Below, piece after piece: positions 1 to 64,000 of a DNA stretch of 64,000 bases; positions within the stretch are counted from its first letter, which is position 1, and each line of letters starts with the position of its first letter. A program made the translations under genes and the position numbers. The notes under the pieces are model-generated. The model ran no database searches and was not told the DNA's origin. It saw nothing but the letters and a program-made list of their open reading frames with translations. This stretch comes from a virus. Lineage: Duplodnaviria > Caudoviricetes. Location: positions 186,396 through 250,395 of the IMG/VR virus record IMGVR_UViG_3300032038_000001; one strand, given 5' to 3'.

Positions 1-912
1 GTTTACAGATGTTCTCTTAGTAACAAAGTCAACAACACCGGTAACGATATCATCAACGTGCAGTTCAGTACCTTCAGAACCAGTAACAGTAGTATCAATC
101 TTACCACCGAGCCACATATTATCTGAGAGGTTAATTCTCATAGGTCTGTTCAGAGGTACTTCAATAGTCTTAGTATCATCATCAGGATCTGCTACAACAA
201 ACTTGATGATCTTCAGGTCCATAGTAAACTCTTCTCTTGCAGCGTTTGTCTTTGAACCCTCAGCATTAGCATCAGTCAGATTAGCAACTACATCATAGTC
301 AACAGCAGGAAGATTAACAACGGTATTCTTGATAGGAAGACCCTTACCTGCTGCATATACTTCCTTGAATTCATCAGTGAAGAAGCACTGAGGATACTTC
401 CATCTCTTAGTCTTATCATTGTTATCAACAATATAAGTCTGCTCGATATGCTTCTTGATTATAGGGCTCTTTGTAACCTCAGTCTGAATAATATCCTTAG
501 TAGCAAGCTTCAGCTGCTGCTTAATCAGAATAGGGAAATCAATAGCCTTGATAGGCAGAAGCTGAGGAACTCTGGTAGACTCCTTAACGAAGTCCTCACA
601 GCAGTTATCAAACATCTGCGAAACCTGCTCATACAGATGAGCGTGTGTACCATAGCTGCCATCAGGATCATCCATATTAGCGCACTCAGTCTTAAGTTCG
701 CCCAGAAGAGCCTCCTTAACAGCGTTCAGCTTAGCCTTATTCTTAATAATGGGATTGATATCAATCATCATATCGACACCGTTATTAAGCATAGAGTTAT
801 AAGCCTCAGTAAAAATGTCATCAAATGTGTTCTTTACACCAGCGCCGAAACCACCAACGGTTGCGGTCTCCTGGAAATCCTTAGCGGATTCAGAAATGAA
901 TGTTAATGCCAT
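1..912 (-). CDS. Probable major capsid protein precursor (5' part; runs off the left edge of the window)
   Basis: Open frame from ATG at 912 (RBS AAAAGGAG) to position 1: MALTFISESAKDFQETATVGG...EDFVKESTRVPQLLPIKAIDFPILIKQ... Codon usage looks highly expressed. A late promoter lies at 1033-1044 and neighbours are head-type genes. Absent from the ORF track because it lacks a stop in the window. Capsid identity is inferred from context and remembered resemblance to AR9-like capsid N-termini. Confidence 0.65.
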   Translation of the reverse strand, partial: MALTFISESAKDFQETATVGGFGAGVKNTFDDIFTEAYNSMLNNGVDMMIDINPIIKNKAKLNAVKEALLGELKTECANMDDPDGSYGTHAHLYEQVSQMFDNCCEDFVKESTRVPQLLPIKAIDFPILIKQQLKLATKDIIQTEVTKSPIIKKHIEQTYIVDNNDKTKRWKYPQCFFTDEFKEVYAAGKGLPIKNTVVNLPAVDYDVVANLTDANAEGSKTNAAREEFTMDLKIIKFVVADPDDDTKTIEVPLNRPMRINLSDNMWLGGKIDTTVTGSEGTELHVDDIVTGVVDFVTKRTSVN

Positions 913-1032
913 TTAAAATTTCAACTCCTTTTCTAAATTTAATGGATTAAACTTTTTTGTAATTATTACCTGTTAATAAGAATAAGTAATTCAAGTATTA
1001 ACAGAAATTAATCCATTCGGATTAACTATAAT

Positions 1033-1044
1033 TATTTATATGTT
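1033..1044 (-). promoter_or_regulatory. Late promoter motif AACA-N6-TA (AACATATAAATA) upstream of capsid gene
   Basis: Exact match to the motif recurring upstream of structural genes; same consensus as AR9 nvRNAP late promoters. Confidence 0.7.
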
Positions 1045-1060
1045 TAAATAATGAATATCA

Positions 1061-2863
1061 TTATTTGTTGATTTTCTTTGTTTTGGTAAGAAGTTTAAAT
1101 ATTAACTGAACAGAAACTACTAAATTTTGATAAAAGAGCAATGATTGAATATACGAGTTGGTTTCAAATTTAATCATCATATAATCATATGCTAAATCCT
1201 TAACTTCTCTTAATTTAGAAACTGCTGTTTTTACAATCTGATTAACTGCTAAGTCATCTTTGATATTTGTATCAAGTTTTGATATGTAGTTATCTATTGC
1301 ATTGTAAAGTGACATATATTCTCTGAAAAGATTGTACTTTCTAGTTGTATCATATTCCAAACCAGGTTTTTTCTTTTCATTATTTTGAGCAGCTTGAACT
1401 GTATTATTTGGATTTGTTCCTGTTCCATTAAAATTTGTATCTGTTTGGCTAGCATCATTATTTTGATTATCATCATTCATCGGTTGGATATCGCCAGATG
1501 CATTATCAGTATTATTATTAAAATTTGTATCTTGAGTATTTTGGTTTTCACCATTTGTTGTTTGGTCATTGCTTTGTGATTGATTTTCATTATTCGCATC
1601 TTGATCATCGTTCATAGGTTCTATATCACCAGTTGCATTATTATCGGTAGCTTGATCGTCTTGATTCTCATTATCATTCTGATTATTATCATCAATTGGT
1701 TGGATATCACCGGATGCATCAGATGAGTCATCAGAACCACTGGAATCATTATTTGTTGGGTCTTCTTCTGATGTGGTATCATCTTCTATTGGTTGAATAT
1801 CACCAGTATTATCAGAAGCATCGTCTTCCAATGGTTCAATGTTATTAGAATCAGTTCCATCATCAATAGGTTTAATATCGTTAGTGGTATCATCTTCTAT
1901 TGGTTGTATATCACCAGTATCATCAGACGTATTATCTTCCAATGGTTCAATGTCATCAGAACCGGTTTCATCATCAATAGGTTTAATATCGTTAGTGGTA
2001 TCATCTTCTATTGGTTGAATATCACCAGTATCATCAGAAGCATCGTCTTCCAACGGTTCAATGTTATTAGAATCAGTTCCATCATCAATAGGTTCAATTT
2101 CCACATCAGATGAGTTATCAATAGGTTCGATATCATTAGTAGTGCTATCATCTTCTATTGGTTCAATATCATCATCATCGGAGACATCGTCTTCTATTGG
2201 TTGAATATCACCATCATCAGATGTATCATCTTCCAAAGGTTCAATGTCATCAGAATCAGTCGCATCATCAATATGTTCAATTTCGACATCAGATGAGTCA
2301 TCAATAGGTTTGATATCGTTAGTAGTGCTATCATCCTCTATTGGTTCAATATCATCATCAGATGTATCATCTTCCAATGGTTCAATGTCTGATATATCAT
2401 CATCACTAATAGGTTCGATGTCAGCTATATCCATTGAATCGATATCTTCCAAATTATCTTCGTTTTCATCATCTAATGGTTCAATATCATTGATATGTTT
2501 ATCATCATTTTTATTAGATTTTTTTTGTGGTTTCTTTTTTTTAGTCTTCTTCTTTTTAGGTTTAGGAATTTTTGGGATATCTTTGATATCAACATCATAA
2601 TCGTCTTCGTCTAATTCCGCAATATCCAGATCAATAGGAAGTTCATCATCTTCCAAATCCATATCAGATAAGTCCACATTAAATTCCAAATCATCTATTT
2701 CATCATCGGTAATATCTATTGATGATAATAAGTCTATATCATCTTGTCTTTTCTTCGTTTCAATAAATATTTCCTGTGTATCTGGTATTGTATTGACACT
2801 TTCATCAGCTAGAAAATATTTACCATATTTGTTGTTTATCCTTTTAGGAGTTTTGAGCAACAA
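1061..2863 (-). CDS. Highly acidic low-complexity repeat protein with helical C-terminal domain; candidate prohead scaffold/core protein
   Basis: 600 aa with about 20 D(I/V)(E/Q/K)P(I/L)(E/D)DD repeats. TTG start with RBS GGGGTG. Directly upstream of the capsid gene. Confidence 0.6.
   Translation of the reverse strand: MLLKTPKRINNKYGKYFLADESVNTIPDTQEIFIETKKRQDDIDLLSSIDITDDEIDDLEFNVDLSDMDLEDDELPIDLDIAELDEDDYDVDIKDIPKIPKPKKKKTKKKKPQKKSNKNDDKHINDIEPLDDENEDNLEDIDSMDIADIEPISDDDISDIEPLEDDTSDDDIEPIEDDSTTNDIKPIDDSSDVEIEHIDDATDSDDIEPLEDDTSDDGDIQPIEDDVSDDDDIEPIEDDSTTNDIEPIDNSSDVEIEPIDDGTDSNNIEPLEDDASDDTGDIQPIEDDTTNDIKPIDDETGSDDIEPLEDNTSDDTGDIQPIEDDTTNDIKPIDDGTDSNNIEPLEDDASDNTGDIQPIEDDTTSEEDPTNNDSSGSDDSSDASGDIQPIDDNNQNDNENQDDQATDNNATGDIEPMNDDQDANNENQSQSNDQTTNGENQNTQDTNFNNNTDNASGDIQPMNDDNQNNDASQTDTNFNGTGTNPNNTVQAAQNNEKKKPGLEYDTTRKYNLFREYMSLYNAIDNYISKLDTNIKDDLAVNQIVKTAVSKLREVKDLAYDYMMIKFETNSYIQSLLFYQNLVVSVQLIFKLLTKTKKINK
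1774..2100. repeat. 111-bp (37-aa) tandem repeat, about 3 copies, within a wider degenerate repeat tract (about 1600-2480)
   Basis: ATCTTCTATTGGTTG anchor at 1781, 1892 and 2003 (period 111). Confidence 0.85.
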
Positions 2864-2877
2864 CTTTCATCACCCCT

Positions 2878-4716
2878 TTATACATATTTACTATTCATTC
2901 TTACACGAACTCTTTCAGCTTCAAGAGCTGATTTAATTCTCATGAGCTTATACTTTTCAGCATTATCTCCATTAGAACTTGCATCATTAATCTTTTCATC
3001 AGTAATTTTGATTTCAGTATCAATATCTCTTACGAGTTGATTACGTATACGGGCATCTTTCTTTTTACTAAAATGACGGCAAATCTGAATAACTGGAATT
3101 AATGCTAAGTTAACTCTTGCAGCACCACCATACAGCGTTGCTAAACGTAAGTTACGTAAAGCTTTTTTCCTAAAACCCGGTTCTGACATATATTTCATAC
3201 GTCGATCATCATCTGCCTTATCTATTTTAGCAATTTGATCTTTTACATCATTCATTACATTTTTAGGAAGTTGAGTAACTGCCTTAGCCGCATTTCTAAT
3301 TTCTTGCCCCTTTTGCTTTGCGACAGCACGTGATTTATTCTGTTTCACTTCAGCGTCCATAGCTTTAAATTGAACTTTATTAGCAAGATTCTTAGCCTTA
3401 GGTGCTTCAGGCTTGCTAGATAAAGATCTTATAGGACTACTACTAGTATCATCAGATTTATCGTTCACGCTATTTTTCTCAGACTTGTGCTCAGAGGCAT
3501 TAGATTTTTTTGATGCGTCACCGTCATCATTTATTTCTTTATCCATACTATCAATATCATCATCAGTAACATCTTCGTCATCACCGACAGGTTTTTCAGT
3601 AATAATACCAGCAAATTCAGCAGTATCATTACACATTTCATTTATAATTCTAAATGCATCTTCAATGCTTGTATTTTCATTAAAGAATGAAAATCCTGTA
3701 ATAGGTGCATTAACGTCATCACACATCTGATATTCAGATGTTATTATGTCTCTGACATATTCTAATACTTCCAAACGGATTCCATATCTTTCACGCTTAT
3801 AATTATTATTATCTTCTCTGAATAACTCCTCATCAATTTCATCATCAAAGATATTATTAACTGCTGAATTAGGACTTACATAATATGTTTCAACTGAATT
3901 AACTCTTTCAGTTATAATTTCATCAAGCTGTTCAATTATGTTTTCATTTGCTAATTCTGTGAATACTATTCTATCCATTGCTTTGGGAATATTCGATACT
4001 GCTTCTTGATATGCTTTATCAGCAAATAACTTAGAAACAATAACTGACTCATTTATCCTTGTAGCAGGATCAGTACTATTACCTTCAATTTTAGATATAG
4101 CTATTCCGGAAGCTGAAGAATTCGGAATAGCTTTATTAACAAAAGGAGCATAAGTTAGATTAGTTTCTTTATCTGAATTTCTAAATACAGTATCAAGTTC
4201 CTCTTTAGCTTCCTTGCACTTATTATTGTTATTTTCTTTAAGACCCATCTTATAATCAAATAACGCATTAGAAATCTTATTTGATACTTTATCTTCTATT
4301 TCGGGAGTTTTATCATCAACTCTTTGTGCAATAATAGTAGTATTCTTACACTCGTTCATTTTATTTACAAGCTTATCTCGTAAATCTGTATACATTTTTA
4401 GTTGTGCCGGATCCATATTGTCCCGATTTTCGTCAATATATCTATTAATTTTTTCAAGTTCAACTTCGTACTTTGGGAACATACAAAGTTCTTCATCTCC
4501 AGTAATAATATCTGAATAAAATTCATAACCATAAAAAGGTTCAGCAAATATCATTCTTGAATTTTCTAATATGAAAGATAAAGGTTGATTCATATATAAT
4601 TCAGAATATTTTTGTGCTGTAGACTCATTAAAATCTTTCTTTAATTCATTATAACCGATAATAAGTCTCTTTTTAGGAGAACCGTTGAGAATCTTATCAG
4701 TATCTAAATATGCCAT
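2878..4716 (-). CDS. Hypothetical virion (head) protein
   Basis: Long ORF (track start 4737; ATG 4716 has RBS AAAGGA). Late promoter at 4760-4771. Several I-x-E motifs (INES, ITER, ITEK) and a basic coiled-coil C-terminus. Confidence 0.6.
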   Translation of the reverse strand: MAYLDTDKILNGSPKKRLIIGYNELKKDFNESTAQKYSELYMNQPLSFILENSRMIFAEPFYGYEFYSDIITGDEELCMFPKYEVELEKINRYIDENRDNMDPAQLKMYTDLRDKLVNKMNECKNTTIIAQRVDDKTPEIEDKVSNKISNALFDYKMGLKENNNNKCKEAKEELDTVFRNSDKETNLTYAPFVNKAIPNSSASGIAISKIEGNSTDPATRINESVIVSKLFADKAYQEAVSNIPKAMDRIVFTELANENIIEQLDEIITERVNSVETYYVSPNSAVNNIFDDEIDEELFREDNNNYKRERYGIRLEVLEYVRDIITSEYQMCDDVNAPITGFSFFNENTSIEDAFRIINEMCNDTAEFAGIITEKPVGDDEDVTDDDIDSMDKEINDDGDASKKSNASEHKSEKNSVNDKSDDTSSSPIRSLSSKPEAPKAKNLANKVQFKAMDAEVKQNKSRAVAKQKGQEIRNAAKAVTQLPKNVMNDVKDQIAKIDKADDDRRMKYMSEPGFRKKALRNLRLATLYGGAARVNLALIPVIQICRHFSKKKDARIRNQLVRDIDTEIKITDEKINDASSNGDNAEKYKLMRIKSALEAERVRVRMNSKYV

Positions 4717-4759
4717 ATAGTTCATTCCTTTCTTCAAAGATTTTATTATGAAATCAACT

Positions 4760-4771
4760 TAAATATTTGTT
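4760..4771 (-). promoter_or_regulatory. Late promoter motif (AACAAATATTTA)
   Basis: AACA-N6-TA match in the intergenic gap upstream of the RBS. Confidence 0.65.
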
Positions 4772-4857
4772 TTCAGTATATGTTTTTCATGAAAAATGTA
4801 TACTTATTTATTCTATTAAATATTATAAGATATGCATCTGAGAGGTACATAAAAGAA

Positions 4858-4887
4858 GAAGACAAGGAACCTTAGCGCCTTGTCTTC
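4858..4887 (-). terminator. Intrinsic terminator
   Basis: GAAGACAAGG/CCTTGTCTTC inverted repeat downstream of 4898..5677, followed by U-rich sequence on the minus strand. Confidence 0.55.
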
Positions 4888-4897
4888 ATATTCTTTT

Positions 4898-5677
4898 TTA
4901 AAATGCATCTATTAATATTGATTTTTTCCGTTTATTATTGTTATCTGTAAGAGCTCTTCTTTCAGACTTGTCTTTTGAATCTGCAACTACTTTTGCTGTC
5001 AATAAGTTCAATGCGGCTGTACCAAAACTATCTTTTTGTGCTTTACTAGCTTTTTGACCAGTTGCTTTAATAGCAGTATCCTGTTTTTTAATATGTTCAG
5101 CCATTGTACTCATTTTTTTATTAAACTGCTCTCTATCATTTTCATATGTTTTCTTTTGTTTTTCTAATGTTTCAACGGTTTGTCCAACTTTTCTTCCTAA
5201 TTTTTTTAAAGTTTCTCTTGTACTTTTAACCGCATCATTCAACTGATCAAGTTGTCCGTTTGGACCATCTATTTTACTTAATCTACTATTTAATCTTTTA
5301 GTTCTAGACTCTAGATCATCAACGCGAGACTTAGTATCCTTTTGTGAATCGTTCAATTTATTCGTAGCTTTTGTTAATTGAGTAACTCTTCTTTTTAAGT
5401 CTTCGTTGTCATGTTTAAGACCATTTAATGTATCTTTGAGATCATTTACTTGTTGTTCATACATTTTTTTATTAGCATAATTATTAGCTAACCATATTCC
5501 TAAACCAATACATGCTAAACATAAAACAATGGCTTTTTTAATCATTTTTTGTGTTTGTTTACTATCATTAATTGTTTTTTTTGCTTCATCTATATGCTGT
5601 TTTCTTGTATTGGAAGTACTCTGATTTTGAACCTCCTCAACCATGTAATCAAGATATAAATCTAAATAATCATTCAT
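4898..5677 (-). CDS. Coiled-coil protein with one hydrophobic segment and N-terminal MNDYLDLYLDYMVEE tag; candidate internal/ejected virion protein
   Basis: RBS GAAAGGA. Hydrophobic segment IVLCLACIGLGIWLA followed by a long heptad region. Confidence 0.6.
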   Translation of the reverse strand: MNDYLDLYLDYMVEEVQNQSTSNTRKQHIDEAKKTINDSKQTQKMIKKAIVLCLACIGLGIWLANNYANKKMYEQQVNDLKDTLNGLKHDNEDLKRRVTQLTKATNKLNDSQKDTKSRVDDLESRTKRLNSRLSKIDGPNGQLDQLNDAVKSTRETLKKLGRKVGQTVETLEKQKKTYENDREQFNKKMSTMAEHIKKQDTAIKATGQKASKAQKDSFGTAALNLLTAKVVADSKDKSERRALTDNNNKRKKSILIDAF

Positions 5678-6461
5678 ATCTTTATCTTCCTTTCTATTTT
5701 TTATCCTGGCATTCTATCAATTTTATTTTCTAATTTTACTGTTTCTTGTCTTAATTTAAAACAATTCTTCAGAATTTTTTTGCGACACAGATTCAGTTCC
5801 TTTGCAGGATCACCACTTTTTGATGCTTTAACTATTATACTAGTAATTTCTTTTATTGCTAATATTGCAAATGGTGCTGCTAAGGCAATCTTTTCTCGTG
5901 TTCTATTACCATTCCTATATTTTTCATAAGAATCTTTCCAATCATTTTGAGCTTTATAATAATATTCCGATTCATCGCCATATAACTTTCTAGCTTGATC
6001 TAAAGTTTCATGTTTGGATCTAACGTCCCCACCAAATATTTTTTCATCAGCTTTTGAAAGTTTGTCTGAATACTTGTTTCCAAGTTTAGTTTCTTCGAGG
6101 AAAGCAGTTACTCCTGCAACCACTGCCAGAACTTTAAATGCATCAATAAGTCCTTTTTTCAGTTGGCTCATTACCACACTTAATGTGCTAATATCCATGG
6201 TATTTACAATTTTTATCACGTCATCTATGTTCTGTTTAGCATATTTAACTTCGTTAATAGCCTCTTTTTTCTTTTTATGTTTTAATGCCACTTTTGCATG
6301 ACCCATATGTTCTTTATATTCATTTAAATTTTTCTTATATAATGCAATCATTTCACGATTAGCAGGTTTTTTTACCTTTTCAGGTTTTTTACTACTCTTA
6401 TCTTTTTCACTGCTCTCCTCAACAATGTAATCAAGATATAAATCTAAATAATCATTCATAT
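5633..6461. repeat. 47-bp direct repeat (5633-5679 and 6415-6461, one mismatch) encoding MNDYLDLYLDY(M/I)VEE
   Basis: 37 bp are identical (atgtaatcaagatataaatctaaataatcattcatat), plus ctcctcaac on the left. Confidence 0.9.
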
Positions 6462-7119
6462 TTTCATCCTCTTTCTCAATATATTTTTCTTGATAATTAA
6501 ATTTATTATATATTTTATTTTTTACTTTTTTTAGATTAGAAATAGTCACTTTTGGATTATACATGTACATATCCGTACCGGCATTAACTAATGATATATT
6601 ATTTAAATCTTTTAATTCCTGAGGTCTATATAAAGATGGAAGTTTTCCTAACGGTACTCCCTGACCTATTACTTCAGCAACAAAACGTGAACAAAAATAT
6701 TTTCGATGACTTTCACTATCTTTATTACGAGCAATATTAGCTAAACCTACAAAATCATATTTAAAATCTTTTTCATGCGATGAAAAATAATTAACACGAT
6801 CTTTCATTTTCTTTATCGCAAATTTATTTACATACATCACATATACTAAATACTTAGTTTGTTTATGCTTATACCAGTCATCAGTAGTTCCTTGATATGT
6901 ATATCCAAATAATGAGTGAGGACCTTTTATTTTTTGTGTCCGAGTTGCAAAACTATACATAGGTGATAGCTCTGGATTAAATGATATAAGTGAGTGAGTC
7001 CATTCATCACCAGTGAAATGCTTTATTGCCATACCTAATGGGTTATCACTATATGTCAGTACAATAAATACAGGATATCTATTTTCATCATTATAATCAG
7101 CCTCTTCATTTATATACAA
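5701..7119 (-). CDS. Permuted papain-like NlpC/P60 (YiiX/YaeF-type) domain fused to a second tagged helical protein (internal ATG at 6459)
   Basis: His-before-Cys order: EWTHSLISF...YDFVGL...YFCSRFVAEVI...YRPQEL. The second half begins with the duplicated tag and retains an RBS-like AAAGAGG. Confidence 0.7.
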   Translation of the reverse strand: MYINEEADYNDENRYPVFIVLTYSDNPLGMAIKHFTGDEWTHSLISFNPELSPMYSFATRTQKIKGPHSLFGYTYQGTTDDWYKHKQTKYLVYVMYVNKFAIKKMKDRVNYFSSHEKDFKYDFVGLANIARNKDSESHRKYFCSRFVAEVIGQGVPLGKLPSLYRPQELKDLNNISLVNAGTDMYMYNPKVTISNLKKVKNKIYNKFNYQEKYIEKEDENMNDYLDLYLDYIVEESSEKDKSSKKPEKVKKPANREMIALYKKNLNEYKEHMGHAKVALKHKKKKEAINEVKYAKQNIDDVIKIVNTMDISTLSVVMSQLKKGLIDAFKVLAVVAGVTAFLEETKLGNKYSDKLSKADEKIFGGDVRSKHETLDQARKLYGDESEYYYKAQNDWKDSYEKYRNGNRTREKIALAAPFAILAIKEITSIIVKASKSGDPAKELNLCRKKILKNCFKLRQETVKLENKIDRMPG

Positions 7120-7154
7120 TAAATATTCACCTCACTTACTTGAAGATATGATAT

Positions 7155-7166
7155 TAATGTTATGTT
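7155..7166 (-). promoter_or_regulatory. Late promoter motif (AACATAACATTA)
   Basis: AACA-N6-TA; identical 12-mer to the one upstream of the RNAP subunit gene. Confidence 0.7.
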
Positions 7167-7197
7167 TTATCATATCCGTAAACTAACTTTATTGAAA

Positions 7198-7247
7198 TAA
7201 AAAAAAGAGAGTAGTGAATTTTATTATATCACTACTCTCTTTTTTTA
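7198..7247 (-). terminator. Intrinsic terminator after gyrA (bidirectional form)
   Basis: AAAAAAAAGAGAGTAGTGA/TCACTACTCTCTTTTTTT inverted repeat. Confidence 0.75.
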
Positions 7248-7261
7248 TTTATCATTGAAAT

Positions 7262-9652
7262 TTATCCAAATATTTTATAAGCAACAACCTTATCGCCTTT
7301 AGGAGTCTTTATCATTTTTTCTCCTTTTGCAATTCTTGTACTTACTTTAATATCATTTAAATTAATCTCTACTGGTTCAGAGTTCTTTCTGTATACCATA
7401 ACAACATCATTCTTACTTACAGATGATATTCCTATAAGTGTTTCATTTTTATCAAGCGATATAAGTGATAAAGCTTCATCTTTTCTCTGCATAACAGGGA
7501 AATATTTTGTTTCAGTTAATTTCACACGACCGCTTGATGTTACATAGAATAAGAGTTTTTTACTAGGATTGATTTTACAAGCGTTCACAACATATTCATC
7601 TTCTTTAAGATTTATCTGTTTAACGCCTTTAGCCTGTTTTCCCAGTGTTTTAATGTCATTAATTGATATACGAATTCCATCACCTAGGTTCGTACAAATT
7701 ATGCAATCTTTACTACTCTTATCAAATGAAAACATTGCTGCTGCAACTTCATCATCAGGATTAAGAGTAATACCCATTTTGTAGTCGGTGATTTTATTAA
7801 ACTCGTTTATCGGTACTTTCTTTGCCAAACCGTTCTTGGTAACAAAGATAATACATAAATCATCATCTTTTGATTTCAGTATATCCATGTTTGGTAACTT
7901 CATCAGAGATATTATCTTACCATCTGACGTAAAGTATCTGTTTATCTCAACACCAATATCTTCATACTTCATATCAGGAATAGCTGATACTGATATTTTA
8001 GATACCCTGCCAGAGCTATCAATAACGAGAATATTCTCCCTATTATTGATTTGCATCACTGACAGATTTCCATTCTCTTTACCAACTAAACCAATACTAC
8101 TATTATCTTTAATAGAAAGCTTCTTTATATATCCACTTTCACTAATACCGATAAGGTGCTCAGTATTTGGTATTTCTTTTTTATCATCATCATTTTCCTT
8201 AACTACCTTAGACATACGGGGGCGACCCCATTTCTTTATACCCTCTTGTAACTGTCCAATTATGAACTCATCAATCTTACTACTATGCTTAAGCCTATCT
8301 TTAATATCTTTTAATTCAGCTTCAAGCTTTTGTTTTTCCTCTTTATAACGATTATAAGAGTCTGCATTAAAATTATAGACATGCATATCTGCTATAGTAG
8401 CAGCCTGAAGAGATGTTATCTTATATCTTTTCATAAGCTTATCAATAGTATCTTTACGTGAAGATGAGTTCTTAGCAATTTTAACAGTAGTTTCAATATT
8501 ATCTTTATTGAATACCATTAAAAGAACCTTATTCATATGAAGTTTCTCCATTGTAATCTGAAGATTATTTAAAAACATTGAACGAACTATATCTCTGCGA
8601 TACTCAATCCATTCAAGAAGTAAATCTTTAACTCCATACTCATATGCCACATAATCATCAATAACTGTAATTCCAACTGGGTATGTCATTTTAAGACCAG
8701 TGTTCTTCTTATAAAGAGTATTGAGAATCTTATCAGGATTAGCATCAGACTTAAGGAGTATCTGGAATTCAACCTCACCTTCCTTAGTATAATCCTTAAT
8801 ATCATATATTTCAGGAAGTTTTAATGCGATTATTTTATCAATAACCTGCATTGAAGTCATCTGAAGAGGAAGACTGGTAAAAGTAATAATATTATTCTGA
8901 TAATCAATATTAGATGTTGCTCTCATTGTCAACTTACTCTTACCAGTCTTATTTATCTCCTTAAAATTACCCTCATCAATTATATCCGCTCCAGTCGGTG
9001 AATCAGGTATAAGAAGAATTTTTGCTTCAGGATCTTTCATCAACTTTATAGTTGCATTCAAAACCTCAGTTACATTAAATGGTGGGATATTTGAAGCTAA
9101 TGCCCATCCTATTCCTGAAATCTGAGGATTGAATAATATATGCGGATATTTTGCAGGAAGATACTCTGGTTCTGGAGATACTCCATCATATGCCATTTTC
9201 ATAGGCACGCAATACTTGTCAAAATCATCGAAGAAACAATCAATCATGTATTCTCCAATACAAGCTTCAGCATAACGACCAGCTGCAGCTTGGTCGCCTC
9301 TTATATTTCCATAAGAACCCTGAGGTACAATGGCCATTACATTATTATTCCAATACTGACCTTCACGCACAATTAAATCTGCCATTGCAGCGTCACCATG
9401 TGGATGATAAGCCATTGCATTAGAACTGATAGTTCCGGCTTTAATAAACCTAAGTTTCTTAAGTGTATCTTTAGAGGTGTCTTTTGGTCTTTTTTCAGTT
9501 AACCACCAAGACCAATACAGACGACGTTTACCCGGTTTAATTCCATCTTGTATAGACGGAGTTATTCTATACACATTTTTATTTGCACCAAATAAGCATG
9601 AGTATTCAAGTGTAGCATCAGCAACATTCTGCTGACTAAGCTTTTCAGACAT
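7262..9652 (-). CDS. gyrA: Type IIA topoisomerase subunit A (GyrA/ParC-like)
   Basis: QDGIKPGKRR, YHPHGD, AAAGRYAEA (catalytic Tyr), ASNIPPFN, QAATIADM and C-terminal beta-pinwheel repeats. Confidence 0.95.
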   Translation of the reverse strand: MSEKLSQQNVADATLEYSCLFGANKNVYRITPSIQDGIKPGKRRLYWSWWLTEKRPKDTSKDTLKKLRFIKAGTISSNAMAYHPHGDAAMADLIVREGQYWNNNVMAIVPQGSYGNIRGDQAAAGRYAEACIGEYMIDCFFDDFDKYCVPMKMAYDGVSPEPEYLPAKYPHILFNPQISGIGWALASNIPPFNVTEVLNATIKLMKDPEAKILLIPDSPTGADIIDEGNFKEINKTGKSKLTMRATSNIDYQNNIITFTSLPLQMTSMQVIDKIIALKLPEIYDIKDYTKEGEVEFQILLKSDANPDKILNTLYKKNTGLKMTYPVGITVIDDYVAYEYGVKDLLLEWIEYRRDIVRSMFLNNLQITMEKLHMNKVLLMVFNKDNIETTVKIAKNSSSRKDTIDKLMKRYKITSLQAATIADMHVYNFNADSYNRYKEEKQKLEAELKDIKDRLKHSSKIDEFIIGQLQEGIKKWGRPRMSKVVKENDDDKKEIPNTEHLIGISESGYIKKLSIKDNSSIGLVGKENGNLSVMQINNRENILVIDSSGRVSKISVSAIPDMKYEDIGVEINRYFTSDGKIISLMKLPNMDILKSKDDDLCIIFVTKNGLAKKVPINEFNKITDYKMGITLNPDDEVAAAMFSFDKSSKDCIICTNLGDGIRISINDIKTLGKQAKGVKQINLKEDEYVVNACKINPSKKLLFYVTSSGRVKLTETKYFPVMQRKDEALSLISLDKNETLIGISSVSKNDVVMVYRKNSEPVEINLNDIKVSTRIAKGEKMIKTPKGDKVVAYKIFG

Positions 9653-9668
9653 TACTTATCTCTCCTTT

Positions 9669-12146
9669 TTAATTATCTAAATCATCACGTTTAATCTGAT
9701 ATTTTTTCATTAGTTCCTTTCGCCGTTCCAAATCTTGTTTTCCAGGACCATGGATCATGTTCATAATTGAAAGTTCTCTTTCAACATCTTCAACCGTAAA
9801 CTGAACAGATACACGGTTATTCATATCAAGAGTTGTACTTCTAAGCTGTTTGCCTGAAAGCTCGCCTAATCCTTTGAATCGGGTTTTTATCTTAAGCGAA
9901 TATTTCATGGCATCATCAAGGAATTCTCCTATAGTCATTTCCTTAAGCTCTTTACCTTTTTCCTGAACCTCGAGAATATAACCATATTCTCTAATTACTG
10001 GAATAAGTCCATTATTCTTACGAATAAACCGATTGGAAACATTAATACTGCAGAATTTTCCTTCGACAACTCCGCTTAAAACAGTTTCATCATCGTTAAC
10101 GATTTCTGGAAATTTACTCTGAATATTACTCATAAAGACCTTTACAAATTTCTGATTGGAGAAAACTTTTTTAAGGTCATCATAATCTTCTGATGTTCTT
10201 ACAATATTCAAAAGTACCAGATAAGCTATGATTGCTTCTATGAGATATTTATTTACATTACCCATATCTTTAGCAACTCTTATAAGATTTTCTCTATAAT
10301 CATACGTATCCATTAAGAAATTATAAAGTTCATTCTTATCCATAAATTTCTTTTCTCCTTTAATACGTATCTTATAGTTCTTAACGAGTTTCTTATGATA
10401 CAACTCTACCATTTCAGCTTTGTTTGCAACATAGGGATGTTCTTTATCAGCAAGGGCATAGAGAGGTGAGAATACTTTATATATCTTACCAGCCTCAATA
10501 AGTGGTCTATAGTACTTATAAAAGAATGCCAACATACCACTACTAATATAAGCACCATCAATATCAGCATCTGTAAAGATGTTGATTCTATCGTAGTATA
10601 GCTTGTTGGGATCAAATGTTGGTCCAATTCCACATCTCATTACTGTTACCAAGTCATGCAGTTCTTTGTTTTGCATAATCTCTGAAAGAGAGCATTTAAA
10701 ACTATTAGCAACAACACCTCTAAACAAGAAAAATGCCTGAGTATCTGGGTCACATCCATTACGAGCAGAACCTGAAGCCGAGTTTCCCTCTACAAGAAAT
10801 AACTCTTTGAATTTCTTACCAGTATTATTAGCTCTTATGAAGTTCTTCATACCATGTTCAACAAAAGAATTTACACGTTCTTTTTTGACAGCAGATTTGA
10901 CTTTACTAGCTTCAACTCTTGCTTTAGCGTTAAGCTTAATAATCTTAATAAATTCATTAAGACAATTCTGGTTTTCACTGAAGAACTTATCAATTTCTCT
11001 ATTAAGAATTTCAGCTAAATATGGTATCAGTGTATCAGATCCGATTTTTGTTTTAGCATTACCAACAAATCCTACCTGTGCATTGGTTGAAAGATTGATA
11101 ACACAACAGAGACCAGAACGAATATCATCCCAAAGTATAGGAGTTTTTTCTTTCTGGTTATCAGTCATTGTTGCTTTGACTTTATTCTGCATATAATTAC
11201 AGAAGCATCTTTCAAAAGTATCCTGATGAATACCACCATCTATTGTGTTGGTGTAGTTACAATATGTGTCATAGTAAGTTACTGAATCAGGGACATATCT
11301 AAGAGCGACGTCAATATGAATATTTTTCTTAACTATTTCACTCTTTGTATTAACTTTTCCCGTTTCAGGGTCTATGACAGATTTCATAACTTTTTCTTTT
11401 ATAACAGTATCGCCACTGAAGTTACACTTAGGAGAGTATTTAGTATCAGTTGCTATTTTATCAAGGAGTTCATCAAACTTCCTCGGTTTAAAGGTGTATG
11501 TTTCTTTAAGCTTCATACCTTTGAAAACATCTACCTTTATCTTTAATTTCTTTTTACGAATAAAGAAAGTCATTTTCTCTATCCATTCAATCATATCTTT
11601 ATATGGAATAACTGTATTCGCACCAAGATATTTTCTTGCTGGAATAAATGAAATCCTCGAACCATGCTGAGGATCAGACTTCTTTAACGGTACTTTTTCA
11701 TCACTAATTTTCTCACCATCAGCAAATGTTATTGTATGCTTATATCCTTCATCTTCTCTGAATGAGGTAATGATAAATTTATCAGAAAGTGCGTTGACGA
11801 CCGTTAAACCAACGCCGAACTCTCCTGCACTCTCACCACCTTGGTCTCTAAAGAACTTAGAGCCACTCTGGTTCTTAGTACAAAAAATATCAAGAGGATA
11901 ATCCTTCTCAGGAAATCCTCTACCATCATCTTCACAAATAAGCATGTCAGATTCTTTATCATAAGATATATAGATATTTGAACCATTTGATTCAGGGTCT
12001 ATACATTCATCGATATTATTCTGTATAATCTCACGTGCTAAATGAAAAGCACCAGCAGGACCATACTTTTGAATATACAGATTTGTTTTAGTTTGAATCT
12101 TCTTTATATCAGATTCGATATAAAACATTTGTACATCTTTTGCCAT
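9669..12146 (-). CDS. gyrB: Type IIA topoisomerase subunit B (GyrB/ParE-like)
   Basis: GHKL motifs EIIQNNIDE, EDDGRG, GEFGVGLTVVNALS. TOPRIM motifs LVEGNSA, TDADIDG. C-terminal RFKGLGE. Confidence 0.95.
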   Translation of the reverse strand: MAKDVQMFYIESDIKKIQTKTNLYIQKYGPAGAFHLAREIIQNNIDECIDPESNGSNIYISYDKESDMLICEDDGRGFPEKDYPLDIFCTKNQSGSKFFRDQGGESAGEFGVGLTVVNALSDKFIITSFREDEGYKHTITFADGEKISDEKVPLKKSDPQHGSRISFIPARKYLGANTVIPYKDMIEWIEKMTFFIRKKKLKIKVDVFKGMKLKETYTFKPRKFDELLDKIATDTKYSPKCNFSGDTVIKEKVMKSVIDPETGKVNTKSEIVKKNIHIDVALRYVPDSVTYYDTYCNYTNTIDGGIHQDTFERCFCNYMQNKVKATMTDNQKEKTPILWDDIRSGLCCVINLSTNAQVGFVGNAKTKIGSDTLIPYLAEILNREIDKFFSENQNCLNEFIKIIKLNAKARVEASKVKSAVKKERVNSFVEHGMKNFIRANNTGKKFKELFLVEGNSASGSARNGCDPDTQAFFLFRGVVANSFKCSLSEIMQNKELHDLVTVMRCGIGPTFDPNKLYYDRINIFTDADIDGAYISSGMLAFFYKYYRPLIEAGKIYKVFSPLYALADKEHPYVANKAEMVELYHKKLVKNYKIRIKGEKKFMDKNELYNFLMDTYDYRENLIRVAKDMGNVNKYLIEAIIAYLVLLNIVRTSEDYDDLKKVFSNQKFVKVFMSNIQSKFPEIVNDDETVLSGVVEGKFCSINVSNRFIRKNNGLIPVIREYGYILEVQEKGKELKEMTIGEFLDDAMKYSLKIKTRFKGLGELSGKQLRSTTLDMNNRVSVQFTVEDVERELSIMNMIHGPGKQDLERRKELMKKYQIKRDDLDN

Positions 12147-12263
12147 TTTTATTCACAACCTTTCATCTTAACTATCTTTTTATTGGCATTACATACTTAT
12201 TTTTTTGTTTATTATTTAATTATATTTTATCCGTAGAGGTATACGAATAATAAACAAAAAATT

Positions 12264-12299
12264 AAGATGACGTTAGGAATTTCTTCCTAACGTCATCTT
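12264..12299 (-). terminator. Intrinsic terminator/hairpin
   Basis: AAGATGACGTTAGGAA/TTCCTAACGTCATCTT inverted repeat, with a U run on the minus strand. Confidence 0.65.
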
Positions 12300-12337
12300 T
12301 ATGCAAAAGAGAGTGATTCCCTCTCAAAGGGACATTA

Positions 12338-12817
12338 TTAATCAGTTCCCCATGAACCGAATTGCGATGATCCGCCACCGTTTTCATGGTTCTTGTTCTT
12401 CTTTCTACCGCCAAGCTTGCTTGACTTAACGGCAACATTACGTACTTTCTTGTACGCTTTCTTACTGTTCTTTAAAGCAACCGATGTACCTGAGAACAGC
12501 TCTGCTGCATCATCGGCTCCAATTGCGACCGACATAAATTTTGCCTGGTCGATGACCTTATTGATATCATCGAATATCTTTGTTAGGTCGTCATCCTTGT
12601 ACGGTGACGCACTAAACTTAGCACCACACATTGTGCAGGTACAAGTTCCATCACCTGCATTATAAATTGTAGGCTTCTTCTTACCCTTTTTGTTGAAACG
12701 CCAGTGTTCACACTTAGCTTTCAACTCTTTGGTTTCTTTCTTATTCTTTCCCTTGAGTTTTCCCTTTTTTGTCACGTTAGCTGATATCAGCCTTAAAGTG
12801 CTTTCTTTCTTTGCCAT
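12338..12817 (-). CDS. Small basic protein with possible Zn site (CEH...CTCTMC); early gene
   Basis: Lys-rich 159 aa; RBS GAAAGGA; early motif upstream. Confidence 0.6.
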   Translation of the reverse strand: MAKKESTLRLISANVTKKGKLKGKNKKETKELKAKCEHWRFNKKGKKKPTIYNAGDGTCTCTMCGAKFSASPYKDDDLTKIFDDINKVIDQAKFMSVAIGADDAAELFSGTSVALKNSKKAYKKVRNVAVKSSKLGGRKKNKNHENGGGSSQFGSWGTD

Positions 12818-12878
12818 GATTAAATCATCCTTTCAGAATTTATTGATGTATTTTTCAAGTCATTTATGACTTCTTATA

Positions 12879-12896
12879 CTTAAATATAATATATAA
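12879..12896 (-). promoter_or_regulatory. Putative early promoter (TTATATATTATATTTAAG)
   Basis: TYATAYATYAT motif shared by seven non-structural gene leaders; resembles the phiKZ early TATATTAC core. Confidence 0.5.
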
Positions 12897-12920
12897 TCAA
12901 ATCACTAATTTGAGTTTTGA

Positions 12921-13991
12921 TTATCTTCTTGAATAGCTCTTACCTGTACTGATATCAAGAGCTATAACATTTCTTATGCCATACTTCTTAAGAAGCTCAA
13001 TAGGAATATCAACGTCAATAGTTGTTATTGCCGATATATGGTCTTTTTCAAGACTTGCAAGATAAGTATCAAGAATACGTTCATTTTCTTCATCAGTCTC
13101 ACCAGTAAGAGAAGTAATCTCATATTTAAGTTTTGTATCCTTAAATCTTTCAAAGAGATAATCATCAACCTCACTATTATATGATGAAGGTCTATCATTA
13201 TCAGTAGGATCGATAGTTACCGTATTTGCAGGTATTTGTTGACCCTTGGCTTCTACCATACCATTTTCATCCGCCTTACAGATAAACACCTGAGTTAGCA
13301 TTGAATTTTCATCGGGTCTTATTCTTATCTTGAGACTTCCCTTATACTTGTTATTGAGAGACTTAAGTTTTGCAACCGCATTACTATCAGCGTCATCAAT
13401 TCTGAAATCAGGATTGCCATTACCGTCAATAATAATTGATGCAGTCTTATAAACCTTTGATTCAGTATCGAAGAAACTAATCTTAAATACTGTATCGGTT
13501 TCAGCGAACATATGGGCCATACTATCTACTACAGCAACACATCCAGTATACTTGTCTGTTTTACCAAAACTTGAAAGTATCGGATAATCTGTAGCATAAG
13601 TAAGAATCTTATATCTAGGCTGTTCTACAGCAATATATACAATGTGATACTCAGATGCTTCAGCATCCTTGGGAACAAAGTTTGTAAACAGCATCGGCTT
13701 AAGATTTTTTCTGTTATTTACAAACTTATATGCCTTGTCGGCATTCTTATAAAGTTTATACTGTTCAACTGAAAAAGGAATAGAAACATCATTCCTTTCA
13801 CTTACCTCAAAATCCTTGATAAATGACTTAATATCAGGTTTTCTGAGCATTTGCAGTGAGTTTACATTACTCTTTATCTGCAACTTCTGTCTTATATCAG
13901 GAAACTCAAAAAATTTGTTTCCATATTTATCATATGTTACATCAAGGTTCCTATCTTCGGATATAGTTCCGATTGTAAATTTGTAAATCAT
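12921..13991 (-). CDS. Hypothetical protein
   Basis: 356-aa ORF with RBS AAGGAG; no motif recognised. Confidence 0.7.
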   Translation of the reverse strand: MIYKFTIGTISEDRNLDVTYDKYGNKFFEFPDIRQKLQIKSNVNSLQMLRKPDIKSFIKDFEVSERNDVSIPFSVEQYKLYKNADKAYKFVNNRKNLKPMLFTNFVPKDAEASEYHIVYIAVEQPRYKILTYATDYPILSSFGKTDKYTGCVAVVDSMAHMFAETDTVFKISFFDTESKVYKTASIIIDGNGNPDFRIDDADSNAVAKLKSLNNKYKGSLKIRIRPDENSMLTQVFICKADENGMVEAKGQQIPANTVTIDPTDNDRPSSYNSEVDDYLFERFKDTKLKYEITSLTGETDEENERILDTYLASLEKDHISAITTIDVDIPIELLKKYGIRNVIALDISTGKSYSRR

Positions 13992-14086
13992 TGTAGATTC
14001 TCTCCTTTTATTTTTAAAAAATAAACTAACCCCGAAACTTAATCCGGGGCTAGTTTTTAATTTACAGTTAGTACTAAAATAGCTTT

Positions 14087-15034
14087 TTAACTAAGGTACT
14101 TTTTATTTACCTCTGATTCAGATACCTTTTTCTGAACCATTTTGAAGATTCTCGGGTAATCTGTTTCAGACAGACTTGTCAGAGAATATCTTCTGGGTGA
14201 GTCTTTACCCTTAGACTCATCTATCTTTCGAGCCTGAATAATAGTATCCAGAACTCTCTCAATAGAATCTCTATCGAGAGACTCTAATGTATCGAAACAC
14301 CAATTTGATACGCTAAGGTAAAATGCCTTCTGATTATCGGTCAGATGGCCAAACACTTCCTTTCTCTCACAAAGGAAGAACTTTATGAATGGAGCGTACC
14401 ACTCCTTGTCAACCAGAAGGTTCATGATTTCAGCAAAAGGTATAACCTTTGCCTTCGAATGTTCGTACAGGACCTTCTCGAAACTTGCTATCCTGAAGTT
14501 GTAAGACTTTTCAAGACAGCTGTCTGTCGGTATTATCGACAGAACGTCGAAAGCGATGTTTTCATCAATTCCTGCTTTCGTAAACTTCTTGATTTTCTTA
14601 CTCAGAATCATCTGTCCGAGTTCTATCAAGTCATTACCTGTATACACAGTAGCGTTTGGATTCTCGGCAAGAATCTGTGCATTCTGGGAGTTAATTGTCT
14701 CAATCATCTCGCCAATTATAATCGGGAACAACTTGATATTTTTTATCTTATTCCCTCGCTTAAGTTCTTTCTTTACAGACTTTATAAAGTCTTCGTTGCA
14801 GAACTTATTAAGAACAGCATTGTAAATTTCAGGCTCCTCACGCTTAATGAGATAGCCATATTTTACCATCGCTTCAATTACTTCAGGAAGCATATCCACG
14901 AGGTAAAGGTTGAATGACTTCATAGCCTCTTTCTTACTATCAAAGTCATTATGCTTCTTGTACTTCTTATAAGAAGCTTTGGCGAATTCTTTTACCTCAC
15001 TAGGTACTTTAAACTTGTTCTTGTTTTCCGACAT
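14087..15034 (-). CDS. Hypothetical alpha-helical protein; early gene
   Basis: 315-aa ORF, RBS GAAAGGAG, early motif at 15146-15156. Confidence 0.7.
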   Translation of the reverse strand: MSENKNKFKVPSEVKEFAKASYKKYKKHNDFDSKKEAMKSFNLYLVDMLPEVIEAMVKYGYLIKREEPEIYNAVLNKFCNEDFIKSVKKELKRGNKIKNIKLFPIIIGEMIETINSQNAQILAENPNATVYTGNDLIELGQMILSKKIKKFTKAGIDENIAFDVLSIIPTDSCLEKSYNFRIASFEKVLYEHSKAKVIPFAEIMNLLVDKEWYAPFIKFFLCERKEVFGHLTDNQKAFYLSVSNWCFDTLESLDRDSIERVLDTIIQARKIDESKGKDSPRRYSLTSLSETDYPRIFKMVQKKVSESEVNKKYLS

Positions 15035-15089
15035 GTCCGAAAACTCCTTTCAAAATATAAATTTTTTTAAACCGGTTTGTGGTTAGATA

Positions 15090-15134
15090 ATTGTGAGTAA
15101 TGTGATAAAATATTATTATCACATTACTCACAAT
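15090..15134. other. 19-bp-stem hairpin (5'-UTR stem or weak terminator)
   Basis: ATTGTGAGTAATGTGATAA/TTATCACATTACTCACAAT. Confidence 0.6.
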
Positions 15135-15145
15135 ATATCGTATAT

Positions 15146-15156
15146 ATAATATATGA
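15146..15156 (-). promoter_or_regulatory. Putative early promoter (TCATATATTAT)
   Basis: Matches TYATAYATYAT. Confidence 0.45.
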
Positions 15157-15163
15157 TTTCAAC

Positions 15164-16324
15164 TTAAATCATGAATTTATCAAAGATATCCTTTAAATCA
15201 ACTTCCTTTACATCACTAGATGATTTGGTATCTTTTGATGCAACTTCGCCACTAAGCTTAGAAAGTTCTATTTCATTTAAAGCATTATCTTCGTCAAGAG
15301 CTCTTTGTTTCTCTTTTATTTCGTCAACTCTATCTGATATCTTATGTATCTTATCATTTACAGGTGTGAGACCTGATAGAATAAGAAATACATTATTAGG
15401 AAGTTTACGTTCCTCATTAATATAGATATGATTAAAATCATGAATCGGGTCTCCAATAAAATCACGTACCTTGGGTACATGATTATCAAATGTTTCCGAT
15501 ATTGTAGTTGATAAATTTGTAATAATGCCAGATGCGGTTATCTTCTTATCACGCTGTGCTTCAACATGGCAATTTTTCTTAATCACATCTATCAACATAT
15601 CTTCAATGGTCTTATTATCCAGATCTTTCTCAGCAATCTTTTGAAGTCTTGCCACTACAATACGTCCAGGGAATGAAATAAGTCTCATCATATCCTGTTC
15701 GTCTATAGAATCAAATCTGGTAGTCATATTATATGTACATCTAAGTACATCAATGTCGTTTACTATTTCTTCATTAACTTTTTCCATCATCTGATATGAC
15801 GGTAATGAAGCAAGCTTGTCATTATCATACAGCATATATGTCTGATTTGATAATTGTGTATAAAGCTCATTGAGATATTCAAGTGTGTTAACATGAGCAC
15901 TCAGAGCTTCATTATTAACTGGTAATACACCTATGAGTATGACCTTAAGATCTACATATGTAGCCTGAATAATATTAGCCATAAGAGGTGCTGTTCCACT
16001 ACCAGTTCCACCACCAGTAGAACTAACAATAAATAACACATCGAGTTCGTCTATAAAAGATTGTACATCATTGGCTGATAAAAATGCCATAATACTATCT
16101 TTTAAATAACTCTTTGCAAGTGCACGATTTTTACCAGCACCTTGTGATAAACCGTCTGCACTGGATATTAATTTTCTAGGAATAGATGCAGGAACTGTTT
16201 CAAGGTCTTTTTCACTGCTATTTATAGCAAGCACCGGTATCTTTAGTTTATCCTGAGCTAGAGCAGCAACCTGATTTCCCGTATTTCCTATTCCCACTAT
16301 ACCTACTTTTAGCATAGTATTCAT
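15164..16324 (-). CDS. Tubulin/FtsZ-family GTPase (PhuZ/TubZ-like)
   Basis: VGIGNTGNQV (T1), INSS, GAGKNR, STGGGTGSG signature, YDND, SIDEQD (T7-like) and a C-terminal tail. Confidence 0.9.
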   Translation of the reverse strand: MNTMLKVGIVGIGNTGNQVAALAQDKLKIPVLAINSSEKDLETVPASIPRKLISSADGLSQGAGKNRALAKSYLKDSIMAFLSANDVQSFIDELDVLFIVSSTGGGTGSGTAPLMANIIQATYVDLKVILIGVLPVNNEALSAHVNTLEYLNELYTQLSNQTYMLYDNDKLASLPSYQMMEKVNEEIVNDIDVLRCTYNMTTRFDSIDEQDMMRLISFPGRIVVARLQKIAEKDLDNKTIEDMLIDVIKKNCHVEAQRDKKITASGIITNLSTTISETFDNHVPKVRDFIGDPIHDFNHIYINEERKLPNNVFLILSGLTPVNDKIHKISDRVDEIKEKQRALDEDNALNEIELSKLSGEVASKDTKSSSDVKEVDLKDIFDKFMI

Positions 16325-16388
16325 TCTCCTTTACTAAATATTTTAATGAATTACTTCAATAAAATATTGTACTAAATAAAATGTATTA

Positions 16389-17426
16389 TCAAGCACCATA
16401 TACTCTGTAAATAATATTGAGGTCTCTAGATAATGTAAGATACTCTGTAGGAATTGTAAGTTTAGAAAATAATCTTACATCTTGATAATCTCCATCAGTA
16501 TCAAGGGTTCCTTCGGTAATAAATCTTCCACTAAATAAAGCAATCGTATTAACACGTGCTCTATCTTCTTGACCAAGAGCAGCAAACCACTCTTTTACAT
16601 CCTTTTTAGAAATCTTTAAGAAAATTTCGGTAAATGATTCAACATCATTTAATGAATTGGTATTTTTACGTACATCTTCTTCAGATACTACGTTTTCTGC
16701 ATCATCTATTTCCTCATCTTCACCAATTTTCCATACATGTTTGATAGTGGGTTCGGCTTCAAATCGTTTAAGATAGTATGATATAATACCTTCATCATTT
16801 CTAACTTTACCAAAATACTTTTTACGTTCACTTTCAGCTTGAAGCTGAGTATTGGTGTACCTGAAAGGTACCATTGTACCCTGAATAGTCTGACCATCTT
16901 CAGATGCAATACTTATATCAAGTGAATTTTCCCTGTAGTTCACAGGAAATTTAGTTATATCATTTTCAGCAGTACCAGTGATACCAATACCAAAAAGCTG
17001 TACTAAATGTCCATGTCTATAAATAATAGTTTTTTCACCATCAGGGGTTGTATATGTTTCATCGGGAGGAACTGAATTAGGGGGTCCTACGGGATGCTCA
17101 TAACTAGCAAAATGAGCAAGACTGCTATCATTTGTATTAGTTATATCGTAAAGGGTAGGAATCTCAATTTCTCCTTTAACACCGAAAAGTTGTTCCATGA
17201 CAAATTGGACTCCTCCAAGAGGAACCATATTGGATGATATTGAAAATGGTGAACCTGGTGCAAAAGATGACTTACCATTTGGATTATTGACTATTTCTCC
17301 ATTACTACAGAGAATTTCTGTCTTTCTCCATAATGTAGGGGACTTCTTCAATATTTCAGGGAAATCAGGCATAGCAACATGACGCTGGTCCTGAATAGAT
17401 AATTTATCTGATGCGATTATAGGCAT
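16389..17426 (-). CDS. Hypothetical virion structural protein (baseplate region)
   Basis: 345 aa, beta-rich; late promoter at 17461-17472. Confidence 0.55.
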   Translation of the reverse strand: MPIIASDKLSIQDQRHVAMPDFPEILKKSPTLWRKTEILCSNGEIVNNPNGKSSFAPGSPFSISSNMVPLGGVQFVMEQLFGVKGEIEIPTLYDITNTNDSSLAHFASYEHPVGPPNSVPPDETYTTPDGEKTIIYRHGHLVQLFGIGITGTAENDITKFPVNYRENSLDISIASEDGQTIQGTMVPFRYTNTQLQAESERKKYFGKVRNDEGIISYYLKRFEAEPTIKHVWKIGEDEEIDDAENVVSEEDVRKNTNSLNDVESFTEIFLKISKKDVKEWFAALGQEDRARVNTIALFSGRFITEGTLDTDGDYQDVRLFSKLTIPTEYLTLSRDLNIIYRVYGA

Positions 17427-17460
17427 TTATAAATCATTCCTTTCTTGAATATTTTTATGT

Positions 17461-17472
17461 TATTATGATGTT
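17461..17472 (-). promoter_or_regulatory. Late promoter motif (AACATCATAATA)
   Basis: AACA-N6-TA match upstream of the RBS. Confidence 0.65.
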
Positions 17473-17485
17473 TTCGGTTGATATT

Positions 17486-20400
17486 TTAATCAAGCGAACC
17501 AATATATTTATTATAGAGCCATTTTGTATTTTCTTGTAACTCTGAACTATTGTGATTAATATTAGCAACCAGATATGCTTTCATTTGAATACCACACATA
17601 TAATGTGAATATCCGTCGTGAACATCTTTAAATCCTTTACCAATATTATTATTTGGCATTACTTTCACATTGAAATCTGCTGTATCACCATCATCAAAAT
17701 CTCCAAGATTTGAAAATGTATGGTCAAGACAACGTTCGCCATCAATATAAATTTTAATTGTATTATTTGATTGAGATATACCTATTACGTGCCAATCTCT
17801 AACATCTTTATTTGTGATTATTTCGACAAAATCATTTTTGAGTTCTATTGAACTTGTCTTTGGAATATATTCTCGTATATTTATATTTGTGGTTCCTAAT
17901 CCAGAATGTATATCAACAATTGGTGTACTTATAAATCTGACACTAGGACCTTTACCAGCATCAGGAAAACCTGTAAAATCACCAATATCATCTGATTTAC
18001 AAATTATATATGCAGTATATTTATATCTATCCGGTATAATATAGTCGGGACTAACATTAAAGAAACCACCATTATAACTTAATGGATCATTTGTATATCT
18101 CTCATCATAAATCAGATTAAAATAATCATCAATTAATTCAACAGCAGGTGATGATATGAGCATTGATATAGATGAGTCTATTTCTCCTTCACTACCACTA
18201 CTTCCGCTCATTAAATTTGATAATAATACAGAAGTTGATACTGATGTTATAGTTGATGTAGAATCATACCATGCAAATATACCACGCTTTGACGGCATTT
18301 TTCCAGTATTATCAGGATCAGTAAACCATGGTTTTGGGATTATATCAGCAAATTTACAGTTATCATTAAGATTGTAATTTACATATGAAGAAATACTATC
18401 CCAGAAACTAAAGTTAAGTGTTTCTTTAGGAACTATTGTTTTATCGATATAATGTACCTTATCAATTAATCGTAATAAATTTTCTTCTTTAAAATCACAT
18501 ATAAAAATGATATCTAAACCTATGAAATCAACAGTGAATGATTTTATAAATTTAATCATTTTCATTAATAATTCTTCGAGTAATGATGATACACCATTCA
18601 ACATATGTGAAAAATTAATATCATCAATCAACGTCTTTAATCTTGATATAATATGGTTTATAAAGTAGTATATCTTTGAACTAATGAAACTTGCATTATT
18701 AGCTTCGCCCTCAGTTATACCGCTTATATTATCATATTTAACATCAATTAAACCAGCATTAACTGCTTGCTTAAATCCGTTATAATCCTCGGGATTACTA
18801 AATATTTTTACTCGATCTCCAACTTTAACATTACTAATATGTGAAGTTACATCGCTGTAATGTATCTGATTTTCTCCGAGAGGGTCACTATCATCTACAA
18901 CTAAAAGAGAATCGGGGTCATCAACTGTGCTATATATGAATGTAGGAAAATTACGAGTTCTCTTAAATATATCATATTCTTCATCTATATCAAAATGAAA
19001 AATTGACCTATACAGCATCGGATTTATATAATATAAATACTCAAAAAATGATTTAGCAATCCTTTTCTGAGTAGAGCCATCTATATCTGTATAAGAAATA
19101 GTAAATATGTCTTGTATTTCCTTAGCATAAAAAGCCGCTTGATAAAAAGTCCTGAGAGAATTGTATCTATATTTATCATCTTCATCAAGAAGTTTTTCAT
19201 TTATGAATCTATATAATCCTTTTATATTTTTATATACAAGATTTAATGCTTCAAGTTTTTCAGCTCTTGATTTTTGTTCACCTTCAAGGGCTAAAACATT
19301 TTTGATATAATTTTCAAATCTATCAACATCATCTCCATGAATATCAATAGACCCTTCTACAACTTTTCCCTCTTTTATAAGATTTTCTACAGTATAATGA
19401 TTTACATTTTTTTCAAGTACAACAGGTTTATCATCTACTGTTTTACTACCAGAATAATAGGTATAAAACGGAGAATTATCAAAAACATAATAATTTCCAT
19501 CTTCATCAATTAAGCCATGAACTATCTTACCAAGAGATTTTTTAACATTTTCAATATCTTGTATACCATCTTCAGACATAAGATAATCGAAATCAAAAGA
19601 AAATGTATCAACTAAACCAAGTTCTGTTTGGTTTCTTGAATTAAGATAATCTAATACTGATATGATGGATGTAGGAAGAGAAATTATATCTCCACTCAAA
19701 TTATGTTTCCGTAATACAAGACAGATTAAAAGTATAACAGTATCAAATAAAGATACTGTAGCACCATTAATAATTTTAGGTATAGAAACACTAACACCAT
19801 CAATAACTTCCTTATAATGAAATATAGATTTAAGAAGTAATATATTCTCAAATAAAACTTCTGTCATATTATATTCAAGGCCTAAACTCAAATATTTTGT
19901 TTCGACAAAATTATATTCGGTCTGATACTTACGGTCTATAAGATTTTGATCTTCATACCAGAATGCATCATCAAGTGTTATATTATTATATTCAACTCTA
20001 TTTACCTGAGAATTAAATGAACGTATGAAATCATTCTCCATAAGTTCTTCTTTTTGGAAATAAATATCATACATTGCAGGATAATCTGGTACGGTTTCTT
20101 TATACCCAGTATCAGTATTGAATTTCTCAACCGTTTTAAATATAGGACAACCATATTGGTCCATCTTGTGTTTTTTTGCAAGATAATATTTATACGCAGT
20201 CATATTATTAAAGCCAAGTAAATTAGCGATATTATATATAACTTTATTTGTAGCCTTATTAATAATAATCATATTCAAATTCTGTGCTATCAGATTTTGT
20301 GTATCTATATCAGCATAGATGTCATATGGCATATTGTATGCTTCATACAACATTCTTACCGCATAAGTATCAAAGAAATTTCTTTTAACTTCAAACGGTA

Positions 20401-21568
20401 TCTGTTTAGTTATCAGTTGCAACTCTGCCATAAGCATTATACACATAGCCATAAAATTATCATAATATGCCATAAAAGATTTAAACTCATGCTGATAAAC
20501 TACGGTCATGATATAATCTCTACATTGGTCATATACATTAATAAATGTATCATACACATTTGATCTAACTATATTCTTATCAAGATATAATATAGAAAAA
20601 TTTTTGGCTTTTCTTGCAGTTTGTACGCTTATCCTATGGGAGCCCAAATAATTAAGATATGGAGATGCTTCAGCATTGGTAGTACCTTCAATATTTACTG
20701 AAGTATCAACCTTTTTCCATCCAGTATTTGTACCCATTATCCAATCATCGACAGTAAGTGACATACCAGCAAAAGAACCAACTGTTGTCACTCTATAGTA
20801 AATATTCTTATTAGCTTTATATCCGGTAATTGGAGTTGTATCATTGGTTAAATTTAATCTTATTGATGTAGTCTTTAATGCTGATCTTGCAGCAGGTGTA
20901 AGCGTAGCAACACCAGCGGATAATGAACCACCGTATATCATTGCTTCACTATGTGTTTGATATGCATTCTTTGAAGCATTCTTTAATATATCAATAAAGC
21001 CAGTTCCCTCAAGAATAACCATAAGTTGGTCACCTCTGTCTGGGAATTCAGGATCAAGATTATTATAATAATCTTGTATTTCATGTATTGGTATATTCGG
21101 GTCAATATTATATTTTTTACAATATTCACTATCGACATAGTAAAAAAATCTTTCGTCAGCCCCAATGTCTGGCTGTCCATTTAACATACGATAGTAATTA
21201 TTAGGTTCTTCATATTCATCAATAACTCGTTGCCTTCTTCTTTCCAGGAGTTTTTGTCTATACTGCGTACCTTTTCCAGTTTTCTCATTATAATTATCAA
21301 CAGGAATAGCACGGATATCTGTGAGAGCTTTTTTTCTTATTTCATAATCATATAAACCAACAGCATCAAAATCTTTTTCAGTATAGTCACGATATGTAAA
21401 AAATGTATCTTTTTTATCCAATGCATCCAAGTAGTTATTTGCATTTCGAGTCATTTCGACAGTCTCAAATTCATCAGCTTTATTATTATACTTAATTACC
21501 ATATTATTTAACATAATAAGGAATTCATTATAAAGGTTAGCCAATGGATTAATATATTCTAAACTCAA
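17486..21568 (-). CDS. Large virion structural protein (baseplate wedge-like) with C-terminal LamG/concanavalin-like domain
   Basis: 1360 aa, TTG start with RBS AAGGAG. YEEPNNYYRMLNG N-terminal motif. C-terminal DWHVIGISQSNNTIKIYIDGE is LamG-like. Variant late motif GACA-N6-TA at 21600-21611. Confidence 0.55.
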   Translation of the reverse strand: MSLEYINPLANLYNEFLIMLNNMVIKYNNKADEFETVEMTRNANNYLDALDKKDTFFTYRDYTEKDFDAVGLYDYEIRKKALTDIRAIPVDNYNEKTGKGTQYRQKLLERRRQRVIDEYEEPNNYYRMLNGQPDIGADERFFYYVDSEYCKKYNIDPNIPIHEIQDYYNNLDPEFPDRGDQLMVILEGTGFIDILKNASKNAYQTHSEAMIYGGSLSAGVATLTPAARSALKTTSIRLNLTNDTTPITGYKANKNIYYRVTTVGSFAGMSLTVDDWIMGTNTGWKKVDTSVNIEGTTNAEASPYLNYLGSHRISVQTARKAKNFSILYLDKNIVRSNVYDTFINVYDQCRDYIMTVVYQHEFKSFMAYYDNFMAMCIMLMAELQLITKQIPFEVKRNFFDTYAVRMLYEAYNMPYDIYADIDTQNLIAQNLNMIIINKATNKVIYNIANLLGFNNMTAYKYYLAKKHKMDQYGCPIFKTVEKFNTDTGYKETVPDYPAMYDIYFQKEELMENDFIRSFNSQVNRVEYNNITLDDAFWYEDQNLIDRKYQTEYNFVETKYLSLGLEYNMTEVLFENILLLKSIFHYKEVIDGVSVSIPKIINGATVSLFDTVILLICLVLRKHNLSGDIISLPTSIISVLDYLNSRNQTELGLVDTFSFDFDYLMSEDGIQDIENVKKSLGKIVHGLIDEDGNYYVFDNSPFYTYYSGSKTVDDKPVVLEKNVNHYTVENLIKEGKVVEGSIDIHGDDVDRFENYIKNVLALEGEQKSRAEKLEALNLVYKNIKGLYRFINEKLLDEDDKYRYNSLRTFYQAAFYAKEIQDIFTISYTDIDGSTQKRIAKSFFEYLYYINPMLYRSIFHFDIDEEYDIFKRTRNFPTFIYSTVDDPDSLLVVDDSDPLGENQIHYSDVTSHISNVKVGDRVKIFSNPEDYNGFKQAVNAGLIDVKYDNISGITEGEANNASFISSKIYYFINHIISRLKTLIDDINFSHMLNGVSSLLEELLMKMIKFIKSFTVDFIGLDIIFICDFKEENLLRLIDKVHYIDKTIVPKETLNFSFWDSISSYVNYNLNDNCKFADIIPKPWFTDPDNTGKMPSKRGIFAWYDSTSTITSVSTSVLLSNLMSGSSGSEGEIDSSISMLISSPAVELIDDYFNLIYDERYTNDPLSYNGGFFNVSPDYIIPDRYKYTAYIICKSDDIGDFTGFPDAGKGPSVRFISTPIVDIHSGLGTTNINIREYIPKTSSIELKNDFVEIITNKDVRDWHVIGISQSNNTIKIYIDGERCLDHTFSNLGDFDDGDTADFNVKVMPNNNIGKGFKDVHDGYSHYMCGIQMKAYLVANINHNSSELQENTKWLYNKYIGSLD

Positions 21569-21649
21569 AAGTAATCAGCTCCTTTTTATTTAGAGTTATT
21601 AAAAGATTGTCTTTTAATGAATATAATTTTTAGTAATATACAAAAATAT

Positions 21650-21661
21650 AACATAAAAATA
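21650..21661 (+). promoter_or_regulatory. Late promoter motif (AACATAAAAATA)
   Basis: AACA-N6-TA immediately before RBS AGGAGG. Confidence 0.65.
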
Positions 21662-21680
21662 CTAGGAGGGAACATAGAAA

Positions 21681-22307
21681 ATGGCAAAAGTATTACCAGA
21701 TATTATATTTAGTACTGAAAAAAATACACCAATCATAGATGCAAAGACATCATTTTATAATATCCCATATTATAAGAATATAGAATATTTTTCAAATTAT
21801 GAAAGTTATGTTAATTTCATAAAAGGTTGCGAAAAGCTTGTGAGACAGAATGATAGATACAGTAAATATATAAGATATCTAAAAAAAGAAATTAAACTTG
21901 ATAGATGTCAAGTTTTAAAAAATATTACTGATGAAGATGCATCAATTGAAATGCACCATGGACCGATATTTAATTTATTTGATTATTGTGCAATAGTCCT
22001 TGAATATTTTATACTTAAAAAGTGGAAAATAACGACTGCTCGTATTGCTGATGTTGTTCTTGATGAACATCAGAAAAATAGAATACAAGTAGTTATGGTT
22101 AGTGCATCAGTACATGAGCAGATACATGCTGGAAACATATTTATCAACTATCATCAAGCATATGGTAACCTAAAAGAATTTATAGACAAATATGGAATAG
22201 CAATAACTGATGAGTATAGAGAACAACTAAACAGATACATAGATCGGTCATTATTATATGACTCCAATGATTTCGGTGTTCTCGAATTAAATAAGAATTT
22301 AATATAA
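21681..22307 (+). CDS. HNH/His-Me-like protein (paralog of 30121..30795)
   Basis: RCQV...SIEMHHGP...VSASVHEQIH motif. Confidence 0.55.
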   Translation: MAKVLPDIIFSTEKNTPIIDAKTSFYNIPYYKNIEYFSNYESYVNFIKGCEKLVRQNDRYSKYIRYLKKEIKLDRCQVLKNITDEDASIEMHHGPIFNLFDYCAIVLEYFILKKWKITTARIADVVLDEHQKNRIQVVMVSASVHEQIHAGNIFINYHQAYGNLKEFIDKYGIAITDEYREQLNRYIDRSLLYDSNDFGVLELNKNLI

Positions 22308-22311
22308 AAAA

Positions 22312-22339
22312 AGAACGGTGAGATTTCTCTCACCGTTCT
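22312..22339. terminator. Bidirectional terminator between convergent genes
   Basis: AGAACGGTGAGA/TCTCACCGTTCT flanked by A and T runs. Confidence 0.75.
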
Positions 22340-22342
22340 CTT

Positions 22343-23431
22343 TTACACACTTTTAAACATCTCCTCCTTTTCCTGTGTTTCATACCCACGATTCCTTTCA
22401 ACCTTATCAGTCTTCCGTGGTACTAATACAGGAATTTTAATTTCGGTATCTGAAAAGTGGTCATCAACATTTTCGTTGATTGCCAACAGTTCTTTTCGGA
22501 GTTGTTTCTCAGTATATACCGAGAATGTCACCGGATAATACTGATGAACGTATCCGATGGCCTCATATGTTGTTGTAACTCCAGTTACAGCAACATATGA
22601 CTTTTCGAATCCCTTCGAATATATTTCATCATCCGAAGGTATGCTGGTATGAAAAATTCCCCAACATATTAAGGTTACGACAAACAATAAAATTGAAATA
22701 AATTTTATGTTTGTTTTTACCTTCTTTTCAAAACGGTCATCATTTTCAAGATGCCTTTTGATTGCAATAAACGCCTCGCAATCATGCGGCTCGATGCCCA
22801 TCTCAACACATTTGTTGTAGTATTTCTTGTAGTCATTATAGACTTTATCGTACGCACCGTACGGTTTAGTACTCACACGGTCGTACTCTTTTACACTACC
22901 GACGTCTTTTTCGACTCGACTTTTTCTTACCATTATTTCAGGTAAGAAAAGCTTGTCATTAAGATTGTCATTTACGACAATCTTAAACGGCAGGGTCTTA
23001 GCGCCCTTCTGTATAATATTATGATAAATATCATACAGAATTTGAGCATGACGACGTGGATACGACATCATTAACGCGTCCAGAAATACTTGCTCTTTGG
23101 GTGTAAAGTTTGTGTCATATTTCACTAACTTCACAATGAGATCGGAAAACTCATCAGAGTTTCCTTCAAACTCATAATATTCCACGTCGTCACCCTCAAC
23201 GACACGACGTGTCGTATCGTTGAAGTACTGTTGACGATATTCTATATCAGCTTCAGTTAAAAACCGATTAGAATACATCTCAGAGATGTATGTTAGTACA
23301 TCTTCATCACTGTGCTCTTCAAACAGTCTCTTATCAAGACCTCCGAAAAGCACAATCTTTCTTTTTCCTGTGAAAGGAGTAACTGTTAGAACAGTTAAAT
23401 CACCCTCACGTTTTAATGATAATTCATTCAT
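22343..23431 (-). CDS. Membrane protein with one TM helix and possible degenerate C-terminal LysM-like domain; early gene
   Basis: TM segment FISILLFVVTLICWGIF; RBS AGGAGG; early motif at 23476-23486. Confidence 0.6.
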   Translation of the reverse strand: MNELSLKREGDLTVLTVTPFTGKRKIVLFGGLDKRLFEEHSDEDVLTYISEMYSNRFLTEADIEYRQQYFNDTTRRVVEGDDVEYYEFEGNSDEFSDLIVKLVKYDTNFTPKEQVFLDALMMSYPRRHAQILYDIYHNIIQKGAKTLPFKIVVNDNLNDKLFLPEIMVRKSRVEKDVGSVKEYDRVSTKPYGAYDKVYNDYKKYYNKCVEMGIEPHDCEAFIAIKRHLENDDRFEKKVKTNIKFISILLFVVTLICWGIFHTSIPSDDEIYSKGFEKSYVAVTGVTTTYEAIGYVHQYYPVTFSVYTEKQLRKELLAINENVDDHFSDTEIKIPVLVPRKTDKVERNRGYETQEKEEMFKSV

Positions 23432-23573
23432 AATAATTAACCTCCTATTTTTTTATTAATGATGAATACATTTATATGATGTATAATTATGTATTTACAT
23501 TATACACTCATTTTAAAGTTATGTAGACGACATTATCATAACTTAAATATTAAATTATAATGGAGGAATTTTC

Positions 23574-24083
23574 ATGCCTTTTTTACATAATCAAATGATA
23601 ATGGAAATTATTATTTTCAGTTTAGTTTGTGTTGGAGCAATAACTATAATGTACGGTTTTATAACGATTATTACATTAATGAGACAAATTCGTATTAGAC
23701 TTAAGGCTAAAACTGAAATTGAGATAGCGAATCTAACTAAACCGATAGATAGAACATTGCCAACAAACACACAAATTGAAATAACTAAGGATGTAATGGA
23801 CTTAATTAATCAACTAATTCAAATAGAAAGTGATGCTAAATTAAAAATATACGCACCACTAAATAGAAAATATGAATATACAACTTTAGCTGAAGACATT
23901 GAGAGCATATCTAAATCCGTATATGAGGGATTACGAAAAGAAATGATATTCGATAATCCCAATGTATTTATATCTAATGAATATATTATGAAATACATTT
24001 CTCAGCAAGCTAGTATTATATTTATGGGTCTAGTTCTTCAGTATAATAATAATTATCGAAACCCAGATACTACGGATTTATAA
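23574..24083 (+). CDS. Hypothetical membrane protein with N-terminal TM helix
   Basis: IIIFSLVCVGAITIMYGFITIITL; RBS GGAGG; variant late motif GACA-N6-TA at 23529-23540. Confidence 0.6.
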   Translation: MPFLHNQMIMEIIIFSLVCVGAITIMYGFITIITLMRQIRIRLKAKTEIEIANLTKPIDRTLPTNTQIEITKDVMDLINQLIQIESDAKLKIYAPLNRKYEYTTLAEDIESISKSVYEGLRKEMIFDNPNVFISNEYIMKYISQQASIIFMGLVLQYNNNYRNPDTTDL

Positions 24084-24085
24084 AA

Positions 24086-24127
24086 AAATAAGTGGAAGAA
24101 ATCATATATGATTTCTTCCACTTATTT
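24086..24127. terminator. Perfect 42-bp palindrome; bidirectional terminator
   Basis: AAATAAGTGGAAGAAATCATA|TATGATTTCTTCCACTTATTT between convergent genes. Confidence 0.75.
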
Positions 24128-24130
24128 ATG

Positions 24131-24796
24131 TTATATATTCCAGATACATTGATGTATTCTTCTTATAACCTCTGCATCAAATAGAGAGTTATGCTTAATT
24201 CCTGTAGGAAGTTTAACATTAAGAGATTCAAGTATCTTTTCTCTACTCATTGAAAATGCACATGCATCAGTTGTATCTGCTTTCTTTCTAGCATTTTCAT
24301 CCATATAAAGATGAAGCGCAATATCTTGATTTATATCATGGCAAACAGGCGATATCCAGTTAGGTAACTGGATAGCAGTATATTCAGGATTATTAAGAAT
24401 CAAATCAATTAAAAGTACGAAATCATAATGAGACACATCGCTTACAAATTGTATGCGTCTATCTGAATACTGTGAAAGCCATTCACGAAGTTTTTCGGAT
24501 ATTTCTTCTCGCCGTCCAGTCATTGTCCAATAATCACGATATTCATCGAAATGATTCTCTGGTGATGAGAGATTACTGATAACGTTTTCATCTATCCAAT
24601 CATCTACTTGTGAACTATTATAATCCTCAAATTCTGCATAGAATTTTTTACCATTACAGTCAACAAGACCAATGGATATCAAAGTTGTGTCCTTTCTCAA
24701 ACCAGTGAATTCAGTATCAAAATATATGAAACATGTTCTATCACCGGGTGTGTAATCAATGTTATTGATTTCATTATTGTTTAGCATAGCTATCAT
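24131..24796 (-). CDS. DEDDh 3'-5' exonuclease (RNase AS/Rv2179c-like)
   Basis: IYFDTEFTGL...LISIGLV, YDFVLL, HDI, HNSLFDA. Confidence 0.8.
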   Translation of the reverse strand: MIAMLNNNEINNIDYTPGDRTCFIYFDTEFTGLRKDTTLISIGLVDCNGKKFYAEFEDYNSSQVDDWIDENVISNLSSPENHFDEYRDYWTMTGRREEISEKLREWLSQYSDRRIQFVSDVSHYDFVLLIDLILNNPEYTAIQLPNWISPVCHDINQDIALHLYMDENARKKADTTDACAFSMSREKILESLNVKLPTGIKHNSLFDAEVIRRIHQCIWNI

Positions 24797-24804
24797 TTCC
24801 TTTC

Positions 24805-25563
24805 TTACAATGGTATTTTAATTAATTTTAATAATATATTGAAATAATTATAAGATATATCAACTTGGTCTTTCTCATCTTCCCAATATTGCATATACTT
24901 ATTATCATCTCCTATGATTGTAAAATCTGATTTTTCGTTAAAATTACGATAAAATCCTAATGCTAATTCTCGTGATTTATATTTATCAATAAAAGACCTA
25001 GTAAAGTCTATTACAGTTTTACTATCAGATGTTTCCATCTTTTTAAAATATAAACGAAGAAATTTAATCATATATTCATTATGAAGTTTAGTTCGTTCAT
25101 CACCTATCCCTTTTACTGAAAAATCATCAGGACTATAATATAGTTCTAATCGTTTTCCTAAACGAATATATGATGAATAATAATGTTTGGGACGAAAATT
25201 TATATGTTTACCTATTTCTTGATGACTACAATACTTAATTACAAATATAGCGTCTTTCTTAATAGATATAACATCATTTTCATCTATATCATTCATCACG
25301 AAAAATGAATGTCTAGCATCTTGAAAAGCCAGTTTTAAGTTAGATTTTAAATCTTCATTTTTTATTTGTATCTTACCAATTTGTATCTTCCTTTTATCTT
25401 TACTCATTTTTTTAAGTTGAGATATTGTGTCGTTGGGAAGAAGTCCATATTCCTGTATTAATGAGAAACCAGCTTCTTTCATATCATATTCAATAATATC
25501 TTTATTGAAAGTGTATATGATATTATCATTAAGAAAAGTATCTTTTTCCCATATATTTTCCAA
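24805..25563 (-). CDS. Minimal DNA-polymerase-palm-like protein (PolB-related)
   Basis: IIEYDMKEAG resembles motif A, ISIKKDAIF resembles motif C, and FSVKGI resembles the PolB KG motif. Only 252 aa. Confidence 0.45.
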   Translation of the reverse strand: MENIWEKDTFLNDNIIYTFNKDIIEYDMKEAGFSLIQEYGLLPNDTISQLKKMSKDKRKIQIGKIQIKNEDLKSNLKLAFQDARHSFFVMNDIDENDVISIKKDAIFVIKYCSHQEIGKHINFRPKHYYSSYIRLGKRLELYYSPDDFSVKGIGDERTKLHNEYMIKFLRLYFKKMETSDSKTVIDFTRSFIDKYKSRELALGFYRNFNEKSDFTIIGDDNKYMQYWEDEKDQVDISYNYFNILLKLIKIPL

Positions 25564-25599
25564 TATGCATCACATTCTTTCATATTTTTAATTAAAAAA

Positions 25600-25629
25600 A
25601 TGTGTGACGTTTTATAAAACGTCACACAT
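25600..25629. terminator. Perfect 30-bp palindrome; terminator for the minus-strand operon
   Basis: ATGTGTGACGTTTTA|TAAAACGTCACACAT preceded by an A run. Confidence 0.65.
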
Positions 25630-25636
25630 ACATTTT

Positions 25637-26299
25637 TTAGTTCAGAACAAAGAGCTCATAAACTTCAACCATCTCTTTTCGACTCATACCATCAATATAT
25701 AGGTCTCGTCTTTCGAGTTCTTTTTTCATTTTCTTTTTCGGCAATGATTTGAATTCTTTTTTGAGTTCTTGTCGCCCTCGTTCGGTTTTCATTTTTTCAT
25801 GACGACTTTTTAAGGAAGCTTCTTTACAATATTTTTTACATTCTTTAAGAACTTCCTTTTTCTTATACTTTAGTAGCCCAATCTTACCTTTTGAATACTT
25901 TCGATATTCATACACAGGATAGCCAAATGTTAAGTATATATACTCAGAAAGATATTGTAAATAATGAAGTTTATCTTCATTTTTTGCACATATAAAAATT
26001 ATATTATAATCTTTCTCTATACAACCCATAACCAAAATAGCTAAGAGTGCACGCTTTTCATCGAGCTGTTCAAAATATGCTTCCCGTTTAGACTCTTCGT
26101 CTAGTTTAAGCATAGACGAAGAGTTAGGAAACAGGTCATTATGAGCCAGTACAATATTGTCAAATCTATTACTACTTTTACGTATTCTTGTAGAAATGAC
26201 CACATACTGTGCATCCAAAATGGCATCATCCGGTTCATTTTCCAGAAAATCATTTTGGAATACCTTGCTGTTCATAATGAACATCATACGATGAATCAC
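25637..26299 (-). CDS. Hypothetical protein, weakly DUF488-like, with basic C-terminal helix-turn-helix-like tail
   Basis: LFPNS...AYFEQL...IIFIC...LQYLSEYI pattern; C-terminal KKELERRDL...SRKEMVE. Confidence 0.45.
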   Translation of the reverse strand: MIHRMMFIMNSKVFQNDFLENEPDDAILDAQYVVISTRIRKSSNRFDNIVLAHNDLFPNSSSMLKLDEESKREAYFEQLDEKRALLAILVMGCIEKDYNIIFICAKNEDKLHYLQYLSEYIYLTFGYPVYEYRKYSKGKIGLLKYKKKEVLKECKKYCKEASLKSRHEKMKTERGRQELKKEFKSLPKKKMKKELERRDLYIDGMSRKEMVEVYELFVLN

Positions 26300-26302
26300 T
26301 CC

Positions 26303-27595
26303 TTATTTTTTGTGTCTTATAGGAAGTTTCATTGAACCATCATTATCAGACTTCAATGATTCTATTTTAGTTTCTTCTGATGTTTCATTAATATCAAAAT
26401 CAATTTCATCAGCAGATATTTCCATTATTTCTTCATCAGTATCATCATCCCTTATAGGTTCATATGGGGAAAATTCATTATAGTTTATATTATCTGATGA
26501 AGTATCGTTTTCGTCATCCTCTTCTTCGTTGTCGTCTTCATCTACTCCTTCATCAGTGTCATCATCCCTTATAGGTTCATAAGGGAAGAATTCGTTATAG
26601 TCTATATTATCTGATGAAGTATCGTTTTCGTCATCTTCGTCTTCGTCTTCATCAGTATCAAGAAGTTCTTCATAAATAGTTTTGACGGTTCTTTCTAAAA
26701 CATCGTCATCATAAATATCATACTCATTGTGAGCATTGATATCTCCTATGGCGTTAAAAATAGTATCTGAATCATTATCGATTAAATTCAGATACCTTTT
26801 AACAGCATCTTCACCCCGTAAATTCTTTACAGCAGTTACATAGTTGCTGTTATAACGATAAAATGCGACATTACCGAGTTCCGACTGGGTAGCAGCGTTA
26901 ACCCAGAATTTGAGTCTCTGAACATCATCTGTCAATCCAAATATATCAGGAAGTGTCATAAGCGTCTTATGATCACTGTCACTAATATAGTAGAGGCAGT
27001 AGTGACCACTTATTGCAACAATAAAGAATTTATTTGTATTTATATTTCTATATCTTCTGAACAAGTTTTCGTATTCATCCAGTGTTACTATTGCGAATGG
27101 ATGCTTATTAATTAATGTAAAGCGCATTAATGTTTCACATACATCACCAATATAATCAGCATCATAATCAGCAGTATATACACTACTATTCAAATCTACA
27201 TATTCAAGTGTCGGAATTGATAATACAGTGGGTGCAATTCCATCATCTATTACAATCCTCCCAAGATTGTAATTATATGATACATGTATACCATCTGTAT
27301 CATCAATTGAAGGAGTGTCTATGACATGTGGATCAGACACTTCTTCAATCTCCTCAAATATAAGAGGATTAAATGCTTCTTCTATATCGTATGACGGTGC
27401 TGTCGGCTCATCGTTACTCAAAGTTGCGACCTTTTTATTGCGTGATTTGATACGGTTGTTTAAATCGTTAACAAACCCAGTAGGTCTGTCACAACCCATG
27501 AATTCATCAATCGAAATTTCATTAGCTTCCAGTTCAGCTAACCGGTTCATTGCATCCAGCTGGTTGCATTCTTTGTTATATTTCTTTTTACTCAT
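26303..27595 (-). CDS. Acidic hypothetical protein with duplicated C-terminal segment
   Basis: 430 aa; DDENDTSSDNIxYNEFxPYEPIRDDDTDE occurs twice. Confidence 0.65.
   Translation of the reverse strand: MSKKKYNKECNQLDAMNRLAELEANEISIDEFMGCDRPTGFVNDLNNRIKSRNKKVATLSNDEPTAPSYDIEEAFNPLIFEEIEEVSDPHVIDTPSIDDTDGIHVSYNYNLGRIVIDDGIAPTVLSIPTLEYVDLNSSVYTADYDADYIGDVCETLMRFTLINKHPFAIVTLDEYENLFRRYRNINTNKFFIVAISGHYCLYYISDSDHKTLMTLPDIFGLTDDVQRLKFWVNAATQSELGNVAFYRYNSNYVTAVKNLRGEDAVKRYLNLIDNDSDTIFNAIGDINAHNEYDIYDDDVLERTVKTIYEELLDTDEDEDEDDENDTSSDNIDYNEFFPYEPIRDDDTDEGVDEDDNEEEDDENDTSSDNINYNEFSPYEPIRDDDTDEEIMEISADEIDFDINETSEETKIESLKSDNDGSMKLPIRHKK
26431..26645. repeat. 117-bp (39-aa) tandem duplication
   Basis: CTTCATCAGT anchor at 26431 and 26548. 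Confidence 0.8.
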
Positions 27596-27618
27596 TATAA
27601 TTTACTTCCTTTCAAAAA

Positions 27619-28509
27619 TCAATTTTCATCAAAATCATCAAAGCCAAACATTAAGCTTTGTTCTTTACGTTTTTTCTTTTCGGCTTTTAAAGCTTTCCTA
27701 GCTTCATCAGCAGGGTCAACTTTCTTTTTCTTCTTCTTTTCAGGCTTTATATTTTCAAAGTCTGGATTTACTGGTACCAGTTCTTCAGGCTTTGTTATAT
27801 TATACCCGAGTCGACGAATATCACCGATTTCATCTTCTTGATTCTTTGCAGTTATACGTTTCCGTATTTCTGCAAATCTATACTTTTTCCCACAATGTGG
27901 GCAAATTAAGACATTGTAATCTTTATCATAATTTAGTATGCTCTCATCGTCGCAAGTGCATACAAATAATTTATACTTGACCGAGTATATATACGCAAAA
28001 TCAAGTATGCATATTGTACCGTCATTACGTAAACCCCAGTTTACGTAATTCTTACCGCTTATTCCAACATCTCCTATCAAGAAGAAATTCGAAATCTCCG
28101 ATAAGATTTCACGCATATCTTCTTGATAACTATGAAAGTCATCGAGTGTGAATATGCTGACGTATTCCGTTACTGCCAGCAAGCCGTTCTGTGTACATTC
28201 ATACACTTTTACGACATGCGGTTGTAACTCTCGTGTATATAAGAATTCACGGCGGTTGTCTATCATACCATCTTTATCTAATCCGATTTTAACAGCATAC
28301 CCATCTATTAAAACGGCCATTCTGTTTGTTCCGCTTCCTAATGAAGTATATGGTACGTTATACTTTGTCAGAAGATCCTTGATAATTTTACCTTTTTCAT
28401 TATTATCAAGGATATGCTCCAATGTAACTTTAAAGATTTCATCCTTAAGTTCCATGGAGAAATAATTCTGAATAAGTGATCTCCTTTTAATCATTTGAGG
28501 CTCACTCAT
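27619..28509 (-). CDS. Protein-kinase-like fold protein with C-terminal Zn ribbon
   Basis: LGSGTNR (Gly loop), YAVKI, RREF (alphaC Glu), GDVG...YVNWG (catalytic D..N), ILDFAY (DFG-like), CTC...CPHC. Real start is ATG 28509 with RBS AAGGGAG. Confidence 0.75.
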   Translation of the reverse strand: MSEPQMIKRRSLIQNYFSMELKDEIFKVTLEHILDNNEKGKIIKDLLTKYNVPYTSLGSGTNRMAVLIDGYAVKIGLDKDGMIDNRREFLYTRELQPHVVKVYECTQNGLLAVTEYVSIFTLDDFHSYQEDMREILSEISNFFLIGDVGISGKNYVNWGLRNDGTICILDFAYIYSVKYKLFVCTCDDESILNYDKDYNVLICPHCGKKYRFAEIRKRITAKNQEDEIGDIRRLGYNITKPEELVPVNPDFENIKPEKKKKKKVDPADEARKALKAEKKKRKEQSLMFGFDDFDEN

Positions 28510-28660
28510 TTTTATCACTCCCTTTATAAATATTATCCCATGACCAATCCAATGATTCTTCTTTATAATCATCAAAATCTTCATGTGAACTTTCAACTGT
28601 ATTTAGCAGAATACAATCAATCGCTTCTCTTGCATTATGCTTATATGATTTTAATACATC

Positions 28661-29935
28661 TTAATCATCTCCATCATTTTTTACTTTATTTTTTTTCTTC
28701 TTTTTCTTAGAAACTACGTCATCACCCATACGTCGTTTCTGACGTTTCTGAACTTTAAGAAGTTGATTCTTAAGTTTCTTCTCACGTTCTTTATCACGCT
28801 TCTGAGCTTTACGAAGTTTCTTCTCACGTTCTTTATTATCAGAGAATGCCTTGATATTCCATCCGGAATCTTCAAGCACCTCTTTTATTTCAAGTTCTTT
28901 AATGGCACCTAATGTCTTAAGACGACCATGATAGTCTTCTCTGATATTCTCATCAGCATATTCGTCAAGTTCCATCATGAACCTATTATAATTATCATCA
29001 TCAAGAATACTACCTATAAATTCAGGTATATCTGATAATGATTTATAATTATGCTTTCTGTCATATTCTTCAATATGACTAATGTCGTCTGCTGTAAGTT
29101 CAAACGCGAACGAACTCAAGTGTTTAGTACTAGACTGATTTCTCTTTATCCTTTTGATAGTTTTGAATATCTCAGGACAATATTTAAGCACCATTTTACT
29201 TTCTTTCGACGTTAATGATACTGCAACAGATCTTTCTGTATCATCATTTTCATCATCAGGATCATAATACATTGTATCTTTAGATGTATCTGCATTGATG
29301 TATTCGTCAACAGTCGAATCAAGTTCAGATTCGTCAAACATTTGAGGAATATCGTCAATCAATTCATCATCGGTAAATATATCCGTTTCTTGATGAAGTA
29401 ATTTTTTAGGGTCTTCATCCGAGAGAATAAATTCAGAAAGATATTCCCATGAAATATCTTTCTTATTCTTTCCCTTATATTTAGGAAACTTTAAACCATT
29501 TATATATATCTTATTTCGCATAAAGAGTTTCTTGAATTCATCTGGTGTATATACACCATTGTTTTCTGCAACTACATCTAAACAATGCAGTGCTTCCCTC
29601 ATAACTGTAACATACTCGTCGATATGTCTATAGTTATTCTTAGCTTTTCTAAGAATTTTAAATGTTTCATAAAAATGGTTTTTAGCTTGGCGTTCTTCTT
29701 CACTTAGATGATATTCATCACCAAAATCGTGAACAACAGCACAGTCCATTCCAGCTTCAATCACCTTCAAACGTTCGGGTGAAATAAACACTGGCTTACG
29801 TTCAACCTTTGAAAAAAGTTGACCTTGTGGTTTAGGCTCTTCCTCGGCTTCGTCGAAGATTTCTCGTATATTTTTTTCCTCCTCTTCGTCAAAACCTATC
29901 AGTAACATTCTTTCGTCTTCCATAAAATTAACCAT
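28661..29935 (-). CDS. Hypothetical acidic/basic coiled-coil protein; early gene (frame stays open 52 codons past the stop)
   Basis: 424-aa ORF; early motif at 29968-29978. Confidence 0.7.
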   Translation of the reverse strand: MVNFMEDERMLLIGFDEEEEKNIREIFDEAEEEPKPQGQLFSKVERKPVFISPERLKVIEAGMDCAVVHDFGDEYHLSEEERQAKNHFYETFKILRKAKNNYRHIDEYVTVMREALHCLDVVAENNGVYTPDEFKKLFMRNKIYINGLKFPKYKGKNKKDISWEYLSEFILSDEDPKKLLHQETDIFTDDELIDDIPQMFDESELDSTVDEYINADTSKDTMYYDPDDENDDTERSVAVSLTSKESKMVLKYCPEIFKTIKRIKRNQSSTKHLSSFAFELTADDISHIEEYDRKHNYKSLSDIPEFIGSILDDDNYNRFMMELDEYADENIREDYHGRLKTLGAIKELEIKEVLEDSGWNIKAFSDNKEREKKLRKAQKRDKEREKKLKNQLLKVQKRQKRRMGDDVVSKKKKKKNKVKNDGDD

Positions 29936-30080
29936 TCCTTTCTATGGTAATATTTTCTTACTATGAAATAATATATAAACTAATAGAAAATATTAAATGA
30001 GAGTTTGATTCAAGTTTATTTTTAATTTTTATAACATAGAAATAAAACTGAAAGAAATTTATTATTCGTCGGATTCCTTA

Positions 30081-30122
30081 AAAAAATGAAGTTGTACATT
30101 TTTTTGTACAACTTCATTTTTT
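30081..30122 (-). terminator. Intrinsic terminator
   Basis: AAAAAATGAAGTTGTACA/TGTACAACTTCATTTTTT. Confidence 0.7.
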
Positions 30123-30795
30123 ATATTACTGCACTTGATGTTGTCTCCATTTTACTAACATCATTAAATCCATCGACATCTATATATGTAAACTCCCTAC
30201 GTATTGCTTCAAATGACTCGGGTGTTAAGTTTTTAGTCATATCGAGCTTACGTTGAAGTTTATCATACATGTCATCACTTATATATTTCTCATATTTTTC
30301 CAAAAACTGAGAATAATCACCATATACCATATTTAACGGTACTATAAGCTTTGATGAATTGTGTATAACTTCGTGCATTGTTTTAGATAATGGTACAAGA
30401 CCGACCATATTCAAATAATGAAGCTCAAGGACTTCATCGGCAATTAATAAATCATTAAGAGGAAGACCTTCGTCTTGAAATTTTGATAAAACTACTTCCA
30501 CATAGTCATATAATGTAAAAGGTTCATGATGTAATTCAATACTCACTCTTCCTCGTTTATTTTGTTCTTTATTTGAAGTAATATTTTGAAAGAATATACA
30601 TTTATTCAAGTCTAGATGCTCTTTCAAAAATTGAATATAATCACGATATTCCATGGATGTCCTGACTATTTTTTCAATCCTTTTTATATATTTACATCTA
30701 TCTTTATCCGTATCTATATTAACATAATATTCCATTGGCTCTGGAGTAGTTATAGATACCGTATTGATATAGTCATTCAAACTTTTTTTCGACAT
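30121..30795 (-). CDS. HNH/His-Me-like protein (paralog of 21681..22307)
   Basis: KCIF...SIELHHEP...LVPLSKTMHEVIH; RBS GAGGTG. Confidence 0.55.
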   Translation of the reverse strand: MSKKSLNDYINTVSITTPEPMEYYVNIDTDKDRCKYIKRIEKIVRTSMEYRDYIQFLKEHLDLNKCIFFQNITSNKEQNKRGRVSIELHHEPFTLYDYVEVVLSKFQDEGLPLNDLLIADEVLELHYLNMVGLVPLSKTMHEVIHNSSKLIVPLNMVYGDYSQFLEKYEKYISDDMYDKLQRKLDMTKNLTPESFEAIRREFTYIDVDGFNDVSKMETTSSAVI

Positions 30796-30832
30796 TCAGA
30801 TTCACCTCACTTAATAAATTGTAGACTGTTTA

Positions 30833-31393
30833 TTATTTAAACGTATCACCATATAAAGTAATAAAATATGCGAGTTCATCGTATTTCCACTCAGATAATT
30901 TATTATAGAGGGATTCCTCATACGACATTTGATCAACCATGACAAATAATTTATATCCATCAATGAAATCAAGATATTCCAGTGCTTTCATTATCTTTTT
31001 ATTAAATAATAATTTAAAAGTATCAAATGATAACCACCATCCTTCATCATTTAAAGGTATTTGTGGTTCTTTGACAAATTGATATTCATCCTGAGTTACT
31101 AGTAACTCAACATTAAATATCCTCTGCGAATTAGTATTTTTATTTTCAACAGTTCTTATTTTTTGTAATGACAGCACTTTACCTCTATGTGAATTAGCAA
31201 ACTCAGCATATTCTTCTCTACTGACTTTAGTAACTCTCTTAATAAATCTATTCATGTCACGCTCTTTTTCAAAGCGCTTTGCTAACTCCTTATCGACAGT
31301 TAACGCATATAGATTGTACTTACTAGTTGAAGGGAAGTCATCCTCTTTTAATTCTGCATCAGTAGGTTTTTTAATGTATCGCCATAAATGCAT
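30833..31393 (-). CDS. LYAxT-family paralog 4
   Basis: LYALTVDKELAKRFEKERDMNRF motif. Confidence 0.65.
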   Translation of the reverse strand: MHLWRYIKKPTDAELKEDDFPSTSKYNLYALTVDKELAKRFEKERDMNRFIKRVTKVSREEYAEFANSHRGKVLSLQKIRTVENKNTNSQRIFNVELLVTQDEYQFVKEPQIPLNDEGWWLSFDTFKLLFNKKIMKALEYLDFIDGYKLFVMVDQMSYEESLYNKLSEWKYDELAYFITLYGDTFK

Positions 31394-31983
31394 GCATCAC
31401 ACATCCTTTCTATATTATACGTATTTTCAAATTCATGAAAATATAATGCGAATAAGTTTATTTCAAATGAATAAAAGGGCATTGAATCCATTTGTCTTAC
31501 CCAGCCTATAAAATCATAATAATTAAATATTCTTTTTAATATATTAGATATTGTATCATTAAATATATCTGGGGAGATTAGTGATAAGTTTTTATGAACT
31601 TCATCAAATATTAGATGTAATGAAGATATACCATCAAAATATACTTTATTGAATTCTTTTCCAGTACTAAGAATTAATATGATATCAGTGACTATCTTAT
31701 CATTTTTAATAGACCTAGTTTTATACCCTCTGAATTTTATAACGTAATCATCGTATTTTTCAGAAAATGATTCATATTCATCTTTACTCATATCTTCTAT
31801 CTTATAATAAAATATATCCATATTGCGAGTATTGATGAATTTGTTTCTAATAGATTTATCGTTAGTGAATCCATATAATGCATAAAACGTATCACCATTT
31901 CTTTTAACATTATCATTACTGATACCTGGGAAGTAGGTCTCTGTAAGAAATTCATGAACTAAATAAAACATGTATACTTTCAT
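31348..31983 (-). CDS. LYAxT-family paralog 3
   Basis: LYGFTNDKSIRNKFINTRNMDIF. Probable start ATG 31983 after RBS GAAAGGA (track start 31998). Confidence 0.65.
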   Translation of the reverse strand: MKVYMFYLVHEFLTETYFPGISNDNVKRNGDTFYALYGFTNDKSIRNKFINTRNMDIFYYKIEDMSKDEYESFSEKYDDYVIKFRGYKTRSIKNDKIVTDIILILSTGKEFNKVYFDGISSLHLIFDEVHKNLSLISPDIFNDTISNILKRIFNYYDFIGWVRQMDSMPFYSFEINLFALYFHEFENTYNIERMCDACIYGDTLKNLLMQN

Positions 31984-31994
31984 TATTTTTCCTT

Positions 31995-32642
31995 TCAATA
32001 TATCATAGATTTTATATACTGAATCAGCATTTGTAATTTATCAGCGCAAATATCAAAATATCTACGTCCAAATACTGTAAATCCATAGGATTTATTATAT
32101 TCAGCAAATTCAGATCGTTCGGTTATTTCATCATCGGTAAAACATTCTGGATCACCGCCAACCATAAGATCATACTCAGTTGTATAAGATATTACATCGA
32201 GAGCATCAATTAATGTTTGATTAAATGGATGATAATCAACCATTATTTCAGGCATATAATTATAGTACATTTCACTGTATCCTTCAGCACTATCAGTAAG
32301 TAGAAATTCAAATAGTGTTGAAGGAAATATGGTTGATGATACATTAGCCATATCACCACGATCATATTTATAATACCCAAGTTTATACTCTGAATATGTC
32401 TCCTTAAATTTTATATAATCATCTTTAGAAAAATCTTTTTTCAACGGAATATAATATTTACATCCTGAACGAATATTCATAAAATCATTAAATAGATTTT
32501 TTTTCTTTGTCCAAGCATATAACCCAGTGTACTTTTCTGTTTCATCATCATATGACCAATCTTTAGTGTTTGGTATAACACCAGAAACTGAGTCAATAAA
32601 AACCTTTTTTGGCACTGCGGCATAAATACAATAAATCGTCAT
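31995..32642 (-). CDS. LYAxT-family paralog 2
   Basis: LYAWTKKKNLFNDFMNIR. Probable start ATG 32642 after RBS GAAAGGA (track start 32669). Confidence 0.65.
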   Translation of the reverse strand: MTIYCIYAAVPKKVFIDSVSGVIPNTKDWSYDDETEKYTGLYAWTKKKNLFNDFMNIRSGCKYYIPLKKDFSKDDYIKFKETYSEYKLGYYKYDRGDMANVSSTIFPSTLFEFLLTDSAEGYSEMYYNYMPEIMVDYHPFNQTLIDALDVISYTTEYDLMVGGDPECFTDDEITERSEFAEYNKSYGFTVFGRRYFDICADKLQMLIQYIKSMIY

Positions 32643-32643
32643 A

Positions 32644-33210
32644 TTAATCCTTTCTAAGATATTTTCCAAATGCCTTTATAAACCCACCAAATATATCAAA
32701 TTCATAATCATATTGTGCATTCGGAAATATATCTTCTATTTTTTCAGGTTCATAGCAATACATATAGCTATATACATAATCAATATACTTTAAAGCATTA
32801 AAAATTTTCTTATTAAAACAAAATGGATTTACACGTGCCATCGAAAATATTTCATATGAGATAAACGAATCATAAGATGAAATTAGACTCATCTCTTCAG
32901 CCTCTGTGACAACTAATGAAAAAGGAACAGGTATACCTGGATTATCTATATCTTTAGTATAACCATTCATTAGCATCAGATTATTTGGCTGATTATATTT
33001 AACTAAATTATTCACAGTACTTCTGTCAAATTTCATCACCCTTTTATGAAATAAATTCATATCTCGTTCTTTTTCGAATTGCTTTGCTAATTCTTTATTA
33101 TCGGTATATGCATATAATTCTACATTATCATCTATATTTTCATCATATAGATAATATAAATAGTACTTATATTTATTAGTAGTTTTCATATTTTGATAAC
33201 CACTCCTCAT
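32644..33210 (-). CDS. LYAxT-family paralog 1
   Basis: LYAYTDNKELAKQFEKERDMNLF. Probable start MKTT after RBS GAGGAG. Confidence 0.65.
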   Translation of the reverse strand: MRSGYQNMKTTNKYKYYLYYLYDENIDDNVELYAYTDNKELAKQFEKERDMNLFHKRVMKFDRSTVNNLVKYNQPNNLMLMNGYTKDIDNPGIPVPFSLVVTEAEEMSLISSYDSFISYEIFSMARVNPFCFNKKIFNALKYIDYVYSYMYCYEPEKIEDIFPNAQYDYEFDIFGGFIKAFGKYLRKD

Positions 33211-33382
33211 TCATACATTTTTCAAAATCCTCTTCATCAAGATATTCCTTTAACTTTTTCAATTTCTTTTTAATTTTCTTAGGACTTTTATCTAATGAAT
33301 TGTAAATCAAAAAATCAGAAAGCAGTAAGAGATCATCAACTGATTCTTTTATATTTTTTATATCTTTATCAAATTTATTCAT
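33176..33382 (-). CDS. Small hypothetical protein; first gene of the paralog operon
   Basis: 68 aa; RBS AAGGA; early motif at 33417-33427. Confidence 0.55.
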   Translation of the reverse strand: MNKFDKDIKNIKESVDDLLLLSDFLIYNSLDKSPKKIKKKLKKLKEYLDEEDFEKCMNEEWLSKYENY

Positions 33383-33485
33383 ACATTTTCATATCCTTTA
33401 TCTAAAGTATATGAAGATGATATATAAGTAATTCACAATTCATTCGGTGTACTTTAATATAAACATCAACAAGGGGGAATTTTTT

Positions 33486-33644
33486 ATGAATAATGATTGT
33501 CTCAATAACTATGATGATTCAGAAATTGAATCATATTTCGGAGAATCAGATGATTCTATTAAAAAATGTAATAAATGTCCTCATCTTATATATGAAAATG
33601 GAACAATAACATGCGACAAAATTATAGAAAAGGAAGATCAATAA
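33486..33644 (+). CDS. Small Cys-containing protein
   Basis: ATG 33486 after RBS AAGGGGG; CNKC...TCD; TAATG coupling to the next gene. Confidence 0.5.
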   Translation: MNNDCLNNYDDSEIESYFGESDDSIKKCNKCPHLIYENGTITCDKIIEKEDQ

Positions 33645-34900
33645 TGATTGTACAGAATGTAGAAATGTCAAATATTGACAAATTGTATGAAGCTATTGCA
33701 ATAGGTAAGCATAATCCAGATTATGATAAAAAAATATATGATAATATTAATAAATTACTATCTCATACCACTATAACTTTTTTCATTGATGACTTGACTT
33801 TATTTGAAGAGTTTATCATGAAAGTCTTTACAAACTCGGAAATTATTCCAGTAGCGACATTTTATGACAATGAAGCATTAGGTGATAAATATAAACAAGT
33901 TATAGATAACATTTTAACGTTATCTGACAGTATTAATCGTGATGCCGATATAAAATATTCAATTGGTCAATACTTCCTAACGGCTGGCTGTATAACTAAG
34001 AGAATTATTTTGTCGTTATCTGGTCCACAGTTATTCTCTATTTTTGGTATGATGCCTGATGTATTTTTTATGAAAACATTTGGATATCAATCAAACAGTG
34101 ATTTTTCTCATGAAATTCTCGATTATAAAGTTCTCGAGGATTCATTAATTACAAACTTTGTTAATAATTTTTATAGTTATTATCAGTCATATGTAAATAA
34201 AATTGATGCTGTTATTGATTCATACATTCATAGTAATTTCTATAGTTTTATCGATGATAAAAAAACTTCTGTAGCATTATCAGATGTTGTATCTCCTACG
34301 GGTTCAATATCGTTTTTTGGTGATAAAACCGATAATATACAGACAGATATGATGCACACATCTAGTGTATTTTTAGATGTAATAGATGATGTACGTGGTT
34401 TAATGTACAAATCAATAAATCTATATTTTGTTATAAATTGCAGTTTTTATGCGTTCCTAGAGATGTCTATAGCTCTTCCTAATGTATTTTTCATAGACCA
34501 TCAGGATATGAAACTTTTATTTAGAGAAGATGCTAAAATGATAATACCAGAAGGATTAGATAAATATAGTATGAGATTATCATCTAAACTTGGAGATATA
34601 AAAAAGATGAAAGATGAAGTATCTTCTAAACATGAAGCTAATCTCACAAGATATAAATTTATTCCATTAAATACATCAATTAAATTTAGTATGAAGATTT
34701 CTCTGAATGACATTTCTTCAACTTTATTGAAGTATGAAACAGCGATTAGAGATAATCATATTTATAATATGAATTCGGCTTTAAGTAACGAGATACTCTA
34801 TATAATTAATTCAATTAAATCAACATCAAAAAGTATTTATGATATATTATTATCATCATCGAAAGAACTTGAACGACGTGTATTTGATGATAATAACTAA
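33644..34900 (+). CDS. Hypothetical protein, possibly a tandem degenerate ThyX-like fold
   Basis: Start probably ATG 33644 (RBS AAGGA). HTTITFFI, QYFLTAGCIT, INLYFVINCS and RYKFIPLNTSIKFSM echo ThyX structural motifs; no RHR catalytic motif. Confidence 0.45.
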   Translation: MIVQNVEMSNIDKLYEAIAIGKHNPDYDKKIYDNINKLLSHTTITFFIDDLTLFEEFIMKVFTNSEIIPVATFYDNEALGDKYKQVIDNILTLSDSINRDADIKYSIGQYFLTAGCITKRIILSLSGPQLFSIFGMMPDVFFMKTFGYQSNSDFSHEILDYKVLEDSLITNFVNNFYSYYQSYVNKIDAVIDSYIHSNFYSFIDDKKTSVALSDVVSPTGSISFFGDKTDNIQTDMMHTSSVFLDVIDDVRGLMYKSINLYFVINCSFYAFLEMSIALPNVFFIDHQDMKLLFREDAKMIIPEGLDKYSMRLSSKLGDIKKMKDEVSSKHEANLTRYKFIPLNTSIKFSMKISLNDISSTLLKYETAIRDNHIYNMNSALSNEILYIINSIKSTSKSIYDILLSSSKELERRVFDDNN

Positions 34901-34901
34901 G

Positions 34902-34941
34902 AAATGGGTCTATAGAATTAAAAATCTATAGACCCATTTTT
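34902..34941 (+). terminator. Intrinsic terminator
   Basis: AAATGGGTCTATAGA/TCTATAGACCCATTT followed by T residues. Confidence 0.75.
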
Positions 34942-34969
34942 AATATATTTTTTATACTAATATACGTAG

Positions 34970-35010
34970 AAAAAATTGACTATTACGTATTTTATACGTA
35001 ATAGTCAATT
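34970..35010 (-). terminator. Minus-strand intrinsic terminator with no upstream ORF
   Basis: 17-bp stem AATTGACTATTACGTAT/ATACGTAATAGTCAATT; the U run exists only on the minus strand. Confidence 0.65.
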
Positions 35011-35063
35011 GATTTGGATAATATTCTGAAAGGAGACTAGAACTAGAATGTGAATTCATCTTT
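34970..35063 (-). ncRNA. Putative ~90-nt late sRNA with anti-Shine-Dalgarno segment (CUCCUUUCAGAAUAU)
   Basis: Late promoter motif at 35063-35074, terminator at 34970-35010 and no ORF in between. Confidence 0.4.
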
Positions 35064-35074
35064 ATTTAAATGTT
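35063..35074 (-). promoter_or_regulatory. Late promoter motif (AACATTTAAATA), orphan
   Basis: Exact AACA-N6-TA; no protein gene downstream. Confidence 0.45.
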
Positions 35075-35139
35075 ATGAAAGATAACTAATAAATTAAGTC
35101 ATCATTTATATATGAATTATCATTTTTAAGTTATTCAAG

Positions 35140-35295
35140 GTTTTCCTTTTTTCTCTTTCTTATCCTATTTATTTTTTTATCTTTCTCTTTTTTTTATTTT
35201 TCTCTTTCTTCCTTTTTCTTCTCTTTTTTTTTATTTTTTTATCCCCCATTTGTGGGCTCGCTTTTCGCTCCCCCAGCCGGTAGGGGTTCCCCCTT
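35140..35295 (-). other. G-cluster hairpins plus ~105-nt polypurine tract; candidate R-loop origin or structured RNA
   Basis: Plus strand 35141-35246 has no G and is almost all T/C. 35243-35293 is a conspicuous GC-rich island (GGGGG, GGGGG, GGGG on the minus strand). Confidence 0.4.
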
Positions 35296-35306
35296 AATAG
35301 AATGTT
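35295..35306 (-). promoter_or_regulatory. Late promoter motif (AACATTCTATTA) abutting the GC-rich element
   Basis: Exact AACA-N6-TA; predicted +1 falls at the first base of AAGGGGGAACCCCU. Confidence 0.55.
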
Positions 35307-35339
35307 ATAGAAAAATAAAATTTAATTTTTAACTTCAAT

Positions 35340-35357
35340 TTATACATCATATTTAAG
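35340..35357 (+). promoter_or_regulatory. Putative early promoter (TTATACATCATATTTAAG)
   Basis: Shares TYATAYATYAT and ATTTAAG with 12879-12896 and 46990-47007. Confidence 0.5.
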
Positions 35358-35408
35358 ATAAAGTATATTTCATATATTTTATATATTTAAATTATGGAGG
35401 TTTTAAAA

Positions 35409-35843
35409 ATGTCAAAAGCTAAGAAAAAGAAGGAAAGTAAGAAGCCGATATCAATTATAAATGAGGTTGATAAGACTTTGAATATGACATACGATGCCAT
35501 TATGTCAGAAATTGAAGAGCTTCAGTTGGAACTTTATCTTGCTGAAGAGAAAGCTCGAAAGAAGGCAAGAAAGAAGATAAAGAAAGATCCTTATTATTTT
35601 GATAACTCTCTTGAACGAATAGAAGCTCGAAAGGAAGTGATTCAGAGAATAGAAGGAACTAATCTTCTTGATAGGATAGAAAATATTTTCAAGGACATAT
35701 GTCCTATTGTAATTATCATAGCAAGATTAATTGCTTCGTTAATTCTTGCTATTTTATCATTTGAACCAGTTAAGGTTCATATTAAACCTGAGACACTTCT
35801 AAAGTTACAGAATGTTTATCAGAGCTCGTTAAGTATAAAATAA
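35409..35843 (+). CDS. Hypothetical protein with C-terminal hydrophobic helix
   Basis: Start MSKAK after RBS GGAGG; IVIIIARLIASLILAILSF. Confidence 0.6.
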   Translation: MSKAKKKKESKKPISIINEVDKTLNMTYDAIMSEIEELQLELYLAEEKARKKARKKIKKDPYYFDNSLERIEARKEVIQRIEGTNLLDRIENIFKDICPIVIIIARLIASLILAILSFEPVKVHIKPETLLKLQNVYQSSLSIK

Positions 35844-35857
35844 AGGAATGATAAAAA

Positions 35858-36289
35858 ATGAATAATACTGGAAAAGATAGAGTACTACTTGATATTAAAC
35901 ACCCGATATCAAAAATGAACACTTTTGATATTAAGTTGTACAATTACGAGTTGGCTGAGTTTAAGTTAACCAGTGAACAAGAGAAACAATTAATCACTTA
36001 CGGGCATATTCATCTTGAAAATGATGAAAAAATTATAGATATACATCTAAAATTTTTAGATGATAACCTTATGAAAGATGAAAGCCTCGAAGCACTTATT
36101 GATAATTTTATCTATAATGCATCAGATGAAAAAGAGTTAAACGAGTTCAAAATAAATGGCTACGATTACTGTAAGACTCGAGTCGCAAATAATGGTAGAT
36201 TAACAGAAACCGAAGCCAGTAGATATCTTATGGATTTTATGCAGACTGAACAAGTAATATCTCTTGAAATTTGTTATCCAAATGATTAA
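35858..36289 (+). CDS. Hypothetical protein, tandem paralog A
   Basis: Shares IHLENDEKI and FKINGxDYCKxxVANNGRLTETEASRYL with the next gene. Confidence 0.7.
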   Translation: MNNTGKDRVLLDIKHPISKMNTFDIKLYNYELAEFKLTSEQEKQLITYGHIHLENDEKIIDIHLKFLDDNLMKDESLEALIDNFIYNASDEKELNEFKINGYDYCKTRVANNGRLTETEASRYLMDFMQTEQVISLEICYPND

Positions 36290-36301
36290 GGAAGTGATGA
36301 A

Positions 36302-36730
36302 ATGAACGAAAAGAAAAGGATTGACTTGACAATTAAACAGCCACTATCCAAACTAGATACTTTTTCATCACTTGATGAATATATACCTGATGAGTTTGAG
36401 ATAACCAACGAGCAATGGAAACAATTACTCACACAAGGGTATATTCATCTTGAAAATGATGAAAAGATTTTGAATATTAAAATCGAAATAATCAGCGATG
36501 AACTTTTTGATGATGAATCAGTAGAGTCATTTATTGATAAATTTATCGAGAATGCATCCAATGATAAGGAATTGATTAAATTCAAAATAAATGGCTGTGA
36601 TTACTGTAAGTCTCCAGTCGCAAATAATGGTAGATTAACAGAAACCGAAGCCAGTAGATATCTTATAGACCATATGTCTATTGAAAAGATAAACCTTATA
36701 GAGATACAGTATGCAGGAGAAGATTCTTAA
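36302..36730 (+). CDS. Hypothetical protein, tandem paralog B
   Basis: Near-identical DNA block agtcgcaaataatggtagattaacagaaaccgaagccagtagatatcttat shared with paralog A. Confidence 0.7.
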   Translation: MNEKKRIDLTIKQPLSKLDTFSSLDEYIPDEFEITNEQWKQLLTQGYIHLENDEKILNIKIEIISDELFDDESVESFIDKFIENASNDKELIKFKINGCDYCKSPVANNGRLTETEASRYLIDHMSIEKINLIEIQYAGEDS

Positions 36731-36731
36731 A

Positions 36732-37187
36732 ATGTACTATGTGGTTGAAAACGGAAAAACAATTATTGCCTTTCATCATGAAAAGCGAGTAGTACAAAAA
36801 TACTGTGAACTACTATTACAAAAATATGATGATTTAAATCTCTCTATTAATAAAGAGAAAAATAAAAAATCATATAAACGGATAGAGTTTGATGATTTAT
36901 ATCTAGTACGGTATAAAGAAACCTTTATCCAAAGAAAGTATATTGAAACTCTTGAATTGTATGATAATGGGTATACAGACGATTTCATTACTGTTAAGGA
37001 TATTTTGTTAAGGACTGTTCAAACATATGATATTGGTAAAAAAGATTTAAAGGCAATACACAAAGTCATAATGTTGATGGAAGACTTAGCAAAAGATGAG
37101 GGTTCATTCACACCTAGTCTAAAAGATCTGAAAGAAATGGAATCGGATATGAACTATTATATATACAATACAAGATATGGGAGGTGA
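36732..37187 (+). CDS. Hypothetical protein (possibly distant LYAxT-family member)
   Basis: MYYVV...IIAFHHEKRVVQKY; start after RBS AGGAG (track start 36711). Confidence 0.55.
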   Translation: MYYVVENGKTIIAFHHEKRVVQKYCELLLQKYDDLNLSINKEKNKKSYKRIEFDDLYLVRYKETFIQRKYIETLELYDNGYTDDFITVKDILLRTVQTYDIGKKDLKAIHKVIMLMEDLAKDEGSFTPSLKDLKEMESDMNYYIYNTRYGR

Positions 37188-37193
37188 TAAATT

Positions 37194-37346
37194 ATGGATA
37201 TAAACAATATCGACATATCTATGTTGCTGGAGGATGGTAAGTTGGATATATGTTCACCAAACTCTACAGGAGTGACATACGATAATATATCAACAACTGA
37301 TGATATATTAAATGCGCTGAAGGATTATATGGAAAATCAATTATGA
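37194..37346 (+). CDS. Small acidic protein (50 aa), not in ORF track
   Basis: RBS GGAGG; MDINNIDISMLLEDGKLD...MENQL*. Confidence 0.55.
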   Translation: MDINNIDISMLLEDGKLDICSPNSTGVTYDNISTTDDILNALKDYMENQL

Positions 37347-37368
37347 AAAATGAAAGGACGAAAAAACA

Positions 37369-37977
37369 ATGAAAAGACCTATAAAAACAGAAAAGCTTGA
37401 TAAATTAACATACTCAAAAAAGGTTGCGTATGTTAAATTCAATGATGTGATAAACTACTATACACATCATGATGATGCATGCAAGTATGAAGTGTTATCG
37501 GAAGACGACAGTTGGAATTTTTATACTCCTTCGGGTATAAAACTGCCAGAAGCGAACTCTTTAATTATGACAAAAATACCGTCATATTATCCGATATGTA
37601 CGAAGATAAAGAATCGAATAAGTGTACAGTATAATTCACTTTTACAGTGCAATGACCGCTTGTTCGATATGTCAAAGGTACGTTATGTATATTTCACCGT
37701 ACCTAAATCGAATTATATATCTCTTGAGAGAGAATATCATGCACGAATAGAAGAACCATTAGCGCCCTACATCTCCACACAGGAACTGATTGGTGTTAAT
37801 ATACCAGTAGCAGATTTCGTTGATCTAATAAATAAGAAATATCAGATTAATGAAAATGATGAGGTAAGTGAAGTTGATAGAGATATTGACAAGCTTATTC
37901 AGATGGCAAGATGGACTCATTCGTTTGCGTTGTTAAACGATAAGAACACGCCCATAGCATTCGTTCTTCATATATAA
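37369..37977 (+). CDS. Hypothetical protein
   Basis: 202-aa ORF; RBS AAAGGA. Confidence 0.65.
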   Translation: MKRPIKTEKLDKLTYSKKVAYVKFNDVINYYTHHDDACKYEVLSEDDSWNFYTPSGIKLPEANSLIMTKIPSYYPICTKIKNRISVQYNSLLQCNDRLFDMSKVRYVYFTVPKSNYISLEREYHARIEEPLAPYISTQELIGVNIPVADFVDLINKKYQINENDEVSEVDRDIDKLIQMARWTHSFALLNDKNTPIAFVLHI

Positions 37978-37982
37978 GTAAC

Positions 37983-38018
37983 ATAAAGGGTGCAACACAT
38001 ATGTGTTGCACCCTTTAT
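37983..38018 (+). terminator. Perfect 36-bp palindrome terminator
   Basis: ATAAAGGGTGCAACACAT|ATGTGTTGCACCCTTTAT followed by a T run. Confidence 0.75.
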
Positions 38019-38072
38019 TTTTTTCAGATAATGCACATTATAATAACTAATTTAATACAAGAAGGTGATAAA

Positions 38073-39362
38073 ATGAATAATTTAGAAAAAGGTAGAAAGC
38101 TTGCTAAAGAGCATGGTGGCTTTTATGATAAAAATAAAACATGGAATGCACTAATAACATTTCCCTTTGATAATCACGTTTATCGCAATCGTGTTGAAAC
38201 TATAGTGGTACGTGGTAATAAAGAAGTTTTTGTTAAGAAAAAACCTAATGGTGAATATTTTTTACCAGGTGGTTCAAAAGAAAAAGATTCCAATGATGCA
38301 TTACAGGCAGAGAATGAATGCAGAGAAGAAGCTAGACTAAATATAACAGATGTTGAAAATAGTGGATTTCAAATAAAGCATATTAATAAACCTGATGAAA
38401 GAGACGACAAACATATGTGGGATGGTGCTATTACTGATATATATGTCGCAACATACGTATCTATGTATAAAGGTCAAATAAAAAAAGTTGACAGAGACTC
38501 ATTTATTCTCAGTGGTAAATTCTATCCTATTAAACAATGTTTGCATTTTTTTAAAGATGAACATAGAGAAGCATTAAAGTGGTATTTGAGAAACCACGTT
38601 GGAAGTGATGAAATAGTGGTAGAATCTATGTATAAAGATGGTGTTGATAAATTTATTTATCATAATATAAAGACACCAGAAGCATTATTCGAATGGATGA
38701 AATCGAATATATCTTATGCTAATTATACTAAACTGAAAAGTCCTGAAGAATTATATGAAACTAGAAAAGGCTCGTGTCATGATCAATCAGAGTTTACATA
38801 CCATGCATTAAGAAAAATGCATCTTGATCCAGGGCGATTATTTGTAATTGAGTATGATCCTTCGAGTGGAAAGGGTGGAGAGACACACTCATTTTCTTAT
38901 TATGTAAAAAAGAAAAAATATTACTGGTTAGAAACAGCATGGGGAAATAATAAGGGCATTCATGGTCCATATGATAATTTAAATGACCTTAAAAATGAAG
39001 TTAAAAAACGATGGGATAAAAAAAGAAAATTCCCAGAGCTCTATATATCGACTGTTAGGAATACAAAATATGGTATGACGCTCGATGAATTCGTTAATGC
39101 CTGCACAGATGATGAAATGACAGAAGCAACTCTTACATCAGAAAAAAGAAATAATCTCAAAACAAGTACATTCGGTATTCCAGAATTACGTAAGTATCCT
39201 TTAAATGATAAATCTCATGTAATGGCTGCAATAAGATTTTTTAATAAAGTAGAACCTAAATATGAGGAAGAACTTGCACAAAACATTATAAAAGCTATGA
39301 AAAAATTTAACATATCATCATCAGTTGTCGGTGATAAAAATAGGTTAAAAAAATATCTGTAG
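38073..39362 (+). CDS. Polyvalent protein: NUDIX hydrolase, transglutaminase-like Cys protease and DUF6582-like C-terminal domain
   Basis: LPGGSKE...ECREEARL (Nudix box). GSCHDQS...THSF...WLE triad. FGIPELRKYPLNDKSHVMAAIRFF. Domains are separated by VVES and MTEA. Start ATG 38073 (RBS AAGGTG). Confidence 0.75.
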   Translation: MNNLEKGRKLAKEHGGFYDKNKTWNALITFPFDNHVYRNRVETIVVRGNKEVFVKKKPNGEYFLPGGSKEKDSNDALQAENECREEARLNITDVENSGFQIKHINKPDERDDKHMWDGAITDIYVATYVSMYKGQIKKVDRDSFILSGKFYPIKQCLHFFKDEHREALKWYLRNHVGSDEIVVESMYKDGVDKFIYHNIKTPEALFEWMKSNISYANYTKLKSPEELYETRKGSCHDQSEFTYHALRKMHLDPGRLFVIEYDPSSGKGGETHSFSYYVKKKKYYWLETAWGNNKGIHGPYDNLNDLKNEVKKRWDKKRKFPELYISTVRNTKYGMTLDEFVNACTDDEMTEATLTSEKRNNLKTSTFGIPELRKYPLNDKSHVMAAIRFFNKVEPKYEEELAQNIIKAMKKFNISSSVVGDKNRLKKYL

Positions 39363-39375
39363 GGATGGTGAATAA

Positions 39376-39981
39376 TTGATGATAGATCTGAGTATGTCTG
39401 AATTAGATGAAATATATAGTTCTGGTAAAACAATTGCTGAATTATATGCGCAAAGATATCAAGAAGAAAACCTTAAACAGACGATTGAAAAAAATGTAAA
39501 ATATGATATAGTATCTTTTATCAAAAATCTCAATGAGATAAAAAAAGAAATGCTTCAATATATGAAAATATTTGCAAATGAAACAAATGTTAAAAAATAT
39601 TTTGGATATGATACATCTAAGATGAGTACTATAGATAAACATGAGAAAATCAATAAGTATTTAAAAGTAACAGTTGAAAGAATTAAAGAATATAATAGAA
39701 TAATTGTATCTACATATTCCGAAATTCCATCGGATAAATATTCTAATAATATTATAAGTGAAATTCGTAAGTATAGAACGGAGCTCATGAAACAAAAAAG
39801 TGAAAACATACAACTTATTAAATCCAATAAAAAACTTATACTTAATGTGAAAAATTATCTAGATAAAACTAATGATGAACGATTAAAATCATTAAATATT
39901 TTACGGTTCTTTAATTTATTTATCGAATTATTAACAAAATATAACAGTATGATAGATGAATTCCTTAAAATTAGCAGATAA
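39376..39981 (+). CDS. Hypothetical helical protein
   Basis: 201 aa; acidic leader ending YQEE. Confidence 0.55.
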   Translation: MMIDLSMSELDEIYSSGKTIAELYAQRYQEENLKQTIEKNVKYDIVSFIKNLNEIKKEMLQYMKIFANETNVKKYFGYDTSKMSTIDKHEKINKYLKVTVERIKEYNRIIVSTYSEIPSDKYSNNIISEIRKYRTELMKQKSENIQLIKSNKKLILNVKNYLDKTNDERLKSLNILRFFNLFIELLTKYNSMIDEFLKISR

Positions 39982-39982
39982 A

Positions 39983-39994
39983 AACAAGATATTA
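39983..39994 (+). promoter_or_regulatory. Late promoter motif (AACAAGATATTA)
   Basis: AACA-N6-TA upstream of RBS GAAAGGA. Confidence 0.65.
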
Positions 39995-40032
39995 ACAATA
40001 ATTCTGATATAGAAAGGAATGAAAATAAAAAT

Positions 40033-41898
40033 ATGGAAAATCAAATTGATTATTTTGATAAAATCATTAATGATATACGAGAAGAAGTTGGTGTTGAAGA
40101 ATTTGTCAGTGAAGCTCCATATGTTTTTGTAAAAGAAGGAGCAGGGACTGTTTTAGCTAAGATTGCTGGTAAACAGGTTGTTGAAAAAATTCAATATCCA
40201 CTAGATCAAGAGGTAAAAGAAACAATAAAGAAAAAAGTAAAGCTTGAGATGAAACTTAAGAAAATTAAGCGAGAAAATCCCAAGGATAAAGAAACTATAA
40301 AAGAATTAACAGATGAACTTAATGATGTTAAAAAATTATACAAAATAGCCGTTGCTATTTCTAAAACAGATAAAACAAAAGATATATTACGTCAATATGA
40401 GAAAAAATGCGAAGTTGAGTTTGGACCTAGATCATTATATTATGCATCTATAAGAGTTCCTGAAATTCATAAAGAGTCGGTTGTTAGTTCATTATTAGAT
40501 GACGTATATGATGACTATTGTATCGAATCTGAAATGGAGGAAGTGACTATGAATTTTGAGAATGTTGATATATCAAAGGATATAAATCCTGATAAGCCAC
40601 CTGAGAATAATGATAATGGTGCAGCAGAAGCTGCTGCTAAAACTGTTGAAGTAAATAAAAGCAATGAAAAAACTGAAAACTCTATAGGTGCCATGCTTCC
40701 TCAAACTGGTTCAACTGATGGTCTCGGTAATCCTAATGATGTTATAAAGGATATTAATACCGTTGATAGAAAAGTTGATACAGACGAACTTAATGGTATA
40801 GATCTTCCTGATGATATTGAACTTGAAAGTACTCTTGAATATGTTATGAATCCTGAATATGGTTATACATATTATGTAGAGGCTGAAATTAAGAAATTCA
40901 TTAAAGATGTAAAATGCAACATAGAACTTTCTGCTAGTATTAAGAAAGCAGCTGTTGAAAAAGCACTTATCAAATCAAGACTTAAGATTGCAAAGAAAAA
41001 AGGGACTGACAGGGCTCGTATTGATGAATTAAAAAGAGACCTGATTGAAAAAGAAAAAGAAATCAGAATTCTAAAGAAGGAACTCAATCCTAAGGATAAA
41101 GCGGCAGTTGATGCTTTAGTTAAAAAAGTTGAAAATGAAATTGATGGAAATGTAAAGAAAGAAAACATTAATAACCCTAATGAAAAACCATTAGAAACTG
41201 CTACTGATATAAAGAATAATGAGATGGGATCAAATATCAAAGAAACTGTTGAATCAAGTCCTTTTGAATTATTATATCCGAGTGATGTAATTGAAGCTAA
41301 ACTTGAGAATGCCCGTAATGATAATAATTTTGATTTAATTAGAAAGTATGAAAATCAGCTTAAGTATTATAAGTTGAATCCTGATGAAAACATTATAGTT
41401 ATTGAATCAGATATTAACGAGGCTGCTAATATTGATGCTGAAATTAAACCAGTTATTGAGATTCTTAATCAAAAAGGATATAAAACGAAGTATTCATCAG
41501 CAGGACATGTTCATTTACGTAAAAAAGCAGATGAAAAACGAGATGGAGTATATCATGACAAACTCTATTCTGATGCAAGAATAATGTTTGATGGTGATTT
41601 CAAATTTCCTAATTCTCCCAAACATTGGTTCTGGAAAAATGTTGATGGAAAGGATTATCTCGATATTGAGCCCATATACTATAATCCCAAAGATGGTTCT
41701 CCTGATGAAGCATTTGCAAAATGGAAAAATAGATATATGGAGACACTCAGAACATGGGCTGATAATCTTCCGGATAGAGTAAAAAGTAATGCTGAAGAAG
41801 TTGAAACTAAAGATAGAAAAGGACGTGACATTAAAGTAGAATCAGTTAATGATTTAATGTCTAATCTTGATTTTATGTATGATGTAATGACAATGTAA
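40033..41898 (+). CDS. Multi-segment probable internal head protein with C-terminal TYW3-like (IDxxIxxxIxxLNxKGYxT) domain
   Basis: At least ten hydrophobic-x-E(S/A) linkers; two related basic helical hairpins (NPKDK); INEAANIDAEIKPVIEILNQKGYKTKYSSAGH. Confidence 0.55.
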   Translation: MENQIDYFDKIINDIREEVGVEEFVSEAPYVFVKEGAGTVLAKIAGKQVVEKIQYPLDQEVKETIKKKVKLEMKLKKIKRENPKDKETIKELTDELNDVKKLYKIAVAISKTDKTKDILRQYEKKCEVEFGPRSLYYASIRVPEIHKESVVSSLLDDVYDDYCIESEMEEVTMNFENVDISKDINPDKPPENNDNGAAEAAAKTVEVNKSNEKTENSIGAMLPQTGSTDGLGNPNDVIKDINTVDRKVDTDELNGIDLPDDIELESTLEYVMNPEYGYTYYVEAEIKKFIKDVKCNIELSASIKKAAVEKALIKSRLKIAKKKGTDRARIDELKRDLIEKEKEIRILKKELNPKDKAAVDALVKKVENEIDGNVKKENINNPNEKPLETATDIKNNEMGSNIKETVESSPFELLYPSDVIEAKLENARNDNNFDLIRKYENQLKYYKLNPDENIIVIESDINEAANIDAEIKPVIEILNQKGYKTKYSSAGHVHLRKKADEKRDGVYHDKLYSDARIMFDGDFKFPNSPKHWFWKNVDGKDYLDIEPIYYNPKDGSPDEAFAKWKNRYMETLRTWADNLPDRVKSNAEEVETKDRKGRDIKVESVNDLMSNLDFMYDVMTM

Positions 41899-41937
41899 AT
41901 AATAAAGAGAGATAGAAACCTATCTCTCTTTATTATT
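41898..41937 (+). terminator. Intrinsic terminator
   Basis: AATAATAAAGAGAGATAG/CTATCTCTCTTTATTATT. Confidence 0.7.
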
Positions 41938-41958
41938 TTAATAAATATACCCTTTAAA

Positions 41959-41970
41959 AACATAACATTA
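41959..41970 (+). promoter_or_regulatory. Late promoter motif (AACATAACATTA)
   Basis: AACA-N6-TA upstream of the RNAP subunit gene. Confidence 0.7.
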
Positions 41971-41990
41971 ATGAATACATTTGAAAGGAA

Positions 41991-44900
41991 GTGACTGATA
42001 ATATGAGTTTATTTGATGACATATTAAACAGCAGTGAAACAAGTAATATCATCACTGAATCAACTGATACTGAATATATTACTGAAGCTGTTTATCCTGA
42101 AAATATTCCTTATATTAAATTAATAAATAAGAAGGTTACGTTACCTAGAGGAAATACCAAGCCGGGTAGAGGCAATCTTTGTTTTTTATACACAAATAAT
42201 ACCAATGAATCCATTGAGATTATTAATAATATTACTAATTTTAATCATAATAATAGATATTTTTATTATTATTTCCAGCCAATATATAGAGGTAGGTTAT
42301 ATAATAAAACATACAGAATTAAAATGATTAAAGAAAGAAAAGATTTATATAAAACAATAGAACAGAAGACAAAACTGCGTGGATATAAAAAGATTGTTAT
42401 TGATAATACTGATAATCGTAATATATACTATGATATGTCAAAATTTCTTGAAATATTTAATACCCTTTGCGAAAAACTGGTACCTTCAAAAAAGGTTAGT
42501 ATGTATTGGGATTATTTAAAGGCAATTCTTTTTGCTAATAATCTCAATTTTTATGAGAACAAATTTATTCTCATAAATATTAATCATTGGAAGATGAAGA
42601 AGAGTTTAAAGGAAAATCTCCATAATCCTCTTTTTATGTTATATTATACTGCATATAAATATCCAGATACTCTTTCAAAGTTTGATATTGACTTTTACTT
42701 CTTTGCTGACAGAAGGTCTCTTAAGGTAAATCCCTCTAAAATGGAAAAGAAAGATTATATCAAACTTCGTAGAGAAATGATTAGATTATACTCATTTGTT
42801 CCTACAATTGAAGAAATAACAGATGAAGAAACAATCAAGAAAGATGAGGCTGTTGAATTTTCTGTTAATAAGATTAATGAAGCAATTAATAAATCAAAAA
42901 ATACAGAAATAGTAACGGATACAACTATTAAAGAACCTGACTCTGAAGTAACATCAGTTTTTTCAAGCCCTGAAGTATATGATAAAATCAGACAAAAAGC
43001 TGATATCGTTAGACATGAAATAGAAAGAATAGTACCTGATACCTCATCAGTACCAGCATCAACTATAAGAAATGCTATTCAAACAAAAGTAGAAAACGAT
43101 ATTGATTCAGATAAGGATTTACTTAATAAGATATATGACCAGACAGTAACACCTAAGTTACCTAAATCAACAGCATCAAGTGCTAGAGATGAGGAGCTTA
43201 AAAAAGCACAGCAAGATATTAAGATAGGTAATATGAGTATACGTGAAATAGAAAAAATACAAGCAGACCATATTCCTATCCCAGTGAAAGATGTTTCTAA
43301 TGCAGTTAGAACTACTAATACAAATATGACCAAGATTAGATTTGATAATTTTGAAAAGACATATAACGAAAAGTTGATGCCTAAAGATATTACAAATGCA
43401 ATTTTAGCTCTTAACGATAAATCTCTCCCTATGTATGTAAGAGATATAAAAATTCAAGATACATCTGATGAGTTAAATTATAAAGACACATACACTATAT
43501 ATCTTGAAGATAGTAACAGAAAACGTCATACAATAAAAGTTGATATTCCTAAATTTGTAGAGGATAAGTTCCTTTATATAGGTGGTAATAGAAAACTTAT
43601 TAAAAAACAGAACCTATTATATCCAGTTGTTAAAACAAGTGAAAATATAGTTCAGTTAACTACAAACTATAACAAGATGTTTATTGAACGTGTTGGTACT
43701 AAGTCGTTATCTTCAATTGAGAGACTTAAAATTGCACTGTCCAAATCCGAAAATCTTGAATCACATTTTACATTTGGAAACGCCTTATCAATAAATAATA
43801 AATATGTAACTACTATTGAATATGACGAGCTATCAAAAGTAATTACTAAGTACAAAAATGGTAAAATGCAATTGTATTTTGATCAGCACGAAGCTCACGA
43901 ATTTGCTGCAAGCAAGAATATTTCTATTCCTAAAGACTATTTATTTATTGGATTAGATAAATTAGGTAGTCCTATATTTATTAATAATAAAACACAAAAG
44001 ACAGATAACGAAAAAGGAATAATGGAATTACTTCTTGAAAATTTTGACAATGAAAGCAAAGCATTATATGATTCAATCAAAGCTCCTAAGAGACTTATGT
44101 ACACTAGAGCTAAAGTAATGAGTCAGTATGTTGCTGTTGGATTACTTATTGGTTTTTGGGAAGGTTTAAGTTCACTCCTTAAAAAAGGTAAAGTTTCATA
44201 TCGTTTAGAAGATAAACTTCCAGCTCTTAAACCGAATGAAAACTATTTAAGATTTGCTGATTGTTATTTTATATACGAATCAACTGTTGGTATTGATTTA
44301 CTTATCAATGGTTTTAGACTTATTGATACATCCAAATACACAATAGCAGAAATGGATACTAAAGAACCATATATGCCATATCTCATAAAGGTATATGGTA
44401 AGGCTGCAATAGCAAATGCTCTTCTTAATGTATATGAGTTCATGATGGACCCGATTACAATAGAAGTTTGTGAAGATATCAATCTTCCTACTGATTTAGT
44501 TGAGATAATTATATATGCAGTTTCATTACTATCAGATTCTCAATATACACCAGAAATAAATCAGGGGCTGTCAAGAATTCGTAGTAATGAAATTATACCG
44601 GCAATTCTTTATGAGAGACTTGCAAAGAAATATATCCTGTATAGAAATTCTAATGGTAAAACCCCATTTTCAGTTCCTCAGGATTGTGTAATAAAAGAAG
44701 TATTAGCACTTAAAACTGTAGAAGATTATTCTACATTAAACCCGATTCTTGAACTTGAAATGACAAGAGGTATATCGAGTAAGGGATTTAGAGGTGCAAA
44801 CCTTGATGAATCGTATACACTTGCTAAGAGAACATATGATAAAACATGTACTGGTGTTATATCTCCTTCAACATCTCCTGATGCTGGCGCTGGAGTTATG

Positions 44901-46259
44901 AAAACACTGACAATGAACCCATCTGTTAAATCACTTCGTGGATATGTTGATTTAAAAGATAACGATCTTAAAGATTTACGTGATGTTGATGTATTTTCAC
45001 CTGGTGAACTATCAATTCCTCTTGGAGCAACAAGAGACGACCCGACACGACTCGGTCATGCCATAAAACAAAGTAAGCACGTTATACCTGTAAAAAAATC
45101 TTCTCCTGTATTAATATCAAATGGTATGGAAGAAGTGTGTAGATTTGAATTGTCATCAGACTTTGTTGTTAATGCTGATGAAGCAGGCACTGTTGTTGAT
45201 TATGATGAAGTAAGTAAGGTGATGATTGTAAAGTATAATTCCGGTAAATGTAGAGCAGTTGACCTTGGTAATAAAATAGTTAAAAATGGTGGTGGCGGAT
45301 TCTTCCTTAGTAACCAACTTATAACACCTTTAAAGGTTGGTGATAAATTTAAGAAAGATGATGTACTTGCTTATCACAAAGACTTTTTTACTAATGATAA
45401 ATTTAATAACTGTCGTATGAATATGGGCACGCTTACCAAAGTTGCAATAATGTCTACGTATAATACATATCAGGACGCTACTATGATAACCGAAAAGTTA
45501 TCAGATGATGCAGCAACTGAGATGTGCTTTGTAAAACAAGCTACGATTGGTAAAAATGCCAACGTTGAATATATGGTTAAAAAAGGTCAAGAAATAAAAG
45601 TTGGAGACTCTTTAATTCAATTTGATACATCTTATGAAGATAATTCTCTTAATACGCTCCTTGCAAATCTTAGTACTGATGAGCAGGAGAGTTTGCTTGA
45701 GGGAAGTAGAAACGATATACATTCAAAATATTCTGGAGTCATTGAGGATATAAAAATATACTCAACTGTAGAACTTGATGAGATGTCACCAAGTTTAAGA
45801 AAAATAGTAAGTAATTACTATAACCAAATAAATAGAAAAAAGAAGTTCCTTGAACAATATGACCCAGAATCTAAAGATAGTATAGTAAAATGTGGTGTAT
45901 TATTAAACGAAACGACTAATAAAATCGAACCAAATAAATTTGGTGTAATTAAAGGACAGAAAATCGAAGAGGGTGGCGTAATGATTGAATTTTATATCAA
46001 GCATTCAGAGCCACTTGAAATCGGTTCAAAGATTGCAAACTTTACTGCATTAAAAAATACAATAGGTGAAATTATTCCAGGGGGATATGAACCATGGAGT
46101 AGTTTTAGACCCGAAGAAGAAGTAAGTACAATTATTGCATCAAACTCTATACTTAAACGTATGACTCCGTCTATTCTTTTAACTGCTCTTGGTAATAAAT
46201 GTATTATCGAATTAAAACGTACGTTAAAAGAAATATACGACGAAAAAGAAAGTAAGTAA
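41991..46259 (+). CDS. Multisubunit RNA polymerase beta-like subunit (split; probably the virion RNAP)
   Basis: RpoB-like motifs: FLYIGGNRKLIKKQ, GVISPSTSPDAGAGV, DDPTRLGHAIKQSKHVIP, YNTYQDATMI, GSKIANFTALKNTIGEI, NSILKRMT. It ends before the RpoB C-terminal clamp region. A late promoter and an acidic leader with IITES/YITEA suggest packaging. ATG 42003 is an alternative start. Confidence 0.88.
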   Translation: MTDNMSLFDDILNSSETSNIITESTDTEYITEAVYPENIPYIKLINKKVTLPRGNTKPGRGNLCFLYTNNTNESIEIINNITNFNHNNRYFYYYFQPIYRGRLYNKTYRIKMIKERKDLYKTIEQKTKLRGYKKIVIDNTDNRNIYYDMSKFLEIFNTLCEKLVPSKKVSMYWDYLKAILFANNLNFYENKFILININHWKMKKSLKENLHNPLFMLYYTAYKYPDTLSKFDIDFYFFADRRSLKVNPSKMEKKDYIKLRREMIRLYSFVPTIEEITDEETIKKDEAVEFSVNKINEAINKSKNTEIVTDTTIKEPDSEVTSVFSSPEVYDKIRQKADIVRHEIERIVPDTSSVPASTIRNAIQTKVENDIDSDKDLLNKIYDQTVTPKLPKSTASSARDEELKKAQQDIKIGNMSIREIEKIQADHIPIPVKDVSNAVRTTNTNMTKIRFDNFEKTYNEKLMPKDITNAILALNDKSLPMYVRDIKIQDTSDELNYKDTYTIYLEDSNRKRHTIKVDIPKFVEDKFLYIGGNRKLIKKQNLLYPVVKTSENIVQLTTNYNKMFIERVGTKSLSSIERLKIALSKSENLESHFTFGNALSINNKYVTTIEYDELSKVITKYKNGKMQLYFDQHEAHEFAASKNISIPKDYLFIGLDKLGSPIFINNKTQKTDNEKGIMELLLENFDNESKALYDSIKAPKRLMYTRAKVMSQYVAVGLLIGFWEGLSSLLKKGKVSYRLEDKLPALKPNENYLRFADCYFIYESTVGIDLLINGFRLIDTSKYTIAEMDTKEPYMPYLIKVYGKAAIANALLNVYEFMMDPITIEVCEDINLPTDLVEIIIYAVSLLSDSQYTPEINQGLSRIRSNEIIPAILYERLAKKYILYRNSNGKTPFSVPQDCVIKEVLALKTVEDYSTLNPILELEMTRGISSKGFRGANLDESYTLAKRTYDKTCTGVISPSTSPDAGAGVMKTLTMNPSVKSLRGYVDLKDNDLKDLRDVDVFSPGELSIPLGATRDDPTRLGHAIKQSKHVIPVKKSSPVLISNGMEEVCRFELSSDFVVNADEAGTVVDYDEVSKVMIVKYNSGKCRAVDLGNKIVKNGGGGFFLSNQLITPLKVGDKFKKDDVLAYHKDFFTNDKFNNCRMNMGTLTKVAIMSTYNTYQDATMITEKLSDDAATEMCFVKQATIGKNANVEYMVKKGQEIKVGDSLIQFDTSYEDNSLNTLLANLSTDEQESLLEGSRNDIHSKYSGVIEDIKIYSTVELDEMSPSLRKIVSNYYNQINRKKKFLEQYDPESKDSIVKCGVLLNETTNKIEPNKFGVIKGQKIEEGGVMIEFYIKHSEPLEIGSKIANFTALKNTIGEIIPGGYEPWSSFRPEEEVSTIIASNSILKRMTPSILLTALGNKCIIELKRTLKEIYDEKESK

Positions 46260-46267
46260 TAAAAAAT

Positions 46268-46303
46268 GGTTACTATGATGATATAATTGTCATCATAGTA
46301 ACC
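46268..46303 (+). terminator. Hairpin/terminator after the RNAP gene
   Basis: GGTTACTATGATGA/TCATCATAGTAACC. Confidence 0.6.
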
Positions 46304-46326
46304 TATTATTTTAAAGGAGTGATTTT

Positions 46327-46950
46327 ATGTCTCATAACCATTCTATTCTAAATGAAAATTTTAAAAAGAAAAAAGATAAATTCATTGATACTATTTTTGA
46401 AAATTATTGTAATAATAATCTTGATGAAGAATCAGTGATATTACTACTTGAGAAAGTTATTAAAGATGATGATATTGAAATTAGATATACAAGAAATAGA
46501 AAAGATGTTAATAATATATATAACACCATGACTACTAAAGATAAAATCTTTTTAGCAGGTGAAATAGGTAATCCTGTTGCTCCTAAAGAGTATGCTAGTG
46601 CAAAGGAGTATGGTAGAAAAGGCTCATTATTATTTCATGCAATATTATATAAAAATAATATACCAGTTGCGTTTGCTGATGTATTTGAGCATAAAGGAGC
46701 AGAGAAAACTGGAGAAGTATGTATCGGAACACGAAACGGTAGACAATATCGTAGAAAAGGATACGGAACTATAGTAATTAATGAAGCTGTTGACTGGTTT
46801 AAAAAACAGTCAAAACTTAAAGAACTGAGATGGTATGCACATAGTGGGAATGATGCTTCTATCTCTTTAGCTAAAAAAATGGGATTTAAAAAATACAACG
46901 ATAAAGGTGAATATAAAGGTGAATTTGTTGAATATGATTTAAGAAAATGA
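46327..46950 (+). CDS. GNAT acetyltransferase (RimJ/RimL-like)
   Basis: YRRKGYG acetyl-CoA motif A; NDASISLAKKMGF motif B. Confidence 0.85.
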   Translation: MSHNHSILNENFKKKKDKFIDTIFENYCNNNLDEESVILLLEKVIKDDDIEIRYTRNRKDVNNIYNTMTTKDKIFLAGEIGNPVAPKEYASAKEYGRKGSLLFHAILYKNNIPVAFADVFEHKGAEKTGEVCIGTRNGRQYRRKGYGTIVINEAVDWFKKQSKLKELRWYAHSGNDASISLAKKMGFKKYNDKGEYKGEFVEYDLRK

Positions 46951-46989
46951 ATACACTCTTATCAAATGCAATAGTTAATGAAAATTTAA

Positions 46990-47007
46990 TTATATAATAT
47001 ATTTAAG
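46990..47007 (+). promoter_or_regulatory. Putative early promoter (TTATATAATATATTTAAG)
   Basis: Variant of the early motif with the ATTTAAG tail. Confidence 0.45.
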
Positions 47008-47095
47008 ATAGAGAAATAGTAATGATTTTATTGGAATTAAATTATTATTTTATTATACTCTATACGTTTTATTAATGAAAGGGTGATTTTATTTT

Positions 47096-47215
47096 ATGTC
47101 AACCTTCAAAATTAAAATTCCAAATCTTGATTCTTTCTTTCTTGACGAGGTTTTACAAATGGTCAAGGAACGAAAAAAACTCAAGAAGAAGAAAACAAAA
47201 AATAAAAATACTTAA
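47096..47215 (+). CDS. Small basic protein (39 aa), not in ORF track
   Basis: RBS GAAAGGG; MSTFKIKIPNLDSFFLDEVLQMVKERKKLKKKKTKNKNT*. Confidence 0.5.
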   Translation: MSTFKIKIPNLDSFFLDEVLQMVKERKKLKKKKTKNKNT

Positions 47216-47229
47216 GGAGGTATTTTAAA

Positions 47230-47805
47230 ATGGCAAAAACTGTTAATGAAGTACTCAGTGAAATGAGTGCAAAAACAAATGGAAACGGAAAGGTTGTAAT
47301 CAACCGTTTCAACAAGAAGAACTTTGTCAAGCTCATGACAGCAATCGCTAACGATGTTGAGTTTAAGGCTGAGCTGGCTAAATCCAAGAAGGGTGAACTT
47401 GAAGGTGTTGAAGATATCATGGTCACCAAAGGATTCAGACAGTGGTGTAAGTCATTGCTTGAAAAGGCTGGAGTTGATAAAAACGAATCCGTGAGGGTTC
47501 TGGATGGAGAATTTCAGATTCCTAGTATGGAAGGACTGTACGAGTTCTTCGCATCAGCATTATATGAATATATTAATGCTGGTAATCAGTTCGATCTTAT
47601 TCCTAATAAGGATTTTAAGGGATCGATATATCTGAAAGATATTGACGAGAAGACGACAGTAGCGGATGCACATAGTCCGCAGGATAGGTCATACCTCGGC
47701 ACTTATAAGACAACAAAGAAGAAGCATAAGGAGCTTGCAGTTAAGTCAACTTGTCCTCCTTGGCTTGCTGAAAGAATTAAGGTCGAGGAGAAGAAGAATA
47801 AGTAA
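47230..47805 (+). CDS. Divergent HU/IHF-like DNA-binding protein
   Basis: C-terminal half FASALYEYINAGNQFDL...GSIYLK...AHSPQDRSYLG...KKHKELAVK aligns by eye with the HU helix, beta strands and NPxTG arm. Strong RBS AAGGAGG. Confidence 0.5.
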   Translation: MAKTVNEVLSEMSAKTNGNGKVVINRFNKKNFVKLMTAIANDVEFKAELAKSKKGELEGVEDIMVTKGFRQWCKSLLEKAGVDKNESVRVLDGEFQIPSMEGLYEFFASALYEYINAGNQFDLIPNKDFKGSIYLKDIDEKTTVADAHSPQDRSYLGTYKTTKKKHKELAVKSTCPPWLAERIKVEEKKNK

Positions 47806-47828
47806 TCCACAACCAACTTCCTATTTTT

Positions 47829-47870
47829 AAGAAAAGGGATACACTATACAGTGTATCCCTTTTCTTTTTT
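47829..47870 (+). terminator. Intrinsic terminator
   Basis: AAGAAAAGGGATACACT/AGTGTATCCCTTTTCTT plus a long T run. Confidence 0.8.
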
Positions 47871-47900
47871 TTCTTTTTTTACATATAAATCCCTCATGGA

Positions 47901-47912
47901 AACAATACCTTA
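47901..47912 (+). promoter_or_regulatory. Late promoter motif (AACAATACCTTA)
   Basis: AACA-N6-TA; implies the true start is TTG 47956 (RBS AAAGGAG), not ATG 47914. Confidence 0.65.
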
Positions 47913-47955
47913 AATGAGATTTCTCTATAGTTTAGAGAAAGGAGTTGAAGTTAAA

Positions 47956-50900
47956 TTGGCTAATAAACCAGCAACTGTTGATACGGTTCACAAAAATAGA
48001 TCTAAATGGCTTACAAATGCCATGAAGAGTATAGGTGCATCAACAGCTAGTTCATTAAAGAGTATATACCCCAACTTAGCAGAAGTTGGCGGTGCTTCTT
48101 TTAATGCATCAAAAACAATAGTATCGTCTATTCGTAATGGACGTACAACTGTTAGAAGAGTTACTGAAACTCTGAAAAATAATAAATATGTTCAATATGC
48201 CAATAAAGCATATAAGAATGCACTTTCAGACTTCAAATCAGGAAATTTTGATCAGACCGATAGAATGGTAGGTTTTGATGAGGATGATTTTTCAGGATTT
48301 GATGATTTTGATGATGTTTCATTTGGTGATGAGGATACTCCAGTCACTAATAATATTAATGTTTCATCTGATAACGGAACACGGGATGCCGTATTAAACT
48401 TATCATCTAATGTTCAAAAACAATCTGAGAACATGATGAAAACTAATAAAGCTACTATGGATGCATATTTATCCATCAATGCTGCTAGTATGTATCAGAT
48501 TGAAAAACTTGGAGGTGAGATTAATACTCACCTCAATAATATTAATAATAGCCTTTCTGCGATAGTTCAATATCAAAATGAGAATATGAACAAATTCATG
48601 GAAGCATCAATGGCTTTCTATGAACAGATGGGTAGCAAATTAACAAGTAATGATGATTATATGAGTAATGATAAGGTTACTGCTGTTGGTACATTTGGTA
48701 ATAGTAAAGGCGGTATAAACCTTTCAAGATATAAAGCATATGTTAAATCTCAATTAAAAGAGAGTCTTCCACCTGAAGTTTCTATGATTGTCGATGCGCT
48801 CGATGATAGTACACTTGATATGATTACTAGCAACCCTTTGGGATTTGCAACAAATGCTCTTACATCATATATGATACCAAAACTTGTTGGTACTACAATT
48901 TCAAATGTTGAAAAAACATTTGAAACGTTTGTACCTACTATGCTTGAAAGACTTGCTGATTATGGTGAAACATACGCTGATACCATGTTTGGTAAGCTCA
49001 CTCGATATGCAGCAAGGTCTTTTGGTTTAAAGAGGGCAGGTACCAGTAAGAAGCTTGAGTCTACAAAAATTGAAAGAGGTGCTATACCTTTTGATGGTGA
49101 AACAAAGCATGCAATCACTCAAGTTATTACAAAAGAACTCCGTGATCAAACAGCTTATTTACGAGCAATAGCTGAAAAAGTAGTTTCTAAAAGAAAAGTA
49201 GAGCAGTCGATGAATAAAAGAGAGTACTGGGATTATGCTACTGAAAGCTACCAGACTCAAGATAAACTTCGTGGTAACATTGCTGAAATGTTATCAAACT
49301 CAATGATTGATGCATTTTCTGATACCGATTTTTATAAGAAAATGTCTGCAATGATTGATGCTGAGACTGATGAAAAGAATAAAGGAACACTTGAAAATAC
49401 TTTCAATCTTCTTCTTAGCGGTATGGCTAAACATGATCATTATATCAATCTCAATGATCTGTCAGCTAATAGTGAAATAATGAAAGTAGTTAATAGTTTA
49501 AATGCAAAACAAGGAACAGATACTACTGCATTACAAGAGCTGATTGGTATGATCAAAAATCTTGATACTACAACAAGACAGACATCTAATGCCGGTCGTA
49601 TCAAAGCTCGAGAGGCTGTTAATAAAGTTACAGAAGAATTGAGTAAAAATTCTAATACATATAATCTTCGTGATGCTGGTGTTGAAGGTGTTGAGGCTTG
49701 GGACCTCGTAGACGAAGATATATATAATAAACGAGATAAAAAATATAAAAGAAAACGCGGTGCTAAAAGAGAAGCCAACTCTTTGGCACGACATCAAGCA
49801 TTAACCGCTGATACCCAAGAAACAGGGCTTCTTGGTCATCTTATAGCTCCGGCAACTAAAAAAGCCACATCGTTCATGGAAGCTGTTATGGCTGGAAATT
49901 TTAAGCAGGGTAAAATTGAATTTAAGTCAATATTTACTGATACTGCTAAAGGTATATTTGAAACAGTTCGTGATGGAGTTATTATTCCGATGGGAGAAAC
50001 TATCAGAGATAATGTTCTTTCACCGATGAAAAATATGATATTCGGTAAAAGGAATGATGAAGGTTTCTCCGAAGGTGGTTTATTATCTGGGCTTAAAAAT
50101 AAATCAAAAGATATTTTTGATGCTGTTAAATATGAAATCACTGGTGAAGAATACACTGATTCGGATGGTGTAAAACATGAAGCAAAAGATAAAACTGTTG
50201 TATCATCAGTAAAGAGTCTTGGTTCTAAAATTAAAAAAGGAGTCATGATTGAACTTTTTGGTGAAGATGAAGTTGATGAAAATGGCAATCCCACCGGAAA
50301 TAAGAAATCATCAGGTCTTTTAAATTCTTGGAAGACAGCAATATCTGATAGCTTAAAGAGATTTAAAACAGCAGTGTTTGGTGAGAAAGATGAATTCACT
50401 GGCGGAAACTGGGGTGGATTTATAAGTCATGAAGCACAGGAATATATGAAAGAAAAGAAAATACCAATTATTGCTGGAGCTGGAACTGGTAGTATAATTG
50501 GTACTATATTAGGTGGACCTGTACTTGGTGCTGGTATTGGTATAGCATCATCACTAGTAGGTTCTTCTGATAAATTTAAAGGTTTTCTTTTCGGTGATGA
50601 AAATCAACTTGGTCTGATTAATGGCATTAAAAAAGCATTTGCGCAAGGTCGAGGAATGCATGATGTTGAAAATAATACCGAATTTAGCTTAGATACCCAA
50701 TTTGTTGGTAAAGCTGGTGTTGGTTTAATCGGCGGTATAATTGCAAGTGCATTTTTACCAGGTGGACCTGTAATGGGAGGTCTTTTAGGTCTTGGAGCTT
50801 CTATTGCTGGAAGTGGTAAAGACTTTAAGAAATTCTTGTTCGGTGAAGATGAAGTTGATGAAAACGGTAATCCTACAGGTGTTCATAAACATGGTCTTCT

Positions 50901-53900
50901 TGGTAAAGTGGGTAATATGATAAATGCCCAATTCTTAAGACCTGTTAAGACACAACTCAGTTATTATGTAAAGAAAACTGCTTTGGATTTAGAGTATACC
51001 ATTGGAGATACATTTAATTTCATGGCAGAAATAGTATCTGAAAAAGTTGGTGACGTTGTAGGTTCAGTCCAGGCATCATTTAAGAAGATGGCTAATGAGG
51101 CTGTTACATTCCTTAAAAAGAACATATTAGACAATCTTCAAAATATAGTAAGAACAACATTAGTTGAACCTGTCTCGAAGGCTGTTACTGGAGCAGCATC
51201 ACTTGTTTACACAATTGGAAGAAAAATGGTCATTGGACCTGTAGAAAAATTACATGGAATGCTTGACGTTGCATATTCCAATGTAGTACAGTGGTGGCAA
51301 AAGTCTAGCTTCAAAAACTTTATTGATGACGGAAAAGATTGGTTAAAGAAAGCCATAAAAAATCAATTAAAGTGGATAGGTAGACGAATTGTAGATGTTA
51401 CTAAGTTAGCTCTTTCACCTCTTGGATTAGTATTTAAGGGTATGAGCGGTTTAGGAACTTTAATTGGTCATAGCCTGAAAAAACATGGTATAGAATTAAA
51501 GCTTCCGAAAAGACGTAAACAAGAAGAAGATACTTCTATTAATGAATGGGATGTTGAAGGTGCTACACGTGCAGAACGTTGGCGTAAGAGACGTGCTCAG
51601 CACAAGGCTAGATCAGCTGAATTAAAAAAACAATATCAAGAGCAAAAAACTCGTGACAAAAATGCTAAACTTATTGAGAAGTGGACTAAAGGACAATACT
51701 CAAGTGATACTGCAGAAGCACGTCTGAAGGCACAGCAGATGTCTGGTGGTAGAATAAAACTTGATACAAGTGTTGAAACTGAAGACGCTTTAATTCAAAA
51801 GGCAAAAGCCCAGATAACTGGCGGAACCACATTTGGTGTTTCTCGTGATGCTCTTCAAGGAACAGTCTTCTCGACATTAAGTCCAGAAGCTCAAACCGTT
51901 GTTCTCTTAGATGAATTAATTAAAGTGATGAGAGGAGAAGATACTGACGAAGACTCTGAAGCTGCCAAGAAATTCAGAGAAGAGTCCGGTTTGGATAGTT
52001 TGTCAGATGCTGAAAAAGGAGACTTAACAAGACGTGTAAACGCTATATGGGAAAAGCATAGAAAAGCAGATGGAACCATTGATTATGATGCGGCTGGTAG
52101 AGAAATTGCTAATTCATCTGACGCTGATAAAGATCGATTATTGGCAATGCATATACATAGTAAAAAATACATGAAAAACCGTAAGGCTGAGATGAAGAAT
52201 CAGACTGTTGATGGTAACAATGGTGAAAATTCTGAATATCAATGGCAAGATAACATCGAACTTCGTGGTGGAGTTAAAAACTGGGCTAAGCATGAATTTG
52301 TGGATAAATATGTTTATAAACATAATAAGACACAAATCAACAGAATGCAAGAGAAATATAATAGAAAAACTCATGAAAAACTGAAATCATTCTACAGGCT
52401 TCTTTCAAAGGCTATTCGTATAGAATTGAAAGCTGCTGATAATGAATCAACACCAGTTCTCGACTACTTTGGCAGTAAAAAGAAAAGTGATTATGATTTA
52501 TTCTTAAAAATGGGTCCTGTTAAATTTGCAAACCGAATTATAAGTGAGGGTGCCGTTACTCTTTGTGGTATAGCAATAAATCAGGATACATTGAACAAAA
52601 AAGACAATAATATGTTATTAAATAAACTTCATCCATACGAAGGTTTATTTAATAAAGTATCAAATTTTGATAATCTTTCGTTGAATGCTACCGAAGGTTT
52701 ACAAGATAATGAAAGATATAAAAAACTTACCGGTGCTGTATCAGATTATGATACCAATGAAAATAATATTGCTAATGGAAAAAAATCTTCTGATAATACA
52801 GAAGCATCTACTGAAAACACCTCTGAACAATCGGAAGCATCTACTGAAGGGGCTAATGGAAGAGGTCGAGCTAAGATGGTTATTACTCGTAATAATGCAC
52901 CTAAAGGTGGACGAGGTATTCTTGGTTTAGCTCTCGGAGCTGCTACAACTGCAGTTAAAGGTGTTATTGGTGCAGGTAAGGCTACAATCAAAGGTGTTAC
53001 TGCTATTGGCCGTAAAACTAGAGAAAGCGTTGAAGCTGCCGGTGAAAAAATAAAAGGTGCTAAAGATTTTGCTAGGCAATCTCTTAATAAAATACGTGGT
53101 AAAGGAATCACTCAGCAAGATAAAATAGATGCTCAGGAGAAAGCTCAAGACAGAGCTACTATGCTTGCTATTCGAGAGAATACAGCAGTATCTGCTGCTA
53201 GTCAAGTAGAACATGTTTCAGCGTGGAAGAAAATGTTCAGCAAGAAGGGTTTATTGACTGCTGGATTACTTCTTATGATGCCTAAAATAATTAAAGGTGT
53301 TAACTGGCTAGTGAATGGAAATGGCTTTAGTAAAGTTATTGGCGGCGTAAGTAATACGTTTAAGAGTGTCACTGAAAACGGTTTAATACCTACAATAGTT
53401 GATTTAAAAGAAAAAGCCAAGAAAAAACTCGAAGAAATGTTCCCTAAAACCATGGAAAAAGTTGGAACCGTCATGGACACATTTTCGAAATGGCATGACG
53501 AGATAGATAAAAACGGTGGTAATATCTTCAAATGGGCAGATGGTAAATTAACAGATAGCCCAATTGGTGATCTGTATACTTCAGCTAAGAACGTATTTAC
53601 TGCGTATGGCACAGTTGCAAAAGCATTAGCTCCTGCAGCATTAACGCTTGTACAATCGATCGACTGGAATTCTATCACAGAGTCCTTGATACCTGTTGCA
53701 AAAGATATATCTACTGTTATAAATACTATATCAGATGCTATCAATAATTTCTTTGGATATAATAAAGATAATAAAGATGGTAAATCTACAGCTGAAAGAA
53801 TTAATGAATATAGTCAAAAAGAGAAAAACGCCGTTACAAAAATGATGGATGGTGATATTATAGGTGGTGCAGAAGACTTTATCCTCAATGAAGATGGTGA

Positions 53901-56900
53901 ATTTGATGGAGTGTCTGCTGCTAAATTAAAAATATTAGCTAATCCAAGAACATTATCCAAAGCACCTAAAGTTGGAAAGGGACTTGTTAAAGCAGGTGGT
54001 AAAACTGCTAAAGGAATTGGATGGATTCTCGGTAGAACTACCAAAACAGGCAAGTTTGCTAGAAAGGTTGGCAAAGCTGGTAAGAAAGCTGGAGAAGCAT
54101 TTAGTAAAACCAAGGTTGGTAAGAAAGCTGGAGAATTATTATCCGCCGGTAAAAATAAAATAAGTAGTTTCGGTAAAAATGCAGCTGGTAAATTTAGTAA
54201 GTTTAAATCTAACGTAAGTGGATTGTCTGACCTTGCTATGGAATATGGTGATGATGCTTACAAGATGATGGGTGAAAGTAAATTTACTAATCTAGCAGCA
54301 AAAGGATTGACAAAAGTCCGTAATGTAGCCAACTCAGCAAAAAGTGCTGCATCCAAGCTTGCTGGAAAATTTACTGGAACAAAAGTAGGCAGTGCTGTAG
54401 CCACCGGTTTATCTAAAACTGGTAAAGCACTTGCATTTGTAAATAAAAAAGGTGGAGCTAAAGAGCTCGCTACAAAAATAGTAAAGAGTGATGCTGTGAA
54501 ATCAGTTGCTCAGAAGGTTAAAAATTCTGCAGCTGGTGAAGGCGTAGAAGAAATGGTTAAAAAGCTTTTATCCAAACTTATTAAAGCATATAAATGGGTT
54601 GGAGAAAAGTTAGGTAAAAAAATAGGTAAAAAGGTTGCTACCGAAGCTGCTGAAGCTGCTGCCGAAAAAGGCATTAAATCAGCAATGAAAAAAGGTGGTT
54701 CAAAATTTATAAAAATGATAACCGCCGGTATTGCTAAGATAACTGGTAAAATAGCTATGGCTGCATCAACTGCATCAATTGCGGATGCTGCATTCTTTAC
54801 TTTAGGTGCTATTGACTATGGTTCTAAAGGCGGAACTGCAAGACTATTCCAGATTGATGAAGAATATGTAGATGCTAAGATGCGTATAATTTCAACAGTA
54901 ATTGGTGGTTTATTACAAGTGTCTTGGGGTGCTTGGGTTGATCTTGCCAATGAGTTAGTAGCATCGTTCAAGGGAATAAATCTTATCAGTGAATTAGCTT
55001 GTCTGCTTTATAAAGCAATTTCCGGTAAAAAGAAAGACAACAAACTTGATGAAGCTAGAGAAGATTTTAAAGCAGAATATAATGAATATGTAGATAAGAA
55101 GATAGAAAAAGAATATCAGAAACAACTTGAAGATGGTACTCTTCCTAAAAATGAAAATGGCGATGAAATGACTCTTGAAGAGTTTGCAGCGGCTGTTAAA
55201 GAGAAAAAAATTGTTGTCAAGCATAAATCATTCGATGAATATAATAAAGATAAGCATAAAGGCACATGGGCTAAAGCTGGTTCGGCGATTAAAAAGCAGT
55301 TCTCCACTAAGAAAGGTAGAGAAGAAGCGGCCATAAAGGGTGCGTTACTTTTAAATCCTGTAACTGGTGGTGCTACATTAGCTTATGAAGGCCTAAAGAA
55401 AACTAAAGTAGGAAAAGCTATTGGCAAAAAAGCCAAAGAAGTAACTAACGCTGCTAAGAAAAAAGCAAAAGAATTAGGTGCAGATATTAGCGGTGCAGCC
55501 AAGTCTGTATGGTCTTCCATAAAAGGTATTGGTAAAAAGAAAAAGAAGAAAAAGAACAAAGATGCTAAAAAGTTCTCTGATATGCTCACAGCTAGTTCAA
55601 AGGACTTATTTGCAGTAAATACTGCTAAAGCAAAAGATACTTTCGGCGCAATAAAATCACAATCGTCCGCTATGTGGGATAATGCTAAAAAATCTATATC
55701 AGATAGATTATCAAAGGTTAAAGATTTCTTGACAGGACATAAAGAAACTGCATGGTACGAACAGTCGGGTTCATATTATGTAGCCAATGGTGATACATTT
55801 GACCATTATAACGCTAACGGTGATTTGATAGATAGTGGTGTTTCTTCAGATTCTATTTCTGAACTTATTGATACCGGTATATTGACTGAAGGTGAAATCG
55901 AAGGAGCATCTAGATTCAGCGCTAAACTTAAAGATATTAGCGGTTCACTTAAATCTAGCTGGACTTCTGCATTTAAGAAAGCAGATTTATTGCATAAAGG
56001 ATTAAAAACTAAGATTGGTTCTATGTTTAAAAATATAACCAAGAATGGAATAATTGGTTCAATTAAGAAAGCAATTAGAGGTTCTTCAAGAGAAGCTTGG
56101 TTTGATCCTAATGGTAACTATTACATTAAGAACGGTAAAAAGTACGATTACTATAACCCGAATAACGATTTAATTGAAAAAGGTATTCCTGCTGATGAAG
56201 TTGAAGAAAAGATTCAGACAGGTATGCTTACCAAAGGAACTATACAAAGGGATAATTCAGCTAAGTCTGCTATTAAGAAAATCCAGAGTGCTGTAAAGGA
56301 ATCTTGGACTAAGGCTAAGAGTGTAGTTTCCAGTGGTTGGAAAAGATTCAAAGATTGGATAAGCGGTGGTTCTGGTACTGGTAATAAAAATATTAACTCT
56401 ATAAAGAAATCAGATTATGGTGATCTCTCACTCATGTTTGGTATGGGTGGTTCTGGTGGAGGTCGTGGAGAAGACATAGTAAACGGTATGCCGTACTATT
56501 CTCAGAATGATTCTTCTTGGAAGAATATGAAGTATGGTAATGATGGTGCTACAATGGGTGACAGTGGTTGCGGTCCTGCAGCTATGTCTATGATAGCATC
56601 CAAGCTTACAGGTCAATCAGTATCTCCTCTTGAAACAGCTTCACTTGCTGAACTTACTGGTGATAGAGACAGCACTGGTACTAACTGGAACTTTATAGGA
56701 AAAGCATCTGCTGCATATGGAATAGATAATACACAAGCTTCTAATCCTAGCAGCGGTTTCATTAGATCACAACTTGAAAGTGGTCATCCGATGATTCTTT
56801 CTGGTGCCTCTGGTACTGGAAGAGGTGGACGAGGTGGTTCACCATATACGGATGCAGGACATTATGTAGTTGCTACTGGTATAGATAGTGCTGGTAATAT

Positions 56901-59900
56901 CAGTGTTAGCGATCCTCGTGGCAAATCATATAATAGAAAATATAATGTAAATGAGGTAGCCGATCAGACTGGAATGGCATGGTCATTCGGTCGAGGCGGA
57001 ATGGGTGGTGGATTTGGCAGCTCTTATGCAGATAAGGTTGGTCAAGTTCTTGCTGACTTAAAAGGCCCTTCATATAAAGCACCTATTAATAATCTTCCTT
57101 ATGGTCAGTGTACATGGTACGCTGAAGGACGTGCGCATGAAAAATATGGATGGGATGAATTTACTAGACGTGCTATGGGTAATGGTGGCGAAATATATTA
57201 TAACGCTAAATCTTGGGGACTTGACGCAGGTACTGAGATTAAACCTAATTCGCTTATTTCACGTGGTGGTTCTAGTTCATATGGTCATGTACTTTACGTT
57301 GAAGATGTTGATAAAGAAAATAATATGGTATACTACAGTGAAGGTAACTCTGATGGTTCAGGTCATGCTCCTGATGATGGTGTTATTAAATCTGCATCAT
57401 TAGACCAGTGGAACGCTAGAAATCCATATGGATATGTATACACTAAGGGTTCTAATATATATAGCGACGCTGATGGAAAAGGAACCACATCATCTGGTGA
57501 TACGTCTTATTCCAGTGATTCTAGTGGTGCAACATTCTCCCAATCTGAAAATGCTATATCATCATTAACTGGATTTATGGGTGAAATAGGCAATCGTTTA
57601 ATAAACGGTATGTTTACAGGTAAATTAGATAGTGATTTCACATCATATTTCTCAGGAACAACAGAGTCTTCAACTAATAATACAATTAATACAGATAACA
57701 GTGGTAAGTCGATGATAATGATTGGTGACTCGAGAACTGTTGGAATATGTAATGCTTTAGGCGGACCAAATATACAGACCACTGGATATACTGGTACCGT
57801 CGGTGATGATATATTTATTGGTAAAGTGGGCGAAGGTCTTGCTTGGTTGAAGTCTAGTGGTATATCGTTACTTAAAACAGCAAAGAATAAAAAAATTAAT
57901 GCGTATATTGTCATTTGGCTCGGTGTTAACGATTGCGCAATGGGAGACCCCGAATCATGTGGTAAAAATTATGCGACATATATTAATGAAAACATTTCTC
58001 ATTTAGGCAAAGATGTTTATGTTGTCACTCCCGCTCCTACTGAGGATGGATATGGTAATAATATAATCAACAATTCACTTCCTGGTTTTAATAAGGGACT
58101 CAAAAACGGACTCAATAGTATTGTCAACTTTGTTGATCTTTATGATTGGTTTAAAAATGGAATTTCTCATGGTTTATTAAAAACCGTTGATGGTGTTCAT
58201 TTTGATAAAGACTCTTATGTTGCAATTATAAATAAAATCAAATCATCTGTTGGAGCCGGTGGTGGTTCTGGATATGGAAGAAGAAAACCAACAATTACAA
58301 ATACAAATATATTACCAAATATGTGGGTTGACCCTACTGGTGGAAGTAGCTTCTACACAGGTGGTGGTCGTGGTGAATTTGCAATAACAGGCAATGGTTC
58401 CGAATATTCATATAGAAATCCTCTTCTTGATATTGATAACCTTGCTGGTTATAAAAAGACGTTCTTCAGAACATATCCTATTAGTAAAGGATTACCAGCA
58501 GTAAGGAAAGCTGTAGCTAATGATGAGTGGGAACTCATGAAAAAAGCTGGATCAGCTTCCGACTATACAAAGTTGGGTAATCTGTATAGAACATCAAAAG
58601 ACCATACAAACCATGGTGGTCATAAAACTTTTGAAAAAGGAGATACAAAACAATACGTCTATACATTATATCAGTCACCAATGCCTCATAATGGTAAGTC
58701 TTTCTATATTGCTAAGGACACAGCTTCATCAGTGATGAATAATACTTCAACTGGTTCATCTATACGTGAAGCATGGAAATCAATATGGAATAGAATTAAA
58801 CAGAATGAAAAAGATAATGATACTAAAGTTACAAACGACGGAGATAAATCTGATTCTTATGATGACATGGTTGAAAACGAAGAGACTGATGGTTTTCCTA
58901 ATGGATGGATTGAAGCTGTAAAATATGTTAAAAAAGTATTTGCAGATGAATTGAAGTCAAAAGGACTTGGCTATGCATGGGAAGGTCATACATTTGACTT
59001 CGGATCCAAAGGTAAAAAGAATTTCAGAAAAGACTGTACTGGTTTTGTATCTGCCGCACTCTGGTACTATGGAGCAGTTCCTGATGATATAGTACCTGCC
59101 GGTGGTTGGACATCCCATTGTTTCGGTGGTTCAAATAATGATCCAAAACTTATTGCAGCACTCGATAGTGCGGGATTTAAACGTATGGATTTCCCTGGAT
59201 GGGATAATTTACAATGTGGTGATATTTTAATTAAACATGAGTTTCATGGCGAAATATATTGTAGTGGTGATTCTGCTGCTAACCATCAGTCATGGAATGG
59301 CGGTTCTACTGAAGGTTTATGGGCAGATGATACCATATATGGTGCCGATTATAGTTATGAAGAAATTTGGAGACCACCTGCTAGTGCAGGAAGCAGATCT
59401 TCGAGTAGTGGTGGTGCTACATCATCCGGTAACATTATATCAGATATGACAAGCTTTATGGGTGAAGTAGGCAATCGTCTTGTAAACGGTATGTTTACTG
59501 GTAAATTCGATAATGATTTTTCATCCTATTTTGCAGGAGCATCAACAGATGGTTCTAGCGCAGCTTCAGGTGTTACTGTTGATGGCAAAGATGCTAGATC
59601 TATAACATGGAATTACTTCACTAAAAAAGGATATAGCAAGGCAGCTACTGCAGGCTTAATGGGTAATATAGAAAAAGAAACTTATCTCGATAGCAGTAAT
59701 CAAGCATTCCCTGCTGGTAATAATAAGAATGATGGTGTATCTACCGCTGAATGGAAATACAGTGGACACCGTGAAGGTACTGGTGATGATGGTGGTGGAC
59801 TTATTCAATGGACTCCATGGTATGATAAAATAGGTGCTTATTCTAAGGAAAAAACAGGTGATAACCTCGCTTGGACTAAAGACCTTCCTATGCAACTTGA

Positions 59901-60603
59901 GTACATTGAAGAAACTGCTAAAGATGCTATTGGTAATCCTAGTGATTATTCATTAGCTGGAGCTGGTATGACAAGTTCATTTGTTAATGACCTTGAGGGC
60001 TACAAAAAAATGGATGATGTTGATAAAGCTACACGACAGTGGCAAGCTGGTGTCGAAAGACCTAGCAATCAATATGCTCATCTTGATAGAAGACTTGGTG
60101 CTGCTAAATGGTTCTATGATAATATGGAGTCTGTAAATACCGGGGGTGGCTCTGGAACAGGAACGCATATATCTAAACCTAAATACGGAACTACTAAATG
60201 GGTACAAGGTAGTAATAAAAAGGGATATCGTTCTATAACATATACTCCTTCTCATTCTTACAATGAACTGGGAACCCAAGCAAACAAAATAATGAAAGAT
60301 TATAATCAATCAGTAAATTCAATTAATATGGCCAATGTATCAAATGTTAGTGATGAACTGTTATTAAAGGCAGTCGACATCTTAGCAGATATTGCAACTA
60401 ATACAGGTGTAGCTAGTGATAAACTTGATATGTTAAAGTCACTTGGACAAAAGGTATCTCAAACCAATGTCATTTCAACTGGAAACACTACTAATAATAG
60501 TGTAAACAATGTTAGTGCAGGTAGTTCGGGACCTTATGCACCGAGCAACCCATCAGAATCAAGAAATTCTATATTAGCTAGACGAATTGCTAGTGGAGTT
60601 TGA
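47956..60603 (+). CDS. Giant tape-measure-like tail protein with C39-like peptidase, CHAP, SGNH esterase, NlpC/P60 and phage tail lysozyme domains
   Basis: Long Ala/Lys/Gly-rich helical body with glycine-zipper segments (about 50460-50820). YYSQND...GCGP...GHYV (about 56480-56990). YGQCTWYA...YGHV...EGN (about 57080-57450). IGDSRT...GVND...DGVH (about 57710-58250). DCTGFV...HGEIY (about 58900-59380). AATAGLMGNIEKE...GLIQWT...ERP (about 59600-60130). Confidence 0.8.
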   Translation: MANKPATVDTVHKNRSKWLTNAMKSIGASTASSLKSIYPNLAEVGGASFNASKTIVSSIRNGRTTVRRVTETLKNNKYVQYANKAYKNALSDFKSGNFDQTDRMVGFDEDDFSGFDDFDDVSFGDEDTPVTNNINVSSDNGTRDAVLNLSSNVQKQSENMMKTNKATMDAYLSINAASMYQIEKLGGEINTHLNNINNSLSAIVQYQNENMNKFMEASMAFYEQMGSKLTSNDDYMSNDKVTAVGTFGNSKGGINLSRYKAYVKSQLKESLPPEVSMIVDALDDSTLDMITSNPLGFATNALTSYMIPKLVGTTISNVEKTFETFVPTMLERLADYGETYADTMFGKLTRYAARSFGLKRAGTSKKLESTKIERGAIPFDGETKHAITQVITKELRDQTAYLRAIAEKVVSKRKVEQSMNKREYWDYATESYQTQDKLRGNIAEMLSNSMIDAFSDTDFYKKMSAMIDAETDEKNKGTLENTFNLLLSGMAKHDHYINLNDLSANSEIMKVVNSLNAKQGTDTTALQELIGMIKNLDTTTRQTSNAGRIKAREAVNKVTEELSKNSNTYNLRDAGVEGVEAWDLVDEDIYNKRDKKYKRKRGAKREANSLARHQALTADTQETGLLGHLIAPATKKATSFMEAVMAGNFKQGKIEFKSIFTDTAKGIFETVRDGVIIPMGETIRDNVLSPMKNMIFGKRNDEGFSEGGLLSGLKNKSKDIFDAVKYEITGEEYTDSDGVKHEAKDKTVVSSVKSLGSKIKKGVMIELFGEDEVDENGNPTGNKKSSGLLNSWKTAISDSLKRFKTAVFGEKDEFTGGNWGGFISHEAQEYMKEKKIPIIAGAGTGSIIGTILGGPVLGAGIGIASSLVGSSDKFKGFLFGDENQLGLINGIKKAFAQGRGMHDVENNTEFSLDTQFVGKAGVGLIGGIIASAFLPGGPVMGGLLGLGASIAGSGKDFKKFLFGEDEVDENGNPTGVHKHGLLGKVGNMINAQFLRPVKTQLSYYVKKTALDLEYTIGDTFNFMAEIVSEKVGDVVGSVQASFKKMANEAVTFLKKNILDNLQNIVRTTLVEPVSKAVTGAASLVYTIGRKMVIGPVEKLHGMLDVAYSNVVQWWQKSSFKNFIDDGKDWLKKAIKNQLKWIGRRIVDVTKLALSPLGLVFKGMSGLGTLIGHSLKKHGIELKLPKRRKQEEDTSINEWDVEGATRAERWRKRRAQHKARSAELKKQYQEQKTRDKNAKLIEKWTKGQYSSDTAEARLKAQQMSGGRIKLDTSVETEDALIQKAKAQITGGTTFGVSRDALQGTVFSTLSPEAQTVVLLDELIKVMRGEDTDEDSEAAKKFREESGLDSLSDAEKGDLTRRVNAIWEKHRKADGTIDYDAAGREIANSSDADKDRLLAMHIHSKKYMKNRKAEMKNQTVDGNNGENSEYQWQDNIELRGGVKNWAKHEFVDKYVYKHNKTQINRMQEKYNRKTHEKLKSFYRLLSKAIRIELKAADNESTPVLDYFGSKKKSDYDLFLKMGPVKFANRIISEGAVTLCGIAINQDTLNKKDNNMLLNKLHPYEGLFNKVSNFDNLSLNATEGLQDNERYKKLTGAVSDYDTNENNIANGKKSSDNTEASTENTSEQSEASTEGANGRGRAKMVITRNNAPKGGRGILGLALGAATTAVKGVIGAGKATIKGVTAIGRKTRESVEAAGEKIKGAKDFARQSLNKIRGKGITQQDKIDAQEKAQDRATMLAIRENTAVSAASQVEHVSAWKKMFSKKGLLTAGLLLMMPKIIKGVNWLVNGNGFSKVIGGVSNTFKSVTENGLIPTIVDLKEKAKKKLEEMFPKTMEKVGTVMDTFSKWHDEIDKNGGNIFKWADGKLTDSPIGDLYTSAKNVFTAYGTVAKALAPAALTLVQSIDWNSITESLIPVAKDISTVINTISDAINNFFGYNKDNKDGKSTAERINEYSQKEKNAVTKMMDGDIIGGAEDFILNEDGEFDGVSAAKLKILANPRTLSKAPKVGKGLVKAGGKTAKGIGWILGRTTKTGKFARKVGKAGKKAGEAFSKTKVGKKAGELLSAGKNKISSFGKNAAGKFSKFKSNVSGLSDLAMEYGDDAYKMMGESKFTNLAAKGLTKVRNVANSAKSAASKLAGKFTGTKVGSAVATGLSKTGKALAFVNKKGGAKELATKIVKSDAVKSVAQKVKNSAAGEGVEEMVKKLLSKLIKAYKWVGEKLGKKIGKKVATEAAEAAAEKGIKSAMKKGGSKFIKMITAGIAKITGKIAMAASTASIADAAFFTLGAIDYGSKGGTARLFQIDEEYVDAKMRIISTVIGGLLQVSWGAWVDLANELVASFKGINLISELACLLYKAISGKKKDNKLDEAREDFKAEYNEYVDKKIEKEYQKQLEDGTLPKNENGDEMTLEEFAAAVKEKKIVVKHKSFDEYNKDKHKGTWAKAGSAIKKQFSTKKGREEAAIKGALLLNPVTGGATLAYEGLKKTKVGKAIGKKAKEVTNAAKKKAKELGADISGAAKSVWSSIKGIGKKKKKKKNKDAKKFSDMLTASSKDLFAVNTAKAKDTFGAIKSQSSAMWDNAKKSISDRLSKVKDFLTGHKETAWYEQSGSYYVANGDTFDHYNANGDLIDSGVSSDSISELIDTGILTEGEIEGASRFSAKLKDISGSLKSSWTSAFKKADLLHKGLKTKIGSMFKNITKNGIIGSIKKAIRGSSREAWFDPNGNYYIKNGKKYDYYNPNNDLIEKGIPADEVEEKIQTGMLTKGTIQRDNSAKSAIKKIQSAVKESWTKAKSVVSSGWKRFKDWISGGSGTGNKNINSIKKSDYGDLSLMFGMGGSGGGRGEDIVNGMPYYSQNDSSWKNMKYGNDGATMGDSGCGPAAMSMIASKLTGQSVSPLETASLAELTGDRDSTGTNWNFIGKASAAYGIDNTQASNPSSGFIRSQLESGHPMILSGASGTGRGGRGGSPYTDAGHYVVATGIDSAGNISVSDPRGKSYNRKYNVNEVADQTGMAWSFGRGGMGGGFGSSYADKVGQVLADLKGPSYKAPINNLPYGQCTWYAEGRAHEKYGWDEFTRRAMGNGGEIYYNAKSWGLDAGTEIKPNSLISRGGSSSYGHVLYVEDVDKENNMVYYSEGNSDGSGHAPDDGVIKSASLDQWNARNPYGYVYTKGSNIYSDADGKGTTSSGDTSYSSDSSGATFSQSENAISSLTGFMGEIGNRLINGMFTGKLDSDFTSYFSGTTESSTNNTINTDNSGKSMIMIGDSRTVGICNALGGPNIQTTGYTGTVGDDIFIGKVGEGLAWLKSSGISLLKTAKNKKINAYIVIWLGVNDCAMGDPESCGKNYATYINENISHLGKDVYVVTPAPTEDGYGNNIINNSLPGFNKGLKNGLNSIVNFVDLYDWFKNGISHGLLKTVDGVHFDKDSYVAIINKIKSSVGAGGGSGYGRRKPTITNTNILPNMWVDPTGGSSFYTGGGRGEFAITGNGSEYSYRNPLLDIDNLAGYKKTFFRTYPISKGLPAVRKAVANDEWELMKKAGSASDYTKLGNLYRTSKDHTNHGGHKTFEKGDTKQYVYTLYQSPMPHNGKSFYIAKDTASSVMNNTSTGSSIREAWKSIWNRIKQNEKDNDTKVTNDGDKSDSYDDMVENEETDGFPNGWIEAVKYVKKVFADELKSKGLGYAWEGHTFDFGSKGKKNFRKDCTGFVSAALWYYGAVPDDIVPAGGWTSHCFGGSNNDPKLIAALDSAGFKRMDFPGWDNLQCGDILIKHEFHGEIYCSGDSAANHQSWNGGSTEGLWADDTIYGADYSYEEIWRPPASAGSRSSSSGGATSSGNIISDMTSFMGEVGNRLVNGMFTGKFDNDFSSYFAGASTDGSSAASGVTVDGKDARSITWNYFTKKGYSKAATAGLMGNIEKETYLDSSNQAFPAGNNKNDGVSTAEWKYSGHREGTGDDGGGLIQWTPWYDKIGAYSKEKTGDNLAWTKDLPMQLEYIEETAKDAIGNPSDYSLAGAGMTSSFVNDLEGYKKMDDVDKATRQWQAGVERPSNQYAHLDRRLGAAKWFYDNMESVNTGGGSGTGTHISKPKYGTTKWVQGSNKKGYRSITYTPSHSYNELGTQANKIMKDYNQSVNSINMANVSNVSDELLLKAVDILADIATNTGVASDKLDMLKSLGQKVSQTNVISTGNTTNNSVNNVSAGSSGPYAPSNPSESRNSILARRIASGV
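57556..59538. repeat. 102-bp imperfect direct repeats (57556-57657 and 59437-59538) preceding catalytic domains
   Basis: Both encode ISxxTxFMGE(I/V)GNRL(I/V)NGMFTGKxDxDFxSYFxG. Confidence 0.85.
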
Positions 60604-60618
60604 ATTTAACTTCATAAA

Positions 60619-60630
60619 AACAAGTGAATA
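60619..60630 (+). promoter_or_regulatory. Late promoter motif (AACAAGTGAATA) followed by a 5' hairpin (60626-60662)
   Basis: AACA-N6-TA; GAATAAGGAGA/TCTCCTTATTC stem. Confidence 0.6.
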
Positions 60631-60692
60631 AGGAGAGTGACTAATCTCACTTCTCCTTATTCGCTTATTTATTATTGAAAGAAGGTAATATA

Positions 60693-62231
60693 ATGGCGGT
60701 AAAACGTACTATGCGATTAATGGGTGCGCCTTATCAATTTACTGATGCTGTCGACCCACGAATAAAAAACATTAATACTGAAGTAGGACAGACATACTTA
60801 AGAAATATACTGTCTGAAGCACCTATTTGTACTATCATACCAGGAGAACCTAAATATCTTCCATCATTAGGAAAAATAGCATCTGATGGTACTGATGGTG
60901 ACTCTAGTGAAACATCTAAAGCTGCAGTAACACATGCTTTGGCTCAAAATTTTCTTACTGATAATAGTGGTTTTAGTGAACTAATAAAAAATACTGAGAT
61001 AACAGATGATGATTTGAAGTTATACGATTTTAAACGTACATATAGTGAATATATGAAATATGTTAATATTTTATGTAGAGCTGGCGCAGTATATCTTGGA
61101 TTATCAAACTATACAATACCTGGCCAGAATGAAACACTGGCGAAAATGGATTGGCGTAATTATCAACTGGATGGTTCTAAATATACAACAATAATTGACA
61201 CATTATCTGAGGAAGGTAAAAAACTTAAAGATATGATAACTGAGGGGTGGGAAACTATCAGAACTGGCGTTGCTGATGCATTTTCAATTGATACTCCTAC
61301 CGGTTATAATTCTGAAGATGAAGACTCAGTTGAAGAAGATACATTATCTACATCAGGTTATGTTCAATTTTATATTGATCCTGAACCATCATTTAGTGAA
61401 ACGATGCAAAATAGTGCTGGTGATTCAATGATAAAAGGTATGTTTGATTCTTCACAGAATTATATGAAAGAATTTGCATTTTTAGCTAATTCTGGTGGAG
61501 CAGGTGAACTTGCAGATTCACTATCTGATTTTGCAACTGGTGCTATGGATGGATTAAATACCGTAATAGAAAAAGTTGCTAAAAGTAGTAGTGCTATCGG
61601 ACAGATAGGCACAGCTTTATCACGTCTAATAAATCTATCGGGTAATGTTATTCGTGGACAAAATATAATTCTTCCACAAATATACCAAAATTCAACATAT
61701 TCTAAAACATATGAAATTACGGTTCATCTTAAATCACCATACGGTTCTAAATTAGGATATTATATTAATATTTTTGTACCAATGATGCATCTGTTAGCTT
61801 TAGCCATACCAAGGCAAGGTACAAATAATACATATGAATCTCCGTTTTTAATAAAGGCATATGTTGATGGCGTTTTTTCATGTAACATGGGAATGGTTGA
61901 TTCTATTGTCATAAATAGATCATCCGAATCATGGTCTGCTGAAGGACTTCCATCTGAAGTTGATGTTACGTTAAGTATAACTGATTTATATAGTCAACTT
62001 ATGTTATCATCATCAGCTAATCCCGCATTATTTATAGGAAATGCTAGTTTGCATGAATTTTTAGCAACTAACTGCGGATTATCTATTTATCAGTCAAATA
62101 TAAAAACGAAAATAGAAATGATGATTGGCACATGGGCTAATTCTATAGGTGATATTCCCAGTAATATTGGCAGTGCTGTTCATGAATATTTAGATAGTGA
62201 ACTTTCGAAGTTTACATCACTTATGTACTAA
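60693..62231 (+). CDS. Virion structural protein (baseplate hub/tail-tube-initiator-like)
   Basis: Follows the TMP; late promoter; tube-fold-like C-terminus FSCNMGMVDSIVI...GLPSEVDVTLSITDL. Start ATG 60693 (track start 60675). Confidence 0.55.
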   Translation: MAVKRTMRLMGAPYQFTDAVDPRIKNINTEVGQTYLRNILSEAPICTIIPGEPKYLPSLGKIASDGTDGDSSETSKAAVTHALAQNFLTDNSGFSELIKNTEITDDDLKLYDFKRTYSEYMKYVNILCRAGAVYLGLSNYTIPGQNETLAKMDWRNYQLDGSKYTTIIDTLSEEGKKLKDMITEGWETIRTGVADAFSIDTPTGYNSEDEDSVEEDTLSTSGYVQFYIDPEPSFSETMQNSAGDSMIKGMFDSSQNYMKEFAFLANSGGAGELADSLSDFATGAMDGLNTVIEKVAKSSSAIGQIGTALSRLINLSGNVIRGQNIILPQIYQNSTYSKTYEITVHLKSPYGSKLGYYINIFVPMMHLLALAIPRQGTNNTYESPFLIKAYVDGVFSCNMGMVDSIVINRSSESWSAEGLPSEVDVTLSITDLYSQLMLSSSANPALFIGNASLHEFLATNCGLSIYQSNIKTKIEMMIGTWANSIGDIPSNIGSAVHEYLDSELSKFTSLMY

Positions 62232-62244
62232 GAAGGTAAATTTA

Positions 62245-62841
62245 ATGCTTAAAATTGAAAAAGAATATAATTCAAAATATGGTAATATACCAAAGGATTA
62301 TTTAAATAGATTTGATTACCTTTTAAATTCATTGAATCTAGGTAAAACTAAAAAAAATCTTACCAATGAGATTTTAAGAATTTTAGATATTAATTGGAAG
62401 TTTGTTACATTTACAATATATCTTCTTCCAAAAGCAACTCCAAGACCACGTAGTGGTAAGAATGGTGTTTTCTATGTCAAAGGAGCAAAAGATAATAAAA
62501 AATATTTTGAGAAATACTTGATAAATCAGGACATTGATATAATAACCACACCAACTAAATTCTATTGTGATACATACTTTCCTATTCCTGAAAGTATGAA
62601 CGCTGTAGAAAAAGTATGTGCAGAACTTGGACTAATCAGACCAACATCAAAACCTGACTGGGATAATGTTGCAAAAGCTTATTGTGATATGTGTCAAGGA
62701 TTTTTATTATATGATGATTCGTTGGTTGTTGAAGGTGTTTCAAGAAAGTGGTACTCTGTTAAACCTAGAATTGAAATAAGTATTTCATATATGGAAGATT
62801 ATGATTCGACGTTTAACAAAAAGAAAATAACGAAAGGGTGA
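62245..62841 (+). CDS. rusA: RusA-family Holliday junction resolvase
   Basis: PKATPRPR, KPDWDNVAKAYCD, YDDSLVV, KPRIEI. Probable start ATG 62245 (RBS AAGG). Confidence 0.85.
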   Translation: MLKIEKEYNSKYGNIPKDYLNRFDYLLNSLNLGKTKKNLTNEILRILDINWKFVTFTIYLLPKATPRPRSGKNGVFYVKGAKDNKKYFEKYLINQDIDIITTPTKFYCDTYFPIPESMNAVEKVCAELGLIRPTSKPDWDNVAKAYCDMCQGFLLYDDSLVVEGVSRKWYSVKPRIEISISYMEDYDSTFNKKKITKG

Positions 62842-62848
62842 AATAATC

Positions 62849-63916
62849 TTGAAAGCTATTTACACAGTATTGAATAATAAAGTTTATCGTATCATGCAAA
62901 ATGTTTGGGCACCAGTTTCTGATGTTGAACGTATTAATGAAAATACCATATCTGTAAAAACAGATGTATATCAAAAAATATTAAATACACAAATATATTT
63001 AACTGACTGGTCATCTGTTGATGCATTGTCAAATAAGGAAAAGGCTGATGCTTTCTTAAAATTCTTAAAAGATGAGCAAATAAAAGAAGTAAATCCATTA
63101 ATTGATAGATTTACAGTATCAGTTGATTATTCTCTTTATAATAAGGATATGCAACGAGAATACGAACATTCTGTTGTAATTAAACCTTTAAAAACACGTG
63201 ATTTTGTTTTTCCTCTTGGAATAAATGAAAATAATGAATGTGTTTATAGAAGGTTTAAACATCTTACTGGTGACCTTGATTGGATTATAACTGACAGGAT
63301 GCCATATGGAATCATGTGTCACAAAAATAGAAAGCATATCATAAAAATAAATGATATTTGCATTTATCAGGATAAATTCGAAGAATCTGATGATGACGTT
63401 CATAATTCAATCTATTCGCAATCATATAATTGTAATTCATGTACAATTAATACGCTATTAGATAATAAGGTTCTCGTATACTCTTCGAAAGTTGCAGGAT
63501 ATGATTTTGCGCCTATTATAAATGAATTTAATCCGAGAATTATCAATTTGAATTTGGTAGTTGACTTAACAAATATTGTTGTAATGTATAATCATAAAGA
63601 CGTAGATGATATCATAACCGAAAATATAGCAACTGCACACGGGATTGATGAATCAGATGATTCTACAAGTTGTGAAAATAGTAATTCCAATTGTAATTGT
63701 AATTGCAATACAGATAGTAATAATTCTGATAGTTTTACTCCAACATATGTTTGGAGAAGAGGCACTGCAAGTGAGTCCCTCGCTTTAAAAGTTGTTGAAG
63801 ACCTTTATCCATCCGAACAGTTTAACTCTGAAACAATGGTTCATAAATCAGATGTTATTGGTGATATACCAGGTATTAATGTAGATGAATATGTTGTTAA
63901 AACACAAGTTACCTAA
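62849..63916 (+). CDS. Hypothetical protein
   Basis: 355 aa, TTG start with RBS AAAGGG. The C-terminal ALKVVEDL...VHKSDVIGDIPGINVDEYV resembles an insert in 17486..21568 (SLLVVDD...IHYSDVTSHISNVKVGDRV). Confidence 0.65.
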   Translation: MKAIYTVLNNKVYRIMQNVWAPVSDVERINENTISVKTDVYQKILNTQIYLTDWSSVDALSNKEKADAFLKFLKDEQIKEVNPLIDRFTVSVDYSLYNKDMQREYEHSVVIKPLKTRDFVFPLGINENNECVYRRFKHLTGDLDWIITDRMPYGIMCHKNRKHIIKINDICIYQDKFEESDDDVHNSIYSQSYNCNSCTINTLLDNKVLVYSSKVAGYDFAPIINEFNPRIINLNLVVDLTNIVVMYNHKDVDDIITENIATAHGIDESDDSTSCENSNSNCNCNCNTDSNNSDSFTPTYVWRRGTASESLALKVVEDLYPSEQFNSETMVHKSDVIGDIPGINVDEYVVKTQVT

Positions 63917-63917
63917 T

Positions 63918-63958
63918 AAAATAAGAGATATGGATTAAATCCATATCTCTTATTTTTT
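63918..63958. terminator. Bidirectional terminator
   Basis: AAAATAAGAGATATGGATT/AATCCATATCTCTTATTTT with A and T flanks. Confidence 0.75.
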
Positions 63959-63964
63959 TATTAT

Positions 63965-64000
63965 TTATTCATTATCACTAACAGGTTCTACATCAATGGT
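63965..64000 (-). CDS. 3' end of a convergent gene entering from the right edge
   Basis: ...TIDVEPVSDNE* ends just before the bidirectional terminator. Confidence 0.4.
   Translation of the reverse strand, partial: TIDVEPVSDNE

Follow-up and report, generated by a model that had tools for sequence, protein, structure and literature searches.

A 15-residue peptide tag encoded in two adjoining genes of a jumbo phage is shown, by comparison of related genomes, to behave as a modular recombination joint at which fast-evolving, membrane-active protein bodies are swapped, with the genes on either side remaining nearly identical. The window is the whole stretch of viral DNA that was analysed (64,000 nucleotides), and its features at this locus are listed in Table 1. 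The tag forms residues 1-15 of the protein P0001 and, by translation, residues 221-235 of the protein P0002, and the bodies that follow it in the two proteins are designated C1 and C2, respectively. A repeat search of the window finds a single direct-repeat family, whose two 60-nt copies are 92% identical. Within the 45 tag-coding bases there is one mismatch between copies (44/45 identical, E 7e-18 by blastn), an ATG/ATT difference that exchanges Met for Ile, and the tags end in M-V-E-E and I-V-E-E. The sequence-only reading had claimed that a repeat encodes the same 15-residue peptide at the start of the P0001 gene and in the middle of the P0002 gene, and that the sequences after it are unrelated. 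Repeat search and translation agree on the former, and past the tag no relation between P0001 and P0002 is detectable, since the BLASTP E-values of 0.003-0.007 are due to the tag itself. That reading also looked to a motif scan for further copies in the genome, but a six-frame scan of all 250,395 bp (at least 8/15 matches) returns only these two, and pattern scans for the tag DNA in viral and metagenome contigs recover only a relative that was already known.

Table 1. Features of the tagged operon and its flanks, in window coordinates
Feature	Position	Strand	Remarks
Next AACA-N6-TA site	4760..4771	-	22 nt upstream of the 619-aa gene
Hairpin with T-rich run on the minus strand	4853..4892	-	likely terminator closing the operon; repeat search
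P0001, 259 aa	4898..5677	-	tag, charged linker, one transmembrane helix, long fast-evolving coiled coil
P0001 transmembrane helix, ~residues 46-66	nt 5542-5480	-	prediction
Second repeat copy	5633..5692	-	SD-like stretch, ATG 5677-5675, tag codons 5677-5633
P0002, 472 aa	5701..7119	-	YiiX-like domain, tag, helical C2 body; TTG start, GAGGTGA ribosome-binding site
C2 body, residues 236-472	5704..6414	-	all-helical; fast evolution in residues 321-472; hydrophobic helices at 323-341 and 411-429
Internal repeat copy	6415..6474	-	SD-like AAAGAGG 6474-6468, in-frame ATG 6459-6457, tag codons 6459-6415
YiiX-type permuted papain (NlpC/P60-like) domain, residues 1 to ~205	6505..7119	-	invariant His42, Cys143
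AACA-N6-TA late-promoter-like site	7155..7166	-	ends 35 nt upstream of the P0002 TTG start
Perfect 18-bp hairpin with A-tract/T-tract flanks, gyrA-operon gap	7200..7246	.	terminator-like on both strands; repeat search

The organization of the locus in relatives carries the main evidence for a recombination joint. In the relative L005 both tag copies have AGT as codon 2 and GAA-GAG, whereas in the window both copies have AAT and GAG-GAG, a difference that is partly synonymous. Comparison of the two genomes shows that the tag copies evolve in concert within each, homogenised by gene conversion. In L001/L016 and L002 enzyme, tag and C1 are joined in one gene of 479 aa, with the point of fusion within the tag itself, an arrangement that corresponds to a deletion exactly between the two tags. 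Homogenisation of the copies and these natural fusions together argue that the tag works as a recombination joint, and recombination of natural variants at the tag upholds the earlier view that it is modular and joined to unrelated bodies. A further arrangement is found in L013, which keeps the tag-C1 gene and has the first gene reduced to an 86-aa remnant. Amino-acid identity between the window and L005 is 98% for gyrA, 97% for the enzyme domain, 98% for the 619-aa protein and 99.7% for the capsid protein, but 80% for C2 and 69% for C1. The dN/dS ratio of the distal cargo of both proteins is 0.83-0.84 versus 0.06-0.11 for flanking genes, with similar dS. The locus takes three forms in genomes that are 99.7% identical in their capsid proteins, which together with a dN/dS of ~0.84 makes the membrane-active cargo and the YiiX-like enzyme probable host-interaction factors.

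It is conceivable, though improbable, that the tag has no function: it would be the footprint of a recent duplication and of ongoing gene conversion between adjoining genes, and the proteins would tolerate it as an unstructured stretch at the N-terminus or in a linker. Similarity of the repeat copies reaches ~13 nt upstream of each ATG, and both copies have the unusual codons CTT, TAC and GAG, from which it follows that the similarity reflects descent at the DNA level. The RBS-like stretch is thus part of the repeated unit; the internal AAAGAGG noted earlier is present, but the idea that the internal copy has kept it independently is not sustained. The short tag is restricted to two cargo types in one small clade, and the whole first gene can be lost, as in L013, which would suit a tag without function. 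On the other hand, 13/15 tag residues are invariant over all copies seen while the linker just past the tag is variable, the same slot in distant relatives is filled by a conserved module, and a 45-nt tract would decay fast in the absence of selection or very frequent conversion.

P0002 and P0001, which are separated by an intergenic gap of 23 nt, form one two-gene operon behind a predicted late promoter of the AR9 type. AACA-N6-TA/G is the consensus of the late promoters used by the non-virion RNA polymerase of phage AR9 (PMC5312081). The AACA-N6-TA motif is depleted in the genome overall (74 found versus 126 expected), and 33 of the 61 hits upstream of genes fall 20-39 nt before the starts, which is the genome-wide peak; the site before P0002 matches the motif exactly and lies at the modal distance. 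A late-type site also precedes gyrB, which extends this promoter class past virion genes. A scan for sigma-70 promoter and terminator consensus sequences was uninformative in this phage. Beyond the operon, the 619-aa gene leads on to an acidic 600-aa gene and then to the major capsid gene (window -899..912, minus strand; phrog_20655, E 7e-36), which is on the same strand three genes downstream of the tagged operon. The genome also encodes, at its positions 116760-117635, a gp21-family head protease that scores above the cut-off for PF03420 (36.1 bits) and matches phrog_3014 'head maturation protease' (E 3e-14). The genome that carries the locus is that of an uncultured rumen jumbo phage of 250 kb. 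Searches of a phage GenBank collection with the locus (blastn), and with P0002 and a module-bearing 242-aa protein (tblastn), gave no match.

The first domain of P0002 is a YiiX-type papain domain fused in frame upstream of the tag, as the sequence-only reading had proposed, and both its fold and its catalytic residues agree with this assignment. His42 and Cys143 are invariant in 46 sequences, with His before Cys, and both motifs align to 3kw0. The AF2 model of the domain (pLDDT 88.6) matches 3kw0 (VIA Z 12.6, rmsd 3.1 over 157 residues) and 2if6 (VIA Z 11.2, rmsd 3.0 over 143 residues), both with Foldseek probabilities of 0.97-0.99, and a profile of the domain reaches E 0.006 against PDB sequences. 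No Pfam family matches residues 1-225, or P0002 as a whole, even at E up to 10. The modeled domain therefore has the YiiX/YaeF fold without curated Pfam membership. It belongs to a phage-specific branch of ~945 relatives, many of them within giant multi-domain proteins. The C2 body gave nothing usable in Pfam, only generic helical bundles when the whole model was compared by Foldseek and VIA, and an uninformative best score of 0.77 in an ESM Atlas feature search. An AhlB/SmhB/ClyA-like identity for C2 was considered and rejected, as the weak rows (E ~0.09; Z 7.3) are below chance level for helical proteins.

The fusion had also been thought to give two nested products, a claim that finds no support here. 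No promoter motif precedes the internal ATG, and the internal RBS and ATG of P0002 are explained by descent of this segment from the beginning of a gene. Another in-frame fusion of the same kind in this genome has no internal Met. Initiation at the tag ATG of P0002 is possible, since an in-frame ATG behind GAGG or GGAG is rare internally in this phage (1.9% of internal ATGs versus 29% of true starts).

In almost every close homologue the enzyme domain is immediately followed by either the tag or a longer module. This arrangement, the intact catalytic His and Cys, and the proposal that peptidase domains of polyvalent proteins process the proteins that contain them (PMC5512222) could indicate that the tag is a recognition and cleavage site of the adjoining YiiX-like cysteine enzyme, which, like a leader protease, would release itself from the fusion at the tag and also process P0001 in trans. 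Such a role is very improbable, as the enzyme gene is far from the other genes that encode the module, which are scattered, L013 has tag-C1 without the enzyme, and the module is missing from enzyme-domain relatives that are more distant. In addition, no member of the YiiX family is known to act as a protein-processing protease.

The longer module, which occupies the tag slot in relatives, is an uncatalogued helix-loop-helix of ~30 residues whose terminal Glu is the sole nearly invariant residue. It is also found in five other proteins of this genome. The HMM for the long module does not detect the short tag, so a claim of homology is withheld and the two are equivalent in position. A Pfam scan of seven tag or module fragments with E up to 10 returned only noise (E 0.09-0.15, unrelated families), and a SHOCT-like pattern in the tag and module is an impression only.

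The distribution of the module bears on a further alternative, that the tag and long module are cytoplasmic docking or oligomerisation peptides unrelated to the capsid. Late in infection, these peptides would gather the YiiX-like hydrolase, a GNAT acetyltransferase and bitopic membrane proteins at the cell membrane to time lysis, remodel the envelope or bring about superinfection exclusion. This alternative is possible but doubtful. In most bearers the module is followed by a K/E-rich linker and, 35-45 residues on, by a transmembrane helix; the positive-inside rule then places the module in the cytoplasm. Placements of the module are N-terminal, internal and C-terminal, and it occurs twice in a small acidic 106-aa protein that has no other domain. 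In LRAT/PLAAT acyltransferases a membrane anchor likewise follows a permuted NlpC/P60 domain, and the fast-evolving parts of the cargo are those beyond the hydrophobic helices. Weighing against docking, the operon lies in the neighbourhood of head genes with no adjoining endolysin, and in the AF2 model the tag is an isolated helix of low confidence that is not packed against the enzyme.

The sequence-only reading had interpreted the tag as a capsid-targeting sequence, and a capsid-targeting or propeptide role is plausible, though somewhat short of an even chance, as it fits the genomic context and the precedents of T4, SPN3US and AR9. The tag would serve both proteins as address and propeptide, much as the capsid-targeting sequence does in the internal proteins of T4, and would bring the late proteins P0001 and P0002 into the prohead, where the gp21-type head protease would trim it after aromatic-(I/M)-V-E. 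Head-protease motifs are L/I-x-E in T4 and A/S/G-x-E in phiKZ-like phages. The hydrophobic cargo would then be ejection-type proteins, and its fast evolution is proposed to arise because ejected cargo would meet the host envelope. Consistent with targeting are the late-type promoter, the capsid gene three genes downstream, the gp21-type protease and the terminal Glu of the module. Targeting is also favoured by the occurrence of enzyme-domain relatives within giant 'polyvalent' multi-domain proteins, a type predicted to be packaged (PMC5512222).

Several observations count against capsid targeting. Unlike the T4 sequences, one of the two tags is not N-terminal but follows an enzyme domain of 220 residues. 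The hydrophobic-x-E ending pointed out earlier is present but not specific, as [LIVM]-x-E occurs at 0.019 per residue in this phage and at residues 11-20 in 18% of genes, and the long module can also be C-terminal, internal or doubled. Lysis control or superinfection exclusion would be an equally good role for bitopic membrane proteins that are late and evolve fast. Two further results weigh neither way. A complex prediction for P0001 residues 1-45 with the conserved C-terminal domain of the 600-aa acidic protein, a scaffold candidate, scored 0.11 against a mark of 0.32, and the virion proteome of vB_SauM-UFV_DC4, in which the gene in the equivalent position is absent, is shallow at 15 proteins. 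A broader proposal, which is unlikely, is that this lineage of rumen AR9-like jumbo phages uses portable address tags (the ~30-residue helix-loop-helix and the 15-residue form), with a conserved Glu cleavage site at the end of each, to fill the head with separate effectors for ejection, namely a YiiX-like hydrolase, a GNAT acetyltransferase and helical proteins that insert into membranes. If true, this would be a non-covalent, recombination-shuffled counterpart of what other phages inject as giant 'polyvalent' proteins.

If it does serve as a packaging address, the tag would be the first capsid-targeting signal to be defined in AR9/PBS1-like jumbo phages, and it would offer a compact means of bringing foreign proteins into very large capsids. 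Regardless of what the tag does, the locus is a clean natural case of a short, conserved coding repeat that lets a phage swap and fuse accessory proteins.

Among known systems, the enzyme domain resembles YiiX/YaeF proteins (2if6, 3kw0) in its fold and in the His-before-Cys catalytic order, and differs from them in having no Pfam match and in belonging to a phage-specific branch. The best cultured matches of the capsid protein are to AR9/PBS1 and Staphylococcus jumbo phages, which puts this phage in their group. In AR9 the 'virion protein' g115, encoded two genes upstream of the capsid gene and before the acidic protein g116, has a short acidic-hydrophobic N-terminus, a transmembrane helix and a coiled coil, as does P0001. 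The gene order of membrane/coiled-coil protein, acidic protein and capsid gene is common to AR9 (g115/g116), MarsHill (gp066/gp067) and the window, although the window has the YiiX-like enzyme and the 619-aa gene in addition. The 600-aa acidic protein has weak local similarity to g116 (E 9e-4), and neither P0001 nor the C2 family has significant similarity to g115 or gp066 by BLASTP or hhalign.

In polymorphic toxin loci (CDI cdiA-CT, Rhs), a conserved junction motif allows downstream orphans to replace the C-terminus. The tagged operon is similar in that the variable C-terminal body comes after a conserved repeat that encodes the junction, the same junction is present in a downstream 'orphan', and the recombinant in which the first body is displaced occurs in nature. 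It differs in that a separate start and RBS serve the downstream gene, and in being a phage late operon with no toxin domain. There are no immunity genes either, as no ORF lies between or after the bodies and a likely terminator follows P0001.

Jumbo phage SPN3US offers a parallel among virion proteins. Its gp53 and gp54 have an identical 15-residue N-terminus with cleavage motifs and 34% overall identity, and gp47 is an ejection protein from a hypervariable locus in which a propeptide is followed by a transmembrane domain (PMC5694885). The tagged genes share with this phiKZ-related phage the identical 15-residue N-termini on strongly diverged jumbo-phage proteins, the hypervariable locus and, in P0001, the propeptide-then-transmembrane layout of the ejection protein. 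The SPN3US proteins, however, are paralogues whose cleavage at A/S-x-E is proven by mass spectrometry, whereas here the bodies are unrelated. The T4 capsid-targeting sequence is a ~10-residue N-terminal peptide that ends in F-I-A-E and is found on diverse internal proteins (PMC8442874, PMC3012670). It has no sequence homology with the tag, which is internal in one copy and is on two cargo types only; T4 cargo is small and basic, whereas the cargo here is hydrophobic or membrane-spanning. Both peptides end in aromatic-Ile-x-Glu, and each genome encodes a gp21-family protease. As with IPI-III and Alt and the hyperplastic locus of T-even phages, a short N-terminal peptide is found on unrelated, fast-diversifying accessory proteins, and in T4 as here the combination of a conserved tag with variable cargo makes for a locus prone to shuffling.

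The tag, the 15-residue peptide MNDYLDLYLDY(M/I)VEE, acts as a recombination joint. It is carried by two copies of a repeat (5633-5692 and 6415-6474) that share 92% identity across 60 nt, and within the 45 coding bases the sole change between copies is the Met/Ile substitution. The sequence-only reading described a repeat that codes for the same peptide twice and is followed by unrelated sequences, and both points were borne out, with no detectable relationship between the two proteins, P0001 and P0002, outside the tag. A six-frame scan of the entire genome for further copies found no third one. The same reading had the internal copy keep an RBS-like stretch as its own signal. The stretch is present, but the repeat extends about 13 nt 5' of each ATG and the stretch is therefore part of the repeated unit.

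Coordinates of the tag copies, the wider module and associated features (window positions unless marked as genome)
Feature	Location	Strand	Basis or remark
Tag copy 1	opens P0001 (4898-5677, 259 aa)	(-)	translation
Tag copy 2	residues 221-235 of P0002 (5701-7119, 472 aa)	(-)	translation
Module, N-terminal	bitopic membrane protein, genome 175617-176345	(+)	HMM
Module, N-terminal	bitopic membrane protein, genome 53227-54564	(-)	HMM
Module, internal	third bitopic membrane protein, genome 51896-53107	(-)	HMM
Module, two copies	106-aa acidic protein, genome 122395-122715	(-)	HMM
Module, N-terminal	GNAT acetyltransferase, 46327-46950	(+)	HMM
233-nt block copies (approximate)	genome 175617-175876 and 52266-52495		N-terminal in one gene, internal in the other
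Hairpins bracketing P0002 and P0001	7200-7246 and 4853-4892		repeat search
600-aa protein	1061-2863	(-)	directly upstream of capsid gene
gp21-type head protease	genome 116760-117635		family match

Among close relatives the locus takes three forms. In the window and at locus L005, an enzyme-tag-C2 gene (P0002, with C2 the body that follows the tag) is followed by a tag-C1 gene (P0001, with body C1). At L001/L016 and L002 there is a single 479-aa gene with the order enzyme-tag-C1, the very product expected if the segment between the two repeats were deleted. At L013 tag-C1 is retained and the first gene is reduced to an 86-aa remnant, with the initial 11 residues and the final ~70, so the enzyme-tag-C2 gene is dispensable. 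This relative (L013:580-1391) also has an insertion after gyrA, a 152-aa gene that runs on the opposite strand.

Tag copies within one genome are more alike than orthologous copies between genomes: both L005 tags have Ser at position 2 and read GAA-GAG, and both window tags have Asn and read GAG-GAG. The difference between the genomes includes a synonymous site, and the pattern is one of concerted evolution by gene conversion. The tag could also be a footprint of conversion without any function of its own, which is considered improbable. Between the window and L005, C2 and C1 have an amino acid identity of only 80% and 69%, respectively, against 98% in gyrA and the 619-aa protein, 97% in the enzyme domain and 99.7% in the capsid protein, and the divergence of this tag-joined cargo is located past the hydrophobic helices. 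There dN/dS is 0.83-0.84 versus 0.06-0.11 in the flanking genes, with similar dS; this is rapid amino acid change rather than import of a distant allele.

Residues 1 to ~205 of P0002 have a confidently predicted fold (pLDDT 88.6) whose top solved matches are a Bacillus cereus cysteine peptidase (3kw0) and E. coli YiiX (2if6), with Foldseek probabilities of 0.97-0.99 and VIA Z values of 12.6 and 11.2. His42 and Cys143 are invariant among 46 relatives, and both motifs align with 3kw0. No Pfam model matches the domain. It thus has a YiiX-like fold but belongs to a branch that is not catalogued, in agreement with the YiiX-type domain that had been proposed upstream of the internal tag. This branch has 945 representatives, many of which lie within giant proteins also bearing SNF2, GNAT, NUDIX and AAA domains in the 'polyvalent protein' style (PMC5512222). 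C2 (residues 236-472) is helical, and two of its helices are hydrophobic; in P0001 the tag leads into a charged linker, then a single transmembrane helix and finally a long coiled coil.

In more distant homologues of the enzyme, the domain is followed by a helix-loop-helix module of ~30 residues (roughly IIFEKYxxGKLxxExxxxLLEA), and P0022, a stand-alone C2 homologue, starts with the same module. The module lacks a Pfam match, and a database search found it only in this metagenomic phage lineage; its HMM detects six instances on five other proteins of the genome. The terminal Glu is the sole nearly invariant residue, with L, I or V three residues ahead of it. The HMM fails to detect the short tag, and the claim is therefore limited to shared position: the tag occupies the place of the module, and derivation from it is not claimed. 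A tag that serves as a recognition site for the YiiX-like enzyme, behind which it stands in P0002, is very unlikely. A second case at the DNA level is a 233-nt block (88% identity) coding for the module, a linker and a transmembrane helix. The internal copy has no Met, and the block is another in-frame fusion like the one at the tag.

Of 61 upstream matches to AACA-N6-TA, the consensus of mapped AR9 late promoters (PMC5312081), 33 fall 20-39 nt 5' of start codons. AACA-N6-TR is depleted across the window (74 found versus 126 expected) yet concentrated before starts, which suggests selection against stray late promoters. One AACA-N6-TA site ends 35 nt 5' of the P0002 start, and none is found before the internal ATG or the P0001 ATG. 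Together with the flanking hairpins, this placement indicates that P0002 and P0001 probably form one late operon. The 12-mer ahead of P0002 is identical to 41959-41970, ahead of a 1422-aa gene, and the hairpin after gyrA, which may act as a terminator in both directions, has a perfect 18-bp stem whose loop reads TATAATAAAAT. In-frame ATGs behind GAGG/GGAG are scarce inside genes (1.9% versus 29% at true starts), so initiation at the internal ATG 6459 is possible. No support was found for a separate transcript for a nested product, however, and in place of the two nested products of the sequence-only reading, the simplest account of the internal signal is a relic of the fused gene start.

The virus is a jumbo phage, and its record is a single contig of 250,395 bp (31% G+C, rated complete), of which the window is the last 64 kb. 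Its relatives come from rumen and gut metagenomes, and it codes for gyrase subunits, a tubulin-like protein and RNA-polymerase beta fragments. A 4229-aa protein at 47914-60603(+) is probably a giant lysin associated with the tail, or a tape-measure protein; its C-terminal third has tail-lysozyme, C39-like peptidase, CHAP and GDSL lipase domains. About 6 kb from the head protease, in a group of small membrane proteins flanked by a virion structural gene and an RNA-polymerase beta fragment, is a 162-aa protein (genome 123687-124175(-)) that again has a short N-terminus of acidic-hydrophobic character, along with a K/E-rich linker and a transmembrane helix.

The operon is followed on the same strand by a 619-aa gene and a 600-aa acidic-repeat gene, and then by the gene for the major head protein (phrog_20655, E 7e-36). 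This protein is most like, at ~24% identity, its counterparts in Bacillus phages AR9/PBS1, the Staphylococcus jumbo phages and Yersinia phages. The 600-aa protein, a scaffold candidate, has a conserved N-terminus, a long acidic-repeat array that differs in length among relatives (413-600 aa), and a C-terminal helical domain of ~105 residues that is strongly conserved. In AR9 the co-oriented genes ahead of the capsid gene are g115, annotated 'virion protein', and then acidic g116, and gene order is the same in Staphylococcus phage MarsHill. The N-terminus of AR9 g115 is short and acidic-hydrophobic, and the protein also has a transmembrane helix and a coiled coil; g116 is weakly similar, over a local stretch, to the 600-aa protein. 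P0001 and C2 have no detectable sequence homology to the AR9/MarsHill counterparts. At the equivalent position, MarsHill gp066 (L018:3965-4975) has a mid-protein acidic stretch with the D-Y-L-D core of the tag, after which come a basic linker, then a hydrophobic helix, then a coiled coil; this resemblance falls short of significance (hhalign E 0.15).

The T4 capsid-targeting sequence, which diverse internal proteins carry at their N-termini, has ~10 residues, ends in F-I-A-E and is cut off by gp21 (PMC8442874, PMC3012670). Proteins gp53 and gp54 of the jumbo phage SPN3US have N-termini that are identical over 15 residues, with cleavage motifs within; gp47 of this phage, an ejection protein encoded at a locus that varies among relatives, has a propeptide and then a transmembrane domain (PMC5694885). 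The tag resembles these cases in its predicted late expression, capsid-gene neighbour, head protease of the right family, aromatic-(I/M)-V-E ending and fast-evolving membrane-active cargo. Because of these common features, a role as address and propeptide is tentatively placed first, at somewhat less than even chances. The hydrophobic-x-Glu pattern is common, however, one copy of the tag and several of the module lie away from the N-terminus, and late bitopic membrane proteins could equally act at the cell membrane. A cytoplasmic docking or oligomerisation peptide is a less probable, though still plausible, alternative. The principle of an N-terminal tag common to diverse head proteins is already known; what is new here is the phage group, the internal tag copy behind an enzyme, the wider uncatalogued module and the direct evidence, from natural variants, that conversion and deletion occur at the tag.

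Follow-up and report, generated by a model that had tools for sequence, protein, structure and literature searches.

The minus strand of the window, by which we mean the whole 64,000-nt stretch of phage DNA analyzed here, carries a compact unit in which a late promoter motif and an intrinsic terminator bracket a segment that copies the anti-Shine-Dalgarno (anti-SD) end of 16S rRNA. This promoter-to-terminator unit, with its predicted exposed 16S-like anti-SD, is conserved in four related phages and is strongly supported by comparison of their sequences. The computations establish that the promoter belongs to a real class, that the unit is unique and syntenic, that the anti-SD seed is predicted to be accessible and that the terminator has the minus-strand orientation. 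A late small RNA (sRNA), discrete and driven by its own promoter, with an exposed 16S-like anti-SD is therefore likely to exist; the joint proposal, that the sRNA exists and that pairing with SD and leader sequences is its function, is more tentative and falls slightly short of an even prospect. A first-pass annotation of the window had presented the sRNA as a selective repressor of early genes. The structure of the unit is upheld by the four relatives, while the early-gene-selective function is unsupported.

The window is the final 64 kb of a 250,395-bp IMG/VR phage record (G+C 31%), and the phage is an uncultured AR9-like giant phage of ~250 kb. It encodes two RNA polymerase (RNAP) beta-like genes, one of them within the 1422-aa ORF of the window. 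By this virion RNAP beta subunit the phage comes closest, among isolates, to Listeria phage LPJP1 (34%), to the Staphylococcus jumbo phages S6 and MarsHill (~32%) and to Yersinia phiR1-37; AR9 is absent from the top matches listed. Searches of GenBank phages returned no DNA match and no match for three flanking or nearby proteins, PHROGs and Pfam returned nothing for the flanking genes, and a tRNA/tmRNA scan of the window found none. The ends of the record (G000:C1:1-175 and 250221-250395, the latter being window 63826-64000) share ~175 bp with one mismatch, CCAGATATT versus CCAGGTATT, which suggests that the assembly is circularly permuted or terminally redundant and that these are not true ends.

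In Bacillus phage AR9, the mapped late promoters follow the consensus AACA-(6N)-TA/G, the last base being the transcription start, and the early promoters the consensus AAATATATATTAT-(6N)-G (PMC5312081). Antisense RNAs arise from seven of the AR9 late promoters, for the most part late in infection (Lavysh et al. 2017, PMC5312081). The phage of the window resembles AR9 in using both promoter classes, with the same late consensus, AACA-(6N)-TA/G, and the early consensus TATATATTAT. AACA-N6-TA occurs 219 times genome-wide, and 71 of the 219 copies fall in the intergenic 10% of the genome; ~55 of these 71 are co-oriented with a gene whose start mostly lies 25-40 nt downstream. The second motif, (T)TATATATTAT, of the AR9 early type, stands upstream of other genes. 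AACA-N6-TA is a working late-promoter class in this genome, and the late-promoter label given by the first-pass annotation holds. Nine or more small genes outside the window have in common a near-identical upstream element of ~100 nt (…attacataaaaaca…gtggtttctcggaactt…ctgtttaccacagtcaataaaacagagtat…aggaggta), at ~11.8-14.3, 89.5-91.3, 103.6 and 130.7-132.3 kb of the record (G000:C1), which is a multi-copy conserved leader or mobile cassette.

The features of the region, in window coordinates, are as follows.

34906..34935, plus strand: T1, the terminator of the upstream 429-aa gene (33611..34900).
34952..35059, minus strand: a 35-codon ATG ORF inside the predicted sRNA.
34970..35063, minus strand: the predicted sRNA, ~94 nt (88-94 by U-tract end point), from promoter to U-tract end.
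34970..35010, minus strand: T2, a 17-bp hairpin plus U6, intrinsic terminator (hairpin proper 34974-35010).
35028..35035, minus strand: the anti-SD core CUCCUUUC, predicted to be unpaired.
35028..35053, plus strand: leader-like GAAAGGAG, 12 nt and ATG-TGA (35048-35053), the basis of a rival reading.
35063..35074, minus strand: P2, the AR9-type late promoter motif AACATTTAAATA, with the predicted start at its last A, 35063.
35081..35103, minus strand: a weak hairpin of 7 bp (GAUGACU/AGUUAUC) separating the polypurine unit from P2.
35136..35306, minus strand: context unit 1 (late promoter, G-run core, polypurine tract), the upstream half of the arrangement.
35320-35393, plus strand: the putative early-promoter region of the 141-149-aa gene (L009:5880-5910 and L010 ~5885-5915 in two relatives).

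The minus-strand AACA-N6-TA from which the first-pass annotation started is present, and it has the AR9-type spacing, with AACA at -11..-8, TA/G at -1/+1 and exactly 6 nt between them. Scored with a late-promoter position weight matrix (PWM) trained on 43 gene-proximal promoters, P2 reaches 11.2 and ranks 58 of 219, between the coding median of 5.2 and the intergenic median of 12.9. Position -1 is T or C in all lineages, where the preferred base is A; P2 may accordingly be weak, a point against the proposed anti-leader sRNA. At the other end, the T2 hairpin (~-19.7 kcal/mol) contains just 4 G-C among its 17 pairs. A U6 tract follows it on the minus strand alone, as had been claimed; the plus strand reads on as GATTTGG with no U tract, and a terminator scan likewise assigns the hairpin to the minus strand. 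Counted from the predicted start at 35063, the U tract ends (34970) after 94 nt, in agreement with the earlier measurement. Both elements of the "orphan" promoter-terminator pair are thus in place, though the terminator probably also serves the transcript from the promoter at 35295-35306 and is to that extent not exclusive to P2. T1 terminates the 429-aa gene upstream, and T2 is therefore not needed by that gene.

The predicted sRNA folds with a minimum free energy (MFE) of -22.3 kcal/mol (z = -5.6), and the centroid structure consists of the terminator alone. The 15-mer CUCCUUUCAGAAUAU at 35021-35035 includes the anti-SD core and has 8 nt in common with what we take to be the Bacillota 16S 3' end, so that the likeness noted at first pass stands; by shuffling, an anti-SD 8-mer within 52 nt has p ~0.002. 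The span had also been described as free of ORFs. A 35-codon minus-strand ORF does exist and is not credible as a gene: it has no SD and a leader of 4 nt, it reads through the terminator to a stop past the U tract, it is absent in three of the relatives (L008, L009 and L010), and every difference inside it between the window and the fourth, L007, is non-synonymous. An Rfam 15 scan of 34700-35500 at a permissive threshold gave noise only, the best matches being unrelated eukaryotic families that miss their gathering scores, by 14 bits for the best of them and by at least 45 for most.

The predicted sRNA has no paralogues in the genome. Seven other orphan late-promoter-to-terminator units were found there, and as members of an anti-SD sRNA class they were rejected: their shuffle p values range from 0.023 to 0.79, none has a match above 6 nt, and only the focal unit is strong. 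Orphan AACA-N6-TA motifs with a terminator within 40-120 nt and no gene lie at window positions 30033-30120 (+) and 12253-12300 (+), and further ones at genome positions 51392 (-), 60537 (-), 109172 (+), 120130 (+), 138374 (-) and 174560 (-). These units are candidates for further small or antisense RNAs; several cross the terminator of a convergent gene in antisense or fall within a 3' UTR.

Four IMG/VR relatives (L007 to L010) share the synteny of the site, a gene of 403-429 aa, the intergenic region and a gene of 141-149 aa, with an upstream flanking protein ~29-94% identical to that of the window. In all four, the minus strand presents the same order of polypurine unit, hairpin, AACA-N6-TA, CTCCTTT(C/T) and long perfect hairpin, the distance from AACA-N6-TA to CTCCTTT(C/T) being ~28 nt, or 59 nt in L009. 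When the five genomes are aligned, T-CTCCTTT is the sole invariant block and the remaining flanks are unalignable; the window, L007 and L010 share the 15-mer CTCCTTTCAGAATAT without a change, with the remainder of the RNA unalignable. Although indels have occurred between AACAT and the TAAATAAAG downstream of it, 4/4 relatives keep the P2 motif, and the terminal hairpin occupies the same position with sequences that are unrelated between lineages. Those of L007 and L009 are stronger on the minus strand through G:U pairs. The predicted RNAs of the relatives measure ~85-135 nt, and the mean unpaired probability of the seed is 0.55-0.95 across the five homologues.

One relative is informative about the ownership of the hairpin. 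In L010, the sRNA hairpin is set apart from the upstream plus-strand gene by a 57-aa minus-strand gene and by another, strong terminator; the hairpin therefore belongs to the small RNA. The inserted gene (5263-5436, minus, of 3300036769_000355) is GC-richer, lies between that hairpin and the upstream 407-aa gene and looks like a moron-type insertion; the strong terminator beside it, at ~5225-5262, is bidirectional.

The combination of promoter and seed is also rare. A strict pattern of AACA-N6-TA, 15-70 nt and CTCCTTT has a single match in the 250-kb genome of the window and a single one in each of G001, G002 and G004, where it lies at the syntenic position; G003 has three matches, one of them syntenic, and the reversed-pattern control in G004 gave one match as well. 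A longer-seed scan of all IMG/VR returned just two extra matches, in seemingly coding stretches of other contigs, which are without the other features of the unit and look like chance. Pattern searches for an analogous unit in AR9, Listeria phage LPJP1 and Staphylococcus phage S6 found none, which counts against the anti-leader proposal. Relatives at 21% identity do not have the intergenic region, and a metagenome scan for more lineages yielded duplicates and one contig that ends before the element. The RNA is so far confined to a small uncultured clade of AR9-like phages. We consider the sRNA likely to be real because the unit is unique in its genome, is syntenic in 4/4 relatives despite diverged surroundings, and carries in each lineage its own, differing hairpin.

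Read on the plus strand, the same segment resembles a translation leader, and this underlies the strongest of the rival explanations. In all lineages an SD is followed by an ATG at an interval of 12-18 nt, counted from the first A of AAGGAG, a conserved spacing that is unlikely to arise by chance (~4e-4 for four lineages, a rough estimate for a feature chosen post hoc). It could be that GAAAGGAG-ATG is the real start of a micro-ORF or small hydrophobic peptide and that the minus-strand RNA is its dedicated repressor, the two sharing a terminator in the geometry of P22 sar/ant or of a type I toxin-antitoxin pair, with the ORF of the window lineage decayed to ATG-TGA. Such a cis-antisense pair would account for the leader-like spacing and for the placement of P2 within or just past the ORF starts, which makes the RNA perfectly complementary to SD and AUG, and candidate peptides are present in L009 (35 aa) and L008 (59 aa, hydrophobic). 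The plus-strand ORFs of the five lineages, however, are 1, 1, 9, 59 and 35 codons long and share no peptide, nor anything beyond the constraint of the promoter motif; the nine-codon ORF is that of L010, and in the window, beside ATG-TGA, a GTG at 35050 starts a frame of 11 codons. Between the window and its 94% relative L007 the frame is shifted by a 1-nt indel, the L008 ORF owes its open frame mainly to a polypyrimidine tract without stops, and the 15-mer is perfectly kept in the window and L010, both without a usable ORF.

In every lineage the plus strand lacks an early or late promoter ahead of the leader-like element (early-PWM scores 0.4-10.9; the training median is 20.7), and immediately upstream of this element stand one or two terminators. 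A sigma-70-like match inside the palindrome was considered as a plus-strand promoter and set aside, as it is not conserved in L008, L009 or L010. In L009 and L010, the downstream 141-149-aa gene is preceded by an early promoter of its own (PWM 18.6 and 23.3), and plus-strand read-through across the region is therefore not required; in the window and L007 this match is degenerate (8.7-9.9), and in the window the region lies back-to-back with the minus-strand late promoter at 35295-35306. The conserved and expressed sense ORF that a type I or sar-like pair calls for is thus not seen, and we judge the cis-antisense explanation unlikely. The scenario that the first-pass annotation had named as its own refutation, a translated plus-strand micro-ORF, is weakened because there is no plus-strand promoter, the ORF length runs from 1 to 59 codons and the 1-nt indel shifts the frame. 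The SD-ATG arrangement itself fits a real initiation site and an RNA selected as a generic SD-to-AUG complement equally well, and to this extent it also tells against the anti-leader sRNA.

The P2 unit lies directly downstream of unit 1 on the minus strand, and a second rival explanation would let unit 1 account for the whole region. Unit 1 has its promoter, AACATTCTATTA, at 35295-35306, a GC-rich core at 35241-35294 with three G5 runs, and a polypurine tract of ~110 nt at 35136-35250. A basic peptide ORF in the polypurine tract was rejected, as its frame changes between the two genomic copies of the unit. In the window, a ~326-nt transcript from 35295-35306 probably shares the T2 terminator, because only the weak 7-bp hairpin at 35081..35103 stands before T2. 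This hairpin is the counterpart of clear unit-separating terminators in L008, L009 and L010, and between the window and L007 it differs by two one-sided changes, with pairing kept only via minus-strand G:U (by inspection).

If P2 were weak or silent, there would be no separate sRNA of consequence: T2 would end the ~326-nt transcript and the CUCCUUUC segment would lie in its 3' region, where it might, for instance, fold back onto the purine tract. This would agree with the missing A at -1 of P2, with the fact that neither the window nor L007 has a strong terminator from 35295 to 35010, and with the MFE fold of the long RNA, where a portion of the 3' region is base-paired to the purine tract. 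It is at odds with the clear terminator immediately before P2 in L008, L009 and L010 and with the preservation of the P2 motif through indels. It is also at odds with the second genomic copy of unit 1 (63,348-63,580, plus strand, with promoter, core and tract at 63,348-63,536; 93% identity over the best 161-nt BLAST segment), which has its own terminator at once after it and no sRNA unit. Moreover, pairing of the seed with unit 1 RNA is no better than shuffled in five lineages (p 0.24-0.78), a result that also led us to discard the sRNA as a sponge partner of the polypurine RNA. We regard the ~326-nt transcript as a rather improbable explanation of the site. The complete relative G003 likewise has two unit 1 copies (G003:C1:71922-71963 and 208466-208508) with an sRNA unit beside one only. 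In the genome of the window (G000), each copy lies 1-2 kb from one of the two largest divergent strand switches, and the cumulative GC skew has its global minimum at ~220 kb, a skew confounded by gene orientation.

The separate anti-SD sRNA remains the preferred reading, and its possible targets were assessed across the leaders of the genome. The leader consensus of the phage is (G)AAAGGAG(G) in an A/T context, and in every lineage the sRNA segment is such a generic leader (AU-rich, UGAAAGGAGA, 6-12 nt, AUG) in reverse complement. The plus-strand 15-mer, with at most 2 mismatches, is a common leader in all four relatives, and the seed is thus complementary to the clade-wide generic leader consensus. 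The first-pass annotation had singled out two early genes by pairing beyond the SD, and both pairings exist, one of 15 nt (one G:U) with the leader of 14087..15034 and one of 12 nt with the leader of 12338..12817. As a control, we fixed the 8-nt core, shuffled the flanks and recorded the longest contiguous pairing over 244 leaders; contiguous-run statistics were preferred, as whole-TIR duplex folding gave inflated, scattered helices. The shuffled maximum was 14.2 +/- 1.45 nt, and 35% of the controls reached at least 15 nt, so that the extended pairings do not exceed chance. Counts of leaders with runs of at least 10, 11 or 12 nt were likewise unremarkable against the flank shuffles, and duplex energies did not differ between leaders with early (n=15) and late (n=45) promoters (Mann-Whitney p=0.25).

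The gene-specific evidence is mixed. The 12338..12817 gene (minus strand, 159 aa, family unassigned) has an early-type promoter, as its designation as an early gene would have it; 14087..15034 has no recognisable early promoter, and its ortholog in the L008 genome makes only ~6 bp with L008's own RNA (hand alignment). Among 75 orthogroups of G000, G002 and G003, all complete or near-complete, only 12338..12817 pairs with the cognate RNA over at least 12 contiguous nt in every genome, a result reached by 0/5 non-cognate permutations, and in G002 and G003 the pairing spans the SD, the spacer and the start-codon region. Its similarity ranks are nevertheless 1, 13 and 14, the latter two in G002 and G003, and our own rank-product estimate is ~p=0.1 after multiple testing; this gene is the best candidate for a specific target, and weakly suggestive as such. 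No specific target proved both conserved and beyond chance. Selective late repression of early genes, and of 14087..15034 and 12338..12817 in particular, is consequently very unlikely, given a seed that complements the generic leader, the 35% of shuffles that equal the observed maximum, the equivalence of early and late leaders and the ~6 bp of the 14087 ortholog.

The last alternative, that the plus-strand element is an SD-type 5' stabiliser or ribosome-loading site beside an incidental minus-strand promoter match, is hardly credible: the hairpin followed by GAAAGGAG does resemble the known 5' stabilisers of Bacillus, such as cryIIIA STAB-SD and the SP82 polypurine stabiliser, but the plus strand shows neither a promoter nor a known processing site, in L009 and L010 the downstream gene comes with an early promoter of its own, and the minus-strand AACA-N6-TA kept through indels in four lineages would be left unexplained.

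In the mechanism that we favor for the anti-SD sRNA, the non-virion RNA polymerase (nvRNAP) of the phage would transcribe the ~94-nt non-coding RNA from the minus strand, starting at 35063, and transcription would end at the RNA's own intrinsic terminator, 34970-35010. The RNA would be made late, as its promoter class suggests. Its only conserved single-stranded sequence would be UCUCCUUU(C), the copy of the 16S rRNA 3' end, and by base-pairing with SD and start regions this sequence could block binding of the 30S subunit. From the generic nature of the seed complement, we infer that the RNA would act broadly as an anti-leader RNA, not on particular early genes. Several observations sit uneasily with such a function: the extended targets are not enriched over shuffles, early and late leaders behave alike, no target is clearly conserved, and late phage mRNAs would be struck too, which makes the benefit doubtful. 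A more far-reaching version, in which a late and abundant mimic of the 16S 3' end competes with ribosomes for SDs genome-wide, possibly coordinated with the adjoining unit 1, is improbable, and the genome lacks a phage bS21 gene that might have offered a link to anti-SD biology.

The predicted sRNA has parallels among characterized regulators. P22 sar and lambda OOP are RNAs of ~70-90 nt, each complementary to a ribosome-binding site, with a promoter that faces the SD/AUG and a hairpin end shared with convergent transcription. The predicted sRNA is like them in its size, in the promoter facing SD/AUG, in its hairpin end and in its complementarity to a ribosome-binding site; the sar target ant, however, is a real and well-transcribed gene, whereas the sense strand here has no promoter or conserved ORF. 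In the Bacillota regulators RsaE/RoxS, RNAIII, FsrA and SR1, an unpaired pyrimidine-rich seed pairs with the SD and blocks initiation, and the predicted sRNA appears analogous in its unpaired, pyrimidine-rich, SD-complementary seed. The seeds of these regulators are C-rich (UCCC), usually lie in loops, are host-encoded and serve defined regulons; the seed described here, in contrast, is an 8-nt copy of the 16S 3' end that fits the generic leader. Type I antitoxins (SymR, Sib, RatA and SR4) are antisense RNAs over the SD or start of a short hydrophobic ORF, and the plus-strand ORFs of L008 and L009 superficially resemble the corresponding toxins. Unlike type I pairs, the unit has no toxin ORF in the window, L007 or L010, and there is no toxin promoter and no homology.

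For the AR9/PBS1 group, we found no small RNAs in the literature, and the text of the AR9 transcriptome paper mentions none (PMC5312081), in contrast to the sRNA predicted here. Regulatory RNAs are almost unknown for jumbo phages that encode their own multisubunit RNA polymerases. The AR9-type promoter grammar proves valid in a distant uncultured lineage and can be used for finding non-coding units. Should the unit be merely the remnant of a cis-antisense pair, its interest would be modest. The predicted sRNA is, moreover, a defined, short and synthesisable object that is testable in Bacillus extracts. If the 16S-mimic reading is true, it would provide an RNA-based global brake on, or re-programming of, translation initiation late in infection. 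If true, a clade-conserved, nvRNAP-driven anti-SD sRNA would represent a new way for phages to act on translation initiation.

What the first reader, a model, noticed from the sequence alone, without database searches (positions are those of the whole stretch)
35140..35306. Late promoter firing into a G-cluster and polypurine tract: candidate R-loop replication origin or structured ncRNA
Seen: in the window's largest ORF-free gap, a perfect minus-strand late promoter (35295-35306) places +1 exactly at the edge of a conspicuous GC-rich island. The RNA would begin AAGGGGGAACCCCUACCGGCUGGGGGAGCGAAAAGCGAGCCCACAAAUGGGG, with small hairpins and G5/G5/G4 runs. About 105 nt of nearly pure A/G follow, and the RNA can run to a minus-strand terminator at 34970-35010. 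Known: G-clustered purine-rich transcripts form persistent R-loops that prime replication (T4 origins, ColE1 RNA II, mitochondrial CSB II). Inference: this is a transcription-primed origin, or a packaging or structural RNA. I am not aware of such an element being described in AR9-like jumbo phages.
Basis: partly seen in the sequence, partly recalled or inferred. Interest (0 to 1): 0.85.

Follow-up and report, generated by a model that had tools for sequence, protein, structure and literature searches.

The report
Duplicated purine-tailed late RNA unit
An uncultured rumen jumbo phage carries two inverted copies of a small gene-free unit (late promoter, G-run head, about 100 bases of pure A/G, terminator) that its relatives keep at the same genome junction; it is most likely a new non-coding RNA, and less likely a transcription-primed replication origin.

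Summary
What is new is that the element is not unique. It is a roughly 200-bp unit present twice in the 250-kb genome, in opposite orientation: copy A at window 35122-35327 (minus strand) and copy B at genome 63352-63548 (plus strand). Promoter and GC head are identical between copies; the purine tail differs by indels.

Both loci are kept in a sister phage and in more distant lineages. Relatives whose flanking proteins are only 21-29% identical (G005, G002) still carry a G-run plus polypurine unit beside the same 429-aa gene, on the same strand. In G002 it also has the same late promoter and T-rich upstream block.

The AACA-N6-TAA motif is depleted in the window and mostly sits before genes. 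Terminators follow the unit in every lineage. I therefore read it as an autonomous late non-coding transcription unit.

The head shows no fold better than shuffled sequence. The tail keeps composition, not sequence, and nothing matches Rfam.

- Free RNA with an obligately single-stranded purine platform: about 0.45.
- R-loop origin: about 0.28. It remains open because both copies sit at the two deepest GC-skew minima. It is weakened by the terminators, a phage primase, and patchy distribution.

No RNA data could be obtained. First readers flagged copy B separately, but nobody had linked the two copies.

The parts
35307..35328 (-). T-rich upstream block (AAATTA..TTTTATTTT..) just 5' of the promoter; part of the repeat
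   Evidence: Identical in copies A and B. Kept in the sister phage, L009, L021 and L015, in G005 and in G002. The generic late-promoter profile carries little information at these positions.
35295..35306 (-). AR9-type late promoter AACA-N6-TA; predicted +1 = 35295
   Evidence: Consensus and start-site rule come from PMC5312081. The genome's own profile is AAAACA-N6-TAA, built from 43 sites lying 12-60 nt before start codons. The motif is kept at the same spacing in L009, L021, L015/16 and G002.
35243..35294 (-). GC-rich head. Three G5 runs (35289-93, 35270-74, 35243-47) and a C4 run (35283-86) that can pair with either neighbouring G run.
   Evidence: It is 100% identical in copy B, with 1 substitution in the sister phage. 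The sequence diverges in L009, L021 and L015, but the 5' G-run/C-run hairpin is kept.
35141..35242 (-). Polypurine tail: 102 nt, no C, 7 T, about 70% A
   Evidence: It differs from copy B by indels of 15, 4 and 1 nt. It cannot be aligned with L009, L015, G005 or G002, yet is purine-only in all of them.
35122..35140 (-). Conserved 3' block of the repeat (CCYUGAAUAACUUAAAAA); the first pyrimidine patch after the tail
   Evidence: CCUU/CCCU is complementary to the 5' AAGG/AGGG. This is analogous to the G-run:CU-patch closing helix predicted in G009/G012.
35062..35074 (-). Second AACA-N6-TAA promoter, inside the read-through path of copy A (a separate small unit)
   Evidence: Its downstream CU-rich motif is conserved in L021, L020 and the sister phage.
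34968..35010 (-). Minus-strand intrinsic terminator that ends copy A's transcript (about 325 nt if unit 1 reads through)
   Evidence: 17-bp stem plus T run on the minus strand only.
34900..34941 (.). Bidirectional terminator hairpin behind the 429-aa gene
33611..34900 (+). 429-aa gene of unknown function; a constant neighbour of copy A across relatives
   Evidence: Homologues flank the element in L002, L021 and L020, in G005 (E 4e-6) and in G002 (E 2e-17).
35409..35843 (+). 144-aa gene on the other side of copy A
   Evidence: Its homologue lies next to the G005 copy (E 2e-12).

Best explanation
The unit is a gene for a late non-coding RNA, kept in two copies.

**Proposed mechanism**
1. The phage's non-virion RNA polymerase starts at A 35295 (inferred from the motif).
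2. The first 13 nt form a small G4/C4 hairpin inside a G-rich head. This probably protects the 5' end.
3. Then come about 100 nt of A/G with no C and almost no U. Such a stretch cannot pair with itself or with the head, so it stays single-stranded.
4. A terminator hairpin caps the 3' end.

I propose that the free RNA works through this exposed purine platform. It would act as a decoy or landing pad for a factor that binds single-stranded purine-rich RNA (for example an Hfq-like protein, S1, or decay enzymes), or for pyrimidine-rich RNA stretches.

**What is shown:** the anatomy, the duplication, and the conservation of promoter, composition and terminator.
**What is inferred:** transcription, RNA stability, and the partner.
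For: - **Two copies.** Promoter and head are identical; the tail varies by indels.
- **Both loci are conserved.** The sister phage has both. The L009/L015 lineages have copy B. L021 and L020 have copy A.
- **Deep conservation.** G005 and G002 keep a G-run/polypurine unit beside the 429-aa gene on the same strand. In G002 it has the same AACA-N6-TAA promoter and T-rich block.
- **The promoter motif looks functional.** It is depleted overall and sits before genes.
- **A terminator follows in every lineage**. The one after copy A works only on the element's strand.
- **The 5' hairpin is a portable RNA module.** The same promoter plus 5' hairpin fronts an ordinary mRNA leader in another phage contig, L012.
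- **The tail keeps composition, not sequence**.
- **RNA structure in distant relatives.** In G009/G012 the purine tract follows a 5' domain with 10 compensatory pairs and is closed by a G-run:CU-patch helix.
- **No conserved ORF.** The small open frame is 26, 12 and 6 codons long in three copies.
Against:
- The head folds no better than shuffles, and there is no covariation within the close clade.
- No partner has been identified, and the phage has no Hfq gene.
- GGA motifs are not conserved between copies.
- Whether the G009/G012 element is homologous to this one is inferred only through G005.
- A G-cluster directly after the start site followed by a GAA-like tract is also what an R-loop former looks like.
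Confidence: 0.45

Rival explanations
1. Transcription-primed (R-loop) replication origin, present twice in inverted orientation. Late-polymerase transcripts would re-anneal through the G clusters and the GAA-like purine tract. The hybrid would be trimmed by the phage RNase HI and extended by the DNA polymerase. Each copy's promoter template strand lies on the strand displaced by a fork coming from the other copy.
For: - Both copies lie 1-2 kb to the right of the two deepest cumulative GC-skew minima, which are also divergence junctions: about 62.5 kb, and about 220 kb (the global minimum).
- The position beside the 429-aa gene at that junction is conserved out to G002 and G005.
- Copy B sits inside the replication module: SF1 helicase, a RecA/DnaB-like ATPase, and a primase at 54.7 kb.
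- G5 runs start at +3, and purine (GAA)n tracts are known R-loop formers (PMC4176329 abstract).
- The phage has an RNase HI gene.
- AR9 nvRNAP initiates on single-stranded template DNA (PMC5449584).
- T4, ColE1 and mitochondrial precedents exist (my own knowledge).
Against: - A terminator directly follows the tail in all lineages.
- C runs fold the G runs into hairpins, and the same 5' module fronts an mRNA.
- The phage has its own primase, so transcript priming is not required.
- The tail is about 70% A and only about 22% G.
- GC skew here tracks gene orientation, so the minima are not independent evidence.
- No such unit was found in AR9 (strict purine-tract scan only) or in 9 of 14 near-complete relatives (promoter-plus-G4 scan and strict purine-tract scan). 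These criteria are narrow: own copy B itself fails the purine-tract one.
Confidence: 0.28
2. A selfish or neutral dispersed cassette (strong promoter, spacer, terminator), or a cis-acting DNA element of another kind. Examples would be a recombination hotspot, H-DNA, or a transcription insulator at block boundaries. The RNA product itself would have no function.
For: - This genome is rich in dispersed promoter-leader cassettes (earlier notes e1-5642555 and e1-5642566).
- The 5' part of the tail shares species-specific indels between the two copies of each genome. That is evidence of gene conversion.
- Homopurine mirror-like tracts can form triplexes (my own knowledge).
Against: - The purine-only composition is kept over 100-250 nt in lineages whose tails can no longer be aligned. 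In an AT-rich genome that argues for selection on one strand.
- Both loci have been retained across flanking-protein divergence down to 21-29% identity.
Confidence: 0.15
3. It encodes a short, highly basic peptide. In copy A an AUG in the head opens a 26-codon Lys/Arg-rich frame.
For: The frame is visible.
Against: - There is no Shine-Dalgarno sequence.
- The frame is 26 codons in copy A, 12 in copy B and 6 in the sister phage, because of 1-nt run-length changes.
- The AUG is absent at that place in L009 and L015.
Confidence: 0.02

Closest known systems
T4 ori(uvsY)/ori(34), ColE1 RNA II and the mitochondrial LSP-CSBII primer (R-loop origins; my own knowledge)
   Same: A dedicated promoter fires into a G-clustered, purine-rich, non-coding stretch. 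There is more than one copy per genome, as in T4. An RNase H gene is available.
   Different: Here an intrinsic terminator follows immediately. C runs can sequester the G runs. The tract is A-rich rather than G-rich or a plain AT-rich unwinding element. No hybrid or origin activity has been shown.
Sponge/decoy small RNAs with repeated single-stranded protein-binding motifs (CsrB/RsmZ type; A-rich Hfq distal-face binders; my own knowledge)
   Same: A small, terminator-ended, non-coding RNA in more than one copy. Its body is a low-complexity single-stranded platform flanked by protective hairpins.
   Different: There is no repeated defined motif. GGA sites are not conserved between copies. No partner is known, and the promoter is a phage late promoter.
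Phage morons and PeSL-type promoter-terminator cassettes (named in earlier notes e1-5642555 and e1-5642578)
   Same: An autonomous promoter-to-terminator unit inserted between genes, repeated within the genome and homogenised by recombination.
   Different: It carries no gene and no leader fused to a start codon. Its position beside the 429-aa gene is stable over long divergence.
Friedreich-ataxia type (GAA)n tracts (PMC4176329)
   Same: A long GAA-like homopurine tract transcribed with the purine strand as RNA.
   Different: It is not a strict triplet repeat, and it is a conserved feature rather than an unstable expansion.

Membership tests
AR9-type non-virion RNAP late promoter | AACA-N6-T(A/G) with the last base as the start site | tested here: met
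   rule from PMC5312081
AR9-type non-virion RNAP late promoter | The motif is used genome-wide before genes | tested here: met
   In upstream regions there are 61 sense against 31 antisense matches. 43 sites give AAAACA-N6-TAA. In the window the motif is depleted, and 9 of 15 matches are gene-proximal.
AR9-type non-virion RNAP late promoter | A mapped 5' end, and dependence on template-strand uracil | not testable with these tools
   No RNA data. The base composition of the virion DNA is unknown.
R-loop-primed replication origin | A persistent RNA-DNA hybrid and a DNA start at the RNA's 3' end | not testable with these tools
   Needs DRIP or 5'-end mapping of nascent DNA.
R-loop-primed replication origin | Sits at a replication-driven strand-asymmetry switch | tested here: inconclusive
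   Both copies lie near GC-skew minima, but skew follows gene orientation.
R-loop-primed replication origin | Conserved across related genomes | tested here: inconclusive
   Present in the own clade and in G002, G005, G009 and G012 (a single purine-tract hit in G003 was not inspected). Not detected in 9 of 14 relatives by the promoter-plus-G4 and strict purine-tract scans, nor in AR9 by the purine-tract scan.
Known RNA family (Rfam 15) | A covariance-model match | tested here: not met
   Nothing below E = 0.06 at the locus, and nothing at all on the element. No match at E of 0.01 or less in seven related loci.
Conserved structured RNA | A fold better than shuffles, and covarying pairs | tested here: not met
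   Head z-scores range from -0.86 to +1.2. The consensus has 7 pairs, of which 1 is compensatory. Only the distant G009/G012 5' domain shows compensatory pairs.
Canonical intramolecular G-quadruplex | Four G tracts of at least 3 with short loops | tested here: not met
   The own head has three G5 runs plus one GG, with loops of 10-22 nt. L015 and G002 do have four tracts.
CsrA-type sponge RNA | Multiple conserved GGA motifs | tested here: not met
   Two tail GGA sites of copy A are lost in copy B.
Diversity-generating retroelement TR/VR pair | A reverse transcriptase gene and adenine-specific differences between repeats | tested here: not met
   No RVT_1 match. The differences between copies are indels.

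The most novel reading that the evidence does not exclude
The two inverted units are a reciprocal pair of strand-displacement origins.

1. The late polymerase fires at one copy on duplex DNA and leaves a purine RNA hybrid that primes leading-strand synthesis.
2. The strand displaced by that fork carries the template strand of the other copy's promoter.
3. An AR9-type polymerase can use such a promoter in single-stranded form (PMC5449584). It would make the primer for the complementary strand there.

This parallels the mitochondrial OH/OL scheme. It would be the first origin described for this jumbo-phage group.
Probability: 0.2. Interest if true: 0.85.

Novelty: new variant of a known kind. 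Interest (0 to 1): 0.62.

Why it matters
No replication origin and almost no non-coding RNAs are known for AR9-like jumbo phages. This element is a sharply defined, conserved, duplicated, promoter-to-terminator unit with an extreme strand composition. That makes two questions directly testable.

- Do these phages make abundant purine-only RNAs, and what do those RNAs bind?
- Does their unusual polymerase, which reads template strands and can use single-stranded DNA, also prime DNA replication?

Either answer would be new for this phage group. The unit is also a compact natural example of an RNA that is forced to stay single-stranded.

Tried and rejected
- **Python box.** It was lost. Genome-wide counts of divergence points and lenient purine-tract scans could not be scripted. 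I used pattern searches instead.
- **'Primase-less phage' premise: rejected.** Seven Pfam primase-related models gave nothing above cut-off. A weak zinc-ribbon hint then led to a 349-aa ORF at genome 54714-55763. It matches PHROG DNA primase at E 7e-38.
- **Coding peptide: rejected.** The frame is not conserved.
- **CsrA sponge, DGR/retroelement and canonical G4: rejected.** See the membership tests.
- **Structured head: not supported**.
- **DNA searches.** Searching the phage collection with the locus found nothing. IMG/VR and metagenome exact-pattern scans found only the sister phage plus chance hits in GC-rich bacteria.
- **G004 promoter-plus-G4 hits.** These belong to a different repeated structured RNA.
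- **429-aa neighbour protein.** The fold model is poor (pLDDT 58), and the only matches are weak ThyX-like ones. This was not used as evidence.
- **Hfq.** No Hfq gene in the phage.

Full report
**Setting.** The window is the last 64 kb of a single 250,395-bp virus record with 30.9% GC. Its topoisomerase II subunits are about 25% identical to those of AR9, PBS1 and phiR1-37. No phage record matches at the DNA level. Earlier notes of this scan place it among uncultured rumen jumbo phages.

**Observation.**
- The minus strand at 35306-35295 reads AACA, six bases, TA. In AR9 this is the late-promoter consensus of the non-virion RNA polymerase, and the last base is the start site (PMC5312081).
- The predicted RNA starts at 35295 with two A's and a G5 run. 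A 52-nt GC-rich head follows, holding three of the window's eight G5 runs.
- Next come 102 nt with no C and seven T, then a short conserved block.
- After about 110 further bases there is a terminator that works only on the minus strand.
- The gap is the window's largest ORF-free stretch.

**Is the promoter more than chance?**
- In this genome the motif extends to AAAACA-N6-TAA. 43 sites lie 12-60 nt before start codons.
- In upstream regions, sense matches outnumber antisense matches 61 to 31.
- In the window the 13-mer pattern is depleted: 15 matches against 27.6 +/- 5.3 in shuffles. Nine of the 15 are gene-proximal. A match is therefore likely to be a working promoter.
- Promoter followed by G4 occurs in the genome only at this element and its twin.

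**The element is a repeat.**
- Self-comparison found a second copy at genome 63352-63548 on the plus strand.
- From 21 nt upstream of AACA through the head, the two copies are identical. The tail differs by indels of 15, 4 and 1 nt, and the last 19 nt are conserved.
- Copy B lies between a 131-aa gene and an SF1 (Dda/RecD-like) helicase gene. It points the same way as its neighbours and is followed at once by a strong hairpin terminator.
- Copy A points against its neighbours. The unit therefore behaves as autonomous.

**Conservation.**
- A sister phage (94% protein identity) has both copies. There is one substitution in the head.
- In the first half of the tail, run lengths and small indels are shared by the two copies of each genome but differ between genomes. 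Locus-specific differences survive in the second half. This is the signature of gene conversion between the copies.
- More distant lineages keep copy B in synteny (helicase 72% identical): L009 and L015/L016.
- They also keep copy A in synteny (429-aa protein 58-59% identical): L021 and L020.
- In each, the late promoter stands at the same spacing and the 5' G-run/C-run hairpin is kept. The head is GC-rich but differs in sequence, the purine tail is 75-110 nt and cannot be aligned, and a terminator follows.
- Relatives with 64-69% helicase identity lack the unit at the helicase junction.
- A scan for long purine tracts in 14 near-complete IMG/VR relatives found hits in five; four were inspected and carry related units (G003's single hit was not examined).
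  - G005 has one between the homologues of the 429-aa and 144-aa genes, on the same antisense strand as copy A. It has further copies 3.4 kb away in inverted orientation.
  - G002 has a 480-nt version directly upstream of the 429-aa homologue at the divergence junction. It is driven by AAACA-N6-TAA behind the same T-rich block.
  - G009 and G012 have a roughly 390-nt element. Its purine tract follows a 5' domain with ten compensatory pairs and is closed by a helix between the G run and a CU patch.
- AR9 itself has no such tract.
- Nothing matches Rfam.

**What the RNA would look like.**
- The head alone folds no better than shuffled sequence in any lineage. The consensus retains only the C-run/G-run pairing.
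- The same promoter plus 5' hairpin module fronts an ordinary mRNA leader in another phage contig. This points to a role in initiation or 5'-end protection.
- A tail made only of A and G cannot pair with itself or with the G-rich head. Folding leaves it open.
- The small ORF opened by an AUG in the head is 26, 12 and 6 codons long in three copies. It is not coding.

**Weighing the mechanisms.**

For a free RNA:
- Promoter and terminator are conserved in all lineages.
- The 5' module is portable.
- The tail keeps composition rather than sequence.
- The distant relatives show RNA-level pairing.

For an R-loop origin:
- G clusters start at +3 and are followed by a GAA-like tract, a known R-loop former (PMC4176329).
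- Both copies sit just right of the two deepest cumulative GC-skew minima, including the global minimum.
- The position at that junction is stable across relatives.
- Copy B lies within the replication genes.
- The phage encodes RNase HI.
- The AR9 enzyme can start on single-stranded template DNA (PMC5449584). This would let each copy be activated on the strand displaced from the other.

Against the origin:
- The terminators.
- The C runs.
- The A-rich rather than G-rich tail.
- GC skew that simply follows gene direction.
- Patchy distribution among relatives.
- A bona fide primase gene. I found it only after Pfam models had missed it.

I put the free-RNA reading at 0.45, the origin at 0.28, a cassette or cis-DNA element without RNA function at 0.15, and a peptide at 0.02.

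**Limits.**
- No expression data could be obtained.
- The scripting machine was lost.
- Homology between the own-clade unit and the G009/G012 element rests on a chain through G005.
- The co-location with divergence junctions was judged from a 5-kb skew table, not from a full gene map.

Noticed in passing
window 34968-35074 (-): A second small unit lies behind copy A: an AACA-N6-TAA promoter, a CU-rich motif (GUCUCCUUUCAGAAUA) resembling a 16S 3' end, then the terminator. The motif is conserved in the sister phage, L021 and L020. In L021 and L020 a perfect hairpin overlaps this promoter.
   Followed up: partly
window 33611-34900 (+): The 429-aa neighbour has no Pfam or PHROG match. A low-confidence model (pLDDT 58) gives only weak matches, but all of the top 50 belong to the flavin-dependent thymidylate synthase fold: 49 ThyX chains plus the related dUMP methylase PolB (E about 0.02, TM 0.14-0.37).
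   Followed up: partly
genome 54714-55763 (+) = L115 415-1464: This is a DNA primase that seven Pfam primase-related models miss. PHROG 19847 matches it over its full length at E 7e-38.
   Followed up: yes
genome 95024-95455 (+): A stand-alone RNase HI gene (PF00075, E 3e-41) in a 166-aa frame.
   Followed up: no
window 12253-12265 (+) and 30033-30045 (+): Two further intergenic AACA-N6-TAA matches point away from the neighbouring genes. They are possible orphan or antisense late promoters.
   Followed up: no
L101 1490-1600, L102 1490-1600, L104 1545-1430 (G004): A different repeated element occurs three times in a 282-kb relative. It is structured and GC-rich, and its late-promoter spacer (ACCCCG) pairs with the first transcribed bases.
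   Followed up: no
L109 2050-2240 and L110 2150-2330: The 5' domain of the G012/G009 element has several hairpins with compensatory changes and no Rfam match. It is a candidate new structured RNA fused to a purine tract.
   Followed up: partly
P0003, P0026 and related helicase homologues (540-693 aa): Some orthologues of the SF1 helicase next to copy B are 150-300 aa longer. Several of them carry PF14528 (a LAGLIDADG-type domain), which suggests an intein or endonuclease insertion.
   Followed up: no
L007 and L020 contig ends: Two independent metagenome contigs break inside the head of the element. This is what a two-copy repeat is expected to do to an assembly.
   Followed up: no
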